Below, in pieces: positions 1 to 55,184 of a DNA stretch of 55,184 nucleotides. Position numbers and translations under genes: made by a program. Numbering within the stretch: position 1 is the first letter of the stretch; each line of letters starts with the position of its first letter. The stretch lies in the sequence record DRR378314_499, one strand, 5' to 3'. The notes under the pieces are model-generated. The model saw only the letters and a program-made list of their open reading frames with translations. It was not told the origin of the DNA and ran no database searches.

Positions 1-72
1 TTGGTAGACGCGCTAGCTTCAGGTGCTAGTTTCCGAATGGAAGTGGAAGTTCGAGTCTTCTCCTGGGCACCA
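1..72 (+). tRNA. tRNA-Leu(CAG), 5' end cut off by the window edge
   Basis: D-loop TGGTAGACGC, anticodon arm CTAGC-TTCAGGT-GCTAG, long variable arm, T-loop GTTCGAGTC, encoded CCA at 70-72. Confidence 0.95.
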
Positions 73-79
73 AACTCTC
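29..79 (+). repeat. att core copy 1 (3' half of tRNA-Leu plus 7 nt)
   Basis: Direct repeat of 17352-17402 (47/51 identical by manual alignment); weaker copy at 27991-28029. Confidence 0.85.
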
Positions 80-131
80 CAGTTTATTGAAATTAAAAGA
101 ATAAACGCTCCCTCAAGGGAATAATGGGAAC

Positions 132-481
132 GGCTCCGTCAAAGTAAACTAACCAAGCTGTTAAAGGCCAAACCAACCTCACCTATCAAGCGCATAATTG
201 CCGCCATTCAGCTAAGGCAGCTGAGCGGTGTTGTTTAAATTTATGACAACTGACAAGGTGGCGTTGATGATTGAAGAGGTTATAAACTGAAAAGTGAATT
301 GATACGAATTTCTGCAGACTTCGCATGTGCCGAAAGTACAGAATAGCATACTCTCGTCGTCGAAATGGCAAATGAGAATTCTCATATCTGTTATTTTTCC
401 AACGATCAGTTTCTTGTTTATCGACGTTACCAATAATTTTCATCGCTGCGCCCTATGGAGCTAGTTTCTGCTGACACTACC
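132..481 (-). mobile_element. IS6-family remnant (C-terminal transposase fragment, ORF 186-443)
   Basis: KNNRYENSHLPFRRRE...RSLQKFVSIH...AALAEWRQL is the IS6 DDE transposase C-terminus; IR-like ends GGCTCCGTCA (132) and GGTAGTGTCAG (481, minus). Confidence 0.85.
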
Positions 482-497
482 CACGCACGCGATCTAG

Positions 498-1379
498 TCA
501 GTCCGTATCGACTGGTAAAGAAACATCGTTAGCCCACTCGCTCATAGAATTGTCGTAAACAGCAATATCGCGAAAGCCCAATTCATGTAACACGAAGGCA
601 TCTAACGTTGCTGCAATCCCGCCGCCACAATAAGTGATGATGCGCTTGCCTGGTTCGGCACCGATGCGCGTGAAGGCCTGAGCGACTGTCTCGATCGGCA
701 GCATCTCCATTGTTTCGGAATTGACCAATGTTGGCGCGGGAACATTAACACTGCCCGGAACGCGGCCGGGGCGACCATAGCGCGGACTATTGCCACTGTG
801 CAGATCTGCTGTCAACGCGTTGATCGTGCAGATATCTGCCGCACCAATCGCGTTCTGAACACCATCTTTGTCAACAAATAGCTCGGGTCTCACGTTGAGG
901 GAAAATGTGCCCTTTGGGTAGGTACAGGGACGGGTTGAGGTCACATGCCCATCAGCAACCCACTTATCATAACCGCCATCCAGCACCGACGCATTGTCGA
1001 ACCCGAGCCACCGCAACATCCACCAAAATCTCGTCGCCCATTGTGGGCTTTTACGGCTATACAGAACGACTCGTTTGCCGTCGCTTACACCGCGCTCTGC
1101 AAAAGCAGCAGCCGTTTCCTGTGCCGGCGGTAGTGTAAAGCGGAAGGGGCTGTCGGCTAAAGAAAAGTCTTTTTGCAGATCGAAATATCCGGCGCCAGGA
1201 ATATGGCCCTTATCGTAATCAGCTTGCCCACTTACAACCGTGTAAGGTCGGTTTGGTCCCTCATTAGGAATGAGATACGTCGTGCAATCGAAGATGACGA
1301 GGTTAGGGTCATCCAAATGAGCTTCGAGCCATTCACAGGTTACCAGCGCTTCAGAATATTGTGACGGTGTTACGTTCAT
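498..1379 (-). CDS. Two-domain sulfurtransferase (rhodanese, SseA-like)
   Basis: GHIPGA, RFWWML, VLDGG motifs; active-site loop YCGGGIAA; YDNSMSEW. Confidence 0.9.
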   Translation of the reverse strand: MNVTPSQYSEALVTCEWLEAHLDDPNLVIFDCTTYLIPNEGPNRPYTVVSGQADYDKGHIPGAGYFDLQKDFSLADSPFRFTLPPAQETAAAFAERGVSDGKRVVLYSRKSPQWATRFWWMLRWLGFDNASVLDGGYDKWVADGHVTSTRPCTYPKGTFSLNVRPELFVDKDGVQNAIGAADICTINALTADLHSGNSPRYGRPGRVPGSVNVPAPTLVNSETMEMLPIETVAQAFTRIGAEPGKRIITYCGGGIAATLDAFVLHELGFRDIAVYDNSMSEWANDVSLPVDTD

Positions 1380-1679
1380 TCGGTTGAGACCATTTTATTG
1401 TTTTTAATTGCACATAGTCTGATCGATCACGGGACCAATCGCAAGACGTTATCAGTGCAAAAAAACAATTTGTGAGCTTCAATCCAGACATTGAAACTGT
1501 AGCTGGCTAGAATCAAAGCAGCTTGGTGTATGAGCTGGATCGCAGATATTTTCGGACGAGAGAACAGGCCCTAATCAGGCATGGCACTACAGAGAGGGTT
1601 TTTTAATGGGTGGATACAGCAGTCCACCGGGAAAGACCTCCATTAGACATTTAGGAAGTTGGTCCGTCCTAAACCCGGA

Positions 1680-2048
1680 TTAGACAAACACCCCGGCATC
1701 AACGGCCTGCAGATATAAATAAAATTCCTTGGCCTTTCCGGCCTGAACCAGCTGCACGGCGGTCCAACCCGCAAAGCCGGCTAGCGGTTCTGACCGGTAC
1801 CAGGCATACGCTATGAGGGGCGATCCAAATCGTGGCGTCAGGATCAGAAGCGCATCCACCAGGTGGAGAAGGCGTCTTTGGGTGTCTAGAGCGTGAAAAG
1901 AGGAACGGCGTTTCAAGGCACGCTCATCAAGTCCAATCGTCCAGGAAATCTCCTTTAAATCGGTCCGTAGGAGTTTTGCCAGTTTGCCGGGGACGACCAA
2001 CTCTCCCTCTGTAACATCTTCAAGATGCATTCCGTCCATCCACTTCAT
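1680..2048 (-). CDS. Xre/MbcA/ParS-like antitoxin (DUF2384 type), orphan
   Basis: RFGSPLIAYAWYRSEPLAGFAGWTAVQLV...AVDAGV matches the alphaproteobacterial RES-associated antitoxin C-terminus; start codon uncertain. Confidence 0.75.
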   Translation of the reverse strand: MKWMDGMHLEDVTEGELVVPGKLAKLLRTDLKEISWTIGLDERALKRRSSFHALDTQRRLLHLVDALLILTPRFGSPLIAYAWYRSEPLAGFAGWTAVQLVQAGKAKEFYLYLQAVDAGVFV

Positions 2049-2311
2049 TTGTGAACAGCTTTAGCACCTTTGCATGCTACCAGAAATGTGACGCTGAGTG
2101 AAAAGTATCTTTGACCATCATTCTCAGTCATGAAGATCACAGTCACCAAAAATAGGGTATACCCTCTAGACCAAAATTTATGAGCTTAGTTGGCTTTAAT
2201 CGGAAACAGACCTACATAGATATAATTACTATTTGCCTGATTTTAGCCGTTTAGTTACAATTTACCCCACACCATACCATACAACAACGGTGGCTGTTGT
2301 AGCTTCAGTTG

Positions 2312-2371
2312 CGCCAGGCGGATGATCTCAGGTGATGTTTTAAAATAACGAAATGGATTATAATTTTTCAT
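2312..2371 (-). mobile_element. IS6 transposase 5' remnant
   Basis: Minus strand reads MKNYNPFRYFKTSPEIIRLA, the IS6 transposase N-terminus; DNA similar to 5212-5265. Confidence 0.8.
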
Positions 2372-2534
2372 TCCAAGATCTTATGGAATGTCTGCGATAC
2401 AGTCAAAGATCGGTTCTCCTCTGACAGTTCCCCTCTTACACTATCCTTCCAGTCGCACAGCCAAGATTTGCACAGCAGCTTGCGACATTTTTGAAAAGCC
2501 TTTAAAAAACGGAAATTATAAGAAGGAACTAGTA

Positions 2535-3509
2535 GTGACTTCAGGCACCAATAACGACAATCATCAAAGTGTCCTTTTCACCGGACCCACGACTTTTATG
2601 AATGTCCCGCATTCCGTGGACCCAAAAGGCAGCTTAGCTGCGATCATTGGTGTTCCTTTTGATGCAGGAACCAGTGCAGAGCGAGTTGGATCGCGCGGAG
2701 GACCATCAGCTATTCGGCAGCAATCCTTATTGCTGGATCACTACCAACCACCACAAACCACCTATAGCCCGATTGAAAAACTAAATCTGGTAGATTGCGG
2801 TGATGTCATCCTCGTACCAAGCGTTGTAGAAACTTCGTTGCAACAAGCAGAAGCCGCAGCAAAAAACATACTCGCTGCTGGCGTTGCTCCCGTTGGTTTT
2901 GGCGGTGATGGGATGGTTTCGCTGCCCCTATTACGAGCTGCGGCAGCCTATTTTGACGATTTAGCTGTTCTTCATATTGATGCCCATACAGATACGTATC
3001 GCAGCTTGGGCAACACAATTACTGATCGATACAACACTGCGACCACATTCACGCGGGCTGCAGAAGAAAAGCTGATCGATACACAAAGCTCCTATCATAT
3101 TGGTATTCGCGGAACCGCGTCTCAAGCGGATGTGTTTGAGCATACACAAAGCCATGATTATACCATCATAAGCGCGGATGAACTCTTTAGCCGGGGCTTG
3201 AGAGAAACAGGGCAACGGCTCCAAACAGACCTTTCCGGAAAATCCGTCTATTTGTGTTTTGATATGGATTTTTTTGATCCATCCTGTGCGCCAGGCGTTT
3301 GTAGCCCCACATGGGGCGGTGCAACTGCGCGCGAAGGATTTGAGTTTCTTCGGGGTCTCAGTGGCATTGATTTTGTAGCAGCCGATATCAATACAGTCTC
3401 GCCTCCCCATGATTTGGGCGGTATGACCGCATTGCTGGCCGCACATGTTACATTTGAAATTCTAACTCTTTTGTGTAATGCGCCGACAATCAAAAGCAAA
3501 ATCGTCTAA
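2535..3509 (+). CDS. Ureohydrolase (agmatinase/arginase family), atypical active site
   Basis: GVPFDAG, GSRGGPSAIR, DAHTD, DMDFFDPS..PG motifs; likely GTG start at 2535 after AAGGAA. Confidence 0.85.
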   Translation: MTSGTNNDNHQSVLFTGPTTFMNVPHSVDPKGSLAAIIGVPFDAGTSAERVGSRGGPSAIRQQSLLLDHYQPPQTTYSPIEKLNLVDCGDVILVPSVVETSLQQAEAAAKNILAAGVAPVGFGGDGMVSLPLLRAAAAYFDDLAVLHIDAHTDTYRSLGNTITDRYNTATTFTRAAEEKLIDTQSSYHIGIRGTASQADVFEHTQSHDYTIISADELFSRGLRETGQRLQTDLSGKSVYLCFDMDFFDPSCAPGVCSPTWGGATAREGFEFLRGLSGIDFVAADINTVSPPHDLGGMTALLAAHVTFEILTLLCNAPTIKSKIV

Positions 3510-3641
3510 CGGTTCCTAATCAGGGGTCATCTCATATCACAAAAAAAATCGAGTCGTTATCGTCGCCGGTACCACTAATGATATTGGCTGGAAGTCGAGT
3601 CGCATTTTGTTACACCTTTGTTTTACAATTGTTGGTATTCT

Positions 3642-3871
3642 ATGCCTATATCAAAAAATCATGTAATTAAACGCTCAGCAACAACCGGTAAATTTGTGAG
3701 TAAGGCAATTGGATCGTCTAAAGCTTCTAAATTTTTGTCTGTTGAGGGTTTGGTATTGAACCCAAAGTCAACTCAGGCGTTGAAGCATTATAGATCTACT
3801 GGACTAAAAGGTGATGAACTGCGTTCGGCTATCGCTGGTTCCTTTAAGATAACCAAGCGAAAATGCGCTGA
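3642..3871 (+). pseudogene. Fic-associated antitoxin-like gene, now read through into the toxin remnant
   Basis: KFLSVEGL...GLKGDELRSAI resembles small antitoxins upstream of alphaproteobacterial Fic genes; 3' boundary approximate. Confidence 0.5.
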
Positions 3872-4040
3872 TACGACGCTGTCGAGGATCCCCTTTACTA
3901 TCCAGGTACCCAAGTCCTTTAAAAACTTAGCAGGCCTCACCGAACAAAACGATCTAGACCAGTTCGAACAGCTCAGTTTTTTTTAACGCGGGCTGAAGAG
4001 GAACTACCGGTCGGAAAATTAGATTACGATCATTATCGAT
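3863..4040 (+). pseudogene. Fic toxin N-terminal remnant
   Basis: Across two frameshifts it reads YDAVEDPLYYPGTQVL/KNLAGLTEQNDLDQFEQLSF/LTRAEEELPVGKLDYDHYR, a Fic N-terminus, then truncated. Confidence 0.75.
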
Positions 4041-4302
4041 GTCAGAGCCATTGTCAGCCAACACCTTCTGAATTTTTCTAACTTTGTCACCGAGACGGGT
4101 ACAGCCGTGCTTAGACGCAGAAACACATATCTCAAATAATTCATCCGCTGGTCTGTGATGGTTCCTTCTCGCTCACTCGATGGAAGCCGACCTTCCTTAT
4201 ACAAGCTCATAACAGGATATCCTTAAAAACAGGAATAGCCACGTCAAGAAATTCCCACTCAATCAACCTGGAAGACTATTTTGATTTGTGACGGAGGAAG
4301 TA

Positions 4303-4359
4303 ATGCAGCCGGGATGTATTGCTTACTATCGGATATCAGCCGATCACCAAGGAAAGTGA
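4303..4359 (+). pseudogene. Serine recombinase (resolvase) N-terminal remnant
   Basis: GGAGG RBS then MQPGCIAYYRISADHQGK*, resembling the YxRVSTxxQ catalytic motif; ends at IS6-IR-like TGACAACACC (4357-4366). Confidence 0.6.
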
Positions 4360-4484
4360 CAACACCGTAAACTAAATTTATGCTGCACGTGAATGGCCGA
4401 AAGATCTAAGCGTTTGATCTTAATAATCAGAAAATTCGGGTTACCGGATAATACAATCACAACGAAACATAACAGGAAATAATA

Positions 4485-4808
4485 ATGGCGATTTATGAAC
4501 TGCGGACCTATCAGGTTTATGTTGGCCAAATGGCAGAAGCCATCCGGGTTTACCAGGACTTTGGCTGGCCGGCTCTGGAAAAAGGAGGCTTTGATGCCAA
4601 ATTGGTCGGCTATTTTACTTCAGATACCGGTGAGTTGCTCCAGCTCGTGCATTTGTGGAAATTTGACGACGATGCAGATCGCCGAAACTTCTGGAGCAAC
4701 CTCTTCAAGGATGAAGATTTCATGGTCTTTGCAGCCAAAATCAGACCTCTGGTGATGAGTCAGAAAAACCAGTTGTTGCAGGCCGCTCCGTGGGGGCCTC
4801 ACCCCTGA
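4485..4808 (+). CDS. NIPSNAP family protein
   Basis: IYELRTY, LVGYFTSDTG, VHLWKFDD..DRR motifs. Confidence 0.9.
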   Translation: MAIYELRTYQVYVGQMAEAIRVYQDFGWPALEKGGFDAKLVGYFTSDTGELLQLVHLWKFDDDADRRNFWSNLFKDEDFMVFAAKIRPLVMSQKNQLLQAAPWGPHP

Positions 4809-4812
4809 GCTC

Positions 4813-5329
4813 GGTGCTGTCAGATGATTGCGACTTCGTCTTCACATGGCGAAGATGGGATAACAGCGCCCCTACCAATGCAGCACTAAGCCGCTACTAC
4901 TCGGCAAGTACGGTGGTTCTTTGACGCTTGGAAACAAAGGCTTCCAGCATTTGGCCCTCGTGATCGACGGTACGTCACAGGGCATAAATTTCCCCATTTA
5001 TCTTCCCGGAAACTTCGCCCAGATGCCATTGCCAGTTTGGGTGACTACGGGAAGACGGATGAAGTCGTTTCTTCCGGATCTCATTGGCAAATAGGGGGCA
5101 AACCCGTTCCACCAATAGCGGACCGTTTCAGGGCAAATATCAATACCGCGTTCATGTAGCAGATCTTCGATATTTTACGGAGAAAGCGGAAATCTGACGT
5201 ATATCATCTCAGCCAGGCGGATGATCTCAGGTGAAATTTTTTGAACTAGCGAAAAGGGTTCAATTTTATCCTGAGCGGAAACTAGTCGACGTACAAATAG
5301 CCATCAAGTCATTTTCGTCTGACAACGCC
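4813..5329 (-). mobile_element. Internally deleted IS6-family element with both ends
   Basis: Imperfect IRs GGTGCTGTCAGATGA (4813) and GGCGTTGTCAGACGA (5329, minus); broken transposase SPEIIRLAEMIYVRFPLS..EDLLHERGIDI..ETVRYWWN..WQWHL..VDHEG joined to a decayed C-terminus. Confidence 0.85.
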
Positions 5330-5339
5330 ACTGAAGCCG

Positions 5340-6401
5340 CTAGTTTTCCGTCACCGCGTCCTGGAAGTTTATGGTTCCGTCTGCATTTTTCTTAAAGGCC
5401 TGACCAAAGGCATTGGAAAAAATACTGATAATACTGGACCACACATCTCCTTCGGGATCATTGAGGTCGCCTTCAAGGGGAACCCGGATGGCAAATTGAT
5501 CTTTTGGCTGGTTTTCAAACAGCTCTAACACAGCAGCTGCTATCGATTGCCACAGAACATTCAAAGGATTATCGTCTGACTGGGCGTTGGCCATTGTAAC
5601 ATTTGTTGCAACAAGTTTGACATATCCTGTCATATCGCCATCTGCAGCGGCAGTCTCGCTGAAAATACCGATGCGGCCCTTTTCGAAATCGACCGCGGCA
5701 AAGGCGCGGCTGTAATCGTTAAACGCTGTCAGCGCCGCTTCCTTCAATTCCACATTAACGTCAAAATCCGGTATGTCTTTGAAAATATTCAATTGAGCGT
5801 CAACGGTAAGCGCCCCTCCGCCGATGGAAGTTCCCGTAATTTTGACGGTTGAGGGCAAAGGCTTATCCTTATCCTTCACATTCCGTAGATTTTTCACTTC
5901 TGCGTCGATATTGTCGATGAAAAGATTAACATTCGGCTCAGCCGTGTAGTCAATATAACTGACTTTACCCCCTTGAGCAGTCAGCCGGTTTATGCCTAAA
6001 GGTGTGAGCGCACGCACGAATTTACCCCAGCCTGCACCCTCGCCTGTTTGGGTCTTTGAGAAGTTTACGTTCGCATCGTAGATATCAATTTCTCCGACGA
6101 TGGCCCCCTTGAAAAGGGCTTCCCATTCGATAGATAAATCGATCTTGCGACTGGCAAAGAAAGGCGCGTTAATTTTTTTGTCTGTTTTATGGATCTCCAA
6201 CCCATGGATCACATAAGCCCCGCGCCAAAGATGTAAATCGATACCCTCCACTCCACCGCTATAATCATCAAGAAGGGCGATCTGCTCGTTTACATAATCC
6301 TTTACCCAAAACGGCAGATAGAGTCGGACGGAGACCAAGATGGCAGCGATAATCACTACGATTCCAACTATTTTGACTTTTTTACTGTGTATATCGACCA
6401 T
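5340..6401 (-). CDS. DUF748/AsmA-like envelope protein
   Basis: N-terminal TM, RLYLP..VKDYVN, DLHLWRGAY, NQPKDQFA.RVPLEG; ATG at 6401 with AAGAGG RBS. Confidence 0.75.
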   Translation of the reverse strand: MVDIHSKKVKIVGIVVIIAAILVSVRLYLPFWVKDYVNEQIALLDDYSGGVEGIDLHLWRGAYVIHGLEIHKTDKKINAPFFASRKIDLSIEWEALFKGAIVGEIDIYDANVNFSKTQTGEGAGWGKFVRALTPLGINRLTAQGGKVSYIDYTAEPNVNLFIDNIDAEVKNLRNVKDKDKPLPSTVKITGTSIGGGALTVDAQLNIFKDIPDFDVNVELKEAALTAFNDYSRAFAAVDFEKGRIGIFSETAAADGDMTGYVKLVATNVTMANAQSDDNPLNVLWQSIAAAVLELFENQPKDQFAIRVPLEGDLNDPEGDVWSSIISIFSNAFGQAFKKNADGTINFQDAVTEN

Positions 6402-6414
6402 GGTTGATCCTCTT

Positions 6415-7284
6415 TTATTTTTTCCTGACGAGTTCGGTGGTTTTGATCCGATGTTCTCTATGTTCGTGCGTGTACGTTTTTGAAAATTCAGCACCGATCA
6501 GGAGAATTAAACAGGAATAGGAAATCCAAATCATGACGAGGATAACGGAGCTGGCAGCCCCGAAACTGGACTGGGGCTGGGCGAACAAAAAATAGAAGCT
6601 AAGGGCATGTTCACCAATTGAGAACAAGACAGTCGTTAGTAGTCCTCCATAAAAGGCAACCCGCAAATCCACCTCAACATCAGGGAGTATTTTGAAAATA
6701 AGGGTGAAAAGAACAGTGACGATAAGAAACGAGAAGGCGTTACTGAAAATGATTAACCCTTTCGCCAGATCAGGCGAGAACTGAGTTGCGAGCCATTCGC
6801 TAAAAATATTAAAGAAAGTGGTGAGTGATAGCGAAATGAGCAGCAAGAAGCCTATTATCAAAATCAGGCCGAAAGAGGTCAGCCGACTTTTCAAGAAAAG
6901 CATCCAGCCAGCTGTTTTCTTCACTTCCACATCCCAAACACTGTTCAAAGACCGCTGAAGCTGAGAAAATAGCCCTGTTGCGCCAAAAGCCAATGTCACA
7001 CCGCCTGCGATCATCGCCCAGAAATCACGGTCTTTCTGTTGCGTTTCTTCGACGATTTTCTGAACGCTTTGAGACGCGTCTCTGCCAAGCATATCATTGA
7101 TATGCCCCAGTACTTCCGATTCAACCCGTTGTTGATCAAAAAATATTGCCGCAATTGACATTATAATGATGAGGAGCCCGGGAAGAGACAGTATGGCGTA
7201 ATACGCCGCCGCCGCACTTTGCGTAAAGGGATCGTCTCTCAACCAGTTCTGTAATGTCTTTTTTAAAACAGTGATAAAAAACAT
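6415..7284 (-). CDS. YihY/virulence factor BrkB family membrane protein
   Basis: SAAAAYYAILSLP, GATGLF.QLQRSLNSVW, FGAASSVI...W..YS..ILL.GAEF. Confidence 0.9.
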   Translation of the reverse strand: MFFITVLKKTLQNWLRDDPFTQSAAAAYYAILSLPGLLIIIMSIAAIFFDQQRVESEVLGHINDMLGRDASQSVQKIVEETQQKDRDFWAMIAGGVTLAFGATGLFSQLQRSLNSVWDVEVKKTAGWMLFLKSRLTSFGLILIIGFLLLISLSLTTFFNIFSEWLATQFSPDLAKGLIIFSNAFSFLIVTVLFTLIFKILPDVEVDLRVAFYGGLLTTVLFSIGEHALSFYFLFAQPQSSFGAASSVILVMIWISYSCLILLIGAEFSKTYTHEHREHRIKTTELVRKK

Positions 7285-7387
7285 CTTCACTCCTGCACGG
7301 CGGCTTTTATCTCTTCCGATAAGTTATCCAAAACGCCCCAATTGCGCTTCAGATAACAAGTATACATCTTCAGAGGGGATTTGCAGT

Positions 7388-7579
7388 TTACCGCGTAGCA
7401 ATAATATAGACGGCATGAACAATGCCCGGTACGAAGCCAAACAGGGTCAGGATCAGGTTAATCCAGAAGTGTTTGCCCAACCCCACTTCGAGTAAGACAC
7501 CGAGTGGTGGGAGAATTACGGCGATCAGAATTTTAATCAGGTCGCTAAACAGGCTGTCATTTGTTCTTGCTAAAGGCAT
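7388..7579 (-). CDS. YqaE/Pmp3 family small membrane protein
   Basis: ILPPLGV...FWINLILTLFGFVPGIVHAVYII. Confidence 0.92.
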   Translation of the reverse strand: MPLARTNDSLFSDLIKILIAVILPPLGVLLEVGLGKHFWINLILTLFGFVPGIVHAVYIIATR

Positions 7580-7758
7580 TCTTTCAAATCTCCGCGTCTA
7601 TAGGTTCTTGTTTTAGTGCATCATCAAGCGCGTCAGTCATTTACCCGGTCGGTTCACATATCAAGACAGGCAAAGGAGTTGAAATAATCAAAAAATCCCC
7701 AAGCATTAATTTCAAAACCTTGATAGCCCATTCCCTTTGACCAACGAATATGGCCACT

Positions 7759-7783
7759 AACAACCGAACGGCAATTTAGTTCC
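7759..7783 (-). promoter_or_regulatory. ECF promoter P1 (towards pmp3-yihY-DUF748)
   Basis: GGAAC-taaattgccgttcggtt-GTT(agt). Confidence 0.7.
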
Positions 7784-7877
7784 CAATTTTTTTAAGATTT
7801 TTATTCTGCGGTCGGGAATAGACTAATCATACAGGTGCATCCCCATCGTTGCCTAGGTTTGGAGCCGGCAATTGGTT

Positions 7878-8879
7878 TTAGCTAAGGAGCGTCTGATCTT
7901 TGGTTTCAAGTTTCGGTTTCTCGGCTTCCGGGTCAGCACTGCTAATCTCGATTTCCGAAGGTACAGGTCCAGCCTTTACGGCTTCCTTGCCCTCACCTGG
8001 TGGATTAGTCTCCTGCGGATAACCGGAGCCGGCATTTCGAAAGTAAATCAGCTGAGGATCCGTTGGATCAATCTCGTTGGCCTCGAAAGCCTCTTTTATG
8101 GCTTGCACGACGCGTGAACGGGAAACGACTTCTGCCGATCTTTGGGAATGGATCCACCAGCGTAATTTTATCCCGAGTGAGGTGGCTCCCAATTCCCAGC
8201 ACAATATTTGGGGCGCCGGATCTTTCAGAACTTCGTCGATCTGGCTGAGGGAGGAATTTATGATCGTCATTATGAAGCGAATATCATGCTCATACCCGAC
8301 GGTAAGATCAATTTCCACCCGCCGCCGAAGTTGCGATGTTTGGATGGTCACGATGTTGGTATATATGGTCGTGTTGGGAACAACGATATCCCGTCCATCA
8401 AAAGTCTGGATGATCGTTGCGCGCGGCTCGATGCGCAATACTGTTCCTTCCGCCGTATCGACTTTGATCTGATCCCCGCGCCGGAACGGCGTCCGCAGCA
8501 ATATCAACAATCCGGCGAGCCAGTTCTGGAGGATATCTTTAAAGGCAAAGCCGATCGCAAGGGACCCTAAACCAAAGCTTGCGAGAAGATCGACGGGCTT
8601 AATAGAGGGAATAATAATCGTGATTGAAACCATAAACCCGACAAAAACGAAAGCCCAAAACGTGAAGCTTGCGAGAATTCGACCGAGATCGATACGATCC
8701 TTCCTCTTAAAATAAGCCGCAACCGATTTGCTAAGGCCCAACCCTATAAACCCGATCAGGATAAAGGCGACAGTTCCAACAATCATGGTCGGCAGGAGGG
8801 TGTAGAAATCATTGCTCCACCCCTGGATCGTGCCCAGAGCAAGGGTTACACCGTCTGTAAAGGTTGGATCACTTGCCAT
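7878..8879 (-). CDS. MscS family mechanosensitive channel
   Basis: Three TM segments, GLGSLAIGFAFKDILQNWLAG, PFRRGDQI, EGTV, VVPN. Confidence 0.92.
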   Translation of the reverse strand: MASDPTFTDGVTLALGTIQGWSNDFYTLLPTMIVGTVAFILIGFIGLGLSKSVAAYFKRKDRIDLGRILASFTFWAFVFVGFMVSITIIIPSIKPVDLLASFGLGSLAIGFAFKDILQNWLAGLLILLRTPFRRGDQIKVDTAEGTVLRIEPRATIIQTFDGRDIVVPNTTIYTNIVTIQTSQLRRRVEIDLTVGYEHDIRFIMTIINSSLSQIDEVLKDPAPQILCWELGATSLGIKLRWWIHSQRSAEVVSRSRVVQAIKEAFEANEIDPTDPQLIYFRNAGSGYPQETNPPGEGKEAVKAGPVPSEIEISSADPEAEKPKLETKDQTLLS

Positions 8880-8938
8880 TTCGCCTTCTCAATATTCCTT
8901 AATCGCAATTTTTCAGGATTGATTTTTGATAATCAACT

Positions 8939-8963
8939 AACAACATATTGACGAGAAAGTTCC
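8939..8963 (-). promoter_or_regulatory. ECF promoter P2 (mscS)
   Basis: GGAAC-tttctcgtcaatatgtt-GTT(agt). Confidence 0.8.
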
Positions 8964-9058
8964 ATTTCCGCGCTAGTGCTTTTATGTCAAACTACCTGTT
9001 TATGGTAAATTTGTCCCCATGTGAAGCAGGAACTCAGCTCCGAAATGGGCTATTTGAG

Positions 9059-9083
9059 GGAACTATTTCGCTTCCAATTAGTT
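9059..9083 (+). promoter_or_regulatory. ECF promoter P3 (hypothetical gene and mgtC)
   Basis: GGAAC-tatttcgcttccaatta-GTT(ggt). Confidence 0.8.
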
Positions 9084-9118
9084 GGTTGTCAGGCTGTATT
9101 TACGAAAGGAACAACGTC

Positions 9119-9394
9119 ATGAGTACTGTACCAAAGACCGTGGAAGAAATGTTGGCCGACCCCGCCGCTGCCTTTAACACACCGCAAGATGTCTTCGATA
9201 ACAAAGATCTCGGCGAACATGAAAAAAGTGAAATTTTACGCACCTGGGAAGAAGATGCGGAAGCTCTTCTGCGCGCTGAGTCCGAAGCCATGGACGCGCC
9301 AGAGAATTCATCCCGTGCGCCACAATTACTTAAGGAAATTTCCAACTTAAGGTTGAAATTGGATAAACTACAGAAAGAAAAAGATGATCGCTGA
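9119..9394 (+). CDS. Conserved-looking hypothetical protein, 91 aa
   Basis: AAAGGA RBS, ATG at 9119; DPAAAFNTPQDV...EK.EILRTWEEDA...A.SEAM pattern; overlaps the mgtC start. Confidence 0.7.
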   Translation: MSTVPKTVEEMLADPAAAFNTPQDVFDNKDLGEHEKSEILRTWEEDAEALLRAESEAMDAPENSSRAPQLLKEISNLRLKLDKLQKEKDDR

Positions 9395-9896
9395 TCTGGA
9401 GTTCGGCCTTACCTATATCTCGTGGCAGGAACTTTTATTGCGGGTCGGACTGACAATGGCTTGCGGCCTCATATTGGGGCTTGAAAGAGATACTAAAAAC
9501 AAGCCAATTGATTTTCGTGCGTATATGGTTATCGCGGTTACAACCTGTATGTTGGCCGTTCTGGGGCAAGAGGTTTATGCCGATTTTGCCTCGGCCAAGG
9601 AGATCGCAAGAGTTGATCTTGCCAGCATTATTGCGGGTGTTATGTCGGGAATAGGGTTCCTGGGCGCGGGCGCGATCATACATCGGGGTGATAATCGCGT
9701 GATTGGCACCGCCACAGGTGCGAGTATCTGGGCTTCCGGGGGCATAGGTTTGGCCATCGGATTTGGAATGTATAGCCTTGGTATTGTAGCCTTTTCGGCC
9801 ATTGGCATAATTTTGCTGGTCGGAGGTATTATTAGAAAACGGTATGTTGGTACAGGGGGCCCGGATAGCGAGGAAGAGTTTTCCACAGACCAATAG
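9384..9896 (+). CDS. MgtC/SapB family membrane protein
   Basis: GLILGLER, GIGFLGAGAII, TGASIWA.G.IGLA.G.G. Confidence 0.92.
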   Translation: MIADLEFGLTYISWQELLLRVGLTMACGLILGLERDTKNKPIDFRAYMVIAVTTCMLAVLGQEVYADFASAKEIARVDLASIIAGVMSGIGFLGAGAIIHRGDNRVIGTATGASIWASGGIGLAIGFGMYSLGIVAFSAIGIILLVGGIIRKRYVGTGGPDSEEEFSTDQ

Positions 9897-9969
9897 CTGA
9901 GATCCCGTTTTCCTGGCGCAAGTCAGAATAAAACAATCTAATAATGATATTGCTTTAATGCAGAAAAGT

Positions 9970-10008
9970 TGGGAGCGCCGCACATCATATGCGGCGCTCC
10001 CATTTTTT
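9970..10008. terminator. Intrinsic terminator between convergent mgtC and csbD
   Basis: TGGGAGCGCCGCA-7nt-TGCGGCGCTCCCA followed by T run, A run upstream. Confidence 0.8.
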
Positions 10009-10214
10009 TAGGATGCTTGATCTTTTTCAAATTCAGCAAACATGGTTTCGGCTTCATCTCTGGTGACTCCGTAATTTTCCTGGATCTTTCCTAAGAAAAT
10101 TTCACGGTCACCATTTATTTGATCCAGATCATCATCTGTCAGCTTACCCCATTTTTTCTGGGCCTCGCCTCTGATCTGTTTCCATTTACCTTTAATAATA
10201 TCTTCGTTTACCAT
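10008..10214 (-). CDS. csbD: CsbD family stress protein
   Basis: NEDIIKGKWKQIRGEAQKKWGKLTDDDLDQING. Confidence 0.95.
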   Translation of the reverse strand: MVNEDIIKGKWKQIRGEAQKKWGKLTDDDLDQINGDREIFLGKIQENYGVTRDEAETMFAEFEKDQAS

Positions 10215-10246
10215 CTATTTGTCCTTCCCAGATTGCGCCAACAGGC

Positions 10247-11077
10247 TCAGTTAGCATCTGATTTGTATTTGGTGATTAACGAGGATTTCTTTTGGGGGAG
10301 TGTAACTTTATAATCCTCATCGTCCATTTTGACGAGCTTCGCGTTATCGTAAGCCAAGCTGATTTCTTCACCGCCGAGCCCTAAAATTTTGTCAAACTCA
10401 ACGATCAAGTGGCTGGCTTGACCATTTTTAAAGGTGACGTCACCGACATCGCCCAAATTTTCACCTTTCACGTTCACAAGCTTGGCACTTAGAAGCTTCT
10501 CAACGCTGTAGGCATTTTCAGGCATCATGCGGACATTCTCACCCATTTCTTGTCGATCAAAGGAAAATTCTGCCGCGCGTTCGATAGCTGCTTCAGAAAT
10601 TGGCATCATGATATCGCCTTCAGGGCCCATTTTGACCATTGTGTCATAATCAAAGGCTGCCAGTTTACCCATCCCAAAAAAGTCACCGTCGCCGACAATC
10701 ACCATTTTGGCTTTCCCGTTCTGATCAAGGATGATGTCCTTTACGACACCGACGCGTTCGTCTTGAGCGTTATAGACGGGCTCACCGATAATGCCCTCTG
10801 CCGTAGCCTTGGTATTAATTTTGGCGTTTTCAATATCGAGCTTGTCATCATTTTCACTGAAGACAAATGCTTTGAAATCTTTGTAAAACGCTTTCGTGGC
10901 GTCCGCGGTATCGGTGGCGGCTTTGTCAACCGCATCTGTGGTTTTCTCCCAACCCTCTTTCACTTGCTCTTTGGCTTGTTCAGTTTTGCTTTCGTCCGCC
11001 TTTGCAGTTCCAGCAAGCGCGGAAGAAACACTCATAAGGGCGATGATCGATACCGTTGTTAAAATTTTCTTTTTCAT
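10247..11077 (-). CDS. Secreted protein with two PRC-barrel domains
   Basis: Signal peptide; IIGEPVYN..ERVG.VKDIILD and LLSAKLVN..GENLGDVGDV repeats. Confidence 0.8.
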   Translation of the reverse strand: MKKKILTTVSIIALMSVSSALAGTAKADESKTEQAKEQVKEGWEKTTDAVDKAATDTADATKAFYKDFKAFVFSENDDKLDIENAKINTKATAEGIIGEPVYNAQDERVGVVKDIILDQNGKAKMVIVGDGDFFGMGKLAAFDYDTMVKMGPEGDIMMPISEAAIERAAEFSFDRQEMGENVRMMPENAYSVEKLLSAKLVNVKGENLGDVGDVTFKNGQASHLIVEFDKILGLGGEEISLAYDNAKLVKMDDEDYKVTLPQKKSSLITKYKSDAN

Positions 11078-11121
11078 GTTTCAATCCTTTTTTGGGTGCA
11101 TAAAAACTTACACATAGGACA

Positions 11122-11146
11122 AACAGCGAATACCGGAAAAGGTTCC
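11122..11146 (-). promoter_or_regulatory. ECF promoter P4 (PRC-barrel gene and csbD)
   Basis: GGAAC-cttttccggtattcgct-GTT(tgt). Confidence 0.8.
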
Positions 11147-11154
11147 AACCTTCT

Positions 11155-11179
11155 GGAACTTTCCGTAACTCGGTGTGTT
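11155..11179 (+). promoter_or_regulatory. ECF promoter P5 (PA2169-like gene), back-to-back with P4
   Basis: GGAAC-tttccgtaactcggtgt-GTT(ggt). Confidence 0.8.
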
Positions 11180-11227
11180 GGTAGAAGTATCGAAACCTAG
11201 TGAACTCAAAATGAGAGAAGGCAAATT

Positions 11228-11713
11228 ATGCCAAAAACGGCAATAGAAATGCTAAATGATCTCATCGTCACCTGTGAGGACGCGCGCGAATTTTATGTCA
11301 AGTTGTCGTGTCGGACAAACAGTCGGGAGTTGAGGGAAATCCTTCTAAAAGTGGTGTCAACTCATGAAAGCACCATTATTAACCTGGAATCCCATATCGA
11401 CTCATTGGCGGAAGGCGCGGGGCAGGATACGGACATATCGGGTCGGCCTTCGACTATTTTCAAACATCTGTTATCCGTGATTGATAGTACGGATCTTGTA
11501 TTGACAGAGTATCTTGAGGCCGCAGATAACGAAGCCCTTGAGCGGTTTCAAAAGGCGCTTGAAAGTGAGCCGCCTGAGGAGACCATAAATTTAATTGAGC
11601 GGCAGGCCAAAATCCTCAGCCAAACCCAATCCCACTCAAAATTTGTGAAGGACAGTCTACAGAAAGACCGTTCAGGAACAGGCCCCTTGATTAAGAAGCG
11701 GTCGCAGCGATAA
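11228..11713 (+). CDS. PA2169/DUF2383 ferritin-like four-helix bundle protein
   Basis: IEMLNDLIVTCEDAREFY, L..HI..L, ALERFQKALE pattern. Confidence 0.7.
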   Translation: MPKTAIEMLNDLIVTCEDAREFYVKLSCRTNSRELREILLKVVSTHESTIINLESHIDSLAEGAGQDTDISGRPSTIFKHLLSVIDSTDLVLTEYLEAADNEALERFQKALESEPPEETINLIERQAKILSQTQSHSKFVKDSLQKDRSGTGPLIKKRSQR

Positions 11714-11746
11714 AATAAAGTAAGAGTATAAATTTTATCCGTTTTT

Positions 11747-11974
11747 TTGGCCAGTTTAATTCCGTTTAAACCCATTGCGCATCGTGATGTTAGGGTGTTT
11801 GATTTTGCGCGCCTGCAATTTGCAACAATTTCGATCATCACAACTCTTTTTGTGATCACACTATTGCCGATGAACTGGCTGAGCCTGGCTTTCATCGCGA
11901 TGTTGCTTGTAACTGTTGTTCGTCAAACTTCCTGTGTTGTGCGTCTATTAAGCTTCACTCATGGGGTAAGCTGA
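11747..11974 (+). pseudogene. Possible N-terminal fragment of a membrane-anchored endonuclease/exonuclease/phosphatase (YafD-like) gene
   Basis: VRVFDFARLQ followed by two hydrophobic segments resembles the RxFDFPRxQ N-terminus; catalytic domain absent. Confidence 0.45.
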
Positions 11975-11975
11975 A

Positions 11976-12194
11976 CTATTTGTTTGGAACATTAGCTGCC
12001 GCAATGCGTTGCGCTTCTTCCATATTTCCGGCGGTACCACTGGCTACGATGGTGCCGTGTATCGCGACCCCCCAATTCCAAATTTCTGCGGATTGCTCGA
12101 AATCCGGGGATGGCTCGCAATCTGCTTGCTGTTGCTCCACAATTAATTCGTACTCACCTAATTCTGTACAAAATTTTTGAGGGATCCAATCCAT
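11976..12194 (-). CDS. Hypothetical protein, about 72 aa
   Basis: ORF MDWIPQKF...WNWGVAIHGTIVASG.A..MEEAQ; purine-rich leader; alternative start at 12242. Confidence 0.55.
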   Translation of the reverse strand: MDWIPQKFCTELGEYELIVEQQQADCEPSPDFEQSAEIWNWGVAIHGTIVASGTAGNMEEAQRIAAANVPNK

Positions 12195-12343
12195 ATTTCT
12201 TTCTTCCGCAAAAACCCCAACGGGTTTAGTTAAAATATTCATTCAAGGCTAATTATTTCAGAATTGAGAGGCGAAGGGAAGTAGGCTTATTATTACTAAC
12301 CCCTTGGAGTCGCAAGTGAACGGGCGGATAAAGTGTATTTTTT

Positions 12344-12378
12344 AAAAAATAAACCCGCCTGTTTAAGGCAGGTTTATT
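12344..12378 (-). terminator. Terminator downstream of the DUF883 gene
   Basis: AATAAACCCGCCT-gttta-AGGCAGGTTTATT with adjacent A run. Confidence 0.65.
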
Positions 12379-12460
12379 AAGTCTCAACGGGTGCAACAGA
12401 ATACCGGACAAAAAGGTCTAATTTGCTTCAGGTACCTGCCCGCAACGTCGGTTTTAACCT

Positions 12461-12748
12461 TTAGTTGCGGCTCCGCATCAGAAGGCTTGTCAGAAATCCG
12501 GCGGCAAAGGCGATGACGATGCTCTGACCGGGTCTTTCTTTGACTCTGTCTTCTACTTTTTCAAGACCCTGAGCTCCATGGTCTTTTAGTTCACCAAGTC
12601 TTTCTTTGGCTTTTACCCCGAGGCTTTCTGCTTGATGGATGCCGTCACGCTTAATGCTATCCGTAAGTTCGGACAAGTGTTTTTTTACCGCTGCAAGATC
12701 CTCTTTCAACTCGTCAATTTCAGGATTAGTTTCAGCAGACTTAGCCAT
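12461..12748 (-). CDS. DUF883 (ElaB/YqjD) family membrane-anchored ribosome-binding protein
   Basis: ELKEDL, VKERPGQSIVIAFAAGFL C-terminal TM. Confidence 0.88.
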   Translation of the reverse strand: MAKSAETNPEIDELKEDLAAVKKHLSELTDSIKRDGIHQAESLGVKAKERLGELKDHGAQGLEKVEDRVKERPGQSIVIAFAAGFLTSLLMRSRN

Positions 12749-12782
12749 TTTAAAACTCCTTCTCGTTTCATGTGAATTTACA

Positions 12783-12807
12783 AACAGATAAAGAAAGAAA
12801 AAGTTCC
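12783..12807 (-). promoter_or_regulatory. ECF promoter P6 (DUF883)
   Basis: GGAAC-tttttctttctttatct-GTT(tgt). Confidence 0.8.
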
Positions 12808-12825
12808 CCGGCTAAGGTTCTAGCC

Positions 12826-13542
12826 CTAGTCAAGCGGCGTGTACATATAGCCGACACCTCGCATGGTCTTGATAAGTTTAGAGCCGTCTTCACCAAGTTT
12901 TTTGCGAATGCGGCCTATTTGTATATCGATTGCGCGATCATAAATATCATACTCGCCGTCTCGGGTCCGTTCGAATAATTGCTCTCGGCTCAGGGTTCGT
13001 TTGGGCGCCTTTACCAAAGCTTCCAGCAACTGAAATTCGCCGATCGTGATCTCGATGGATTTGCCGTTTCCATCAAAAACCTGATATTGATCGCGATCCA
13101 GAGTGAATTTGCCAAAGGTAAGGGTTTCAGTCTCGTTCTCGACACCGGTCGTTGTCGGCTGATCCATTTTAATTTCCCGGACCCGCCTTATCGCAGCCTT
13201 GATCCGCGATTTTAGCACTCTCAGTTCAAGAGGTTTTGTCAGATAGTCATCGGCTCCAACTTCCAAGCAAATGATTTTTTCCGTGACATCATTTTTTTCG
13301 GTGACGACGAATATATGTGCAGATGTGGACTGTCGAATAACACGGATAAGGCTGACTGCATCCATATCGGGGAGCGCAAGATTAACCAAAATAATATCAA
13401 TGTTACTGGTTTGAACTAGCTCCGAGGCTTCTGAGCCGTTTTTCGCCGTGATAACAGCGTAACCTTCTGCTTCGAAATATTGCGTCAGCATGCCCCGGAA
13501 TCCTTCATCGTCATCGATTGACAGGATCGAACCCCTATTCAT
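12826..13542 (-). CDS. OmpR-family response regulator with Asp-to-Asn phosphoacceptor substitution
   Basis: Receiver SIDDD...IILVNLALPDMD...GADDYLTKP plus winged helix DRAIDIQIGRIRKKL...TMRGVGY; ATG at 13542 after AAGAGG. Confidence 0.9.
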   Translation of the reverse strand: MNRGSILSIDDDEGFRGMLTQYFEAEGYAVITAKNGSEASELVQTSNIDIILVNLALPDMDAVSLIRVIRQSTSAHIFVVTEKNDVTEKIICLEVGADDYLTKPLELRVLKSRIKAAIRRVREIKMDQPTTTGVENETETLTFGKFTLDRDQYQVFDGNGKSIEITIGEFQLLEALVKAPKRTLSREQLFERTRDGEYDIYDRAIDIQIGRIRKKLGEDGSKLIKTMRGVGYMYTPLD

Positions 13543-13593
13543 CCTCTTTATCTCCATTTCGAAAACGAGGACCCAATCGGCCTCATACAATAA

Positions 13594-13620
13594 TGTTACA
13601 AACTATTTCACGATTGTTAC
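13594..13620. promoter_or_regulatory. TGTTAC direct repeats 21 bp apart, candidate OmpR-type operator
   Basis: TGTTAC at 13594 and 13615 with TTTCAC between, in the divergent regulator/sigma intergenic region. Confidence 0.45.
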
Positions 13621-13701
13621 TCAGGGGAAATTCCCCGGTTAAGTCGTTCAAATAGCCTCCTTTTATACGTTTAAAAAGCGTCCTAAAAAAGGAGTAGGCA
13701 A

Positions 13702-14193
13702 ATGTTTAACAATCAAGAATTGACCAAAGAAATGATCGGTCTCAGGAGTTTTGCGCGCCGACTCACCCACAACAACCATGACGCAGATGACTTGCTTCAG
13801 TATACGCTATTGAAAGCGATTGAAAAGAAGCACTTGTTTCAAGAAAATACAGACCTTTTCAAATGGACATCGAAGATCATGTACAATCGTTTTGTTTCTG
13901 ATTACCACCGTAAAGCAAAATATGAAACGAAATTTGATCCGGAAAGCTTTCTGAAGGCTGAAACAATAGATCCACCGCAAGTTAAGCAAATTGAGATGAA
14001 TGATGTGAATGAGGCCATGAAAATGCTGTCCCCTGAGCATTGGGAAATTCTCGTTCTGATATGCGTCCAGGATCTGAGTTATCAGGAAGTCTCTGAGTTT
14101 CTGAAAATCGCAATTGGTACGGTTCGCTCCCGCCTTTCGCGCGCGCGCGGGCAACTACAGCAGCTTCTTGAAGCCCCAATAGTGGTGAATTAA
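13702..14193 (+). CDS. ECF RNA polymerase sigma factor
   Basis: Region 2 LRSFARRLT..DADDLLQ..W...IMYN; region 4 LSYQEVS..L.I.IGTVRSRLSRAR; AGGAG RBS. Confidence 0.95.
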   Translation: MFNNQELTKEMIGLRSFARRLTHNNHDADDLLQYTLLKAIEKKHLFQENTDLFKWTSKIMYNRFVSDYHRKAKYETKFDPESFLKAETIDPPQVKQIEMNDVNEAMKMLSPEHWEILVLICVQDLSYQEVSEFLKIAIGTVRSRLSRARGQLQQLLEAPIVVN

Positions 14194-14252
14194 ATATCCT
14201 TTTTGGAAATCTGGTTTCCATATCCTTGGAGTTTCTCAAAAACCTAGTATGA

Positions 14253-14290
14253 AAAAATAACGGCGCTTCAGTTGAAGCGCCGTTATTTTT
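14253..14290. terminator. Bidirectional terminator
   Basis: Perfect 18-bp inverted repeat AAAAATAACGGCGCTTCA-gt-TGAAGCGCCGTTATTTTT. Confidence 0.88.
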
Positions 14291-14331
14291 AATCTGCTCA
14301 AACCAACAGTTCGAGTTCCGAAAATTAAGAC

Positions 14332-14508
14332 TTAGATCCGCGGCCCGCGGCCTCTAACGACGTGTACGATAGCGCCAACCACGAACAGAACTATGAAGAC
14401 CACAAATATGATTTGTGCAATTCCTGCGGACGCAGAAGCAATCCCGCCAAAGCCAAACACTGCAGCAACCAGTGCAATTAATAGAAATGTTATTGCCCAC
14501 CCTAACAT
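14332..14508 (-). CDS. DUF1328 family small membrane protein (58 aa, absent from the ORF track)
   Basis: [44 protein letters not shown]...; AGGAGAG RBS. Confidence 0.93.
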
Positions 14509-14545
14509 CAGGTCTCTCCTTTAACTTGTTTCATTTAGAGATACA

Positions 14546-14570
14546 AACGACGTTGTGTCTGAAAAGTTCC
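14546..14570 (-). promoter_or_regulatory. ECF promoter P7 (DUF1328)
   Basis: GGAAC-ttttcagacacaacgtc-GTT(tgt). Confidence 0.82.
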
Positions 14571-14675
14571 CGGAGATTTAAATTTTGTTCAAATTCATTC
14601 AGCATAGCCGGTTGTCAAAAATAAGTGATGTGGTGGGCCGTTGATAATTTGATGCATAGGCTATACAGTTGAGAC

Positions 14676-14858
14676 ATGAATTTTAATGGTTTTGAAGAAG
14701 AAGACATTCAAGAGTATGTGGACAATCTGCTGACACCGAAAGAGGCGCGGCGCATAGAAACTGTTATTTCCGCGAACCCTGAGGCCCGAGACTATTATTT
14801 AAAGCAACTGAGGCAGAAGGAATTGCTTAAAGCCTGGTGGAAGAATTCACAGAATTAA
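14676..14858 (+). CDS. Small soluble anti-sigma-domain-like protein (60 aa)
   Basis: EEDIQEYVDNLLTP.EARRIE..I..NPEA resembles the cytoplasmic N-terminus of RsiW/PrtR-type anti-sigma factors; no TM or sensor domain. Confidence 0.6.
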   Translation: MNFNGFEEEDIQEYVDNLLTPKEARRIETVISANPEARDYYLKQLRQKELLKAWWKNSQN

Positions 14859-14923
14859 GGACAGGATCCCATACTTCGCTACATCCGCATTACATTTCCA
14901 TAGCAAAATACTTCTTATTGTAC

Positions 14924-14948
14924 GGAACCAAATGGACTGTCAGTTGTT
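14924..14948 (+). promoter_or_regulatory. ECF promoter P8 (AI-2E gene)
   Basis: GGAAC-caaatggactgtcagtt-GTT(ctt). Confidence 0.75.
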
Positions 14949-14972
14949 CTTTTATGAAAAGGACGTTCCGTA

Positions 14973-16061
14973 ATGCAACAAGCTAAAAAATTAAAACCTG
15001 AAACGCTGCGTGTTGCCCAGGAGCGTAGAAGCAGCATTGAAGCGGCTGTAAAACTGTCAGTTATTTTTGTTGGGCTTTTTGTATTTGTCGCAACACTACA
15101 TTTTTCCAAAATCATTCTGTCCCCAATTTGTCTTGCGATCATCATCGGGATAATGTTCGGTCCGATTGCGGATCGGATAGAAAAATATCGAATTCCTGCG
15201 TCCCGATCGGCCGCTATCGTTGTTTTACTGTTTATGATCCTTGTTATCGCCGCGATATCTGCATTTGCTGGTCCCCTGTCGACTTGGATTGATCAATTAC
15301 CGAGAATTTGGGCAAGATTGCGTTTTGAGCTCGCCAGTTGGCAGGACACTCTGGCATTGATCACAGATCTGCAGTCCCAGTTGAAAAGTGTAATGAGTCA
15401 GGAGCAAGGGGTAACCGTTGTCGTTGACGATGGTTCTGCCGTTGAGGAGGCCGCTGTCCTCGCACCCACGATTGCAGCACAAATTATCCTTTTTCTCGCG
15501 AGTTTCTATTTCTTTGTCGCCACTCGTCACAGTCTCCGGCACGCTATTTTGAGTTTACCGATCAAGCGGAAAACCCGTTGGAATATGGCGCGGGTTTTCC
15601 GTGAAATTGAAAATAATGTGTCTGGCTACCTGCTTTCCATCACCCTCATAAATCTTGGCATGGGGTTGTGTGTAGCTCTGGCATTATGGTTTTTGGAGAT
15701 ACCTTCGCCGCTACTTTGGGGTATGCTCGCCGCGGTGCTCAACTATGTCGTCTTCATTGGCCCAGCCGTCACATTTGTTGTCCTTCTTGGGGTTGGCCTG
15801 ACCAGCTCAACCGTCCTGTGGGTTGCGGCTGCGCCAGCTCTCGTTTATTTAGCCATAAACCTTCTGGAGGCACAGATTGTAACACCACTGGTGATTGGCC
15901 GCAAAATGACCTTGAATCCATTTATAGTGTTCCTTGCCATCGTGTTCTGGATTTGGCTCTGGGGGCCACTCGGCGGGTTCATCGCTGTGCCGTCGCTTCT
16001 GATCCTTTTCGCAATATACAATCAGATGCTTGTCAAACCGCAGAAAGCCAATGTCCGCTAA
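14973..16061 (+). CDS. AI-2E family transporter
   Basis: Multi-TM; YLLSITLIN, LWGMLA..LNY, LNPF.VFLAI.FW.WLWGP.GG. Confidence 0.9.
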   Translation: MQQAKKLKPETLRVAQERRSSIEAAVKLSVIFVGLFVFVATLHFSKIILSPICLAIIIGIMFGPIADRIEKYRIPASRSAAIVVLLFMILVIAAISAFAGPLSTWIDQLPRIWARLRFELASWQDTLALITDLQSQLKSVMSQEQGVTVVVDDGSAVEEAAVLAPTIAAQIILFLASFYFFVATRHSLRHAILSLPIKRKTRWNMARVFREIENNVSGYLLSITLINLGMGLCVALALWFLEIPSPLLWGMLAAVLNYVVFIGPAVTFVVLLGVGLTSSTVLWVAAAPALVYLAINLLEAQIVTPLVIGRKMTLNPFIVFLAIVFWIWLWGPLGGFIAVPSLLILFAIYNQMLVKPQKANVR

Positions 16062-16239
16062 CATTGCCATACGGGATGCTAGTCAATTCCAGTTTCTCCC
16101 AAATAAGGCCCTGCAATTTAATATTATATTAGAGTAGAATGTTAAAGTCGTCACGGAGAACTCATCTGAGGAATATCAGATCGCGAGAGTGATGTCAGGA
16201 ATATCCGCTCAAATGCATTGAAAGTGAGTTAATTGCGAG

Positions 16240-16683
16240 ATGCTTAATGACGATGAACCAGCCTTCAAGCCTATAACGTGGAATCATGTATTCGAAATGG
16301 GGCATTCAGCCGTTGATGCTGACCACCTAAGCCTTGTCAAAAAGACGAACACGCTTCTAGAAATGATCGCTCTAGAGTCCGGCGCTGGGACCGGGCCAAT
16401 TATTTCATTGGTAAAGGCGATGCGAGAAGATTGTTATCAGCACTTCGTTTGTGAAGAGCAAGTAATGCAGATGTTGGATTTTGTGGGAATGAACGAACAT
16501 ATCAAGGAGCATCGTCGGGTCGAAGGAGTGATAGACGGCATCCTTGACCGATTGAGAGAGTTACCGGAAGGGGGACCTGAATTTCGAGAACTCGTCCTGA
16601 CCTTTCGGATGTGCCTACTTGACCATATGCTCCACTATGATCTGAAGTATAAATCTCACTTTATGAACTCAGCTGGTTATTGA
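16240..16683 (+). CDS. Bacteriohemerythrin family protein
   Basis: W...FEMG..VDADH, HF..EE..M, H..EH, H....D di-iron ligand pattern. Confidence 0.85.
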   Translation: MLNDDEPAFKPITWNHVFEMGHSAVDADHLSLVKKTNTLLEMIALESGAGTGPIISLVKAMREDCYQHFVCEEQVMQMLDFVGMNEHIKEHRRVEGVIDGILDRLRELPEGGPEFRELVLTFRMCLLDHMLHYDLKYKSHFMNSAGY

Positions 16684-16725
16684 AATGGGCGACTGAACGT
16701 ACCCAACGCCTTGATCCTGTTTTAT

Positions 16726-17178
16726 TCATTGCTCGGTACACATAAGCCGGACTGCTTCCTTGAAAACATCCGCATGACCTCTTGCCTCATCCAACCCAAT
16801 ATGATTGTGAGCAATATTTGTTGCAATCTCAGGTGGATATTTGCCGTGACGACATAGGCCGTAGTCAATACCCAAACCTCCAGCTATGTATGATGGCATA
16901 TCAATACCTGCACCAAAAAATAGCGGATCTTTTGTTCCATGAAACGCCATCAAACCTTGGCCTAAATATGACTGCATATAGTAGCCAACCCAGTATCCAT
17001 CGAAAGCCAACGGATGTCCTACGAATATGCGTCGACAATTATGCAACCGCACAAATTCTGCAAAACGACTCATCGCAACATATGTAGAAACAGCATTTTC
17101 CGTTATAGCTTGCTAGATTTCGGGTTTAGGTCCATCCGTCTCAATATCCACAAAAAATTACCGGGTTTCTTCAGTCAT
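16726..17178 (-). pseudogene. DEDD 3'-5' exonuclease pseudogene
   Basis: AAGGAG RBS, MTEETR*FFVDIETDGPKPEI*QAITENA in frame with ...FVGHPLAFDG...HIGLDEARGHA; two stops and an apparent internal deletion. Confidence 0.75.
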
Positions 17179-17351
17179 GAAGGCTCCTTTGAGATCATTT
17201 TTTCGTACTATTAATATTCAGAAGACCAGAGAATATCAACTTATGACAATGGTCGAGTAATATTCCAAAGTTTCTTCCGTTTTTTTCATTACAGGCCCAA
17301 TGAATGGCGCTGCCAGGCGAATGAGAACAAGTCTGTTGTAGCTTCATGCGC

Positions 17352-17402
17352 GTTTCTGAATGGAAGTGGAAGTTCAAGTCTTCTCCTGGTCACCAAGCTC
17401 TC
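17352..17402 (+). repeat. att core copy 2 (degenerate tRNA-Leu 3' half)
   Basis: GTTTCTGAATGGAAGTGGAAGTTCAAGTCTTCTCCTGGTCACCA vs tRNA 29-72: 41/44 identical. Confidence 0.92.
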
Positions 17403-17920
17403 ACGTAATTGAAACATAAGTGATTTATCTCACTTAAAACTGCCTTGATTTGCACATATAAATCAGGCTGTTGTTGTTTTAAGATCAAGCTGAGACCCAA
17501 AATAGCTTCCCTACTTTAAGTTGTCGGGTACGCAAGCTTAAGCGGGAAAATACTTCCTTAGATTTTTAACTTCCCAACATCAATCTTCCACATGCTCTGC
17601 CAAGGCACTCCTCGGCGGACGCGGCGGCGATATCTTCAGTATGGCCAAACCGGTACGATATGCTCTAGAGGTGATTTGTGCTCCGTCCTTGCTTAAGGGC
17701 CTCATTATCGCATTTGCATAAGTGAGGGTTTATGGTTCACCTTAGCATTGAAGGGATTAGGCGCGGCGCTGCGAGAAAACATTCTGACCTTACCCAAGGG
17801 CGGTTTGAACGGTTCAAACTGCGGGCAGGTGGGTTATTGCACATTTGCCCAGATGGGCGGGGCGACCGTGCCTTAAGGAAATAAACGTAACAACATACGG
17901 CTAACCGATACCAATTCCTG

Positions 17921-18976
17921 GTGGCCATGTTGGAGATGAAGATGCTATTTGACACGCTCCCTATCGATCCGATCGTGGTTGTTTGCGGGCTTTTTGCACT
18001 CGCGACTGTCGTGGTTTGCATCGCAGGCACAGTCATGACTGGACTTGCCGATCGCCTGGCAGACCGAACCGGGCTTGGCGAGGCGGTAGCTGGTGCGATG
18101 TTCCTCGGCATCAGTACATCTCTCTCGGGCACGGTCACGTCGATCGTGGCGGCACATGCCGGCGATGCGTCTTTAGCCGTCGCTAACGCGGTCGGCGGTA
18201 TCGGCGTGCAAACCGCCTTTCTGGTTGTTGCCGACCTGACCTATCGTCGCGTCAACCTTGAACACGCAGCAGCCGACGCCAATCATCTGCTGCAGGTTGC
18301 CCTGCTGTTATTATTACTGGGGCTACCACTGCTGGCATGGCTTACGCCGGCACTCCAAATCTGGGCAGTGCATCCAGTTAGCCTGGCGTTGCCTGTTATT
18401 TACATATTCGGGATGCGCGCATCGGTGAATTTGCGGCAGCGGCCGATGTGGCGGCCGGAACGGACTGACGATACCCACCCAGACACGCCTGATGAAGCTG
18501 TTACCGGCTGGGTTGACCTGATACCGGACTTAATCGGTTTCGCACTGCTCGCGGTGCTGTTATCCTTTGCCGGTTGGTTGATCGCGGTGACCGGCGCCCG
18601 AATTGCCGAGGAATTTGACCTGCCGCAGACCGTGATCGGCGCGGTGCTCACCGCAACCGTCACGTCCCTGCCGGAGTTGGTGACGACCCTGGCGGCGGTG
18701 CGCCGCGGTGCACTCCAGCTTGCGGTCGGTGGCATCATAGGCGGCAACACCTTCGACGTATTGTTCCTCAGTGTCTCAGATGTGGCATACCGTGACGGCT
18801 CGATCTACCACGCAATGAGCCGGGCAGATGCATTGCTCGTGGTCTCAATCATGGTCATCACAGCGATCTTGCTGGTCGGTTTGATTACACGCGATCGCAA
18901 GGGCATCGGCTTTGAGGGCATAGCCATCCTGACTGCCTATGCCGGTAGCCTGATCCTGCAGTTCGTGGTTGCCTAG
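17921..18976 (+). CDS. Sodium:calcium antiporter (CaCA family)
   Basis: Alpha repeats GISTSLSG and TVTSLPEL, GGIIGGNTFD; start codon uncertain. Confidence 0.88.
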   Translation: MAMLEMKMLFDTLPIDPIVVVCGLFALATVVVCIAGTVMTGLADRLADRTGLGEAVAGAMFLGISTSLSGTVTSIVAAHAGDASLAVANAVGGIGVQTAFLVVADLTYRRVNLEHAAADANHLLQVALLLLLLGLPLLAWLTPALQIWAVHPVSLALPVIYIFGMRASVNLRQRPMWRPERTDDTHPDTPDEAVTGWVDLIPDLIGFALLAVLLSFAGWLIAVTGARIAEEFDLPQTVIGAVLTATVTSLPELVTTLAAVRRGALQLAVGGIIGGNTFDVLFLSVSDVAYRDGSIYHAMSRADALLVVSIMVITAILLVGLITRDRKGIGFEGIAILTAYAGSLILQFVVA

Positions 18977-19029
18977 CGCCGCTGTTGTCATATTAACGCC
19001 GCGGAACAGAATTCGACCTTGGATTTGCC

Positions 19030-19719
19030 TTAACGGCGTGTCATCGGTTGGGCCGCGTCGACCAATTTACGAAATAAAGCCTGCTGGTGAGTGTCAAAGA
19101 CAAGAAATTCAGGGTGCCACTGCACGCCAAGAAAAAACCGCTTATCTCTGCGTTCCAGCGCTTGGATAAAGTCTCCCCGGTCATATCCTGACACAGTGAT
19201 CCCATCGCCAACTTTGTCGACGGCTTGATGATGCAGGCTGTTGACGCGCACAGTGTCCAGACCAAGGACGGCGCGCACCTTGGATCCCGGTTCCAGGGTT
19301 ACAATTTTGCGAGCCAAGATGGTCCGAATATTTGTTTTGTCACGTGGCATGCCCCGAATATCGCTGTATAAAGTGCCGCCGAAAAATACATTCATCATTT
19401 GCGCGCCGCGGCAAATACCAAGAACCGGCACATCCTTGTCCACGACATACCGGAGCAGTTCTAATTCCAGCGCATCGCGCTCCGGGTCAATACGGACATC
19501 CACGTTGATTTCAGAGTTATAAATTTCGGCGCCGATATCGTCACCGCCGCCAATGATCAGACCGTCCAAACTTTCTGAGGGGTATGTGCTTCCCGGAGCT
19601 AAAAACACGGCTTCACCACCAGCCCGCCACACCGCCAACCAATCGAAGAAACGCATGATCTTGCTTTTATAACAAGAGATTGTAATCCCAATTACGGGCT
19701 TGCGAGATTTTCGAGCCAA
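19030..19719 (-). CDS. Class I glutamine amidotransferase, peptidase C26 (PuuD-like)
   Basis: GGGDDI, LGICRGAQ, VNSLHHQA, GVQWHPE; TTG start at 19719 after GGAGG. Confidence 0.9.
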   Translation of the reverse strand: MARKSRKPVIGITISCYKSKIMRFFDWLAVWRAGGEAVFLAPGSTYPSESLDGLIIGGGDDIGAEIYNSEINVDVRIDPERDALELELLRYVVDKDVPVLGICRGAQMMNVFFGGTLYSDIRGMPRDKTNIRTILARKIVTLEPGSKVRAVLGLDTVRVNSLHHQAVDKVGDGITVSGYDRGDFIQALERRDKRFFLGVQWHPEFLVFDTHQQALFRKLVDAAQPMTRR

Positions 19720-20723
19720 TTGCTCACCTCCTTCAACCACATAGGAATGGAACTGTCTGCCTCGGCAAGATAACGATCCGACAGGCGTCGCAGATTTTCT
19801 TGATCTGAAGCCAGACGTTCCACTGCGACCCACCTATTCCATTCCAGGGAAATATTCCAGTCTGGATCAGACAGGCGCGTATCGGGCAGTCGATAATGAA
19901 AGGTCGGCCGCGCCTTAATGCGCTCATCAGTGGTCAGACGCGCCAAGACATCAGGTGCCAAATGCTTAAAAAGCGGCAACATATCAAGTTCCCGATTGCG
20001 CGTCGGGTTCATCGCGCAATAGTCAGCGATCAACATTTCCAGATCTGGCGCGTAATCAGGCGCTAAAACTTTTACAGCGTATTTTTTGGGGAATGGGTCG
20101 ATGTGCGGCAGAATCCTTCGGGTGAAGTTGACTTGAATCTGCTCATGCAGCCAATTGGACACCAAAATATATGCCCTTAAAATACCCAACACATAAGCGA
20201 CACCCTCTTCAGCAACTTCCGGGTTGAGGTGAACGCCGAAACTATATGCTGGACTGTCATCCGTTCCCTTGGCACCACCCGCCCGCAGGCCGTTAATCAG
20301 CGCCTCCAACGCTTCCAATTCATTCCACGGTATCGGTGGGGAGACAATTTCGGTCGGCACCACGCCGGACGATGCTTTTCCAATCCACTCGCGCACCTGA
20401 GCATCGGCATTGCGCACATCACGCAGCCCCTCCTCGCTTATCGGCAAAGAGCTGCCTTCCAGAACATCGCCAAAGTCTCTTTCCGGATGGGCAAAACGGG
20501 TATCAAGTTCAACGCGAAAATCGCCCCACCGTGCATTAGTCACTGAATATACAAACGAGGACCTGCCCGCCACCACATCGCCGCCAAAACACCTTTGTAT
20601 CAATTCTGCGGCTTGCTTTGAGGACATCTCAGCGAACTCGATCTCGACGCCAACCCTGCGAATTGCTCCGGTGGTATTCTGAGGGTTTGGGGGCGTCTGT
20701 ATCTTGTGAAGCTTGTCAGTCAA
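19692..20723 (-). CDS. Putative amidoligase (COOH-NH2 ligase, amidoligase_2 type)
   Basis: RRVGVEIEF, EIVSPP, FGVHLNPE, NPTRNRELD.LPLF, RPTFHYRLP; TTG start at 20723 after GGAG. Confidence 0.85.
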   Translation of the reverse strand: MTDKLHKIQTPPNPQNTTGAIRRVGVEIEFAEMSSKQAAELIQRCFGGDVVAGRSSFVYSVTNARWGDFRVELDTRFAHPERDFGDVLEGSSLPISEEGLRDVRNADAQVREWIGKASSGVVPTEIVSPPIPWNELEALEALINGLRAGGAKGTDDSPAYSFGVHLNPEVAEEGVAYVLGILRAYILVSNWLHEQIQVNFTRRILPHIDPFPKKYAVKVLAPDYAPDLEMLIADYCAMNPTRNRELDMLPLFKHLAPDVLARLTTDERIKARPTFHYRLPDTRLSDPDWNISLEWNRWVAVERLASDQENLRRLSDRYLAEADSSIPMWLKEVSNWLENLASP

Positions 20724-20867
20724 AATAGATCTCCGACAACTCGATACCTGCGATGGACTGACAGTGGATTGAAACAAATTTCTGTACTGATTTTGCGGTT
20801 CTGAACTTGATCATCCCTCACTCTCATCGCCGGAATAGGTGACGTCACACTGCCCCGTTTTCTGAGT

Positions 20868-21086
20868 TTATTTTGCCTTAGCTTCTTTTTCAGCAGCCAA
20901 TCTCAATGCCCTCAACCTTTCGGTTTTTTCCATTGTACTTTCTGCGCGGGCTTCTTTTGCCTTAATGAGCTTCTTGTCCGCGTTTTTTGTTGGTTTACGA
21001 TCTTTAAAATCGCTGTTATCACCGCGCTCTATCGCCGCAAACATTTTATCATCGGCATTGTTTGGTCGTGTTGATCCTGATCCCAT
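20868..21086 (-). CDS. Small basic hypothetical protein
   Basis: KTERLRALRLA motif seen in small alphaproteobacterial proteins; AAGG RBS. Confidence 0.65.
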   Translation of the reverse strand: MGSGSTRPNNADDKMFAAIERGDNSDFKDRKPTKNADKKLIKAKEARAESTMEKTERLRALRLAAEKEAKAK

Positions 21087-21155
21087 TGCGCTACCTTATC
21101 TGCAATATGTTGTGTCCCATTTCCTCGAATGTCGTCTATCTTACTTGTAAATCAA

Positions 21156-21255
21156 GGTGCTGTCAGACTAATTCGGCGTCAACCTGTAGGGCGTGCTCTG
21201 GTGCTAGATGCCTCGCCGCCGCCGCACCCGGCTGCGGCCACCCCGCTAGCGCGGA
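21156..21255 (-). mobile_element. IS6 right-end remnant
   Basis: IR GGTGCTGTCAGA identical to 4813-4824; minus strand reads SALAGWPQPGAA, a decayed AALAEWRQL. Confidence 0.65.
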
Positions 21256-21351
21256 ATTTTTTCATTACAATCCACAACTGTACAATTAGGTTGACTTGAT
21301 ATCCGCAAAAGGTACAAACAATATGATATTGTATTAGTTGGGAGGCTTAAA

Positions 21352-22533
21352 ATGAAAAAACTACTCGTAGCCGCAGCAGCGATGGCTTTAATGAGCACAT
21401 CCGTTCACGCGGAAGACATTAAACTCGGTGTGATTTTTGGTTTTACAGGACCGATTGAATCCCTGACCCCGGACATGGCTGCCGGCGCTGAACTAGCGAT
21501 CGAAGAAGTCAATTCAAGTGGTGCTTTACTCGGTGGATCCAAGGTCACGTCCGTTCGTGCAGATACCACCTGTACAGACGCGGCGGCCGCAACTGCGGCA
21601 ACTGAACGTCTTATCACATCTGATAAAATCAATGCGATCGTTGGTGGTGACTGTTCTGGCGTGACAACGGCCATGTTGCAAAATGTCGCGTTGGCAAATG
21701 GCGTGGTGATGATTTCACCATCCGCAACATCCCCCGCACTGACCAGCGTTGAAGACAACGGACTGTTTTTCCGCACAGCTCCGTCTGACGCCCGTCAGGG
21801 ACAGGTTCTGTCAGATGTTCTGAACGACCGCGGTGTCAAGACGGCGGCACTGACCTATACCAACAATGATTACGGTAAAGGGCTGGCTGAAAGCATCAAA
21901 GCAAACTTTGAAAAATCAGGCGGCAAAATCACGATCACGGCAGCGCATGAAGATGGCAAAGCCGACTACACGGCTGAAGTTGGAGCGCTTGCCTCTGCGG
22001 GCGGTGATGTTCTGATCGTGGTTGGTTATCTCGATCAAGGCGGAAAAGGCGTTATTCAGGCCGCATTGGATACCGGTGCGTTTGATACATTTGTTCTGCC
22101 TGACGGCATGATCGGTGACAGCCTTCCTCAAGCCATCGGTTCTGACTTGAACGGATCATTTGGGACGGTTCCCGGAACGGATAGCCCCGGTGCAGGTCAA
22201 TTCTCTGAAATGGCCAAGTCTAAAGGCTTTAAATCAGGCCCATTTGCAGCAGAATCCTATGATGCGGCGGCCCTTATTTTGCTCTCCATGCAGGCGGCAA
22301 AATCAAGCGACAGCAATGTTTTCAAAAACAGTGTCATGTCGGTTGCCAACGCACCCGGCGAGAAAATCTATCCAGGTGAGCTTGCCAAAGCCCTTAAGAT
22401 TATTGCGGATGGCGGCGACGTTGATTATGTGGGTGCCTCAGCGGTTGAGCTGATTGGCCCAGGTGAAAGTGCCGGCAACTACCGCGAAATTGAAGTTGCA
22501 GATGGCAAGAACACAACGGCTAAATTCCGCTAA
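21352..22533 (+). CDS. Branched-chain amino acid-type ABC substrate-binding protein (LivK-like)
   Basis: Signal peptide, ISPSATSP.L, FFRTAPSD..QG, NNDYGKGL. Confidence 0.92.
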   Translation: MKKLLVAAAAMALMSTSVHAEDIKLGVIFGFTGPIESLTPDMAAGAELAIEEVNSSGALLGGSKVTSVRADTTCTDAAAATAATERLITSDKINAIVGGDCSGVTTAMLQNVALANGVVMISPSATSPALTSVEDNGLFFRTAPSDARQGQVLSDVLNDRGVKTAALTYTNNDYGKGLAESIKANFEKSGGKITITAAHEDGKADYTAEVGALASAGGDVLIVVGYLDQGGKGVIQAALDTGAFDTFVLPDGMIGDSLPQAIGSDLNGSFGTVPGTDSPGAGQFSEMAKSKGFKSGPFAAESYDAAALILLSMQAAKSSDSNVFKNSVMSVANAPGEKIYPGELAKALKIIADGGDVDYVGASAVELIGPGESAGNYREIEVADGKNTTAKFR

Positions 22534-22563
22534 TTTACGATAGCTGAATGACCTGAAAACATT

Positions 22564-22602
22564 GGGAAGTGATCACGGAGTTCCGAGGTCACTTCCCTTT
22601 TT
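22564..22602 (+). terminator. Hairpin/terminator after the binding-protein gene
   Basis: GGGAAGTGATC...GGTCACTTCCC followed by TTTTT. Confidence 0.7.
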
Positions 22603-22619
22603 GTTAAAGTAATTCCTCG

Positions 22620-23402
22620 ATGATTAGAATTGAAAATCTGTATATGCAATTTGGCGGCATTCATGCTGTTGAAAATGTATCCCTAAGCCTTGAAACAGGT
22701 AGCATCACCGGCCTGATTGGCCCCAACGGCGCGGGCAAAACCACTTTGTTCAACTGTATTGCCGGGGCTTACACACCAACTGGCGGCAAGATTTATCTGG
22801 ACGATGAGGATGTTACGGGATTGAAGCCGCATGAACTGTTTGCCAAGGGACTGCTCCGCACCTTTCAGATTGCCCAGGAATTCTCCACGCTGACGGTTCG
22901 CGAAAATCTGATGATGGTACCGGAGAACCAAAGTGGTGAGCGTCTGGTCGACACCTGGCTACGCCCATCCAAAGTCCGCGAAGAGGAAGAGCGTATTCGG
23001 GCCAAAGCCGATAGCGTTATCGAATTTCTGGAGATCTCCCACGTGGCGGATGAACTTGCCGGGAATTTATCCGGTGGCCAAAAGAAGTTGCTGGAACTCG
23101 GCCGGACCATGATGGTGGACGCGAAAATTGTCTTTCTGGATGAGGTTGGGGCAGGTGTTAACCGAACGCTGCTCAATACCCTTGGTGATGCGATCCAACG
23201 GCTGAACAAGGAACATGGATATACATTTTGTATGATCGAGCATGATATGGATTTTGTCGGTCGGCTGTGTGATCCGGTGATTGTGATGGCTGAGGGCCAA
23301 TTGCTCGCCCAGGGTACCATCGATGAGATTAAATCAAATGAACAAGTGATCGAAGCCTATCTGGGAACAGGTCTTAAAAACAAACCGGAGGGCCAGTCGT
23401 GA
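22620..23402 (+). CDS. livG: ABC ATP-binding protein, LivG-like
   Basis: [25 protein letters not shown]. Confidence 0.88.
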   Translation: MIRIENLYMQFGGIHAVENVSLSLETGSITGLIGPNGAGKTTLFNCIAGAYTPTGGKIYLDDEDVTGLKPHELFAKGLLRTFQIAQEFSTLTVRENLMMVPENQSGERLVDTWLRPSKVREEEERIRAKADSVIEFLEISHVADELAGNLSGGQKKLLELGRTMMVDAKIVFLDEVGAGVNRTLLNTLGDAIQRLNKEHGYTFCMIEHDMDFVGRLCDPVIVMAEGQLLAQGTIDEIKSNEQVIEAYLGTGLKNKPEGQS

Positions 23403-24103
23403 GTTATCTATCTGGCGATCATATGACAGGCGGTTATGGCGGGGCTGATATCTTACATGACTGCAATATCTCCGTTGATCTGGGAGAAATTGCCGTCATT
23501 GTCGGTCCGAATGGCGCCGGAAAATCCACGGCGATGAAGGCGATTTTTGGCATGCTGGATCTGCGCGAGGGATCAGTCAACCTGGATGGCGAGGATATCA
23601 CCGGACTTAACCCTCAGGACCGGGTTGCCAAGGGGATGAGTTTTGTGCCGCAAACCAATAATATTTTCACCACCATGTCGGTGGAGGAAAATCTGGAAAT
23701 GGGCGCGTTCATCCGAGAAGATGATTTTACCGGCACCATGGAGCAGATCTATCAGCTGTTTCCGATTTTAAAAGATAAACGGGCTCAAGCAGCCGGTGAA
23801 TTATCTGGAGGACAGAGACAGCAATTGGCCGTGGGCCGGGCCCTGATGACCCAGCCAAAATTACTGATGCTGGATGAGCCAACAGCCGGTGTCTCTCCCA
23901 TCGTCATGGATGAGTTATTTGATCGCATTATCGAAGTGGCAAAGGCCGGGATTGCGATTTTGATGGTTGAGCAAAATGCTCGGCAATCGCTTAACATTGC
24001 CGATAAAGGGTATGTGTTGGTTCAGGGACAGAATGCCTACACGGACACGGGCGAGGCGCTGCTTGCTGATCCCGAGGTTCGTAGAGCGTTTCTGGGAGGG
24101 TAG
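23399..24103 (+). CDS. livF: ABC ATP-binding protein, LivF-like
   Basis: GPNGAGKST, LSGGQRQ, LDEP, VEQNA. Confidence 0.88.
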   Translation: MSYLSGDHMTGGYGGADILHDCNISVDLGEIAVIVGPNGAGKSTAMKAIFGMLDLREGSVNLDGEDITGLNPQDRVAKGMSFVPQTNNIFTTMSVEENLEMGAFIREDDFTGTMEQIYQLFPILKDKRAQAAGELSGGQRQQLAVGRALMTQPKLLMLDEPTAGVSPIVMDELFDRIIEVAKAGIAILMVEQNARQSLNIADKGYVLVQGQNAYTDTGEALLADPEVRRAFLGG

Positions 24104-24107
24104 TTAA

Positions 24108-25121
24108 GTGATTGATCTCTTGAACGCATTCGCATTGATGTCCAATTTCGTTATTGTTCCCGCCTTGGCTTATGGCAGCCAACTTGCGCTGGGTGCGCTG
24201 GGTGTAACGCTGGTCTATGGAATTCTACGATTTTCCAATTTTGCACATGGGGACACCATGGCCTTTGGCACCATGGTCACCATTTTTGCAACTTGGGGGC
24301 TGCAGGCTATAGGCATCACCATTTTCCCCCTACCAACCGCGTTATTGGCGCTCCCTGTCGGCATTCTTGCAACCATATTGCTGTGTCTTTTCATTGATAG
24401 AACCGTTTACAAATTTTACCGCAAAAGCCGCGCGGTACCAGTTGTCTTTCTGATCGCATCGGTTGGTGTGATGTTCGTGTTAAATGGTGTCGTTCGGTTC
24501 ATCATCGGCCCGGGAGATCAGCGTTTTGCGGATGGTGAGCGGTTTATCATCAAGGCCCGGGCGTTCAAGGAAATGACCGGTCTTAGCGAGGGCATTGCCT
24601 TCAAGACCAGTCAGGGGCTGACAATTGTGACCGCCATTATTGTGGTTGGCGCACTGTTCTGGTTTTTAAATAGAACGCGTGCGGGCAAATCCATGCGGGC
24701 CTATTCGGATAATGAAGATTTGGCACGTCTGTCAGGCATTAACCCAGAACGTGTGGTCATGATCACCTGGGCGTTGGCCGCAACGCTTGCCACCATTGCC
24801 GGCGTATTATACGGACTGGATAAAAGCTTTAAGCCTTTTACTTACTTCCAATTGCTGCTTCCAATTTTTGCATCCGCCATTGTTGGCGGGTTAGGAAGCC
24901 CCGTAGGCGCGATCGCCGGCGGCTTTGTGATCGCTTTTTCTGAAATTGTCGTGGCCTATGCTTACAAACGGTTTCTGACATATCTGGTGCCGGAACAATG
25001 GGCACCGGACGGTTTGGTTCAGTTACTGTCAACCGACTATAAATTTGCCGTGTCATTCGTAATCTTGGTGTTGGTCTTGCTCATTCGGCCAACAGGCATC
25101 TTTAGAGGAAAAGGCGCATGA
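24108..25121 (+). CDS. livH: ABC permease, LivH-like
   Basis: GILRFSNFAHGD, GKSMRA, GGLGSP.GA. Confidence 0.88.
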   Translation: MIDLLNAFALMSNFVIVPALAYGSQLALGALGVTLVYGILRFSNFAHGDTMAFGTMVTIFATWGLQAIGITIFPLPTALLALPVGILATILLCLFIDRTVYKFYRKSRAVPVVFLIASVGVMFVLNGVVRFIIGPGDQRFADGERFIIKARAFKEMTGLSEGIAFKTSQGLTIVTAIIVVGALFWFLNRTRAGKSMRAYSDNEDLARLSGINPERVVMITWALAATLATIAGVLYGLDKSFKPFTYFQLLLPIFASAIVGGLGSPVGAIAGGFVIAFSEIVVAYAYKRFLTYLVPEQWAPDGLVQLLSTDYKFAVSFVILVLVLLIRPTGIFRGKGA

Positions 25122-26422
25122 ATAGCCACACGCGAATCCTAGGATTATTTGCTGCGATGGCCGCTGCTTTGCTGGCCGTTGGTGTGTTTCAAAGTTGGCC
25201 GTTAGCGCTGACAATTTTTAATCTGTGCCTGATTTCCGCAATCATGTCGCTGGGCGTGAACATACAGTGGGGTTATGCGGGGCTGTTTAACGTGGGCGTC
25301 ATGGGGTTTACGGCTCTGGGCGGGTTGGCCGGCGTGCTCATATCGGTGCCACCGGTAACCGCTGCGATCGAGGCGGGCGGCGGCGGGATCCTCATATCTC
25401 TTGTGCTGTTCATTGTGACGATTGTTGCGGCGGTATTTGTCTATAAACGGCTGCCCGCTGGTAAGGTCCGTAACTTGTCGATGATTGCGGTCATCATTAC
25501 CGGGTATTTTCTGACACGATATTTCTTTTATCCAGCCGTTGAGGCTATTGAATCTGTCGACTCCGCGCGGACCGGGTTTCTGGGCGGATTGGGATTGCCG
25601 ATTATCCTCTCCTGGGGAGTTGGCGGCCTATTTGCCGCGGCGGCGGCCTGGGTTGTTGGAAAGATTTCCCTTGGGTTGCGGTCAGATTATCTGGCCATTG
25701 CCACCCTTGGCATTTCCGAGATCATTATCGCAATACTGAAGAATGAAGACTGGCTGACCAGAGGGGTCAAAAACGTAAATGGCCTGCCCCGTCCGGTGCC
25801 TTATGAGATTGATCTACAGCAAACGCTGTGGTTTCAGGATTGGGCCAATTACCTGGGCATGTCTCCGGAAGACGCGTCTTCGGTATTTGTAAAACTCTGT
25901 TACGCTGGTCTGTTTACCGTCATATTGCTCCTGTTACTATGGCTGTCTGAGCGGGCCCTGAATTCCCCATGGGGCCGGATGATGCGGGCCATTCGCGATA
26001 ACGAACTGTCGGCAGCGGCTATGGGAAAAAATATCAAGGGTCGCCATCTTCAGGTTTTTGTTCTGGGATCTGCCGTTATCGGAATAGCGGGGGCAATGCT
26101 GACAACGCTGGACGGACAATTTACCCCGGCATCCTATCAGCCGCTCCGCTTTACATTTGTGGTTTGGGTGATGGTGATCGTTGGCGGCTCAGGAAATAAT
26201 TTCGGCGCAATTTTGGGCGGATTTCTGATTTGGTTCGTCTGGGTTGAAGCAGAACCTTTCGGACTTTGGTTGATGGATTTCTTAACATCAGGCATGGCCG
26301 ACGACAATGCGCTTCGTCAGCACCTGCTGGATAGCGCGGCTCATATGCGCCTGATGACGATGGGAGTCATATTGCTGATCGTTCTGCGCTTCAGCCCGCG
26401 CGGGTTAATACCGGAGAAATAA
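25118..26422 (+). CDS. livM: ABC permease, LivM-like
   Basis: QWGYAGLFN.G, LRSDYLAIATL, SPWGRMMRAIRDNE. Confidence 0.88.
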   Translation: MNSHTRILGLFAAMAAALLAVGVFQSWPLALTIFNLCLISAIMSLGVNIQWGYAGLFNVGVMGFTALGGLAGVLISVPPVTAAIEAGGGGILISLVLFIVTIVAAVFVYKRLPAGKVRNLSMIAVIITGYFLTRYFFYPAVEAIESVDSARTGFLGGLGLPIILSWGVGGLFAAAAAWVVGKISLGLRSDYLAIATLGISEIIIAILKNEDWLTRGVKNVNGLPRPVPYEIDLQQTLWFQDWANYLGMSPEDASSVFVKLCYAGLFTVILLLLLWLSERALNSPWGRMMRAIRDNELSAAAMGKNIKGRHLQVFVLGSAVIGIAGAMLTTLDGQFTPASYQPLRFTFVVWVMVIVGGSGNNFGAILGGFLIWFVWVEAEPFGLWLMDFLTSGMADDNALRQHLLDSAAHMRLMTMGVILLIVLRFSPRGLIPEK

Positions 26423-26546
26423 GCGGCCTGTTATTTTCAGATGAAAGGCCGACAATCCAAAGTCAGTCTAACATTTGCCTTGCGAACCCTGTGGATGGTC
26501 ACCAGATTAAAGTGATCCATTCATGATCCAGGGGTTAGTTGTCGTC

Positions 26547-26855
26547 ATGTCCGAAGATAAAACCGAAGCACTTGAAAAGATCGTCGCCACCTATGAAGGT
26601 TTGCTAGAGGATGACCAATATCTCAAGGACCGTATCCACACGCTTCTGGAAGCGGTCAGGGAAGAAGACGGCTCCGCAGAAAAACGCCAGCAATGCCTGA
26701 ACGACATTCTTGTCCTCATTGAAGAGGATGCCGAAGCCCAGCAGCGAGAAGATGATGAAAGCCCGCTGAATGTGAAGCCGGTTCACCTTAAAAGTACACC
26801 GTATTTTGAACTGAAACGGGAACTGCTTGCCTTTCAGAAGACCTATGCCTGCTAA
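26547..26855 (+). CDS. Hypothetical acidic protein
   Basis: Clean ORF filling the gap; no motif recognised. Confidence 0.55.
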   Translation: MSEDKTEALEKIVATYEGLLEDDQYLKDRIHTLLEAVREEDGSAEKRQQCLNDILVLIEEDAEAQQREDDESPLNVKPVHLKSTPYFELKRELLAFQKTYAC

Positions 26856-27018
26856 ATCTGAATGCCCGCTGAAGGCAGGAACCGTCTATCCAGAATAGGC
26901 GGGACAGGCAGTCGATATAAGTCATGAATTAGCGGGCCTGACTGGATAGGCCCCTTTGAGAGTTCACGAAGACGGTGCTCGTCAATTGGGGAGGATTAGA
27001 AAACCGGATTAAATCACG

Positions 27019-27807
27019 TCAGTTGTTTTTTGGAAGCTTATATCCATAGCGTAAACAGATTTGTTCCAGCTCACCATTTTTTCTCATTTTCTCTAGTTCC
27101 ATATTAAAAGGCTCAACAAAATGTCGCCATTTTTTAGAGAACATAATCCGATACCCATAATCAGTGAGGGGTCTATCTGACGTTTTGAGTTGGCCCTCCA
27201 ATTGATTTTCCTTGATTATCCAGGCACCAACCGCATCATTTAAAATGGCGCCATTTCCTCTTTCTTCTAAAACCATCCTTAACATGGACAAATCACTGGT
27301 AGTATTCAAACGGTCAATCAAGCCCTCGCTGAAAAAAGACATTAACGGCGGGTATTTGAACCCCAGTCGGGTGACTAACCTTTTCCCAAACAAATCCTCC
27401 ACGCGATCAAACTGCACAGGAGCGTCTACTCTTGAAAAAATAACGTTTCGGACAGGTAAAATGGAATTGGTAAAGACAAAGTTTTCAGGGTTTTCTATCC
27501 ATTCAATAGCCGTCGCATGGGCGTCTAAGAATCCAAGCTGGAAAAAACGCACTTCCCTGTTTTTGGGAACAAAAACGGTTTCAACAGCCAGTCCGTGTTT
27601 TTCTAGTATACGTTTGAAAACATCATAAATAATGCCAGCTGGCGAAGTGTCTTTGTTTGCAGGAATCATAAAGGGGGGATAACCATTATTGGTCATGTTA
27701 AAGACAACGGTTGTCTCTTTATCTCCGGTGCCTTTATCCGCCTCAGCGACACCAGAAAAAATACAAACGGCAAACCCTAAGGAGAGTATTAAAACAACCC
27801 GTCGCAT
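27019..27807 (-). CDS. Stand-alone family 3 periplasmic substrate-binding protein
   Basis: Signal peptide, YPPF, GIIYD, L.GK.L.TRLGF.Y, FN.EL..M..NGEL; start at 27807 or 27822. Confidence 0.8.
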   Translation of the reverse strand: MRRVVLILSLGFAVCIFSGVAEADKGTGDKETTVVFNMTNNGYPPFMIPANKDTSPAGIIYDVFKRILEKHGLAVETVFVPKNREVRFFQLGFLDAHATAIEWIENPENFVFTNSILPVRNVIFSRVDAPVQFDRVEDLFGKRLVTRLGFKYPPLMSFFSEGLIDRLNTTSDLSMLRMVLEERGNGAILNDAVGAWIIKENQLEGQLKTSDRPLTDYGYRIMFSKKWRHFVEPFNMELEKMRKNGELEQICLRYGYKLPKNN

Positions 27808-27990
27808 CCGTTGTAATACCATTAATGCTCTCAATGCAAAATGCTCATGCCAAAGAAAGATCCTTTGTGTTGTTATCCAGCGCCCCCAAAGCTCAGGAAA
27901 AGATCTCTCCACAACAGATCGTAGATCAAGTACCAATTCCAATACCAGTCTAATCTAATAATATACGGTTAAGGTAGTAGCTTAAGCAGC

Positions 27991-28029
27991 GAAAGTGAAA
28001 ATTTGAGCCTTTATCCTCGGCACCAAACT
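27991..28029 (+). repeat. att core copy 3 (heavily decayed tRNA-Leu 3' end)
   Basis: GAAAGTGAAAATTTGAGCCTTTATCCTCGGCACCAAACT vs 39-76: 31/38 identical plus one insertion; final 11 nt exact. Confidence 0.6.
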
Positions 28030-28176
28030 TCTAATAGATTGCCGAAGATGAAGCGTTCATCGGCTGAACGTATGTTCAATGTTCCGTTTGCTCAAGCAAG
28101 CATCCCCTGACATTGACGATAAAACTCAAGACTTATCTTTCTTTTCAAACAACGGAATCACTTAAAGGATAGGGTG

Positions 28177-29160
28177 TCACCTGGCCATCTCTTCAACTTG
28201 AGAAAAGAACTCCAGGCTTTCCCCAAATATCTGTCCGGCGATTTTCTCAAGATTAGCGTAATGGGTTCCTCGGTGAACTTCCACATAGCGTCGATGTTCG
28301 CTGGAAAGTTGGTCGAACAAGTTCAAGGCATCCTCACGAGTGGAAGTGGTATCGCTGTCTCCGCGAATAAGCATCACGGGACATTCGATATCTGACGGCT
28401 CCATCAGAGCACGGCCATTAAACACCTCCCATAGATCCAGAAAAGTGCCATTGGGCGCCCGGAAAAGCGGATTTTCATTGTTTGTCGAATGATCACAGGC
28501 AGTTACAGACTGTGACATCAACCCTTGCATCACGGTATCATCCCGCCAATTTGTCGGATCATCAGATCGGATTTCAGCGTCCCAGCGAGATTTCAAACTG
28601 GCTGCATCCACTTCGCGATAAGCCGCTAACGTTTGGGGGTCTCCAATCATGTCAATCCACGCTTGATTATAGGCCGCGTATAAAGGCGCATACAGCAGCA
28701 AGCTTCGAACTTTGGATTTTCCAAGGTCACTGGTATATTTTGAGGTTGTAATGCTTCCCCAGGATCCACCAACCAGGTGAACCTGGGAAGTGTTCTCCCG
28801 TTCACAAATTTCGTCTATGGCTAATTCAATATCCTGCAAGGCCTCGTCGCTCTTACAGAATGGTTTTGCCATCTTCTGCAAGGCACTGGTTTGTGAATAC
28901 CCATATCCCCTTATATCAACTGCATAAGCAGAAAAACCTCTCTGCGCTGCCCAGTACATCCAGTTTGTCTGCCGGGTAATAGAATCAAAAATTGGACTGC
29001 TGAAGGTCGCCCCATGGACGAACAGGATTGGGGTGGGCTGCTTGGGGCCCATCGCCGGGCGGTGACGCATGAAAATTTTTAGATCCTGCACCTTCGGTTG
29101 ATCGATGTTGAAAGTTTCACAGGGAGGTACCCTGCTATCCACCGCGCTTAAATGTCTCAT
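28177..29160 (-). CDS. Alpha/beta hydrolase
   Basis: LFVHGAT, DIRGYG.S, nucleophile elbow GGSWG, RGDSD, GTH. Confidence 0.88.
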   Translation of the reverse strand: MRHLSAVDSRVPPCETFNIDQPKVQDLKIFMRHRPAMGPKQPTPILFVHGATFSSPIFDSITRQTNWMYWAAQRGFSAYAVDIRGYGYSQTSALQKMAKPFCKSDEALQDIELAIDEICERENTSQVHLVGGSWGSITTSKYTSDLGKSKVRSLLLYAPLYAAYNQAWIDMIGDPQTLAAYREVDAASLKSRWDAEIRSDDPTNWRDDTVMQGLMSQSVTACDHSTNNENPLFRAPNGTFLDLWEVFNGRALMEPSDIECPVMLIRGDSDTTSTREDALNLFDQLSSEHRRYVEVHRGTHYANLEKIAGQIFGESLEFFSQVEEMAR

Positions 29161-29171
29161 TATTAGCCTGC

Positions 29172-30533
29172 TCACGAGAAAAACAGATTTGGGATGACGG
29201 TTACCAAACTTGGAAAGGCCCAAAACAGAGAAATGCCGGCCATGTAAATACCGACAATAGGCCACGCCGCCCGGAACACTTCCGAGGTCGAAAGTTCAGG
29301 CGATGCGCCTTTTAAAGCAAAAAGCGTATAACCAAAGGGCGGGGTGAGGCTACCGACAGTCAAGTTGATTAAAAACAAGGTCCAGAACCAGATTGGATCG
29401 AAGCCAATCGCAGCAACAATTGGAACGTAAATCGGGATGGCCATTAACATGAAGGCAATCTGATCGATAAACATGCAAAGGACAAAGGGGATGAGCATCA
29501 TGATCAGAAATGTTGCATCCGGGCCCAGTCCCAGCACTGTTACCGTTTCTACGATCCCGCGCGTGGCACCGGTAAAGGAAAGAAGCTGACTAAACAGTTT
29601 GGCGGAACAGACAATCAACAGAATTCCCGTACTAATCGCGGCTGCTGACAACAGGGAATCATAGATCATTTTCCAACTTAACCGCCGGAAGAACACAGCG
29701 GTAAGACACGCCCCGATCACGCCTGTTGCTGCAGATTCAGACGGTGTTGCAATTCCCAGCAAAATTAAACCCATAACGGAAAAAACAACAATCCCGAACG
29801 GGGTTATGTTGATCAGTGCCCGAAGCGCTGTTTTTGGCTTTTCTATTTCCAAAGTCGCCTCAGTCTCTACAGGCGGTAAATCCCTTGAAACTGATTGATC
29901 TTGCAAAAGGGGTTTGTTCCCGGCTGCCGCCCCTCGGAAAATACGAAACATCACAAACATCAGGGTGAGCAGCGCGAGGATAATCCCGGGAATAATCCCG
30001 GCGACCAACAGCCCGGCAATTGAAACATCCGCAAGAGAGCCAATGATAATCGCAAACAAGCTTGGTGGAATTATGGGGGCCAGGCTGGCGCCAGACAGAA
30101 TTGTTGAGGCAGACAGGACTTTACTATAGCCGCGATCGACCATCATTGGCATAAGCGAGCGGCCCAGCATGGCCGCAACTGCAACCGCGGAACCTGACAA
30201 CGCACCAAACAAAGTGGATAACAGAACCGTTACAATATAAAGCCGACCCTGCAACCGCCCCACCAGATGATCAACAGAATCAAACAGAACCGCCACCGCA
30301 CCACTGCGAAACAGGATCTCTCCCATCAGGACAAAAATTGCAATCGTCGCAAGCGTTGGGGATGTGGCTGTCTCCAGCATACTATTTGAAAATAATCCAA
30401 ATCCGCGCTGCCCGATCAGAACCAGTACGCCCACCAGGTTCAATATTAAGAAACCCACAAAAACCGGCGCGCCGATAATTAAGGTCGACAAGAGAAGGCT
30501 CATGGCGCCGCCCAAGGCGAAAGGCCACGTCAT
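29172..30533 (-). CDS. dctM: TRAP transporter large permease
   Basis: FVLMGEIL..SG, SGSAVA, IIPPS, ATPSE, TPPFG. Confidence 0.92.
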   Translation of the reverse strand: MTWPFALGGAMSLLLSTLIIGAPVFVGFLILNLVGVLVLIGQRGFGLFSNSMLETATSPTLATIAIFVLMGEILFRSGAVAVLFDSVDHLVGRLQGRLYIVTVLLSTLFGALSGSAVAVAAMLGRSLMPMMVDRGYSKVLSASTILSGASLAPIIPPSLFAIIIGSLADVSIAGLLVAGIIPGIILALLTLMFVMFRIFRGAAAGNKPLLQDQSVSRDLPPVETEATLEIEKPKTALRALINITPFGIVVFSVMGLILLGIATPSESAATGVIGACLTAVFFRRLSWKMIYDSLLSAAAISTGILLIVCSAKLFSQLLSFTGATRGIVETVTVLGLGPDATFLIMMLIPFVLCMFIDQIAFMLMAIPIYVPIVAAIGFDPIWFWTLFLINLTVGSLTPPFGYTLFALKGASPELSTSEVFRAAWPIVGIYMAGISLFWAFPSLVTVIPNLFFS

Positions 30534-31054
30534 TTCTGACCTCCATTCATTTCAGTTTCAGCGGACAAATGCCCATTTCCCATCACCTGCCGGATAAAGA
30601 CGACCCCACAAACGCCAATGCCATAAGCAATAAACATACTGAATAGCCACTTTGGAATTGGATGCGCGGCATTTGTCATCACTCCCCGCGTGAACTGGGT
30701 AACGGTTTCGTTTGTCGCTATATAAGCCGTAGAAAAGCAAGCCAATGCAGAGATCAAAGCCAGACCCTTTGCTGCAATGGCGGATTTTGACGGCGGCAGA
30801 TAAGCGATCAAGATATCAATCGCAATATGGCTGCTTTTGCGGGTCACTTCGGGCGCCGTCGTGAAGATCATCACACAAAGAAGGTAACCGACGACTTCTA
30901 ACGTCCAGGTCGTCGGGGCATTGAGCGCGTATCGCACAAAGACTTCATAAACGTATAAAGTCACCATACCAGCCAGTGAAAAAGCACCCACCTGAAAAGA
31001 GAGCCGGGTCACCAACTCCAGCCCTCTATCAAATTTTCTAAGGCTATACTTCAA
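30530..31054 (-). CDS. dctQ: TRAP transporter small permease
   Basis: Four TM segments, EVFVRY.LNAPT.W, HI.ID. Confidence 0.88.
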   Translation of the reverse strand: MKYSLRKFDRGLELVTRLSFQVGAFSLAGMVTLYVYEVFVRYALNAPTTWTLEVVGYLLCVMIFTTAPEVTRKSSHIAIDILIAYLPPSKSAIAAKGLALISALACFSTAYIATNETVTQFTRGVMTNAAHPIPKWLFSMFIAYGIGVCGVVFIRQVMGNGHLSAETEMNGGQK

Positions 31055-31086
31055 AGCATAAGGCTCCTTAAGTCAGACCCGGTCAC

Positions 31087-32067
31087 TTATGGCGTAAGTC
31101 CTGCTTTTCGAGCAATATCCCGCAATTTGGCTGCATCCTCAGGTGTTTTGCCAATCGCAACCTCCCATACGCCATTCGCCCATAGCGCATCAAACCGCTC
31201 ACCTTCACTGTCGTCAAACTGGGTCATTTTCATCCCCAAACCCAACAAAGCCTTCTTCTCGTCTGCTGCCAGTTTGTTAAACCGGGCAATGGTATCGACC
31301 TCTAGCTGCTGACCTACATTTTCCAGCATTGTCCGTTCTGCATCACTCAGATCATTCCAGCTATCCAGGTTCATAAAAACCATCAGGCCAACCTGACCAA
31401 AAGTCGGATCAGCAAGGTAGGATGCGACCTCATACCATTTGAAATCTTTCGCTCCGGTCAATCCCCATGCCGCACCATCGATTACACTATTTTGTAGGGC
31501 CGAATAGACTTCGCCGCCGGGCAGAACGACCGGAGATCCGCCTAACGCCTTAATCATCGGATGGTAGCTAACGGTACCCCGAATTTTACGTCCCTTAAGA
31601 CCAGGCGTTCCCTCAACAGGCTGCTTTAGGAAATACCGAAAACCAACAGATCCTGTCGCGGGGGCAGAAATCAATTTCAAACCCAGTTTCTGATAATGCT
31701 GGTCAATAAATGCGGTCACACCAGCGGCTCTTCGTTTTGTGGGATCCGGCGCAATCGCGTCGATTGACAGTCCCACTGCCGAAACGCCAGCGTGATAGGC
31801 TGGATGTGTGAAGAGTAAATCATAAACGCCAGCCTGTACCGGCTCCAGCTGTTCAAAGGTCGGGATCACGTCAGGCCCCTGCAACGAAATGGTGAGGTCC
31901 CCTTTTGATTTGCTTTTAACAAGCTCCATAAACGGTTTGGCAATCTCCGTGGTCCAAATGAAGTTGTCCGGGAATCCGCCGATCATGCGAAGTTCAGTTG
32001 CGTTTGATAGGCCTGGCATCGAGAGTATTGCAAGAGCAGCAATCCCCGCTTTCAGAATTTGTTTCAT
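31087..32067 (-). CDS. dctP: TRAP substrate-binding protein
   Basis: Signal peptide, LKGRKIR, LGGSPV.LP.GEVYSALQ..VIDG. Confidence 0.9.
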   Translation of the reverse strand: MKQILKAGIAALAILSMPGLSNATELRMIGGFPDNFIWTTEIAKPFMELVKSKSKGDLTISLQGPDVIPTFEQLEPVQAGVYDLLFTHPAYHAGVSAVGLSIDAIAPDPTKRRAAGVTAFIDQHYQKLGLKLISAPATGSVGFRYFLKQPVEGTPGLKGRKIRGTVSYHPMIKALGGSPVVLPGGEVYSALQNSVIDGAAWGLTGAKDFKWYEVASYLADPTFGQVGLMVFMNLDSWNDLSDAERTMLENVGQQLEVDTIARFNKLAADEKKALLGLGMKMTQFDDSEGERFDALWANGVWEVAIGKTPEDAAKLRDIARKAGLTP

Positions 32068-32149
32068 CAATTTTCCTCCCACAGTTGGTTACCTTTATTC
32101 TTTATTGAGTCGCCAGAATCTTAAGTTTAATTTAGGCGGCAAGGCCATT

Positions 32150-32167
32150 TAGTCCCAAATGGGAGTA
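32150..32167. promoter_or_regulatory. Palindrome, candidate MarR operator
   Basis: TAGTCCCA-AA-TGGGAGTA between divergent dctP and marR. Confidence 0.55.
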
Positions 32168-32215
32168 TTTGTAAAGCCTGTTTCTTTCTATCGCGGATAT
32201 TGGTAATAAATAAAA

Positions 32216-32758
32216 ATGGAAAATGATGAAGTACAAGGCTCAAGCGTTACGGGCGGGGCATTTGACCCTCTGGACCAGATCGAAGACTCTTTCGGTATTC
32301 TGTCTCGGAGCCTATTGGAACAAAATCCCATACTTGATCTTTGGCGCATCAGTTTTCTTGCAAACTTTTATAATGAATCTTTTTATAAAATGGTGGAAGA
32401 GAGCGAAGGAATTTCCCGGTCGGAATTTTTGGTTCTCTTTTGTTTAAACAGCCGCCACGGAATAACAGCGCGAGAAATTTGCCTCGCAACAGGGCGGCCC
32501 CGAAACTCGGTCAGCCGCGCTGTTGCCAGGTTACGGAAGTTAAAATTTATAACTTATTCCATTAGTGAAGATGACAAACGGCGGAAAATACTGCAGGAAA
32601 CAGAACAGGGGCGATCGCTCCTAAATCGTGTGCTCCCCAAGGCCATAGATCGGATGAACAAGCTGATGGATCCGCTGAGCGCAGAAGAAACCACCGAACT
32701 GAACCGATTACTCACCAAATTAATCAGCAATGTCCCGAACTGGGCTTTAAAAAGCTAA
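32216..32758 (+). CDS. MarR family regulator
   Basis: EFLVL, VSRAVARL, DKRR..L..TE.G. Confidence 0.88.
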   Translation: MENDEVQGSSVTGGAFDPLDQIEDSFGILSRSLLEQNPILDLWRISFLANFYNESFYKMVEESEGISRSEFLVLFCLNSRHGITAREICLATGRPRNSVSRAVARLRKLKFITYSISEDDKRRKILQETEQGRSLLNRVLPKAIDRMNKLMDPLSAEETTELNRLLTKLISNVPNWALKS

Positions 32759-32840
32759 CGCAAAGGTCAAAACCGCAAAGGTTATTGGAGGGTTATATCT
32801 CCGATCCGAAAGGGTTTTTCCGCCAACTCGGCAGGTAACA

Positions 32841-35609
32841 TCACCCGCTATTTCTTAAGCCTGCGGCAATACCATTGATCGACAATTGAATGCCGGTCAG
32901 GGTTTTCGCATCCTTTTGATTGGCCCGATACCGCTTAAGCAGTTGAACCTGAATATGGTTCAACGGATCAATATAGGGAAACCGGTTGTGAATAGACCGG
33001 GTCAGCATCGGATTCCGCGCCAGCAATGTATCCTGCTGCATAATGGCCAACAGCGCGTCCACGGTTTTTTTATGCTCGGCAACGATGGTCCCGAAGATTT
33101 CATCGCGCAGGCGCACATCCGGGACCAGGGCTGAATATCGGGACGCAATTGCCAAATTGGTTTTACTCAGGACCATATCCATGTTGGAAAGCTGACCTTC
33201 AAAAAAGGGCCAGTCCTGATACATATTCTGTAAGGTCGCTAGCCCATCTTCCGGGTTTTCCTGCAGGAATGCCTCAACAGCAGAGCCAAAACCGAACCAG
33301 CCCGGAAGCATGAGGCGGCATTGCGCCCAACTGAAGACCCAGGGAATAGCCCGCAAATCCTCAATCCGCCGGGTCTTCTTGCGCGATGCCGGACGGCTAC
33401 CAATGTTGAGCGTAGCGATTTCATTGATCACTGTGGAGGACCAGAAATAGTCAACAAATCCCACATTGCCATAGACAAGGCTGCGATAGGTCTTAAAGGC
33501 ATGATTTGAGAGTGTATCCATCGCCGTCAGCCAGCTCTCCTCCGGTTCCGGCTCATTTTTTGACAATAAAGACGCTTCCAAAGTCGCCGAAGCGAGGATT
33601 TCAAGATTGCGCAAACCCAGATCCGGATTTGTGTATTTACTGGAAATGATTTCACCCTGCTCGGTCACCCGGATTTGACCATCAACCGCACCAGTGGGTT
33701 GGGCCAGGATCGCCTCATAGCTTGGCCCCCCACCGCGACCGACGGTACCGCCGCGGCCATGGAATAATCTGATGCCAACACCATGCTTTTGAAAGACCTT
33801 GATCAAACTGACTTCAGCCTTATACAGCTCCCAGCCTGACGTTATATATCCACCATCCTTGTTACTGTCCGAATATCCCAGCATCACTTCCTGAATATTT
33901 CCAAGGCTTTTGATCAATTGCATATATTCAGGAATGCTGAACAGCTCATCCATGATCTGGGAACAATTTTGCAGATCCTCGATGGTTTCGAAAAGCGGGA
34001 CAATGTTCATTCGGCTGACACCGTCCGGAGAAATCACGCCATTTTCCTTCAGGATCAGCGCAAGCTCCAAAATATCAGATACGGATTCCGTGTTGGAAAT
34101 AATCGCCGTGGAAAGCGCTTCAAAATTCTGGGTTTTCTGAATGTCGCGCGCCGCTTCAAATAAATCCAGCTCGCTCATGGTTTGTTCAGAATATGTCCAG
34201 TTTCGACGGATCAACGGGCGAGCCGCCGATAATTCTTTCACCAGAAGGTGGATTTTTTCAGCCTCAGGTAACTCCAGATAATGATCTACAAGATCGACGG
34301 CAGCAAACAGTTCATCAACCGTTGCACCATGAACTTTTGAATTCTGGCGCATGTCTACGCAGGCCAAATGAAAGCCAAAACAATCCACGCACCGACACAG
34401 CTCCTCTAACCGGCCATCCGCCAATTCCGGCGAATTGTTGGTCTTCAGCGACTGTTTAATGACGCGCAGATCCGCAAGCAGTTCGGCTGGTGTGTTATAC
34501 GGCACCGCCTCTGCTGTTGGGCGCGGATGCACGCTTTGCTCATCCAGAATCCTCAAGGTTGCAGAGAGCCGCGCATAAATTCCGACAATTGCCCTGCGAT
34601 AGGGCTCCTCTATCCGATGGGCGGACTTATCTGGGGAGTCTTCTGATAATTGATGGAGGGCACTGGACACATCGATAAGGCGGGTCGATAGGGACAATTC
34701 ACGGCCGAGCTCATTCAATTGCTCCAGATAATAGGTCAGGATCAAGCTGCTTTGCCGGCGAAAGGTTTCTTTTAAGACATCCGCGGTGACAAAGGGGTTG
34801 CCATCCCGATCGCCGCCGATCCAGCTTCCAATCCGCAAAAAGGAGGGAATGGAAAAATCTGTATCCTCCTTAAGCCGGCTTTTCAGGCTTGCTTCGAGTT
34901 TACGATAGAAGTTTGGTAACTGTTTTAGAAACGTATAGTCAAAATAACTCAATCCATTCTTCAATTCGTCAATCACGCTCATTTTTGACTGGCGCAGGAG
35001 ATTGGTTTGCCAAAGCGTCAGTATTTTACGCTGTAACTCTTTTTCCTTTTCGTCAATTTCATTCGGGGTAAAATCAACCCGTTCCAGTTCATGCAATAAT
35101 TCCGCTATTCGCATTTCCTGCGTCATTGTACTTTTGCGGCGCACTTCTGTCGGATGAGCCGTCATAACCGGTGCAATCAGCGCTTTGTCATAAAATTTAA
35201 CAATGTCATCAATACTGTGCCCAGCCTCCTCAATCCGTTCTATCGCTTTTTGAGTGCTGCTGAATCTGGCCGGGCTGCCGGCAATTTCGTGATATCGAAT
35301 GCGCCTGATGTGATGCTGATCCTCAGCAATATTGGCAAGATGAGAAAAGTAACTGAAAGCACGTAAGATCTGAACCGCCAGTTCGGGGCTCAACGAATCC
35401 AGGACATCTTCCAATTCTTTTCGAATTTCCTCGTTATCGTTTTTGACATATTCAACCGAGGTCTGGCGGATCAGTTCCACAAGATTAAAAACGCCGACAC
35501 CTTCCTGATCCTTGATTGTATTGCCCAACAAACGTCCAAGAAGTCTTATATTCTCAACCAGAGGAATATCTTTGTCAGTGCTGAAGCCGGTCATACTATT
35601 CTCTTTCAT
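32841..35609 (-). CDS. ppc: Phosphoenolpyruvate carboxylase
   Basis: TAHPTE, GSWIGGDRDGNP, VMLGYSDS.KDGG, FHGRGGTVGRGG, LRAIPW, C-terminal LRNSG. Confidence 0.98.
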   Translation of the reverse strand: MKENSMTGFSTDKDIPLVENIRLLGRLLGNTIKDQEGVGVFNLVELIRQTSVEYVKNDNEEIRKELEDVLDSLSPELAVQILRAFSYFSHLANIAEDQHHIRRIRYHEIAGSPARFSSTQKAIERIEEAGHSIDDIVKFYDKALIAPVMTAHPTEVRRKSTMTQEMRIAELLHELERVDFTPNEIDEKEKELQRKILTLWQTNLLRQSKMSVIDELKNGLSYFDYTFLKQLPNFYRKLEASLKSRLKEDTDFSIPSFLRIGSWIGGDRDGNPFVTADVLKETFRRQSSLILTYYLEQLNELGRELSLSTRLIDVSSALHQLSEDSPDKSAHRIEEPYRRAIVGIYARLSATLRILDEQSVHPRPTAEAVPYNTPAELLADLRVIKQSLKTNNSPELADGRLEELCRCVDCFGFHLACVDMRQNSKVHGATVDELFAAVDLVDHYLELPEAEKIHLLVKELSAARPLIRRNWTYSEQTMSELDLFEAARDIQKTQNFEALSTAIISNTESVSDILELALILKENGVISPDGVSRMNIVPLFETIEDLQNCSQIMDELFSIPEYMQLIKSLGNIQEVMLGYSDSNKDGGYITSGWELYKAEVSLIKVFQKHGVGIRLFHGRGGTVGRGGGPSYEAILAQPTGAVDGQIRVTEQGEIISSKYTNPDLGLRNLEILASATLEASLLSKNEPEPEESWLTAMDTLSNHAFKTYRSLVYGNVGFVDYFWSSTVINEIATLNIGSRPASRKKTRRIEDLRAIPWVFSWAQCRLMLPGWFGFGSAVEAFLQENPEDGLATLQNMYQDWPFFEGQLSNMDMVLSKTNLAIASRYSALVPDVRLRDEIFGTIVAEHKKTVDALLAIMQQDTLLARNPMLTRSIHNRFPYIDPLNHIQVQLLKRYRANQKDAKTLTGIQLSINGIAAGLRNSG

Positions 35610-36003
35610 TTCACAGACTTTGTCGGTGCAAATTCTATTCTGATCATCTTCCTTAAGCGGTGGATCAACCTATGTATAGGGATAAAAATTAACATAAAAG
35701 GAAACCCTAAAATCCAATAATACTGCCTTTGAAAATATCCCACCAAAGCGACCACGCCAGACAGAAAACTTCCGGTTAAACCCAACCTATAATTTTCAGA
35801 GCTTAACACGATATATGGGTGTGAACCACACCGGCGCGGCAGCACTTTGACTTGCAATCCACCAACTGTAGCGTGAGAATATTGCCGCGCAATTGCAGTT
35901 AAAGATCAGAAACTTTCGATCCAGCGCTTTCCATAAACACTGTTTTTTCTACAAATTTACATTATACATGTTGCCCTATTGAATAAGAAGTCTAGATCCC
36001 TCG

Positions 36004-36771
36004 GTGATTGCCATGGCTCGTTCCGCTTATTTCTGTTCCATTCTTGCCTGCCTGTTTTTGCTGATAAAAAGCACAACAGCTTCTGAGGTGGCGACCATTT
36101 ACACCTCTTACTTCCCCAATGTTGTCATGGACGATCCTGAAAAGCCGGGTATTGCCTATGAGATTGTGTCTGAACTTTTCAAACATTCCCAATATGATTA
36201 CAAAATTATCCCCCTTCCCTGGGCCCGGGCGCAGGAGATGGCGAAAAATACACCCAATTCATTGATTTTCCCCCTGTCCTGGACACCTACACGCGATAAA
36301 AACTACAGTTGGGGGGTGAATATCTTCAACAACCAGACTTATTTCATCACATTTGATAACACGAACCTAACAGTACAAAGCGCTCGGGAAAAACGGATCG
36401 GTGTCCAGCTGAAATCAAGCTGGGATAACTGGTTAACGGAACAAGGATTTAAAAATGTGCATAGAGTCCCTGGTGAAGGAAGTGAGCTGATTAAGCTCTT
36501 ACAGAATAAACGGATCCACGCATGGTATACGGATCAAATCATCGCCAATAGCGTCTTGAAAGAACTAACAGACCCGGGCATTACCTACAGCGATCCCGTT
36601 CAGGTCTTTCAAACCTATCTTGCAACCCATCGCATGGTCCCCTACCCCCATATGGCCCAGTTAAACAAAGCCATGGAAGCCTTAAAAAAATCAGGAAAGC
36701 TTGAAGAAATCTATATCCGATATGGGATCTCACCAAACGGAGTAAACCTAACTTCCAACCTACCCAATTAG
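36004..36771 (+). CDS. Family 3 periplasmic substrate-binding protein
   Basis: Signal peptide, PWARA, TPTR, K.SGKL..I. Confidence 0.8.
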   Translation: MIAMARSAYFCSILACLFLLIKSTTASEVATIYTSYFPNVVMDDPEKPGIAYEIVSELFKHSQYDYKIIPLPWARAQEMAKNTPNSLIFPLSWTPTRDKNYSWGVNIFNNQTYFITFDNTNLTVQSAREKRIGVQLKSSWDNWLTEQGFKNVHRVPGEGSELIKLLQNKRIHAWYTDQIIANSVLKELTDPGITYSDPVQVFQTYLATHRMVPYPHMAQLNKAMEALKKSGKLEEIYIRYGISPNGVNLTSNLPN

Positions 36772-36875
36772 GCAACCGCAAAAACCTCGGCCCTTCCCGC
36801 ACTGAATCGAATGGCTGTCATCATTTATATCGGCTCTTATGAAACGATGTCGCCTCCCTCTGCCTGGAGTCCTGC

Positions 36876-37811
36876 ATGTATACAACCATTACAGTTACAG
36901 TCGGTGCAGTTGTTTTTTGGGCGGCCTTAAGTGTTGTCAGCCGAGCCTTGTTGCTGCAATTTAATATGGATCCGTGGCTCTTTACCTTTATTCAACTCAC
37001 TGTCGGCGGACTCACCCTGTTGCTGATAGGAGGGCGGCAAACACTCTCGACCAGCAGTTTTCAAAAACCACAAACATGGGTTTTAGGAGTACTAAGGGTC
37101 CTCTCTGCAGCCTTTTACACATCCATGCTGGCCAAAATCAGTGTTCTGGAAACCGGATCACTGGGAACATTGAGCGTTCCTGTCGCCGCTTTTGTCATTT
37201 GGCATCTACAGGGCCAAAGCCTATCCCGGTTTTCCTGGTTGGGCCACCTGCTGATCACAGGCGCAATCCTTCTGATGCTCTCCCGGCTGGAGGCTCATCT
37301 GCAAACAGAGATCCTGATCCTGGTCCTATTGAATGCCATATCCGTTGTCGCCATGGTCATTCTGGTGGAACGGCATCCCGATAACAGTGCGACCGCCAGC
37401 CCCGGGATCAGGCTTCGCTTTACCGGATCTGTGTTGCTCGTAACGGCTGGGTTTTTCCTGGCCGCCAAGCTGCTGCAAGGAGAATTGACCGGCAAAGGGT
37501 GGAGCGAAGAAGTCCTTTTTGCCGGGATCGCTGTCGGCATTTTCTTTCGAGCACCGTCTATGGTTCTGTCTTTCTGGTCCATTCAGAAAATCGGTTCCCT
37601 CAACTATACAATTGCCGTCTCATTGCTGCCTTTTATCGGGCTTGCCTTTGAACAAATGGCCGTCTTTTTCGGCTGGATTACGGCCTCCCGCCTGGATATC
37701 AGCAGTTTCCTGCTCGCTTTGGGGGTTCTAATAGGATCTCTACTGGTCTTTCTTGGCCGGAACAAGACACCAAACATCGGAGCTGGCGGGAAGGCGCCGA
37801 ATAGGCATTGA
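36876..37811 (+). CDS. DMT/EamA-like transporter
   Basis: About ten hydrophobic segments in two repeats. Confidence 0.6.
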   Translation: MYTTITVTVGAVVFWAALSVVSRALLLQFNMDPWLFTFIQLTVGGLTLLLIGGRQTLSTSSFQKPQTWVLGVLRVLSAAFYTSMLAKISVLETGSLGTLSVPVAAFVIWHLQGQSLSRFSWLGHLLITGAILLMLSRLEAHLQTEILILVLLNAISVVAMVILVERHPDNSATASPGIRLRFTGSVLLVTAGFFLAAKLLQGELTGKGWSEEVLFAGIAVGIFFRAPSMVLSFWSIQKIGSLNYTIAVSLLPFIGLAFEQMAVFFGWITASRLDISSFLLALGVLIGSLLVFLGRNKTPNIGAGGKAPNRH

Positions 37812-37870
37812 ATTTCCCGGAAAGGATTGTATCTTCCTCTGCGCAAATCTTTATTCAGAAAGTAGACGAC

Positions 37871-38284
37871 ATGAAAGTTCAGGCGAAATGGGTTGAAGAC
37901 TATCGCTTCATCGGAAATAACGCACAAGGCCATGGCCTGATCATGGATGGCTCTGGCGGGGATGACCGGCTTGGAAATAGCCCCATGGAATTGCTGCTGC
38001 TGGGGGTCGCCGGCTGTTCGGGGATTGATGTTGTGCATATTCTCAAAAAATCCCGCGAAGATGTTCAGGACTGCACGGTTGAAGTGGAAGGAAAACGCGC
38101 TGATACCGAGCCAAAGGTCTTTACAGACATCCATATGACATACACTGTTTATGGTAATAACCTTAGTAATGATAAGGTGGAACGCGCAGTTTCCCTCTCT
38201 GCTGAGAAATATTGCTCTGCTTCTGTCATGATCGGTCAGGTCGCCAACATCACCCGGGAAATCATTCTCAAAGGCACTGATTAA
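37871..38284 (+). CDS. OsmC family protein (YhfA-like)
   Basis: SPMELLL...GCSGIDVV.IL, LSAEKYCSAS. Confidence 0.9.
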   Translation: MKVQAKWVEDYRFIGNNAQGHGLIMDGSGGDDRLGNSPMELLLLGVAGCSGIDVVHILKKSREDVQDCTVEVEGKRADTEPKVFTDIHMTYTVYGNNLSNDKVERAVSLSAEKYCSASVMIGQVANITREIILKGTD

Positions 38285-38362
38285 TCCGCACTGAATTGCC
38301 GTTTGTCTCTATTAACTGACAAACTTCATAACCCGAAGACCTCCGATCAGCGGGTTAGAGAC

Positions 38363-38713
38363 TTAATTCTGCTGGAGATAATATCGAACACTGTCCTGGA
38401 CGCGGCGAAAGCGGTCTCCGCCAAGTTTGGTGCCGCCAAACCAGCGGGTCACAACGATGATATGATCGGTGAGCGCCGCTCCTTCCAGCATCTGCAGGAT
38501 AATGCGGCCGGCGCCGCCTTCGCCATCGTCATTTTTGACCGGGCCTTCATCGGTTAAGATGACGGCCCAGCTATTGTGATTGGCTTTGGCAAATTTCTTG
38601 TTTTTCTTCAGGGTTTTAACGAATTGCGCAGCTTCACTTCGGGTTTTAACCCGGCCCCCGGCGACTGCGTATTTGGACCCCCGATCGGTCAGAATATTTT
38701 CATAGATTTTCAT
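38363..38713 (-). CDS. YigZ/IMPACT family protein (short form)
   Basis: DRGSKY, A.HNSWA, DDGE.GAG, VVTRWFGG.KLG. Confidence 0.9.
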   Translation of the reverse strand: MKIYENILTDRGSKYAVAGGRVKTRSEAAQFVKTLKKNKKFAKANHNSWAVILTDEGPVKNDDGEGGAGRIILQMLEGAALTDHIIVVTRWFGGTKLGGDRFRRVQDSVRYYLQQN

Positions 38714-39004
38714 GAGAGGAAATCATCACGATCGAGACCACGGGGTCAAGGACAAAGGCGAGGGAATGGGCAATAGTACAGGGACAAAAGCCGAACCCAT
38801 TTATACCACCCCCGCCCAACCTCTGATACGGGTGAACCTTTGCCGTTCCCCGCAGAAACAAAATTTAGCCGAAAAAAGACAAACTTGCGGATCTGCAGAA
38901 GCGGCCGAAAAACCGGAACAGGTTCAAAAAAGATTTCTGAACAGTTGATCCGGGCCTGTTCGCGGCCTAATATCCCGCAAACTCTTTGCAAGTCAGGTGC
39001 GTAC

Positions 39005-39619
39005 ATGACCATTTATCTTCACCATAATGACCTTCCGTCTGATGTGGATTTAGGACCCGAAATCGCCATCGATTCCGAGACAATGGGTCTTGACCCCCAT
39101 CGTGATCGGCTGTGTGTCGTTCAGCTATCCGCTGGCGATGGTGATGCACATCTGGTCAAGTTTGACGGAAAAACCTATGACGCACCGAACCTGGTCAGCC
39201 AACTTTCTGATCCGGCCCGGCTGAAGCTTTTTCATTTTGGCCGGTTTGATATCGCGGTCCTGAAACATTACCTGGGGATTACCTGTTCGCCTGTTTATTG
39301 CACGAAAATCGCGTCTCGCCTGGTTCGAACCTATACAGACCGGCACGGCCTGAAAAACCTCTGTCAGGAACTGATCGGCGTGGATCTGTCCAAACAACAG
39401 CAAAGCTCCGACTGGGGGGCCCCGGAATTAACCGAGGCCCAGATGGAATATGCAGCCTCAGACGTTCTGTATCTGCACCAGTTGCGCGATAAGCTCAGCG
39501 TCATGCTGGAGCGGGAAGGCCGCACGGAAATTGCCCACAAATGCTTTGAATTTCTGCCCTATCGTGCGGATCTTGATCTGATCGGCTGGGACGAAACCGA
39601 CATCTTTGCACATTCTTGA
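39005..39619 (+). CDS. rnd: Ribonuclease D (short alphaproteobacterial form)
   Basis: AIDSETMGL, RLCVVQL, SKQQQSSDWG, YAASDV. Confidence 0.92.
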   Translation: MTIYLHHNDLPSDVDLGPEIAIDSETMGLDPHRDRLCVVQLSAGDGDAHLVKFDGKTYDAPNLVSQLSDPARLKLFHFGRFDIAVLKHYLGITCSPVYCTKIASRLVRTYTDRHGLKNLCQELIGVDLSKQQQSSDWGAPELTEAQMEYAASDVLYLHQLRDKLSVMLEREGRTEIAHKCFEFLPYRADLDLIGWDETDIFAHS

Positions 39620-39750
39620 TGGGTTTGTGTGAATAGCCGGGTAAGATCGTCCCTTGTGATGCAGGGGCTGATTGCCTATATTTCAGGCAGCTCAGGCGAA
39701 ATTTATATTCTCCTGCAATTAGTTAAACCCAATTGACCTGTGATACACAC

Positions 39751-40752
39751 ATGATTCAGCACCCTGACGCCAAGTCCGAAATTCCTGATGAAAATCAAGA
39801 TCTTGCGTCTGCACGCCGAGTATTGCAAATCGAAGCCGATGCCCTGTTATCGTTAAAGCAGTCTCTGAACGGTGATTTTGTTCACGCCCTGGACGTCATC
39901 GCCGCGTCCAAAGGGCGTGTTGTTGTCTCGGGTATGGGAAAAAGCGGGCATATCGGGAAAAAAATCGCGGCAACGCTGGCATCGACCGGAACCCCCTCTC
40001 ATTTTGTGCACCCCGGTGAAGCAAGCCATGGGGACCTTGGCATGATTACGCCCGATGACGTGGTCCTCTGCCTGTCAAATTCCGGCGGTACCAAAGAGCT
40101 TTCGGATATCATAGCCTATACCAAACGGTTCCACATCCCGCTAATTGCCATTGTGGGCAAAGCCGATAGCACCCTTGCCCGGCGCAGTGATGTAGCGCTG
40201 ATTCTGCCTGATGAGCCCGAAGCCTGCGCCATTGGTCTGGCACCGACCACATCAACCACCCTGACCCTGGCACTCGGTGATGCCGTGGCCGTCGCCCTGT
40301 TGGAGCGCAAAGGGTTTTCCGCCGATCAGTTTCATGTCTATCATCCCGGCGGGAAACTGGGCAGCTCCCTCATCCGGGTTAGCGATCTGATGCATAAGGG
40401 CAGCGAACTGCCCTTGATCAGTGAAGACGCGCTGATGGAACAGGCTCTTCTGGAAATGACGACCAAAGGGTTTGGAACGGTCGGGCTGTTATCAGCCGAT
40501 GGCCATCTTAGCGGCGTGATTACAGATGGCGACCTGCGCCGCCATATGGGACATGATTTACTGACCAAACAGGCGAAAAACGTGATGACCCGCAATCCGC
40601 AAACCATTTCGCCAAGATCCCTGGCGGCAGAAGCCCTTGCCCAGATGAATAATACCGGGATTAACGGGATCACCTGCCTGCTGGTTGCCGATGACACCAA
40701 ACCTGTCGGGATCCTTAGTGTTCATGACTGCCTTCGGGCAGGCGTTATGTAA
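39751..40752 (+). CDS. kdsD: Arabinose-5-phosphate isomerase (KpsF/GutQ)
   Basis: GMGKSGH, HPGEASHGDLG, APTTST, CBS pair. Confidence 0.95.
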   Translation: MIQHPDAKSEIPDENQDLASARRVLQIEADALLSLKQSLNGDFVHALDVIAASKGRVVVSGMGKSGHIGKKIAATLASTGTPSHFVHPGEASHGDLGMITPDDVVLCLSNSGGTKELSDIIAYTKRFHIPLIAIVGKADSTLARRSDVALILPDEPEACAIGLAPTTSTTLTLALGDAVAVALLERKGFSADQFHVYHPGGKLGSSLIRVSDLMHKGSELPLISEDALMEQALLEMTTKGFGTVGLLSADGHLSGVITDGDLRRHMGHDLLTKQAKNVMTRNPQTISPRSLAAEALAQMNNTGINGITCLLVADDTKPVGILSVHDCLRAGVM

Positions 40753-40754
40753 TC

Positions 40755-41450
40755 ATGGAAAACCCCGCCAACTCATCCAGCCCACCCCCCGAAGCTCCAA
40801 AAACAGCCTCGCAAACCGGCATTCAACACTTTGGTAGCAATCATCCGGATGAGTTTCGCCAAAAAGCGCTTAGAACGGGCAGCCACACCCGTTTCGTATC
40901 CGTAATGAAATGGGTTCTGCCGACCCTTGCCCTGATCCTGATTGCCACTGCATTTATTCTGCCGGGATTGCAGGAGGAAAATGAGACAATCACGCTGGAA
41001 TATCTCAATATCGCCGAAAGTGATCACGCACTGACCATGACCAACCCGAAATTCCTCTCCAGTGATCAGGGAAATCAGCAGTTTATGGTGACAGCAGATA
41101 GCGCCACTCAGCAAGCCGGGGCTGAGGATCAGATAGAGCTGGTTAACCTGCAGGCGGATATTACCTTGGCCAGTGGTCGCTGGGTTTCCATTTCTGCGCC
41201 GAAAGGCTGGCTGGACACAGAGGCGGAAACCATGGACCTTGTGGGCGGGGTAGAGATTTTTTCAGACGATGGAAACCAAATCAGTACCGAGACGGCCCGG
41301 GTTCTGCTGGCCGACAAAAAGGTGTTGAGTCCGAAAGGATTGCGCAGTCACGGACCGCTTGGTGAACTCTATGCCGACAGTTTTATTGCCAATCAGCTTA
41401 CAGGTACGCTAAAATTTGAAGGCAATGTAAAAATGACCCTGTATCCATGA
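40755..41450 (+). CDS. lptC: LPS export protein LptC
   Basis: Single TM (MKWVLP) plus beta-rich domain; position between kdsD and lptA. Confidence 0.85.
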   Translation: MENPANSSSPPPEAPKTASQTGIQHFGSNHPDEFRQKALRTGSHTRFVSVMKWVLPTLALILIATAFILPGLQEENETITLEYLNIAESDHALTMTNPKFLSSDQGNQQFMVTADSATQQAGAEDQIELVNLQADITLASGRWVSISAPKGWLDTEAETMDLVGGVEIFSDDGNQISTETARVLLADKKVLSPKGLRSHGPLGELYADSFIANQLTGTLKFEGNVKMTLYP

Positions 41451-42031
41451 GGCCTGCTGACAGAATGAAACATAAGCTTTTAAGCGATAAAGTCTGGCTG
41501 ACCCCGTTCATCTTCCTCGTGATGATGGCCGCCTTTCCCGCCAATCTGCAGGCGCAATCGGCCCTGTCCTCTTCCGGCTTTGACACGGATCAGCCTATTG
41601 AGATTTTGGCAGATTCCCTGGAAGTTCAGCAGGAAAAGCAGCAAGCCACTTTTGCTGGAAATGTGCAGGTTCTACAAGGGGATATCAGACTGAAGGCAGC
41701 GAAACTGGTGGTGCATTATTCTGATGATAACCAGAATAAAAACGCCGATGCCAATGGGGATGCGCCGCAGATCCGGCAGATTGACGCGACGGGGGAAGTG
41801 TTTCTTTCCAGCCCACGGGAAACGGCCCAGGGGGACAAAGGAACCTATGACGTGGTTAATAAACAGATCAATCTGGTTGGAAATGTGGTATTAACCCAAG
41901 GTCAGAATGTTTTGCGGGGGCAGAAAATGGTCTTGGATCTTGTGACCGGGCGCAGCCGGATTGAAGGAACAGGCACAGGTAATAGCAACGGTCGGGTTCG
42001 GGGTATCTTTGTTCCTGAGAAAAAGAATTAG
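41447..42031 (+). CDS. lptA: LPS transport periplasmic protein LptA
   Basis: PIEI.AD.L, ATF.GNV...QG, GNVVLTQG.NVL.G. Confidence 0.92.
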   Translation: MRPADRMKHKLLSDKVWLTPFIFLVMMAAFPANLQAQSALSSSGFDTDQPIEILADSLEVQQEKQQATFAGNVQVLQGDIRLKAAKLVVHYSDDNQNKNADANGDAPQIRQIDATGEVFLSSPRETAQGDKGTYDVVNKQINLVGNVVLTQGQNVLRGQKMVLDLVTGRSRIEGTGTGNSNGRVRGIFVPEKKN

Positions 42032-42046
42032 ATCGGGATAAAGACC

Positions 42047-42823
42047 ATGTCGAACACAGACACGCAAAGCGAAACCGAGGGGCCCCGCCTGATTGCAGAA
42101 AATACCGGGTTATCTGCCCAGAATGTTGGAAAATCCTTTAAAAAGCGCCCCATCCTGAGAGGCGTGGATGTCACTGTCCACCGGGGTGAAGCCGTTGGCC
42201 TTCTGGGACCAAACGGCGCCGGTAAAACAACCTGTTTCTACATCATTTCTGGTCTTTTAAGCGCCGATTACGGCACCGTCACCCTGGATGGAATGGACGT
42301 CACCCATCTGCCCATGTATCGCCGCGCCCGCCTTGGCGTTGGTTATCTGCCTCAGGAAGCATCGATTTTCCGGGGACTGACTGTCGAGCAGAATATCCGT
42401 TCCGTCCTTGAACTGATTGAGCCGATCCGCGAAAAACGGGAAAATCAGCTGGAAGAACTTCTGGCCGAATTTTCCATTTCACATCTGCGCAGAACTCCCG
42501 CCATTGCCCTCTCTGGGGGGGAACGACGACGGGTGGAAATTGCCCGGGCCCTGGCTGGCCGCCCCGGCTACATAATGCTCGATGAACCCTTTGCCGGTAT
42601 CGACCCCATTGCGGTTGGTGATATTCGCGATCTGATCTCCCACTTGAAAGAGCGGGGAATTGGTGTTTTGATCACTGAACATAATGTGCGTGAAACTCTC
42701 GAAATCATCGACCGAGCCTACATTCTCAACGATGGACGTGTTATTATGGAAGGCAGTCCATCGGAAATTATTGAGGACGAAGGTGTACGGCGAGTTTATT
42801 TGGGAGACCGTTTTAACCTTTGA
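42047..42823 (+). CDS. lptB: LPS export ABC ATPase
   Basis: [34 protein letters not shown]. Confidence 0.96.
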
Positions 42824-42865
42824 TTTAAAGATAAAGACTAAAATCAAAGAAAAACGGGAGAAATT

Positions 42866-44416
42866 ATGGCTTTAGGCCCCAGGTTGGAATTAAGGCAGAG
42901 TCAGCAACTCATTATGACTCCTCAATTGCAGCAAGCAATTAAGCTACTGCAACTGTCCAATTTGGAACTCACGGATTTTGTGGAACAGGAACTGGATCGA
43001 AATCCGCTGCTGGAACGTGGGGATTCTGACCTCAATACAGATGCACCTGCAGAAGTCGCAAGCGACAAAACAGAAGGTTTTGGCGAAGAAACGGCGGATC
43101 ATGATGGATTACAGGATCTGTCCCTGACAGAAAAGGCCGCCGAGCAGGCCCATAACGACACCCCCCTTGATGTGGATTACGACAATGACGCCACAAATGA
43201 CAGTCTTGCCGATGCGCCGCAAACAGATCAACCCACCGCATCAGACGGTGATTATTTAGGAAGCCTGAGCGGCAGCAGTAGCAGTGGGTCCTATTCCGAT
43301 TTCTCTTTCGAGGATGTTTTAACCGAAGAGGAAACCCTTCAGGATCACTTGACCAAGCAATTGCATCTTCTAAACCTGCCCGCATCCCAAAAATTTATTG
43401 CAAGCTACCTGATCGACCTTGTCACCGACACGGGCTATTTCCGTCAGGACTTGGCAGAGATTAGCCAAACCCTCAATTGTGAACTTGAGGTGGTGGAGCA
43501 AACCTTGCAGATCTTGCGGGACTTTGAACCCGCCGGGGTTTTTGCGACTGACCTTGCCGATTGTCTGGCCCTGCAGCTTAAAGATAAAAACCGGCTGGAT
43601 CCGGCAATTCAGACTTTTCTGGATAATCTGGACCTGATGGCCAACCGGGACTTGAAAGGGTTGATGTCGATCTGTGGTGTGGATCGAGATGACATCATGG
43701 ATATGATCGGCGAGATTAAAGCGCTGGACCCGAAGCCGGGTTTACAGTTCAGCCCGTCCCTTGCCGCGACGGTTGTCCCGGATGTTTTCGTCCGCGAAAA
43801 TCCAGATGGAACCTGGAATATTGAACTCAATAGCGAGACCTTGCCAAAAGTCCTTGTAAACAATCGATATCATGCACAAATAACTTCTAAGGGGTTGAAA
43901 AAACAAGAGAAAGAGTTCGTATCAGAATGTCTGCATTCTGCCAACTGGCTGATAAAATCGCTGGATCAACGGGCCAATACCATTCTCAAAGTGGCATCGG
44001 AACTGGTCCGTCAGCAGGAGAATTTTTTCCGCTTTGGTGTCGCCCAACTCCGGCCCATGAACCTGAAGGTCATTGCCGAAGCCATCGAAATGCACGAAAG
44101 CACGGTCAGCCGGGTCACCGCAAACAAATTTATTTCGACACCGTTCGGGGTGTTCGAACTCAAGTATTTTTTCAACTCAGCCATCAATTCGACAGGTGGA
44201 GGCGACGCGCATGCCGCTGAATCTGTTAAATTCAAACTCAAGCAACTTGTTGACGAAGAGAAGCCTAACGCTATCCTTTCTGATGACAAGATTGTTGATC
44301 TCATGAAAAAGGAGGGTATCGACATTGCCCGGCGGACGGTCGCCAAATACAGGGATGCTCTTAACATCCCCTCATCCGTCCAGCGCCGGAAACAGAAAAA
44401 ACTGCTCACCACCTGA
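42866..44416 (+). CDS. rpoN: RNA polymerase sigma-54
   Basis: MTPQLQQAIKLLQ, HESTVSR, RpoN box ARRTVAKYR. Confidence 0.98.
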   Translation: MALGPRLELRQSQQLIMTPQLQQAIKLLQLSNLELTDFVEQELDRNPLLERGDSDLNTDAPAEVASDKTEGFGEETADHDGLQDLSLTEKAAEQAHNDTPLDVDYDNDATNDSLADAPQTDQPTASDGDYLGSLSGSSSSGSYSDFSFEDVLTEEETLQDHLTKQLHLLNLPASQKFIASYLIDLVTDTGYFRQDLAEISQTLNCELEVVEQTLQILRDFEPAGVFATDLADCLALQLKDKNRLDPAIQTFLDNLDLMANRDLKGLMSICGVDRDDIMDMIGEIKALDPKPGLQFSPSLAATVVPDVFVRENPDGTWNIELNSETLPKVLVNNRYHAQITSKGLKKQEKEFVSECLHSANWLIKSLDQRANTILKVASELVRQQENFFRFGVAQLRPMNLKVIAEAIEMHESTVSRVTANKFISTPFGVFELKYFFNSAINSTGGGDAHAAESVKFKLKQLVDEEKPNAILSDDKIVDLMKKEGIDIARRTVAKYRDALNIPSSVQRRKQKKLLTT

Positions 44417-44581
44417 TAAAAGGAGCTAAGAAAATGGAACCACCGTATCCCACCTGCCGTTATGCCAGGTTGTGTGACTGACAGCGATTGATCAGTCCAT
44501 AGAATAGGATCGGTAAACCGGAAAACGTCCGGCCAAGTTGCTGATCTTCCTTAGTATCACTTAGAAGAATTGGGTCAAAAT

Positions 44582-45181
44582 ATGCATGTGATTGTCAAAG
44601 GTAAACAGGTTGATGTCGGAGCCGCTCTTACGGAGTATGTGGAAAACTCTCTGGAAGAGAGGGTCTCGAAATATTTTGACAATGCGATAGACGCGCAAGT
44701 TACGCTCAGTCGCCGAGGGCACGATTTTATCATAGAATGCAATGTTCACCTGGGATCCGGAATAACTGTAGCAGCGTCAGCGAACCATCCAGATGCCCAT
44801 GCCTGTTTTGATGCGGCTGCAGAACGCATTGACAAACAGCTCAGAAGATATAAAAGACGGCTCAAGGATCATCACGGTAAGGAAAGACTGAAGGCAAAAC
44901 AGGAAATGGCGGCCCAGGCATATATCTTGGCACCCGAACCTGAAGAGCCCGAAGACGAGACCGAGGTTGAGACCGAAGCGAACGGTGAATGGCAACCAAT
45001 GATTATTGCCGAAAGCAGTCAAAACATTCCTGACTGCTCCGTTGGTGAGGCTGTGATGAGGATGGATCTGGCGAATTTGCCAGTAATGATGTTCCATAAT
45101 TCGGGAACGAAAGGATTAAATGTTGTATATCGTCGATCAGATGGCAATATAGGGTGGATTGACCCAAGGCTGGAGGGCTAA
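44582..45181 (+). CDS. hpf: Long ribosome hibernation promoting factor
   Basis: KQLRRYKRRL, EAVMRMDL, NVVYRR.DGNIGWIDP. Confidence 0.95.
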   Translation: MHVIVKGKQVDVGAALTEYVENSLEERVSKYFDNAIDAQVTLSRRGHDFIIECNVHLGSGITVAASANHPDAHACFDAAAERIDKQLRRYKRRLKDHHGKERLKAKQEMAAQAYILAPEPEEPEDETEVETEANGEWQPMIIAESSQNIPDCSVGEAVMRMDLANLPVMMFHNSGTKGLNVVYRRSDGNIGWIDPRLEG

Positions 45182-45237
45182 GAACCGACAGCGGGTCCGC
45201 AATCCCCGATCACGATAGAACAACTGGTTAGAGACTC

Positions 45238-45696
45238 ATGGAATTAGCTGATTTGATCAGCCCGGAAACTGTTTTTGCCGATTTAAAGGCAACCAGTAAA
45301 AAGCAGGCATTGCAAGAAATGTCGCGCCGGGCTGCCGCTCACACCGGATGTGACGAGCGGGAGATTCTGAACGTATTGATCGAGCGTGAGCGCCTGGGCA
45401 CAACAGGTGTCGGGCAAGGGATTGCGATCCCTCACGGCAAACTTGGTTCTCTGAATTGCATTCAGGGTTTCTTTGCCCGTCTGGACACCGGAATTGATTA
45501 CGACGCCATGGATGACATGCCTGTCGATCTGATTTTCCTTCTGCTGGCGCCTGAAGAGGGCGGGGCGGATCATCTTAAAGCACTGGCCCGGGTTTCCCGA
45601 ACCTTGAGAAGCGCTGAAAGATGTAAGCGTCTCCGGGGGACGGAAAATTCAGATGCCCTGTTTGCTGTTCTGACCGACGATGCCGTTGCCGCCTAA
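45238..45696 (+). CDS. ptsN: PTS EIIA-Ntr
   Basis: RERLGTTGVG.GIAIPH, GADHLKALARVSR. Confidence 0.96.
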   Translation: MELADLISPETVFADLKATSKKQALQEMSRRAAAHTGCDEREILNVLIERERLGTTGVGQGIAIPHGKLGSLNCIQGFFARLDTGIDYDAMDDMPVDLIFLLLAPEEGGADHLKALARVSRTLRSAERCKRLRGTENSDALFAVLTDDAVAA

Positions 45697-45785
45697 AGGC
45701 AACCAGACTGTGAAGAAGTTCACAGTCTGAACTGTAAAATACTGTTATGCTCCTGATCTCTGCAACCTACAGGATCGAAGTGCTT

Positions 45786-46811
45786 ATGATGCTTTCCAGT
45801 CGTTTATCAGGTCTGTTTCTGGCCCTAACACTTATGTTGGGTGCAACTCAGGCGTCCGCGCAGGAAACCCGTCCCCCCATTCTGGATTTCCCGGTCAAAT
45901 GCACAATCGGACTGGATTGTTATGTCCAGCACTATATGGATACCAAGCATGGCGCCGGGGCAAATGATTATACCTGCGGATCACTCACCTATGATCGTCA
46001 TGACGGGACGGATATTCGCATTCGAACTTTACAGCAGATGGAAAAAGGCGTGCCGGTTATTGCCGCCGCCGATGGAATCGTTTTTAACCTCCGCAGGAAA
46101 GTTCCAGATCAGTATTTCAGCGATTATTCCAAAGACAAACAACGGGAAGTCTATAGTGAAGCGCTGGGAAATGTGGTTATTCTCCACCATGGGGGCGGCT
46201 GGAACACTTTCTATGCCCATTTGAAACAGAATTCCGTTCAAGTCACCAAGGGTCAACGGGTGTCTAAGGGGCAGGTCCTGGGTTATGTCGGCATGTCTGG
46301 TTTTACCGAATTTCCCCATCTGCATTTTGAACTCCGTCATAAAGGCGTCCGTCTGGACCCGTTTACAGGCCTTGAAAAAGGCGCTGGGTGCAACAAGGTG
46401 GAAAAAACCTACTGGTCTGAGGAAGCCCTCAACCTGATGACGTATAAACCCACTTTTTTTGTAACCTCCGGCATGTCTGAAACCAAACCGGATGATCGAA
46501 AAGATATTGAAAAAGGGGATAAGGCGGAAAAAACCCTCAGCCCCGTCGCTCCGAAACTGTTTTTCTGGACCTACTATATCGGCAGTAAACGCGGTGATAA
46601 AATCTCACTGGAACTGAGAGATCCGAGCGGAACTGTCGTTAAAAAACACACCAGCAAACCCGCCGGGACGGATCAAATCAGTATGTATCGATTCTTTGGA
46701 ATGGAAAAACCAACCGGTGGCTGGATGGCCGGGACCTATACAGGGTCCATCAAAATACATCGGCTAACCGGGGAAATCTTTAAAGACAGTGCCACCATTA
46801 TCGTGGAATAG
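45786..46811 (+). CDS. M23 family metallopeptidase, secreted
   Basis: HDGTD, YAHL, FPHLHFE. Confidence 0.9.
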   Translation: MMLSSRLSGLFLALTLMLGATQASAQETRPPILDFPVKCTIGLDCYVQHYMDTKHGAGANDYTCGSLTYDRHDGTDIRIRTLQQMEKGVPVIAAADGIVFNLRRKVPDQYFSDYSKDKQREVYSEALGNVVILHHGGGWNTFYAHLKQNSVQVTKGQRVSKGQVLGYVGMSGFTEFPHLHFELRHKGVRLDPFTGLEKGAGCNKVEKTYWSEEALNLMTYKPTFFVTSGMSETKPDDRKDIEKGDKAEKTLSPVAPKLFFWTYYIGSKRGDKISLELRDPSGTVVKKHTSKPAGTDQISMYRFFGMEKPTGGWMAGTYTGSIKIHRLTGEIFKDSATIIVE

Positions 46812-46883
46812 GGAAAATACGCTGGATTAATCGTTTGGGCAAAGGGCAGAGCCCTTTGCAGCCGGTCAGGGACTGGTCAGCCG

Positions 46884-47102
46884 TTAGCTGACCAGAAATG
46901 CATCCAACTCATTCTGCTTGGCGATCACCAGTGCCAATTCAGGGCTATCTTCTTCGCCCAGACGCTGCCCATCTGCAGAGAAAATAGCATAAACAACCGT
47001 TCCCTCTTCTTCGATCTGGCGCACATAGGCGGTATCCATAGACCCAAGAACTGCAAGCGCGGCCGGACTAATTTGGCGCAGGGTTGCTTCTTGATACTGC
47101 AT
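46884..47102 (-). CDS. DUF1150 family protein
   Basis: LA.LG...AYVR, YAI.SADG; usual partner downstream of hsp20. Confidence 0.85.
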   Translation of the reverse strand: MQYQEATLRQISPAALAVLGSMDTAYVRQIEEEGTVVYAIFSADGQRLGEEDSPELALVIAKQNELDAFLVS

Positions 47103-47137
47103 TACAAAACTCCTGTTGAACTCTAAACACGCTCGGC

Positions 47138-47596
47138 TTATTCCGAATCCTTGTTTGAGCCTATGGTTTTTAAACTTTGGCCATCGTTTTTGTCGTTAAT
47201 TTCAATTTGCCGGATATCCGCTTTTTCAATCGGCAAGCGTAAATCAACATGAAGCAATCCGTTATCCATTTCGGCGCCGACAACTTTCACGCCTTCAGCC
47301 AGTACAAATTTTCGTTTGAACTGCCGCGCAGCTATTCCGCGATGAATATAGACCCGCCCCGTGTCCTCATTTTGCTTACCATGAATGATAAGTTGATTTT
47401 GTTCCAGCGTTATCTGCAGGTCTTCCTTAAAAAAGCCAGCCACGGCCAGCGTAATTCGAAGATCACTTTGGGAAAGTTGTTCGATATTATAAGGGGGGTA
47501 TCCTTCTCCGTTGGATTTGGCCAATTGTTCAAGCATATGCTCGAATCTGTCAAATCCCAGCAACAGAGGGCTGTTAAAAACAGACATTGTCGACAC
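47138..47596 (-). CDS. Small heat shock protein (Hsp20, IbpA-like)
   Basis: SPLLLGFD, YPPYNIE, LAVAGF, HRGIAARQF, NGLL. Confidence 0.95.
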   Translation of the reverse strand: MSTMSVFNSPLLLGFDRFEHMLEQLAKSNGEGYPPYNIEQLSQSDLRITLAVAGFFKEDLQITLEQNQLIIHGKQNEDTGRVYIHRGIAARQFKRKFVLAEGVKVVGAEMDNGLLHVDLRLPIEKADIRQIEINDKNDGQSLKTIGSNKDSE

Positions 47597-47603
47597 GTTA
47601 CTA

Positions 47604-47622
47604 TCTCCTCATCTGAGCGAGT
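47604..47622 (-). promoter_or_regulatory. ROSE-type RNA thermometer, final hairpin
   Basis: CUCGCU-cagau-GAGGAG: U(U/C)GCU motif pairing with the Shine-Dalgarno of hsp20. Confidence 0.7.
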
Positions 47623-47684
47623 AATGAATAAGCCCGAAACCGGCACTTTTCTGACAGCCCACTCTGGCGCTATCTCTCTCTTTA

Positions 47685-47713
47685 ATGTAGGTTGCCTTGA
47701 CCCTCGCATCAAG
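47685..47713 (-). promoter_or_regulatory. RpoH-type promoter for hsp20
   Basis: CTTG-N18-CCTACAT. Confidence 0.7.
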
Positions 47714-47805
47714 TCGCGAAGAGAAGAATTATCAATATCTACCCCGCCAAAGGTAGGTAACAGTCAAAACCCGAAAAAAAATCAAAAACATACCGGAGTA
47801 TTAGG

Positions 47806-49317
47806 ATGAGTATTGACCCAAACAAAGACGGACTGATTGTCGGCGTAGTCGGGGCCGGTGCCATGGGACGTGGTATTGCCCAGGTCTCGGCAACTGGCGG
47901 AATGAAAGCCAAGATTTTTGACGCGGCCGATGGGGCTGCTCAAAAAGCTTGTGACTTTATCGCCGGCATGATTGACCGGTCCGTTGAAAAAGGTCGGATG
48001 AGCAGCGAAGACGGCGACACCGCCAAGGGCAACCTGGAAGCAGTCAGCTCTCTGGACGCGTTCAGTGACTGCGATCTGGTGGTGGAGGCCATTGTCGAGA
48101 ATATCGACATCAAACAAACTGTCTTTCAACAGATCGAGGCTGTCGTCTCCAAGGATGCAATCATTGCGTCCAACACCTCCAGCATCCGGATCTCTTCCAT
48201 CGCATCTGCCTGTACCCATAAAGACCGCATCGCGGGCCTGCATTTTTTCAACCCCGTTCCATTGATGAAACTGGTGGAAGTGATCAACGCAACTGACACA
48301 AGCGCGGCAACAACCGAAGCCTTGTCTGTGATCGGAAAGCGGATGGGTCGGGTTCCAGTGGTGGTCAAAGATGCACCGGGCTTCCTGGTTAATCTTGGTG
48401 GCCGAGCCTACACGACTGAAGCCATGCGCCTTGCCGCCGAAGGGGTTGCTGAACCCCATGAGGTTGACGCCATCATGCGCGATGCCTGCGGGTTCCGGAT
48501 GGGCCCGTTCGAACTTGCAGATCTGACCGGCATTGACGTGAATTTCCCGGTTAGCCAGATTATTTATAATGGGTATTTCCAGGATAAACGGCTGGCCACA
48601 AGCCCGATCCATGAAAGCATGATGGAAGCCGGGCGTCTGGGCCGCAAAACAAAAGCCGGTTTCTATCAGTATGATGATAACGGCCAGATCATCTACCCTG
48701 AACCAGCACCGCGGCTTAAAACTGAAAAGGCCCGGCGGGTCTATGTTCCGGAATTAACCCAGCAGATCGAAGCCCTGCTGCGCGATCTGGCAGTCAGTAT
48801 TCTCAAAGAAGATGATGGAACCTCCCCTATTCTGATCGCACCTATCGGAGAAGATTGCACAACTGCCTGCGTGCGACTGAAACTGGATGCCAAACGGGTT
48901 GTCGCCCTTGATATGCTGACCGGCATTTACCAGCATGCCACGGTAATGACAGCACCTGGTGCAGATGATGACTGCGTGAATTCAGTCATTTCAGCCCTCT
49001 ATGAAGTGACCAATAAAGTCACCCGGATCAAGGATAGCCCCGGTTTTATCGCCCAGCGCCTGCAGGCCATGATTGCCAATCTCGGCTCAGAAATGGCGCA
49101 AATCGCCATTGCCAGCCCTGAAGATATCGATAAAGGCATGAAACTGGGTCTGAACTATCCCCATGGATCTGTTGAAATGGCCGAACATCTGGGTCTTCAA
49201 AATACCCTGACCATTTTGCAGAACATTCAGGACATCACCGGGGAAGAGCGGTATCGCCCAAGTCTGTGGCTACGCCGCCGGGCCTTGTTGAACCTGCCGA
49301 TTCACACGCCCAACTAA
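47806..49317 (+). CDS. 3-hydroxyacyl-CoA dehydrogenase (PaaH-like)
   Basis: GAGAMGRGIA, EAIVE, SNTSS, HFFNP, GF.MGPF; duplicated C-terminal domain. Confidence 0.92.
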   Translation: MSIDPNKDGLIVGVVGAGAMGRGIAQVSATGGMKAKIFDAADGAAQKACDFIAGMIDRSVEKGRMSSEDGDTAKGNLEAVSSLDAFSDCDLVVEAIVENIDIKQTVFQQIEAVVSKDAIIASNTSSIRISSIASACTHKDRIAGLHFFNPVPLMKLVEVINATDTSAATTEALSVIGKRMGRVPVVVKDAPGFLVNLGGRAYTTEAMRLAAEGVAEPHEVDAIMRDACGFRMGPFELADLTGIDVNFPVSQIIYNGYFQDKRLATSPIHESMMEAGRLGRKTKAGFYQYDDNGQIIYPEPAPRLKTEKARRVYVPELTQQIEALLRDLAVSILKEDDGTSPILIAPIGEDCTTACVRLKLDAKRVVALDMLTGIYQHATVMTAPGADDDCVNSVISALYEVTNKVTRIKDSPGFIAQRLQAMIANLGSEMAQIAIASPEDIDKGMKLGLNYPHGSVEMAEHLGLQNTLTILQNIQDITGEERYRPSLWLRRRALLNLPIHTPN

Positions 49318-49330
49318 ATCGGTATCCCGC

Positions 49331-49362
49331 AAAAAAAGGCGCTTTCGGGCGCCTTTTCTTTT
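49331..49362. terminator. Bidirectional terminator
   Basis: AAAAAAAGGCGC-tttcgg-GCGCCTTTTCTTTT. Confidence 0.85.
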
Positions 49363-49383
49363 GGCCGGTGAAGGCACCATCCT

Positions 49384-49659
49384 TCAGTTGGCTTGTCCGG
49401 CTTCCGCCTCCGCCTTATGGGCGGCCATATCCGCCATTTGATGCAGGGCACCTGCCACCGCTGCAGATCCACCCAGGCTGGTTTCCATCGCCTGCATCAA
49501 GGTTGCCACAATGGCGGCGTTGAAATAATCCCGCTCTAACCCGGCTTCCACGCACTCCTGCAGCGCTTTATCCAGATGCTCGGTTATAATCTGGGCCGCT
49601 TTGTCCAGTTTTTGGCGGGTATCATCATCGGGTAGGGAAAAGTTATTTGTGTCGGTCAA
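49384..49659 (-). CDS. Hypothetical protein
   Basis: Helical acidic ORF with CAGGTG upstream of a TTG start. Confidence 0.55.
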   Translation of the reverse strand: MTDTNNFSLPDDDTRQKLDKAAQIITEHLDKALQECVEAGLERDYFNAAIVATLMQAMETSLGGSAAVAGALHQMADMAAHKAEAEAGQAN

Positions 49660-49725
49660 AATAGCACCTGTAAAAAATCCAGTCTTTGTTCACACATAGG
49701 ATGATTGGCGGCCGGGATCAAAGAT

Positions 49726-50088
49726 TTATTTGCCCGTTTTCAGCTCAATCGGTTGGCCATGTGCCGTCTCCAGATGTGCTCGTCGCCAGTCTGCTTTGCG
49801 CATCTTTTGCTGGTCCGATGTCATAACCCCTTTTGACACCAACAATTTTTCCAGTGCTGCCAGCCAACACAAATAATATTCCTGCTGGCCGCCCGCGCCG
49901 CCCTTTTGGGTTGCCATTTTAATCTCAGCGCCAAAAAGCTCGGCCCATTCTGTCCAGGTGAAATGGCCCTGCTCCTTCAATTGGAGGGTCATGGCAAAGG
50001 CCTGCGCCTGCCAGGGCTCTTCAAACACAGGGCCGTTTTCATCTTTGGGGATAGGCAGATCACAAAGGGCTTGATCCAGTTCGATCAT
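49726..50088 (-). CDS. Nitrile hydratase accessory (activator) protein
   Basis: PVFEEPWQAQAFA, FTW.EWA, YY..WL.ALE, HGQPI. Confidence 0.92.
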   Translation of the reverse strand: MIELDQALCDLPIPKDENGPVFEEPWQAQAFAMTLQLKEQGHFTWTEWAELFGAEIKMATQKGGAGGQQEYYLCWLAALEKLLVSKGVMTSDQQKMRKADWRRAHLETAHGQPIELKTGK

Positions 50089-50750
50089 GACACCGCCTCC
50101 AAGTGATCATCCCAAAGATCAATGTAAATATAGTCTCCCGCAGTTCCATCCGAACCCCACAACTCGGCCGAGGTAAACCGCACGCTGTAAAGATGCTGTG
50201 GGTCTTCGCTGCCGTGGGCATTGCTATCTGCAAAGACATGCAGCCCATAGTCAGCGACAATTTCTCCCTGTTTCCCGCGCGCATACCGGGGAATACGCGT
50301 ATGTCCCGGCGGGTGATCATTTTGCCCCCGAACCAGGTCTCCAACGGTGAAACGCGCAGGCTTGCCCGCCTCCCGAAGGAAATATCCGCCGCGATCCATA
50401 AACGCATCCACCTGATCCGGGGCCAGTTTCGACCCAGTCGCCAGGGTGATCGGTTGCGGCCGGGCTTGGCGGGCCAGCTCTTCGGCGGTCAGCACTCCTT
50501 TTTCGGACAAAATCCGCTCCAGCCCATCCAGCCAGATCTGATAATAGCTGCTGGACAGATAAAGGGCAGGTTTCATCCGCTCCCGCGCGTGACGGGATTC
50601 GTCAATACTGCGGATCTTTAAGGGGCCAAGGGCGTTATTAATGGCAAAAACCCGCTTTTCCCACTCCGCATGAAAGACCGGATCGCTTTCATCCTCGGGA
50701 TTGACCGGTCCCATGCCGTGCATGCCCCCCATATCATGAACGCCATCCAT
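50085..50750 (-). CDS. nthB: Nitrile hydratase beta subunit
   Basis: [27 protein letters not shown]. Confidence 0.95.
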   Translation of the reverse strand: MDGVHDMGGMHGMGPVNPEDESDPVFHAEWEKRVFAINNALGPLKIRSIDESRHARERMKPALYLSSSYYQIWLDGLERILSEKGVLTAEELARQARPQPITLATGSKLAPDQVDAFMDRGGYFLREAGKPARFTVGDLVRGQNDHPPGHTRIPRYARGKQGEIVADYGLHVFADSNAHGSEDPQHLYSVRFTSAELWGSDGTAGDYIYIDLWDDHLEAVS

Positions 50751-51370
50751 CAGGCTGCCTCCTCTTGTCCGGGTGATTTTGCCTCCGTGACACCGATCAT
50801 CGAATCCCGGGTGACCAGCTTTTCAAGGTCACTTTCAGACCAGCTCTCTGTGCCTGCGGGGCGTTTGGGAATAACCAGATAGCGCATTTCGGCAGTACTG
50901 TCCCAGACCCGGACCTCCCGCTCTTTTGGCAGAAAAGTCCCGAATTCTTCCAGAACTTTTCGCGGCTCCCGCACCACGCGGGATCGGTAGGGCGCTGATT
51001 TATACCAAACCGGCGGCAATCCCAGAACCGGCCATGGATAACAGGAACATAAAGTACAAACGACGACGTTATGGACATCATCCGTATTCTCAACCACGAC
51101 AATTTCCTCGCCGCCTGCGCCGGAAAAGCCAAGTTCGGCAATGGCTTTGGTGGCATCTTCACGCAATCGCTCCAGATACGCAGGATCGCTCCAGGCTTTG
51201 GCGACGACAGCCTTGCCATTTTGCGGCCCAACCCGGTTTTCATACCGATCGACGATGGCATCCAGTGTCGCCGGATCGACAAGGCCCTTTTCAACCAACA
51301 GGCTTTCCAGGGTCTTGACCCGAAGCACCGTGTCCGAAGGGGGTTCATCATGTTTGTGATTATGGCCCAT
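50750..51370 (-). CDS. nthA: Nitrile hydratase alpha subunit, cobalt type
   Basis: [10 protein letters not shown] metal motif (Thr/Tyr indicates Co type); ATG at 51370 after GGAGG. Confidence 0.96.
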
Positions 51371-51522
51371 GGGGGACCTCCCGCTTTGTTCTGTCACACA
51401 GGTCACTTATCATGAAACAGAAACCCACCTGACTGCAAGCTGGCTTTTGAGGCGAGTATCTTTATAATTTTAATCTACTTCAGACCCGCAACCCACTTTT
51501 CGATTTAAAAGGCTCCATCCTG

Positions 51523-52026
51523 ATGATCATTTTACGTCTCTTTCGCCTTACCTTGCTTGTTCTTTGCCTGAGTTTCTCTGTCCTCTCTGTCAGCTCTGCC
51601 AATGAAGCGGCGCGAAAGGACCAACTGCTGGATCAGCTGTTTGAAGCGACAAACCTGAAGGCCAATATGATCACTGTGATGCAAACGGCCATTACCGGCG
51701 GTTATGAAAAACTACTCCGTCAGGATAGCCGAATTCCCAAGGACAGGGTTCCGGAATTGCTGGAGATTATTCGCCAAACTTTCGCCGATGAAACAGACCG
51801 CCTGATCGATCCCATGAAACAGCTCTATGCACAGGAATTCACAGTCGAAGAGCTGGAAGTGATGATCGAATACCAAACCAGCCCCGTCGGCCAGAAAGCC
51901 GCCCGCCTGATGCCCAAACTAACCCAACAAGGCATGATGCTGGGGCAGCACTGGGGCGAACAGGTCGGTGTTGAAGCCTACAAAAAAGTCAGAGAAATCC
52001 TCCGAAAAGACGGTATCAATATCTGA
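51523..52026 (+). CDS. DUF2059 domain protein
   Basis: Signal peptide; Y...FT.EEL..M..Y.TSP.GQK. Confidence 0.8.
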   Translation: MIILRLFRLTLLVLCLSFSVLSVSSANEAARKDQLLDQLFEATNLKANMITVMQTAITGGYEKLLRQDSRIPKDRVPELLEIIRQTFADETDRLIDPMKQLYAQEFTVEELEVMIEYQTSPVGQKAARLMPKLTQQGMMLGQHWGEQVGVEAYKKVREILRKDGINI

Positions 52027-52041
52027 CACCGCCCGTGGAAC

Positions 52042-52674
52042 TCACCGTAAATGCCAGGCTTGTTCCGTTGCAGGGACTGTTGGTCTGATCCCGTTGGGAA
52101 GGGGCCAGCTTTCCATCAACGTCACATCATAATCCGCTGCGTAATAATCCCGCACCATCTCCTCAGTAATGGAAAAAGGCGGGCCTGGCATCAGGGACTG
52201 GTCATAATCGAATGTCAGCAATAATTGCGGGGCTTTTTGGGTCAGTTCAGACAACCGCACACAATAGCGCCGCCGCATGTCCTCTGGCAGGGCAACCAGC
52301 GCCGCCCGGTCATAAACCACATCCACAGGACCCAACACGGATGCCGACAGGTCAAAGAAATCGCCGACAAACAAATCCAGATTTGGCGCCTGATAAAGGG
52401 AAAAAGAGCCAATTGATGTTACTTTTGGCTCAATTTCCACGTCATCGAAATACTGCTCGATGGCCTTTTCGCTCAACTCGACCCCACAAACCCGAAACCC
52501 CTCAGACAACAACCAGGTCAGATCCCGGGTTTTCCCGCATAACGGCAGAAAAATCCGTTTATGCTGACCCACGATAACGCTGGGCAAATGGCTCTGCAGC
52601 AGGTGATTGACGACCGGCTGATGAAAGCCCAGCTGATCTTTTTCCCATCTGTCGTGCCAAAATTCTGCATCCAT
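52042..52674 (-). CDS. tpm: Thiopurine S-methyltransferase
   Basis: FWH.RW....GFHQ, PLCGK..D, YDRAALVALP, GPPFS. Confidence 0.93.
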   Translation of the reverse strand: MDAEFWHDRWEKDQLGFHQPVVNHLLQSHLPSVIVGQHKRIFLPLCGKTRDLTWLLSEGFRVCGVELSEKAIEQYFDDVEIEPKVTSIGSFSLYQAPNLDLFVGDFFDLSASVLGPVDVVYDRAALVALPEDMRRRYCVRLSELTQKAPQLLLTFDYDQSLMPGPPFSITEEMVRDYYAADYDVTLMESWPLPNGIRPTVPATEQAWHLR

Positions 52675-52739
52675 CTTTTTGATCCTCTTCTTCTTCAGTT
52701 TACGCAAAAAACGATTGCCTGAACACAGGCATTCCACAT

Positions 52740-52770
52740 AGCCTACAACCTCAACTGAACTTGAGGTCAA
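52740..52770 (-). promoter_or_regulatory. MerR-type promoter/operator for tpm
   Basis: TTGACC-19bp-TAGGCT with overlapping palindrome ACCTCAA-N6-TTGAGGT. Confidence 0.88.
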
Positions 52771-52781
52771 GAGGTGTTTTC

Positions 52782-53201
52782 ATGCAAATTCTGGATATTG
52801 GGGAGGTGGTCGATCAAAGCGGGCTGGCCCCCTCCACCCTTCGTTACTATGAAGAAAAAGGCCTGATTGAACCGTGCAGCCGCAAAGGGTTGCGGCGTCA
52901 ATATTGGCCCAATGTACTGCTTCAATTATCGCTGATCACGCTGGGCCGAAACGCAGGGTTTTCCTTAAAGGAGATATCAGAGTTGCTGAAAACCGGGAAA
53001 AAGGGGGAAATCGATCGCCAGAAGCTCGCGCAGAAAGCAGATGAACTGACGGAGACCCTCAAGACCCTGACGGCCATGCGTGATGGCTTGCAGCATGCTG
53101 CCAACTGCCCTGCCCCCAGCCATCTGGAATGCCCCACCTTCCAACGCTATCTGAAAGCCGCGCCGAAATTCAAACCCTATGAAAAACACATAAAGTCTTA
53201 A
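52782..53201 (+). CDS. MerR family regulator
   Basis: DIGEV...SG...STLRYYEEKGLI; C-terminal CPAPSHLECP. Confidence 0.92.
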   Translation: MQILDIGEVVDQSGLAPSTLRYYEEKGLIEPCSRKGLRRQYWPNVLLQLSLITLGRNAGFSLKEISELLKTGKKGEIDRQKLAQKADELTETLKTLTAMRDGLQHAANCPAPSHLECPTFQRYLKAAPKFKPYEKHIKS

Positions 53202-53216
53202 GACCGCCCATCCTAC

Positions 53217-53248
53217 AAAAAAAGCCCCGGCATTTCTGCCGAGGCTTT
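53217..53248. terminator. Terminator between merR and tRNA-Ala
   Basis: AAAAAAAGCCCCGGCA-tttc-TGCCGAGGCTTT. Confidence 0.75.
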
Positions 53249-53255
53249 CGAATTC

Positions 53256-53331
<76 letters not shown>

Positions 53332-53429
53332 ACAAATGAAGATGTCACCATCTTCGGTGCGCGGAACCTATTCTGAACTTCGGCTAAATTCAAGTCAAAA
53401 ATTCAGCGAACAGGTTGCGACAAAAATAT

Positions 53430-53762
53430 TTAAGTTTCTTCCTCATCGGAGGATCGAACAACCACACCGATATCATCGTTGTCGTCATCATCAAGATCCA
53501 CTTCATCTTCTGCAAGAATCTCATCGTCATCAAGCAGCAGACTGACGTCCTGTGCTTCATTCGAAGTGGATTTTTTGGATTTTTCCACTTTGGGTTTGGC
53601 CTTAACCTCTTCGACTTTTTCAGCTTTTGACGGCTTCACAGCCTTTTCAACAACAAGTTCCGCGCCACATGCTGGACAGACAATTGGATCCTTAAGCATG
53701 TCATAAAACGGTTTGCCGCAGGATTTGCAACGATGCTTCGAACCCCATTCCGGTTTCGCCAT
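53430..53762 (-). CDS. TIGR02300 / FYDLN-acid family protein
   Basis: MAKPEWGSKH.C.SCG..FYD...P..CP.CG plus acidic tail. Confidence 0.92.
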   Translation of the reverse strand: MAKPEWGSKHRCKSCGKPFYDMLKDPIVCPACGAELVVEKAVKPSKAEKVEEVKAKPKVEKSKKSTSNEAQDVSLLLDDDEILAEDEVDLDDDDNDDIGVVVRSSDEEET

Positions 53763-53963
53763 TTTTTCCTCACACCGAATTCAATGGATAAAATCGATCA
53801 ATTTTTTGCTCGTTTGCCAGAAACCTTATCCCGTGTCAAAAGTTTCTTGCGTTCAAGCCATACGAATATGTGACAAAAGTTAAAAACCTTGTTAAAAATG
53901 GCAAAATTTTCAATTCAGGGTCACAATCTTGGTCTTTATTGAGCAAGAGAACCCTACAAATTT

Positions 53964-55184
53964 ATGACAATGGACAAAATGATTAGCGGACCGGTCACCT
54001 CTTCAACCTGCGGCCCGATTAAAGGGCGTGTCTCTGTTCCCGGGGACAAATCCATGTCTCATCGCTCTCTGATCCTGGGTGCCCTGGCCATCGGCCAGAC
54101 ACGCGTTTCGGGCCTGTTGGAGGGCGAGGACGTCTTGGCAACAGCGGCCGCAATGCGCCAACTCGGCGCTCAGATCGAGAAACAGGAAAATGGCGACTGG
54201 GTGGTCAACGGCGTTGGCGTTGGCAGCCTCCAAGAACCCGACGGAGTGCTGGATATGGGAAATTCCGGAACGGCGGCCAGGCTCCTCATGGGTGTGGTCG
54301 CAAATGCCCCGTTCAACAGCTTTTTCTCTGGCGACGCGTCTTTGCATAAGCGTCCCATGAAACGGGTTGTAACCCCCCTGATGAGCATGGGAGCGACCAT
54401 TATCAGCCGGTCTGGCGATCGGTTTCCGTTATGCGTGACGGGCCGGGAATTAATGCCCATTACCTATGAATTACCCGTTGCCTCTGCCCAGGTGAAATCC
54501 TGTATTCTGCTGGCGGCACTGGACACACCCGGTATCACAACAGTAATCGAGCCCAAGCCAACCCGCGATCACACAGAAAATATGTTGCGCCATTTCGGAG
54601 CCGAAACAACCATTGAGGTCGCCGAGGACGGCGCACGCACCATATCCTATCAGGGACAACAGGAATTAACCGCCGCCGATATCACGGTTCCGGGCGATCC
54701 GTCATCGGCCGCCTTTCTGGCGGTTGCGGCGGCGATTACCCCCGGATCCCACATTATTATCGAGAATGTCGGCGTGAACCCGCTGCGCGATGGGCTGTTT
54801 GAAACCCTGGGCCAGATGGGCGCAGATCTCAAGATCACCAATCTTCGCGAACAGGGCGGTGAACAGGTTGGCGATATCGAGGTGAATGGCGGCCTTTTAA
54901 AAGGGGTTACAGTCCCACCAGAGAGAGCCATCTCGATGATTGATGAATATCCGGTTCTGTTTGTCGCGGCGGCGTTTGCCCACGGCACCACCACCATGCG
55001 CGGACTGGAAGAGCTTCGGGTTAAGGAAAGTGACCGGATCTCGGTGATGGCAGAAGGCCTGAAAGCCTGCGGTGTCAAACTGGAGGAACTGGAAGATGGC
55101 TTGATCATCCATGGCCGGGCTGTCCCGCCAAAAGGCGGTGCGACCGTAAAGACACATCTGGATCACCGGATTGCCATGTCCTTT
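53964..55184 (+). CDS. aroA: EPSP synthase, runs off the window end (absent from the ORF track)
   Basis: PGDKSMSHR, DMGNSGT, ASAQVKS, RDHTE, PGDPSSAAF, RVKESDR, DHRIAMSF; start codon uncertain. Confidence 0.97.
   Translation, partial: MTMDKMISGPVTSSTCGPIKGRVSVPGDKSMSHRSLILGALAIGQTRVSGLLEGEDVLATAAAMRQLGAQIEKQENGDWVVNGVGVGSLQEPDGVLDMGNSGTAARLLMGVVANAPFNSFFSGDASLHKRPMKRVVTPLMSMGATIISRSGDRFPLCVTGRELMPITYELPVASAQVKSCILLAALDTPGITTVIEPKPTRDHTENMLRHFGAETTIEVAEDGARTISYQGQQELTAADITVPGDPSSAAFLAVAAAITPGSHIIIENVGVNPLRDGLFETLGQMGADLKITNLREQGGEQVGDIEVNGGLLKGVTVPPERAISMIDEYPVLFVAAAFAHGTTTMRGLEELRVKESDRISVMAEGLKACGVKLEELEDGLIIHGRAVPPKGGATVKTHLDHRIAMSF

Follow-up and report, generated by a model that had tools for sequence, protein, structure and literature searches.

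The window analysed here is the whole of a 55,184-nt stretch of DNA (sequence record DRR378314_499). Its host is taken to be a marine, Sneathiella-like alphaproteobacterium and the locus the chromosomal general-stress locus of that organism. At 5.3-16.1 kb, stress-protection families account for about a dozen genes, which lie beside an EcfG-like sigma factor of their own (Pfam/NCBIfam):

5340..6494, minus strand: DUF748 protein (PF05359, E 6e-32), without its own promoter motif
6415..7290, minus strand: BrkB/YihY-family membrane protein (PF03631, E 2.7e-49), with an orthologue in relative locus L006
7388..7579, minus strand: Pmp3 proteolipid (PF01679, E 2e-21)
7878..8879, minus strand: MscS-type mechanosensitive channel (PF00924, E 5.7e-16; PF21082)
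9119..9394, plus strand: acidic 91-aa protein without a known family (start taken at Met58 of the listed ORF 8948-9394)
9384..9896, plus strand: MgtC-family protein (PF02308, E 1.4e-24)
10008..10214, minus strand: CsbD-like protein (PF05532, E 4.3e-17), 3' of the PRC-barrel gene on the same strand
10247..11077, minus strand: PRC-barrel protein (PF05239, E 1.7e-15)
11228..11713, plus strand: DUF2383/PA2169-family four-helix-bundle protein (PF09537, E 8.8e-12)
11976..12242, minus strand: 88-aa conserved protein; many of 80 loci have a relative in this position (tblastn)
12461..12748, minus strand: 95-aa DUF883-like protein
12826..13542, minus strand: OmpR-family response regulator (REC and Trans_reg_C; listed ORF to 13590)
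13702..14193, plus strand: ECF sigma factor of a divergent EcfG-like lineage (Pfam, NCBIfam, tree)
14332..14508, minus strand: DUF1328 membrane protein (PF07043, E 1.6e-14)
14676..14858, plus strand: 60-aa soluble anti-sigma-like protein (family alignment, weak zf-HC2 match, complex model)
14973..16061, plus strand: AI-2E family transporter (PF01594, E 2.1e-40), with orthologues in L001-L004
16240..16683, plus strand: hemerythrin-domain protein, a conserved neighbour (PF01814), no promoter motif found

Most of the stress families named in the initial annotation were recovered by Pfam or NCBIfam, and its ECF sigma, 60-aa anti-sigma-like ORF and pseudo-receiver OmpR regulator were all seen in the window. 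DUF883 was recovered only weakly: the 95-aa ORF itself has no Pfam match, and its orthologue in L002 matches DUF883_C below the cut-off (E 1.7e-4). Relatives of this DUF883-like gene lie beyond the regulator gene in 45 of 77 loci, and the DUF1328 gene is found 3' of the sigma gene in 52 of 68. The PA2169-like protein also matches TIGR02284 of NCBIfam under its cut-off (E 1.6e-9). The 91-aa acidic protein, which gave no match in the Pfam scan, has relatives in loci L006, L014 and L016, and the 3' end of its gene overlaps the start of the MgtC gene; the 88-aa protein matched no family in Pfam or NCBIfam. The PRC-barrel and CsbD-like genes form a probable operon, a promoter motif directly before the CsbD-like gene being present in only one of 27 sources. 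In relative locus L002, the hemerythrin gene sits between the 60-aa gene and the AI-2E gene.

The cluster is rich in EcfG-type promoters. The motif GGAAC-N16-17-YGTT occurs ten times in the window (1.73 expected), a number reached in none of 100 shuffles, and eight of these sites fall inside the cluster (7.7-15 kb); this clustering is not due to chance. An extended motif gave eight sites against 0.93 expected, while the strict form, counted in the window alone, was a weak signal (four against 1.86 expected, with 14 of 100 shuffles reaching four). In the related genome G001, six of the nine extended sites found genome-wide lie in the orthologous 8 kb, and the reverse-read control gave three. 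The following sites were assigned:

7759..7783, minus strand: EcfG-type motif GGAAC-N16-TGTT, 180 nt upstream of Pmp3
8939..8963, minus strand: EcfG-type motif GGAAC-N16-TGTT, 60 nt upstream of MscS
9059..9086, plus strand: EcfG-type motif with one mismatch (AGTT for YGTT), 33 nt before the ATG codon at 9119
11122..11146, minus strand: putative promoter of PRC-CsbD, adjoining 11155..11179 in divergent orientation
11155..11179, plus strand: putative promoter of the PA2169-like gene (motif and upstream-region alignment)
12783..12807, minus strand: putative promoter of the DUF883-like gene (motif scan)
14546..14570, minus strand: putative promoter of DUF1328, a perfect GGAAC-N16-CGTT, 38 nt from the start codon
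14924..14948, plus strand: EcfG-type motif, 25 nt before the AI-2E start as listed

The AI-2E leader would be short unless the true start is a later Met, and the DUF748 gene may be transcribed from the promoter at 7759-7783. Among relatives, the share of sources with the strict form GGAAC-N15-18-CGTT upstream is 29 of 54 for DUF1328, whose start lies 34-48 nt away, 19 of 35 for PRC, 18 of 49 for the DUF883-like gene and 10 of 32 for the 60-aa gene, and for all four the distance is steady; in the window, the -35 of the 60-aa gene is altered. ECF sigmas usually have a self-promoter. Here, a promoter of this type precedes the sigma gene itself in none of 80 sources, so another activator would be needed for that gene. 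GGAAC -35 boxes are common to several ECF groups; those of the cluster are probably read by the local sigma rather than by another one.

The sigma appears to be a separate, deep branch of an EcfG-like superclade. It matches Pfam PhyR_sigma2, shares 32-34% identity with PhyR-adjacent EcfG proteins, and the five NCBIfam models on which it scores best are also the best ones for those proteins. Its profile classification, suggested at the outset, thus gave EcfG-type models as the best ones, with scores under the cut-offs (84-110 bits against 185-321; canonical EcfG, 126-334); the EcfG-like nature had been overlooked in the initial annotation, as had the lost kinase described below. In the tree, the sigma family (18 rows, 100/100) falls within a 99/96 superclade together with seven PhyR-adjacent EcfG rows, the fork between the two being open (80/74).

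Divergent to the sigma gene lies the OmpR-type regulator, which likely starts at Met17 (13542) and not at 13590, its orthologues having 238 aa. Of 77 loci, 67 show this arrangement, with sigma identities that span 51-81%. The phospho-acceptor position of the window protein is Asn (VNLALPD), with the acidic DDD, Thr and Lys retained. Asp occupies this column in 68 of 70 aligned rows, including all 67 genuine orthologues, and Asn is found solely in the window's regulator, the pseudo-receiver state being window-specific and no family trait. In relatives, a 751-aa CHASE3-PAS hybrid histidine kinase (HisKA-type, cytoplasm-facing, with its own receiver) adjoins in 55 of 69 loci. Among the 67 loci with flanks long enough on either side, 55 have both regulator and kinase, three the regulator only, none the kinase only and nine neither. 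No kinase match was detected across the whole window, where a hairpin occupies the place of this gene; the ancestral module includes the hybrid kinase, which the window has lost, although in this strain the gene may have been relocated to another part of the genome. The two non-coding features of this part are:

13585..13643: TG(T/A)(T/A)ACA-type direct repeats between the regulator and sigma genes
14252..14291: G+C-rich hairpin with A and T runs on either side, where the sigma and DUF1328 genes converge

The repeats, with 11- and 21-22-bp spacing, are visible by eye in nearly all of 68 intergenic regions and are putative binding sites of the regulator; in the window, the two nearest the sigma are changed (GTTACT, GTTAAG).

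The 60-aa protein has no family match at E<=0.01 (Pfam, NCBIfam). At E<=1, it gives a weak anti-sigma signal, zf-HC2 (E 0.016, 15.7 bits against a 22.2-bit cut-off), as do in total 14 of 31 family members, none above the cut-off, and the 60-aa protein has no HxxxCxxC motif. Of 64 loci, 51 encode the protein; together with the adjacency of the regulator, this bears out the synteny of the three regulators in other genomes on which the initial annotation had placed weight. A model of its complex with the sigma scored 0.75 (best control 0.01), a level attained by 51 of 78 solved complexes and by two of 108 mismatched pairs, although this pass may reflect likeness to known complexes, since sigma/anti-sigma complexes have already been solved. 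Three runs share at least 70% of contacts, with partner pLDDT of at least 73, and conserved residues L51, W54 and W55 face sigma residues 97-156. The model supports binding of the 60-aa protein by the sigma.

The explanation we favour, and hold to be probable though well short of certain, is that an EcfG-like sigma is controlled by a two-component system and a small anti-sigma, with no PhyR-NepR, and that the copy in the window is kinase-independent. The sigma would read GGAAC-N16-17-YGTT promoters before eight or more transcription units of the locus: Pmp3(-BrkB-DUF748), MscS, small acidic protein-MgtC, PRC-CsbD, PA2169-like, DUF883-like, DUF1328 and AI-2E. In a first layer, the hybrid kinase would phosphorylate the divergently encoded regulator, which would then bind the direct repeats and set the amount of sigma, as CseBC does for SigE. 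In a second layer, the 60-aa soluble protein, like an N-terminal anti-sigma domain, would hold sigma region 4, and in relatives the sigma-type promoter driving its gene would make it a feedback brake.

The regulator and kinase could instead serve another target, for instance the DUF883-like gene or themselves, and the sigma would then be regulated after translation alone, through the 60-aa anti-sigma and, in relatives, also through proteolysis via a C-terminal Ala-Ala tail; we think this rather unlikely, but deserving of weight. Such a tail ends 51 of the 79 complete sigma orthologues, the complex model favours the required binding, and in locus L071 the 60-aa gene directly follows the sigma gene, like in a classical sigma/anti-sigma operon. 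Nevertheless, the sigma gene has no self-promoter, and phased direct repeats are kept beside its promoter region. The loci that retain the sigma with the regulator only or with neither partner, and the window without a kinase, would also fit; against them stand the divergent adjacency of the regulator over a wide range of sigma identity and the joint retention or loss of regulator and kinase.

The PhyR-NepR switch is the textbook alphaproteobacterial control of EcfG, and a canonical phyR-nepR-ecfG set elsewhere in the genome might drive these promoters, the local sigma being a minor, EcfG2-like accessory paralogue. The cluster motif is indeed that of canonical EcfG, and additional, non-canonical copies of EcfG with no regulator genes next to them occur in many Alphaproteobacteria, as a part of PMC3892343 describes. 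We nonetheless regard this as very improbable. The initial annotation had seen no PhyR, NepR or HWE-type kinase, and none was found in the 69 window ORFs scanned (27 + 42). With Caulobacter as positive control, none of 77 genomes with this sigma had PhyR (NF006623) above cut-off and none of 55 had NepR (PF18557); those searched include 15 Sneathiella-type genomes at 69-81% sigma identity. PF22029 matches this sigma alone in five of five Sneathiella genomes, where it is the sole PhyR_sigma2-like sequence, and none of the about five ECF-size sigma genes of G001 was placed in the canonical EcfG clade. In a class sample of 121, the 18 holders of PhyR and the single holder of this sigma family do not overlap. 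Many of the relatives are MAGs, so these absences are not proof; the clade appears to lack the partner switch, and by extension the window strain probably lacks phyR-nepR. The idea that the cluster is for the most part a self-contained stress regulon, served by an ECF sigma of its own and not run by PhyR-NepR, is thereby upheld.

At the left edge, the IS6 element reported earlier is present as a remnant broken over three frames:

about 4875..5303, minus strand: IS6-family transposase remnant, stop-free pieces in three frames

Its 5001-5174 piece matches annotated IS6 family transposases of alphaproteobacterial plasmids in tblastn (55-78% identity, E 4e-8 to 2e-7), and the match to DDE_Tnp_IS240 is weak (E 0.035). 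That this element brought the cluster as a portable, 'tRNA-bounded' island, as first proposed, is scarcely credible despite the remnant and a G+C that falls to 0.43-0.49 at 2-18 kb, most of the remaining window being near 0.50: the single tRNA (ARAGORN; tRNA-Ala, 53256-53331) lies 37 kb away, neither an integrase nor a second IS end turned up in the scanned window ORFs, the locus has no plasmid match, the CsbD-to-AI-2E gene order is common to Sneathiella genomes, the core (DUF883-like, regulator, sigma, kinase, DUF1328 and 60-aa genes) is shared with Micavibrio-like genomes, the cluster is set among core chromosomal genes, e.g., ppc and lptCAB-rpoN-hpf-ptsN, and the sigma tree is deep and family-wide.

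Four known systems come closest. With PhyR-NepR-EcfG (ECF15), the locus shares the host class, sigma superclade, GGAAC-N16-17-CGTT consensus, target families (CsbD, DUF883-like, DUF1328, PRC, PA2169-like, Pmp3) and a response regulator divergent from the sigma; in L095, a canonical locus, DUF1328 likewise neighbours phyR. It differs in the missing NepR and PhyR, the low sigma identity, an OmpR-type divergent regulator (receiver and winged helix) with no sigma mimic, and a HisKA-type CHASE3-PAS hybrid in place of the HRXXN-motif kinase near the canonical locus (in part of PMC8103513; HWE and HisKA_2 are names for such kinases in the abstract of a preprint). A further difference is the missing self-promoter of the sigma gene; in the canonical system, GSR promoters precede both units (same part of PMC8103513).

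Transcription of an ECF sigma under a two-component system is a named mode in a section of PMC7826278. SigE-CseABC of Streptomyces (ECF39) likewise has an OmpR-family regulator and histidine kinase encoded with the sigma, whose transcription is controlled, as predicted here from sequence alone; it belongs to another phylum and sigma group (SigE-fam_strep, 78.6 bits against a 141.55-bit cut-off), and our locus has an additional anti-sigma-like protein and a cytoplasm-facing hybrid kinase with its own receiver. The 60-aa protein resembles class I anti-sigma domains (zf-HC2/ZAS, RsrA, RskA N-terminus) in its first helix, D-I-Q-A-L-V-D-G-E-L, its helical pattern and its modelled contact with sigma region 4. 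Unlike them, it is soluble, without zinc ligands, sensor or membrane part, all members score under the Pfam cut-off, and its gene mostly does not directly follow the sigma gene.

Phosphorylation-independent OmpR/PhoB-family regulators are known, e.g., NblR, HP1043 and ChxR. The window's regulator shares with them the receiver and winged helix, a non-Asp acceptor and no partner kinase at hand, but its state appears recent and confined to one lineage; the Asn form may equally be a first step of decay. Nine loci keep the sigma without regulator or kinase, so the two-component layer would be dispensable in some lineages. As the kinase is deleted and only this regulator has Asn, the window copy would be a kinase-less, kinase-independent derivative, in which the regulator is either active without phosphorylation or idle and the small anti-sigma would be left as the main check.

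Nearly all of the stress-gene families that the initial annotation had named between 5.3 and 16.1 kb were confirmed. The listed families are Pfam/NCBIfam assignments, and the 88-aa gene is entered as conserved:

5340-6494 (-), DUF748
6415-7290 (-), BrkB/YihY
7388-7579 (-), Pmp3
7878-8879 (-), MscS
9384-9896 (+), MgtC
10008-10214 (-), CsbD
10247-11077 (-), PRC-barrel
11228-11713 (+), DUF2383/PA2169
11976-12242 (-), conserved 88-aa gene
12826-13590 (-), OmpR-type response regulator
13702-14193 (+), ECF sigma
14332-14508 (-), DUF1328
14973-16061 (+), AI-2E

DUF883 was borne out in part: the 95-aa ORF at 12461-12748 (-) has no match itself, whereas its orthologue in a related locus (L002) gives a weak DUF883_C signal. 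To the left of the cluster, at 4875-5303 (-), lies an IS6-family transposase remnant split over three frames, which best matches plasmid-borne IS6 transposases of Novosphingobium, Sulfitobacter and Sphingomonas. A plasmid origin was rejected, as megablast of the 10.7-kb cluster against the plasmid collection gave no match. Elsewhere the window has the usual content of a core chromosome, with ppc, lptC-lptA-lptB-rpoN-hpf-ptsN, transporters of the ABC and TRAP types and nitrile hydratase. The sole tRNA in the window is tRNA-Ala (53256-53331), so the description as a tRNA-bounded island does not hold; calling the cluster portable was also wrong. The interpretation as a compact stress regulon governed by a switch other than PhyR was right; it overlooked the EcfG-like nature of the sigma, the kinase as a part of the module and the degraded state of the copy in the window.

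The nearest relatives of the sigma come from Sneathiella (69-81% identity), followed by a second tier from Micavibrio-like and other alphaproteobacterial bins (51-63%). The NCBIfam models on which it scores best are PRK12511 (110.5 bits), PRK12546 (106.6), PRK12547 (101.9), PRK12540 (87.2) and PRK12516 (84.0), and it stays below the cut-off of each (185-321). The same five models rank highest for three EcfG proteins encoded next to PhyR in canonical loci (L094-L096), which score 126-334 bits on them, two of the three passing at least one cut-off; the sigma is 32-34% identical to these proteins. The Pfam PhyR_sigma2 match of the sigma is marginal. The chain of PDB 5UXX we take to be Bartonella quintana EcfG. 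We have placed the sigma in a maximum-likelihood tree of 48 rows, comprising 18 family members, seven PhyR-adjacent EcfG proteins and 23 other ECF-size sigmas drawn from a single Sneathiella genome and from four that are PhyR-positive. The sigma family forms a single clade (100/100) on a long stem, and in a superclade (99/96) it stands with canonical EcfG and with five more paralogues that PhyR-positive genomes encode. The family falls outside the canonical EcfG clade (97/92), and the branching order among the lineages of the superclade is supported at only 80/74. The sigma is EcfG-like, yet it is no canonical EcfG. An Ala-Ala C-terminus is found in 51 of 79 complete orthologues (sigma alignment A1, columns 160-185; L016-L080), in most cases as part of a roughly 20-residue C-terminal extension absent from the Sneathiella and window sigmas. 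This tail resembles a ClpXP-type degron; a passage of PMC7826278 mentions possible ClpXP control of sigma-AntA.

The strict promoter motif GGAAC-N15-18-CGTT occurs at four sites in the window against 1.86 expected, which is not significant, as four or more were obtained in 14 of 100 shuffles. Among relatives, the same motif precedes DUF1328 in 29 of 54 sources at a steady distance of 34-48 nt, and is also found before PRC (19/35), DUF883-like (18/49) and the gene of the 60-aa anti-sigma-like protein (10/32). It was found before the sigma gene in none of 80 sources, that is, no self-promoter was detected with it. The aligned upstream regions revealed that the closest relatives often have TGTT instead of CGTT; the relaxed -10 element YGTT was adopted after this, and enrichment in the window emerged only then, with ten GGAAC-N16-17-YGTT sites against 1.73 expected, a number reached in 0 of 100 shuffles. 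Eight of the ten lie within 7759-14948. An extended motif with KGT, one mismatch allowed, occurs eight times in the window against 0.93 expected. Eight units have a motif site in front of them: Pmp3, followed on its strand by BrkB and DUF748; MscS; an acidic protein of 91 aa (start codon re-read) with MgtC; PRC-CsbD; PA2169-like; DUF883-like; DUF1328; and AI-2E. One feature of ECF15 (EcfG) sigmas, target promoters of the form GGAAC-N16-17-CGTT before general-stress genes, is present. In the 3.8-Mb genome of a relative (G001), the extended motif occurs nine times, against three for the reverse-read control, and because six of the nine sites fall inside 8 kb orthologous to the cluster, the earlier wording 'self-contained' is fair. 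The reader of the GGAAC promoters would be the sigma itself.

Several further features of these promoters were recorded. A perfect GGAAC-N16-CGTT at 11986-12010 (+) is antisense within the 88-aa gene, and no downstream gene accounts for it. Another site, GGAAC-N17-CGTT at 44436-44461 (+), lies 109 nt upstream of hpf (44570-45181; ribosome hibernation factor) in the rpoN-hpf-ptsN cluster and is possibly an outlying regulon member or a chance match. In divergent promoter pairs the back-to-back -35 boxes form a palindrome, GTTCC and GGAAC with a few bases between them, as between PRC and PA2169-like (window 11122-11179) and between DUF1328 and the 60-aa gene (L001-L014). The Pmp3 leader extends 180 nt after the promoter motif (7600-7760, -) and contains, by eye, two tiny ORFs of 25 and 18 codons.

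No NepR-like ORF was found in the window with Pfam and NCBIfam, and the gene divergent from the sigma encodes REC and Trans_reg_C domains and is no phyR. Beyond the window, the absence of both proteins is a statement on the genomes of relatives. None of 77 sigma-carrying genomes (five Sneathiella, then 50 and 22 further ones, both sets at E≤1e-25) has a protein over the 240-bit cut-off of the PhyR model NF006623; of the three loci outside this search, L042 and L068 belong to bins already covered, and the genome of L036 was left out. In the five Sneathiella genomes no match to NF006623 spans both halves of the model: the sigma itself aligns with the sigma-like half, and the other matches with the receiver half; PF22029 matches the sigma alone in all five. 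The NepR model PF18557 gave no match in 55 genomes (0/5 at E≤0.1 and 0/50 at E≤0.01). The positive control, Caulobacter vibrioides, was over cut-off in every control run. Of 121 genomes sampled evenly across the class, at least 18 have PhyR over cut-off, a lower bound (19 candidates per genome scored) that serves only as a positive control; at E≤1e-35 the sigma family is found in this sample in G001 only, with no overlap with the PhyR holders. Since many of the genomes are bins, single absences prove little, and the evidence is the pattern over the 77.

Portions of PMC8103513 and PMC3892343 present the alphaproteobacterial general stress response solely as a PhyR-NepR-EcfG partner switch. The canonical locus, as outlined in part of PMC8103513, has nepR and ecfG co-transcribed, phyR divergent, promoters of the response on both and an HRXXN-type kinase nearby; the divergent response regulator is the sole feature of this layout matched here. 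Compared with the EcfG response, the output side (promoter code and target families) is alike, but the input side is different. One of the canonical phyR-nepR-ecfG loci, in a PhyR-positive genome, carries a DUF1328 gene straight after phyR (L095:2371-2535, +; 54% identity to the window's), and thus DUF1328 accompanies the locus of the stress sigma in the canonical system as well as here.

What occupies the input side was examined by tblastn of the window proteins on 80 related loci, with denominators restricted to loci with enough flank. The regulator is the divergent neighbour of the sigma at 67 of the 77 loci, and directly after the sigma, in convergent orientation, 55 of 69 carry the gene of a hybrid histidine kinase (751 aa; CHASE3, PAS, HisKA, HATPase and receiver domains). 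When both flanks suffice (67 loci), regulator and kinase occur together in 55, the regulator only in three, the kinase only in none and neither in nine. DUF1328 is next in 52 of 68 loci, and a profile of the 60-aa family located its gene on the strand of the sigma in 51 of 64. The expectation that sigma, 60-aa ORF and regulator are syntenic elsewhere is thereby upheld. Some loci carry the sigma without regulator and kinase, e.g., L071, where the 60-aa gene comes straight after the sigma (6615-6935, +), as in a classical sigma/anti-sigma pair; in L012, L013 and L015 the DUF883-like gene is the sole one retained beside the sigma. The window regulator consists of a receiver (PF00072, E 2.1e-23) and a winged helix (PF00486, E 2.7e-21) and is under the cut-off of every named NCBIfam equivalog. 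In nearly all of the 68 regulator-sigma intergenic regions viewed by eye, TG(T/A)(T/A)ACA direct repeats, spaced at 11 and at 21-22 bp, stand close upstream of the promoter region of the sigma, a layout that would fit tandem binding by an OmpR/PhoB-type regulator.

Among described ECF groups, two-component control of sigma transcription is a known mode, given in part of PMC7826278 for ECF39 and, indirectly, ECF32. As in the ECF39 mode, a regulator with DNA-binding output and a kinase are conserved beside the sigma in relatives, but the window is without the kinase. The same part of that work names, besides ECF15, only ECF246 as combining a two-component system with an anti-sigma; ECF246 was rejected, as the portion of the supplement concerned places it in Leptospira and Paenibacillus. 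The neighbours of ECF15, ECF206 and ECF207, were rejected on account of their membrane zinc anti-sigmas at +1. Micavibrio and Sneathiella are not mentioned in the part of the re-classification supplement covered, and the literature outside subscription journals yielded nothing on stress regulation in either genus, nor on control of an EcfG-like sigma by a regulator of the OmpR type.

The window carries a reduced form of the module. Only 139 bp, including a hairpin, lie between the stop of the sigma (14193) and the DUF1328 gene (14332-14508), and the kinase is missing; a kinase query found nothing in the window beyond receiver-level likeness to the regulator. As Micavibrio-like outgroups carry the kinase, this absence represents a loss. 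It is not exclusive to the window: in L006, L031, L067 and L076 the regulator retains its Asp and no kinase is adjacent. Elsewhere in the five metagenome-assembled genomes behind L006, L012, L013, L015 and L031, no kinase orthologue was found; partial matches in such genomes reach 30-41% identity (G007, G012, G013 and G015) and at most 45% (G031), and the kinase orthologues at Sneathiella loci are 54-92% identical. The regulator was correctly recognised as a pseudo-receiver: it has VNLALPD at the position of the phospho-acceptor Asp, with the acidic pocket, Thr and Lys retained. This Asp is present in 68 of 70 aligned regulator rows (the 68 include L036, which is in fact the receiver of the kinase; the row of L065 is truncated), and Asn is exclusive to the window. 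Identity to common outgroups is 55-57% for the window regulator versus 61-66% for the Sneathiella orthologues. The two sigma-proximal repeats in the window read GTTACT and GTTAAG instead of (T/A)TACA, and the -35 element of the 60-aa gene is GGAGA, whereas close relatives have GGAAC.

The family of the 60-aa protein (14676-14858, +), with 31 members in alignment A2, shares two motifs, D-I-Q-A-L-V-D-G/N-E-L close to the N-terminus and Q-K-x-L-L-x-x-W-W close to the C-terminus. The former is the first helix by which class I anti-sigma domains are recognised. The window protein scores 15.7 bits on Pfam zf-HC2 (cut-off 22.2); 14 of the 31 members match this model at E≤1 (best 8.3e-4) and none is over the cut-off. 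A2 contains no conserved His or Cys column and no HxxxCxxC zinc motif. NepR likeness was rejected: PF18557 gave no match, and by eye the protein is unlike the NepR ORFs of the canonical loci L094, L095 and L097. A search of solved structures returned nothing relevant for the family, the best match being a repeat adhesin, in which no individual stretch passed by itself. Complex prediction for the sigma and the 60-aa protein gave 0.75 versus 0.01 for the best of three controls; among solved complexes 51 of 78 attain the mark applied, and among mismatched pairs 2 of 108 do. Three runs share at least 70% of contacts, with partner pLDDT of at least 73, and the modelled interface places residues 8-18 and 43-58 of the 60-aa protein (including L51, W54 and W55) against residues 97-156 of the sigma, in region 4. 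The model supports binding of the sigma by the 60-aa protein; as sigma/anti-sigma complexes have already been solved, the pass may partly reflect likeness to known structures.

From these data a circuit can be proposed. The sigma would read GGAAC-N16-17-YGTT promoters and turn the local stress genes on. Because the sigma gene is without a self-promoter, we assign control of sigma amount to the kinase-regulator pair, which would act through the intergenic repeats. The 60-aa anti-sigma would damp sigma activity, and in relatives, where a sigma-type promoter appears to drive its gene, negative feedback may result. In the window strain the kinase input would be lost, and the Asn regulator may be a phosphorylation-independent activator or a relic. 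The whole case is one of sequence analysis, in which many relatives are metagenome bins; anatomy, promoter enrichment, synteny and the absence of PhyR and NepR in relatives are observed, and the overall architecture of the circuit we consider probable. More tentatively, and a little short of an even chance in our judgement, the Sneathiella and Micavibrio-like branch may have swapped PhyR-NepR for a three-layer circuit, consisting of a CHASE3-PAS hybrid kinase and OmpR-type regulator acting on sigma transcription, a minimal 60-aa zinc-free anti-sigma and, in most members, a C-terminal Ala-Ala degron, of which the window would hold a stripped, kinase-free form with a pseudo-receiver.

Overall, sequence comparison points to a clade that retains the promoter code of EcfG and its typical targets without either switch protein, and to a conserved module combining a two-component system with a small anti-sigma, standing in the place of the switch. 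With six of the nine stringent sites of G001 in 8 kb, the regulon is compact and easily tested. If this reading is true, the input side of the regulon would be exchangeable while its output stays constant, an anti-sigma of about 60 residues would be a minimal one, and natural variants with the kinase, without it, or with neither regulator nor kinase would allow the layers to be compared.

Follow-up and report, generated by a model that had tools for sequence, protein, structure and literature searches.

Probable EcfG-like promoters clustered around the gene of an ECF sigma factor from a clade of its own in a Sneathiella-like bacterium

The textbook control of the general stress response is the PhyR-NepR partner switch, and second copies of EcfG have been described in Rhizobium etli and Sphingopyxis. 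In PMC3892343, the EcfG consensus of R. etli is given as GGAAC-N16-CGTT and extra ecfG copies without adjoining phyR or nepR are described as common; PMC6599016 gives GGAAC-N17-20-GTT for S. melonis. The supplement of PMC7826278 lists GGAAC / CATT for ECF15 and GGAATAAA / GTT for ECF26. As a -35 GGAAC and a -10 GTT are common to several ECF groups, such a motif alone cannot name the sigma factor that reads it.

A cluster of motifs of this kind lies between positions 7759 and 14948 of the window, i.e. the whole 55,184-nt stretch of DNA analyzed here (record DRR378314_499), whose source organism is a marine Sneathiella-like bacterium. Ten exact matches to GGAAC-N17-GTT occur in the window against 1.54 expected (sd 1.18), a count reached by none of 100 dinucleotide shuffles, and nine of the ten fall within the cluster; about 0.2 per 7.2 kb had been calculated in the original prediction, and the arithmetic is right. 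Spacers of N15, N16, N18, and N19 gave no site in a search of positions 7000-15200. Sites were scored with a matrix built from 70 exact sites of 11 Sneathiella loci (L001-L011) and none from the window. On this matrix, the eight sites originally listed, all recovered by exact search with their coordinates and strands, score 15.2-29.0 bits, and the next best position in the 55 kb scores 9.6. Single positions of up to about 22 were seen in 2 of 20 shuffled windows, so it is the cluster, and not any single site, that exceeds chance. The original list was nevertheless one match short: a ninth, with CGTT, lies at 11986-12010(+), antisense within the 3' end of the ORF 11976-12242(-). It is probably due to chance and is excluded from the promoters, since it is outside the top 30 scores of the matrix and L002-L011 have no exact plus-strand match at the equivalent position next to hyp88. 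The tenth match, at 35454(-), is inside a PEP carboxylase gene and scores 6.8.

The eight sites are intergenic and point into gene starts, as originally claimed; the distances given here run from GTT to the start codon. Promoter 1 (7759-7783, minus strand; exact match, GGAAC-N16-TGTTAGT; score 24.1) is predicted to serve Pmp3 (7388-7579) and, ahead of it, a degenerate ORF for a small lipoprotein (about 7641-7724); it is 179 nt from the Pmp3 start and 34 nt from the start position of the small lipoprotein ORF of relatives, and it is kept before the small ORF and Pmp3 in L006, L007, L009, and L010. Promoter 2 (8939-8963, minus; TGTTAGT; 23.4) ends 59 nt 5' of an MscS-type channel gene (7878-8879; Pfam MS_channel), with an orthologous site before MscS in L011. 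Promoter 3 (9059-9083, plus; AGTTGGT; 20.8) is 35 nt 5' of a 91-aa hypothetical gene (9119-9394) overlapping an MgtC gene (9384-9896; Pfam MgtC), and its counterparts precede the orthologues in L006-L011. Promoters 4 and 5 stand back to back. The former (11122-11146, minus; TGTTTGT; 28.9), conserved in L002-L011, is 44 nt 5' of a PRC-barrel gene (10247-11077) followed by CsbD (10008-10214; Pfam PRC and CsbD), and the latter (11155-11179, plus; TGTTGGT; 22.2) is 48 nt 5' of a DUF2383 / PA2169-family gene (11228-11713; Pfam, NCBIfam). The exact pair is kept in L002, L003, L005-L007, L009, and L010, and L004 and L011 have its PRC-side site only. Promoter 6 (12783-12807, minus; TGTTTGT; 29.0), 34 nt 5' of a 95-aa gene (12461-12748) without a Pfam match that we take to be DUF883/ElaB-like, keeps its place next to the gene throughout L001-L011 and in many of the Micavibrio-like loci. 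Promoter 7 (14546-14570, minus; CGTTTGT; 23.8) is 37 nt 5' of a DUF1328 gene (14332-14508; Pfam) and is conserved in nine of the 11 Sneathiella loci, among them L006 and L008-L010, and in Micavibrio-like loci. Promoter 8, the weakest (14924-14948, plus; TGTTCTT; 15.2), is 24 nt 5' of an AI-2E family transporter gene (14973-16061; Pfam AI-2E_transport), with orthologous sites before AI-2E in L001-L004. Together, the eight promoters would drive eight transcription units with at least 11 genes for small envelope and stress proteins. The target families, namely MscS, CsbD, PRC-barrel, DUF883-like, DUF1328, Pmp3, MgtC, DUF2383 four-helix bundle, and AI-2E, are normally under the alphaproteobacterial general stress response, whose targets this gene set resembles.

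The motif is conserved beyond the window. The 70 exact sites of the Sneathiella loci stand mostly 5' of orthologous genes (judged by eye), and the 39 Micavibrio-like loci, 585 kb in all, have 79 sites where uniform composition would give about 18. At least two sites are found in 33 of 53 loci carrying an orthologue of the sigma factor discussed below, and the layout of the island is kept in both Sneathiella and Micavibrio-like genomes. These sites bear on the proposal that the -10 element is non-canonical (TGTTnGT). Six of the eight window sites do have T before GTT (exceptions: A at 9059, C at 14546), and seven continue with nGT (exception: 14924). The leading T is, however, interchangeable with C and is no fixed shift, since orthologous promoters swap the two: the DUF1328 promoter has CGTT in the window and TGTT in L002, and the DUF883-like promoter TGTT in the window and CGTT in L007. 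Over 79 exact sites of the window and the 11 Sneathiella loci, the base is T in 43, C in 31, G in 3, and A in 2; among the 79 Micavibrio-like sites, C is the most frequent base (39, against 27 with T). TGTT also occurs at published EcfG targets of Sphingomonas melonis (PMC6599016, Table 1), and the idea that TGTT in place of CGTT marks a different sigma factor is thus abandoned. What stands is the tail. After GTT, the Sneathiella sites continue with K, then G (72/79), then T (71/79), and the G is kept in 61 of the 79 Micavibrio-like sites; a small sample of divergent promoters from canonical phyR loci, read by eye, showed no GTT-K-G(T) tail. This tail looks like a lineage-specific part of the -10 element.

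Within the island, the gene at 13702-14193(+) codes for a 163-aa ECF sigma factor in which Pfam recognizes sigma-70 regions 2 and 4 as well as PhyR_sigma2 (28 bits); among solved structures, it matches 5uxx_A best (E 1.8e-23). It aligns with 12 of 13 PhyR-adjacent sigma factors at 63-90 bits, with the 13th at 40 bits, and at 59-89 bits with 10 sigma factors termed ECF26-type, a label taken from gene context and from the supplement text of PMC7826278, and not an ECF Hub assignment. In a tree, the island sigma factors form their own clade (100/99), beside and apart from the PhyR-linked EcfGs, i.e. ECF15 (100/96), and the ECF26-type sigma factors (89/84), in a three-way split without a resolved branching order. 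The 13702 sigma factor would recognize GGAAC(T/C)TTT-N12-YGTTKG(T), an EcfG-like -35/-10 pair with an extra conserved tail. The reading we consider fairly probable is that the eight motifs are the regulon of an ECF sigma factor, likely this local one, held in check by a small anti-sigma protein (as60) and, in relatives, governed by an OmpR-type regulator. The comparisons thus favor the original view that the sites are ECF-type promoters with the 13702 sigma factor as best candidate reader, and this protein most likely reads all eight. One customary argument for such a pairing is lost here: none of 12 aligned Sneathiella-type intergenic regions shows a GGAAC-type promoter in front of the sigma gene, so self-regulation cannot be invoked, and the lack of a promoter of its own type is unusual among ECF sigma genes.

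Alternatively, a canonical EcfG under PhyR-NepR control, with its gene at another place in the genome, could read the sites as ordinary EcfG promoters, the local sigma factor being an extra paralogue of the same or overlapping specificity. The motif fits both published EcfG consensus sequences, the targets belong to classic general-stress families, and extra ecfG copies without adjoining phyR or nepR are common. Against this, the PhyR model NF006623, which exceeds its cut-off in Caulobacter as positive control, found nothing above cut-off in five Sneathiella or five Micavibrio-like genomes, all candidates having been scored, and a search with a canonical PhyR protein gave a single receiver-domain match. 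The NepR Pfam model likewise had no hit above cut-off in the five Sneathiella genomes, which include one complete 4.36-Mb chromosome. The absence of PhyR thus covers 10 related genomes and that of NepR five, and it comes from relatives, the window's own genome standing outside both sets, which leaves this explanation some room. In the same five Sneathiella genomes, the island sigma factor is the only one of its kind, the other ECFs reaching at most 38 bits against the window protein. Moreover, the short motif is not enriched genome-wide in Sneathiella (88 matches against 104 in the control), unlike a dispersed EcfG regulon, and the local sigma factor falls outside the canonical EcfG clade, which agrees with the original view that it is not a canonical EcfG. 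Judged from relatives, control by PhyR and NepR appears to be missing for the 13702 sigma factor, a difference from the canonical EcfG system, and a canonical EcfG behind these promoters is unlikely.

A 60-aa soluble protein, as60 (14676-14858, plus strand), is a putative anti-sigma factor without zinc ligands or membrane segment, encoded in 28 of the 53 related loci. Among Atlas clusters, 'anti-sigma factor family' ranks first for it (0.96). A model of its complex with the sigma factor scored 0.76 against 0.01 for the best control; the pass mark was attained by 51 of the 78 solved complexes and by 2 of the 108 mismatched pairs, and the runs of this model share at least 72% of contacts with partner pLDDT of at least 75. 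The model was made without alignments from this analysis, and its pass may reflect likeness to solved sigma/anti-sigma complexes. We propose that as60 is a minimal anti-sigma domain binding the sigma factor, which it would hold by region 4. Its gene lies two genes from the sigma gene, outside the sigma operon and without a matching promoter.

The as60 profile also matches the N-termini of larger frames of 253-424 aa (E 1e-7 to 1e-9). Two of these were checked, and both lie directly downstream of ECF sigma factors with PhyR_sigma2 matches of 47-74 bits; one of the two frames has a weak match to zf-HC2. Such neighbors suggest another explanation: the sigma factor may in effect be ECF26-type, its membrane anti-sigma factor cut down to the cytoplasmic domain, with a convergent or superficial likeness to the stress response and a regulator unrelated to its control. 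Among NCBIfam models, PRK12511 ranks first for the window protein (110.5 bits), as it does for the two ECF26-type sigma factors scanned (121 and 144 bits); the tree does not order the three clades, and the ECF26 -10 in the supplement of PMC7826278 is also GTT. However, the -35 element here is GGAAC(T/C)TTT and not GGAATAAA, the anti-sigma candidate is not at +1 and has neither membrane helix nor zinc motif, no autoregulatory promoter is present, and the island sigma factors stand outside a clade whose name itself derives from context. The pairing with the regulator described next also speaks against this explanation, which we regard as improbable.

Divergent from the sigma gene lies the gene of an OmpR-type response regulator (12826-13542, minus strand; Pfam Response_reg and Trans_reg_C), whose start was set at MNRGS by orthologue alignment and which is kept within 400 nt of the sigma gene in 40 of the 53 loci. 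Alignment of 12 regulator-sigma intergenic regions revealed an array of four phased (A/T)TACA boxes, all on one strand and spaced by 11, 21, and 22 nt. This array occurs once per locus and nowhere else in the 55-kb window, and it is proposed as the binding site of the regulator. In relatives, a CHASE3-PAS hybrid histidine kinase would feed the regulator, which would act at the boxes to control sigma gene transcription. In the window, the pair ATACA-N6-TTACA at 13585-13600(+) is intact and boxes 3 and 4 are degenerate (TTACT, TTAAG). The phospho-acceptor is Asn (LVNL) in the window and D in all 40 orthologues (LLDL, LMDL, or LLDK), and the kinase gene next to the regulator is absent there, which means that two-component signaling may be out of action; given also the two degenerate boxes, this arm looks disabled or rewired in the window. 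That the GGAAC motif is itself an operator of a DNA-binding protein such as this regulator, rather than a promoter, is very improbable: AAC...GTT is a short inverted repeat and a response regulator gene lies within the island, but the eight sites share one orientation relative to the downstream gene and lie 24-59 nt from a start, the motif lacks symmetry in that GGAAC is followed by a T-rich stretch and GTT by KGT, its spacing is fixed at promoter length, and the likely boxes of the regulator differ in sequence and are confined to the regulator-sigma intergenic region.

In related genomes, the regulon would be almost wholly limited to the island. The extended pattern has 8, 7, 6, 8, and 7 matches in the five Sneathiella genomes (controls 4, 4, 3, 1, and 5), of which 6, 6, 4, 5, and 5 are inside it. 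In G005, the remaining two lie on either side of another mini-island, which carries DUF1328, a copy of as60, AI-2E, and Pmp3.

The pattern GGAAC-N17-GTT occurs ten times in the window (55,184 nt), against 1.54 occurrences expected from dinucleotide shuffles, and ten was reached in none of 100 shuffles. Nine of these matches fall within 7759-14948, namely the eight sites of the original prediction, at 7759(-), 8939(-), 9059(+), 11122(-), 11155(+), 12783(-), 14546(-) and 14924(+), and an additional one at 11986-12010(+). The spacing is exact, no site with N15, N16, N18 or N19 being present in 7000-15200. A position matrix derived from the 11 related Sneathiella loci (70 exact sites, none of them from the window) gives the eight sites 15.2-29.0 bits, and the next best position anywhere in the window 9.6 bits. 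Shuffled windows, taken singly, contain matrix scores up to about 22 bits, so that it is the cluster, and not any individual site, that is beyond chance. By the enrichment of exact matches and by their scores on this relatives-only matrix the eight sites are real, and the base counts first reported for them are right, a T preceding GTT in six of the eight and nGT following it in seven. They had also been described as pointing into gene starts, and all eight are indeed located upstream of a gene, with 24-59 nt from GTT to the start. The site at 7759 stands apart, with 179 nt to Pmp3 and 34 nt to the start of a small lipoprotein ORF in four relatives.

The lipoprotein gene is intact in the loci L006, L007, L009 and L010, where it encodes about 45-50 aa with a signal peptide and an LSAC lipobox. 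In the window, a remnant lies at 7641-7724(-), between the promoter at 7759 and Pmp3, with ATG changed to ATC, 21 nt lost and an early stop in frame. Two matches to the pattern are rejected as promoters. The one at 11986-12010(+), which carries CGTT and was missed at first, is outside the matrix top 30, lies antisense within the 3' end of an 88-aa ORF (11976-12242), has no exact counterpart in the loci of relatives and is probably due to chance; the tenth, at 35454(-), reaches 6.8 bits on the matrix.

The genes behind these sites encode Pmp3 (7388-7579), an MscS-type channel (7878-8879), MgtC (9384-9896), CsbD (10008-10214), a PRC-barrel protein (10247-11077), DUF1328 (14332-14508) and an AI-2E transporter (14973-16061), all assigned by Pfam, a DUF2383/PA2169-family bundle (11228-11713; Pfam/NCBIfam) and a 91-aa protein of no assigned family (9119-9394). 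A 95-aa gene at 12461-12748 has no Pfam match, and we take its product to be DUF883/ElaB-like. The families driven here are typical targets of the alphaproteobacterial general stress response. Such families are found under this response in the S. melonis target list of PMC6599016. Three regulatory genes stand in the middle of the cluster, for an OmpR-type regulator (12826-13542(-)), an ECF sigma factor of 163 aa (13702-14193(+)) and a soluble 60-aa protein (14676-14858(+)), called as60 hereafter; the remainder of the window is an ordinary alphaproteobacterial chromosome. By their sequence, these are promoters of EcfG type, and the observation they rest on is real.

The composition of the -10 element was taken from all 79 exact sites of the window and the Sneathiella loci, without removal of chance sites. 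GTT is preceded by T in 43, C in 31, G in 3 and A in 2; after GTT, the first base is G in 34 and T in 33, the second is G in 72 and the third is T in 71, a tail referred to here as KG(T). On the -35 side, the base next to GGAAC is T or C in 77 of the 79 sites, and a T-rich stretch comes after it. In the Micavibrio-like loci, C (39) and T (27) also precede GTT, the second base after it is G in 61 of 79 sites, and the third is without conservation. The original prediction had read the T before GTT as a shifted -10 element fitting a cognate sigma factor other than canonical EcfG, plausibly the one at 13702. The local sigma factor is a reasonable candidate, but the T-for-C argument is wrong: from one species to another, T and C replace each other in orthologous promoters, and TGTT is therefore not a shifted specificity. 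The R. etli EcfG motif is given as GGAAC-N16-CGTT in PMC3892343, and that of S. melonis as GGAAC-N17-20-GTT in PMC6599016, where TGTT examples are among the sites. At the divergent promoters of canonical phyR loci, by visual inspection of a small sample, CGTT is followed by variable bases, which makes the KG(T) tail, and not the T, the lineage-specific feature. From sequence comparison, better distinguishing marks would be this tail, the separate sigma clade, the lack of PhyR and NepR, a minimal anti-sigma domain, the OmpR-type regulator and the confinement of the regulon to one island.

The best match of the window sigma factor among solved structures is 5uxx_A, over its full length (E 1.8e-23), labelled simply 'RNA polymerase sigma factor' by the structure search and tentatively taken here to be the Bartonella quintana EcfG. 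A canonical NepR used as query against solved structures matched 3t0y_B and 2lfw_B, and not 5uxx. Against PhyR-adjacent sigma factors of other Alphaproteobacteria, the window sigma scores 63-90 bits for 12 of 13 and 40 bits for the thirteenth; against ten ECF26-type sigma factors, a label used here for those preceding a membrane anti-sigma factor, the scores are nearly the same (59-89 bits). Its NCBIfam matches are also intermediate, with PRK12511 at 110 bits, PRK12546 at 107 and PRK12547 at 102, whereas canonical EcfGs favour PRK12546, PRK12547 and their kin (150-190 bits) and ECF26-type sigma factors favour PRK12511 (121-144 bits). In a tree of 50 sigma factors, 20 island-type sequences (100/99), 13 PhyR-linked EcfGs (100/96) and the ECF26-type sequences (89/84) form three clades, in a three-way split without a resolved join and apart from the other Sneathiella ECF sigma factors; the window sigma thus lies outside the clade of EcfGs encoded beside phyR/nepR. 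An earlier tree without the ECF26-type rows had placed the island clade as sister to EcfG (90/74). In all five Sneathiella genomes, the sigma factor is the sole member of its neighbourhood, the next one scoring at most 38 bits, and PhyR_sigma2 matches nothing but the island sigma itself.

The PhyR model NF006623 finds no match over cut-off in any of five Sneathiella and five Micavibrio-like genomes, three of them complete chromosomes. Every first-look candidate was scored in this search, and the Caulobacter control passed the cut-off. Partial matches in the relatives reach either the receiver or the sigma-like portion of the model, never both together, and a canonical PhyR protein used as query in the related genomes gave one match, to a receiver domain only. 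A class-wide PhyR tally (17 of 121), for which 19 candidates per genome were scored, is not used as evidence. NepR (Pfam PF18557) has no match over cut-off in the five Sneathiella genomes. In the window there is no PhyR, nor a small ORF upstream of the sigma gene. As for as60, it has no Pfam NepR match, and its profile misses the solved NepR chains, whereas canonical NepR matches 3t0y_B.

Orthologues of the sigma factor are 69-81% identical in 14 loci, mostly titled Sneathiella, and 46-63% identical in Micavibrio-like and other alphaproteobacterial MAGs. The gene order is kept across the relatives as DUF883-like gene, regulator, sigma, kinase where present, DUF1328 and as60, and a divergent OmpR-type regulator lies less than 400 nt from the sigma gene in 40 of 53 loci. 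In most relatives, a 751-aa hybrid kinase (CHASE3-PAS-HisKA-HATPase-REC) is encoded between sigma and DUF1328; it is missing from the locus in the window and in L006. The motif accompanies the sigma gene, with 2-8 sites per locus in the 11 Sneathiella loci and at least two sites in 33 of 53 loci; in the 39 Micavibrio-like loci, which add up to 585 kb, there are 79 sites where uniform composition would give about 18. Three loci from MAGs labelled Sneathiella with 58-59% GC (L012, L013 and L014) encode a sigma factor of 69-72% identity with an adjoining DUF883-like gene, no regulator adjoining sigma and one motif site per 20 kb. Five Micavibrio-like MAG loci (L041, L042, L043, L047 and L052) carry a second island-type sigma paralogue of 51-52% identity, accompanied on one strand by genes for an OmpR-type regulator, OmpA, a CBS protein, DUF1328 and a CsbD-like protein, without PhyR; exact motif sites are absent in four of these five.

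The extent of the regulon was addressed with the extended pattern GGAAC-N16-YGTTNGT, scanned over the five Sneathiella genomes (G001 to G005) with the reversed pattern as control. Hits numbered 8 in G001 (control 4; 6 in the island), 7 in G002 (4; 6), 6 in G003 (3; 4), 8 in G004 (1; 5) and 7 in G005 (5; 5). The shorter GGAAC-N16-YGTT is without genome-wide enrichment in G005 (88 against 104 for the control). Together these counts point to a small and local regulon, unlike the dispersed regulons of canonical EcfGs. At a distance of 40 kb from its main island, the complete Sneathiella chromosome G005 has a second mini-island (L092, G005:C1:4224000-4228000), with genes for DUF1328, AI-2E and Pmp3 and a copy of as60 with an internal TGA. 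It is flanked by two extended-motif matches, the only ones outside the main island in this genome.

The protein as60 has no Pfam domain and no match among solved structures, and its homologues are all unnamed. Of 53 loci, 28 contain it, and many other contigs end before its position; the consensus is DIQALVDNEL...NP...RY..L..QK.LL..WW. Its profile matches the first ~50 residues of 253-424-aa frames (E 1e-7 to 1e-9), and the two of these that were checked lie directly downstream of ECF sigma genes in other Alphaproteobacteria. As the profile fits the N-termini of larger frames, as60 looks like an anti-sigma domain from which all beyond has been removed. Its top Atlas feature cluster is 'anti-sigma factor family' (0.96). 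A complex model of the sigma factor with as60 scores 0.76, against 0.01 for the best control; of 78 solved complexes, 51 reach the mark set for such models, as do 2 of 108 mismatched pairs. Between runs, at least 72% of the contacts agree, the pLDDT of the partner is at least 75, and the modelled contacts join residues 98-156 only of the sigma factor to residues 8-18 and 43-58 of as60. The model supports binding of the two proteins, a prediction that may draw on likeness to solved sigma/anti-sigma complexes. Class I ASD proteins contact their cognate ECF sigma factor at region 4 (and region 2) through an N-terminal helical domain. There is no HxxxCxxC motif in as60 and nothing after the domain, and 60 aa leave no room for a membrane helix. 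Its gene is two genes from sigma. A sigma-70-like TTGATA-17-TACAGT at 14641-14669(+) ends 6 nt before its start codon, so that the mRNA of the candidate anti-sigma factor would have no leader or almost none.

The sigma gene has no promoter of its own type: GGAAC-N16-YGTT is absent from the regulator-sigma intergenic region in the window and the 11 Sneathiella loci. A scan for sigma-70-type promoters was uninformative (16 sites against 14.2 expected) and found none before the sigma gene. The same intergenic region contains four direct (A/T)TACA boxes, 11, 21 and 22 nt apart and all on the sigma strand, which are kept in Sneathiella and several Micavibrio-like loci; no such array occurs in the rest of each 20-kb locus or of the 55-kb window. 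The regulator would set the transcription of the sigma gene and of its own gene, following the logic of SigE-CseBC. In the window, its receiver reads LVNL around 13390, where all 40 orthologues have Asp (LLDL, LMDL or LLDK), so that the phospho-acceptor Asp is replaced by Asn, and boxes 3 and 4 are degenerate. With the kinase gene absent, Asp changed to Asn and two boxes degenerate, the two-component arm seems disabled, decaying or rewired in the window.

Among known systems, the PhyR-NepR-EcfG circuit (ECF15; Methylobacterium EcfG1, Caulobacter SigT, Sinorhizobium RpoE2) is the closest. It shares GGAAC, 16 nt and (C/T)GTT, the grouping of promoters around regulator genes and targets such as CsbD, PRC-barrel, DUF883-like, DUF1328, MscS and other small membrane proteins, and the window sigma is similar to PhyR-linked EcfGs and 5uxx_A. 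The ECF15 target pattern GGAAC-N16/17-CGTT is represented by the eight window sites as GGAAC-N16-(T/C/A)GTT. However, PhyR is absent in 10 related genomes and NepR in five, the adjoining regulator is of OmpR type with a DNA-binding domain instead of a sigma mimic, and the adjacent kinase of the relatives is a CHASE3-PAS-HisKA-HATPase_c-REC hybrid and not of the HWE/HisKA_2 type. Moreover, the candidate anti-sigma factor appears to be of ASD type, there is no sigma self-promoter (12 Sneathiella-type regions), the regulon is held in one island and not dispersed, and the KG(T) tail is conserved after GTT. The ECF26-type pairs of Alpha- and Betaproteobacteria have in common with the window system an anti-sigma N-terminus homologous to as60, GTT at -10 and a sigma factor about as similar to the window sigma as EcfG is. 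The supplement of PMC7826278 names S. meliloti RpoE1 and RpoE4 as ECF26 examples, with an anti-sigma factor at +1 that has one membrane helix and a zinc finger, and with autoregulated promoters of -35 GGAATAAA and -10 GTT; the type is assigned here from this source and from gene context. The candidate anti-sigma factor described here is instead a soluble 60-aa protein without zinc motif that does not adjoin sigma, and GGAAC stands in place of GGAATAAA at -35, without autoregulation and with a general-stress-type regulon.

A more distant parallel is ECF39 SigE-CseABC of Streptomyces coelicolor, in which a two-component system drives the transcription of the ECF sigma gene (as presented in PMC7826278 and bioRxiv 10.1101/2019.12.11.873521). 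Both have an ECF sigma gene that lacks its own promoter type and is accompanied by genes for an OmpR-family regulator and a kinase, and they share the proposed logic of a regulator setting the sigma level, a role suggested here by synteny and the boxes only. CseB is among the best NCBIfam matches of the regulator, at 157.9 bits and below cut-off. Phylum and sigma group are unrelated, and an anti-sigma-like protein is also present here. ECF246, a group with a DNA-binding regulator and an anti-sigma factor, was dropped, its members coming from Leptospira and Paenibacillus according to the supplement of PMC7826278.

In the literature searched, no description of the Sneathiella/Micavibrio-like system was found. 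We tentatively propose, as a possible rather than a probable reading, that Sneathiella and a set of Micavibrio-like Alphaproteobacteria have a general-stress-type response without the PhyR-NepR switch, run by a sigma lineage that stands as a third one next to EcfG and ECF26. A soluble anti-sigma domain of minimal size (60 aa) would hold the sigma factor in check, a conventional CHASE3-PAS kinase and an OmpR-type regulator would set its level, and its EcfG-like promoters with a KG(T) tail would be gathered as a whole regulon in one ~8-kb island. If this is true, the window would represent a stage beyond it, with the two-component input already lost. In free-living Alphaproteobacteria, the PhyR-NepR-EcfG switch is treated as the hallmark of stress signalling. 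A response without it could be a pre-PhyR state or a replacement of the alphaproteobacterial stress response. The same promoter type and targets under other control parts, here a shortened anti-sigma domain together with an ordinary two-component pair, would constitute a natural experiment on the origin or replacement of the circuit. Being small and self-contained (eight promoters, one sigma factor and one small anti-sigma factor), the regulon should be easy to test in vitro, and it may offer a compact, orthogonal sigma/anti-sigma/promoter set. The KG(T) tail provides a concrete hypothesis for how the promoters of this sigma factor stay distinct from those of related ECF sigma factors.

A search of 5000-17500 against Rfam gave no family with an E value of 0.1 or below. 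The convergent genes for MgtC and CsbD have between them a perfect GC-rich hairpin of 13-15 bp (9970-10002), which has T-runs on both strands and looks like a two-way terminator. Near the left end of the window, at 186-443(-), lies an 85-aa fragment of an IS240-type DDE transposase, in which the end of the domain only is matched.
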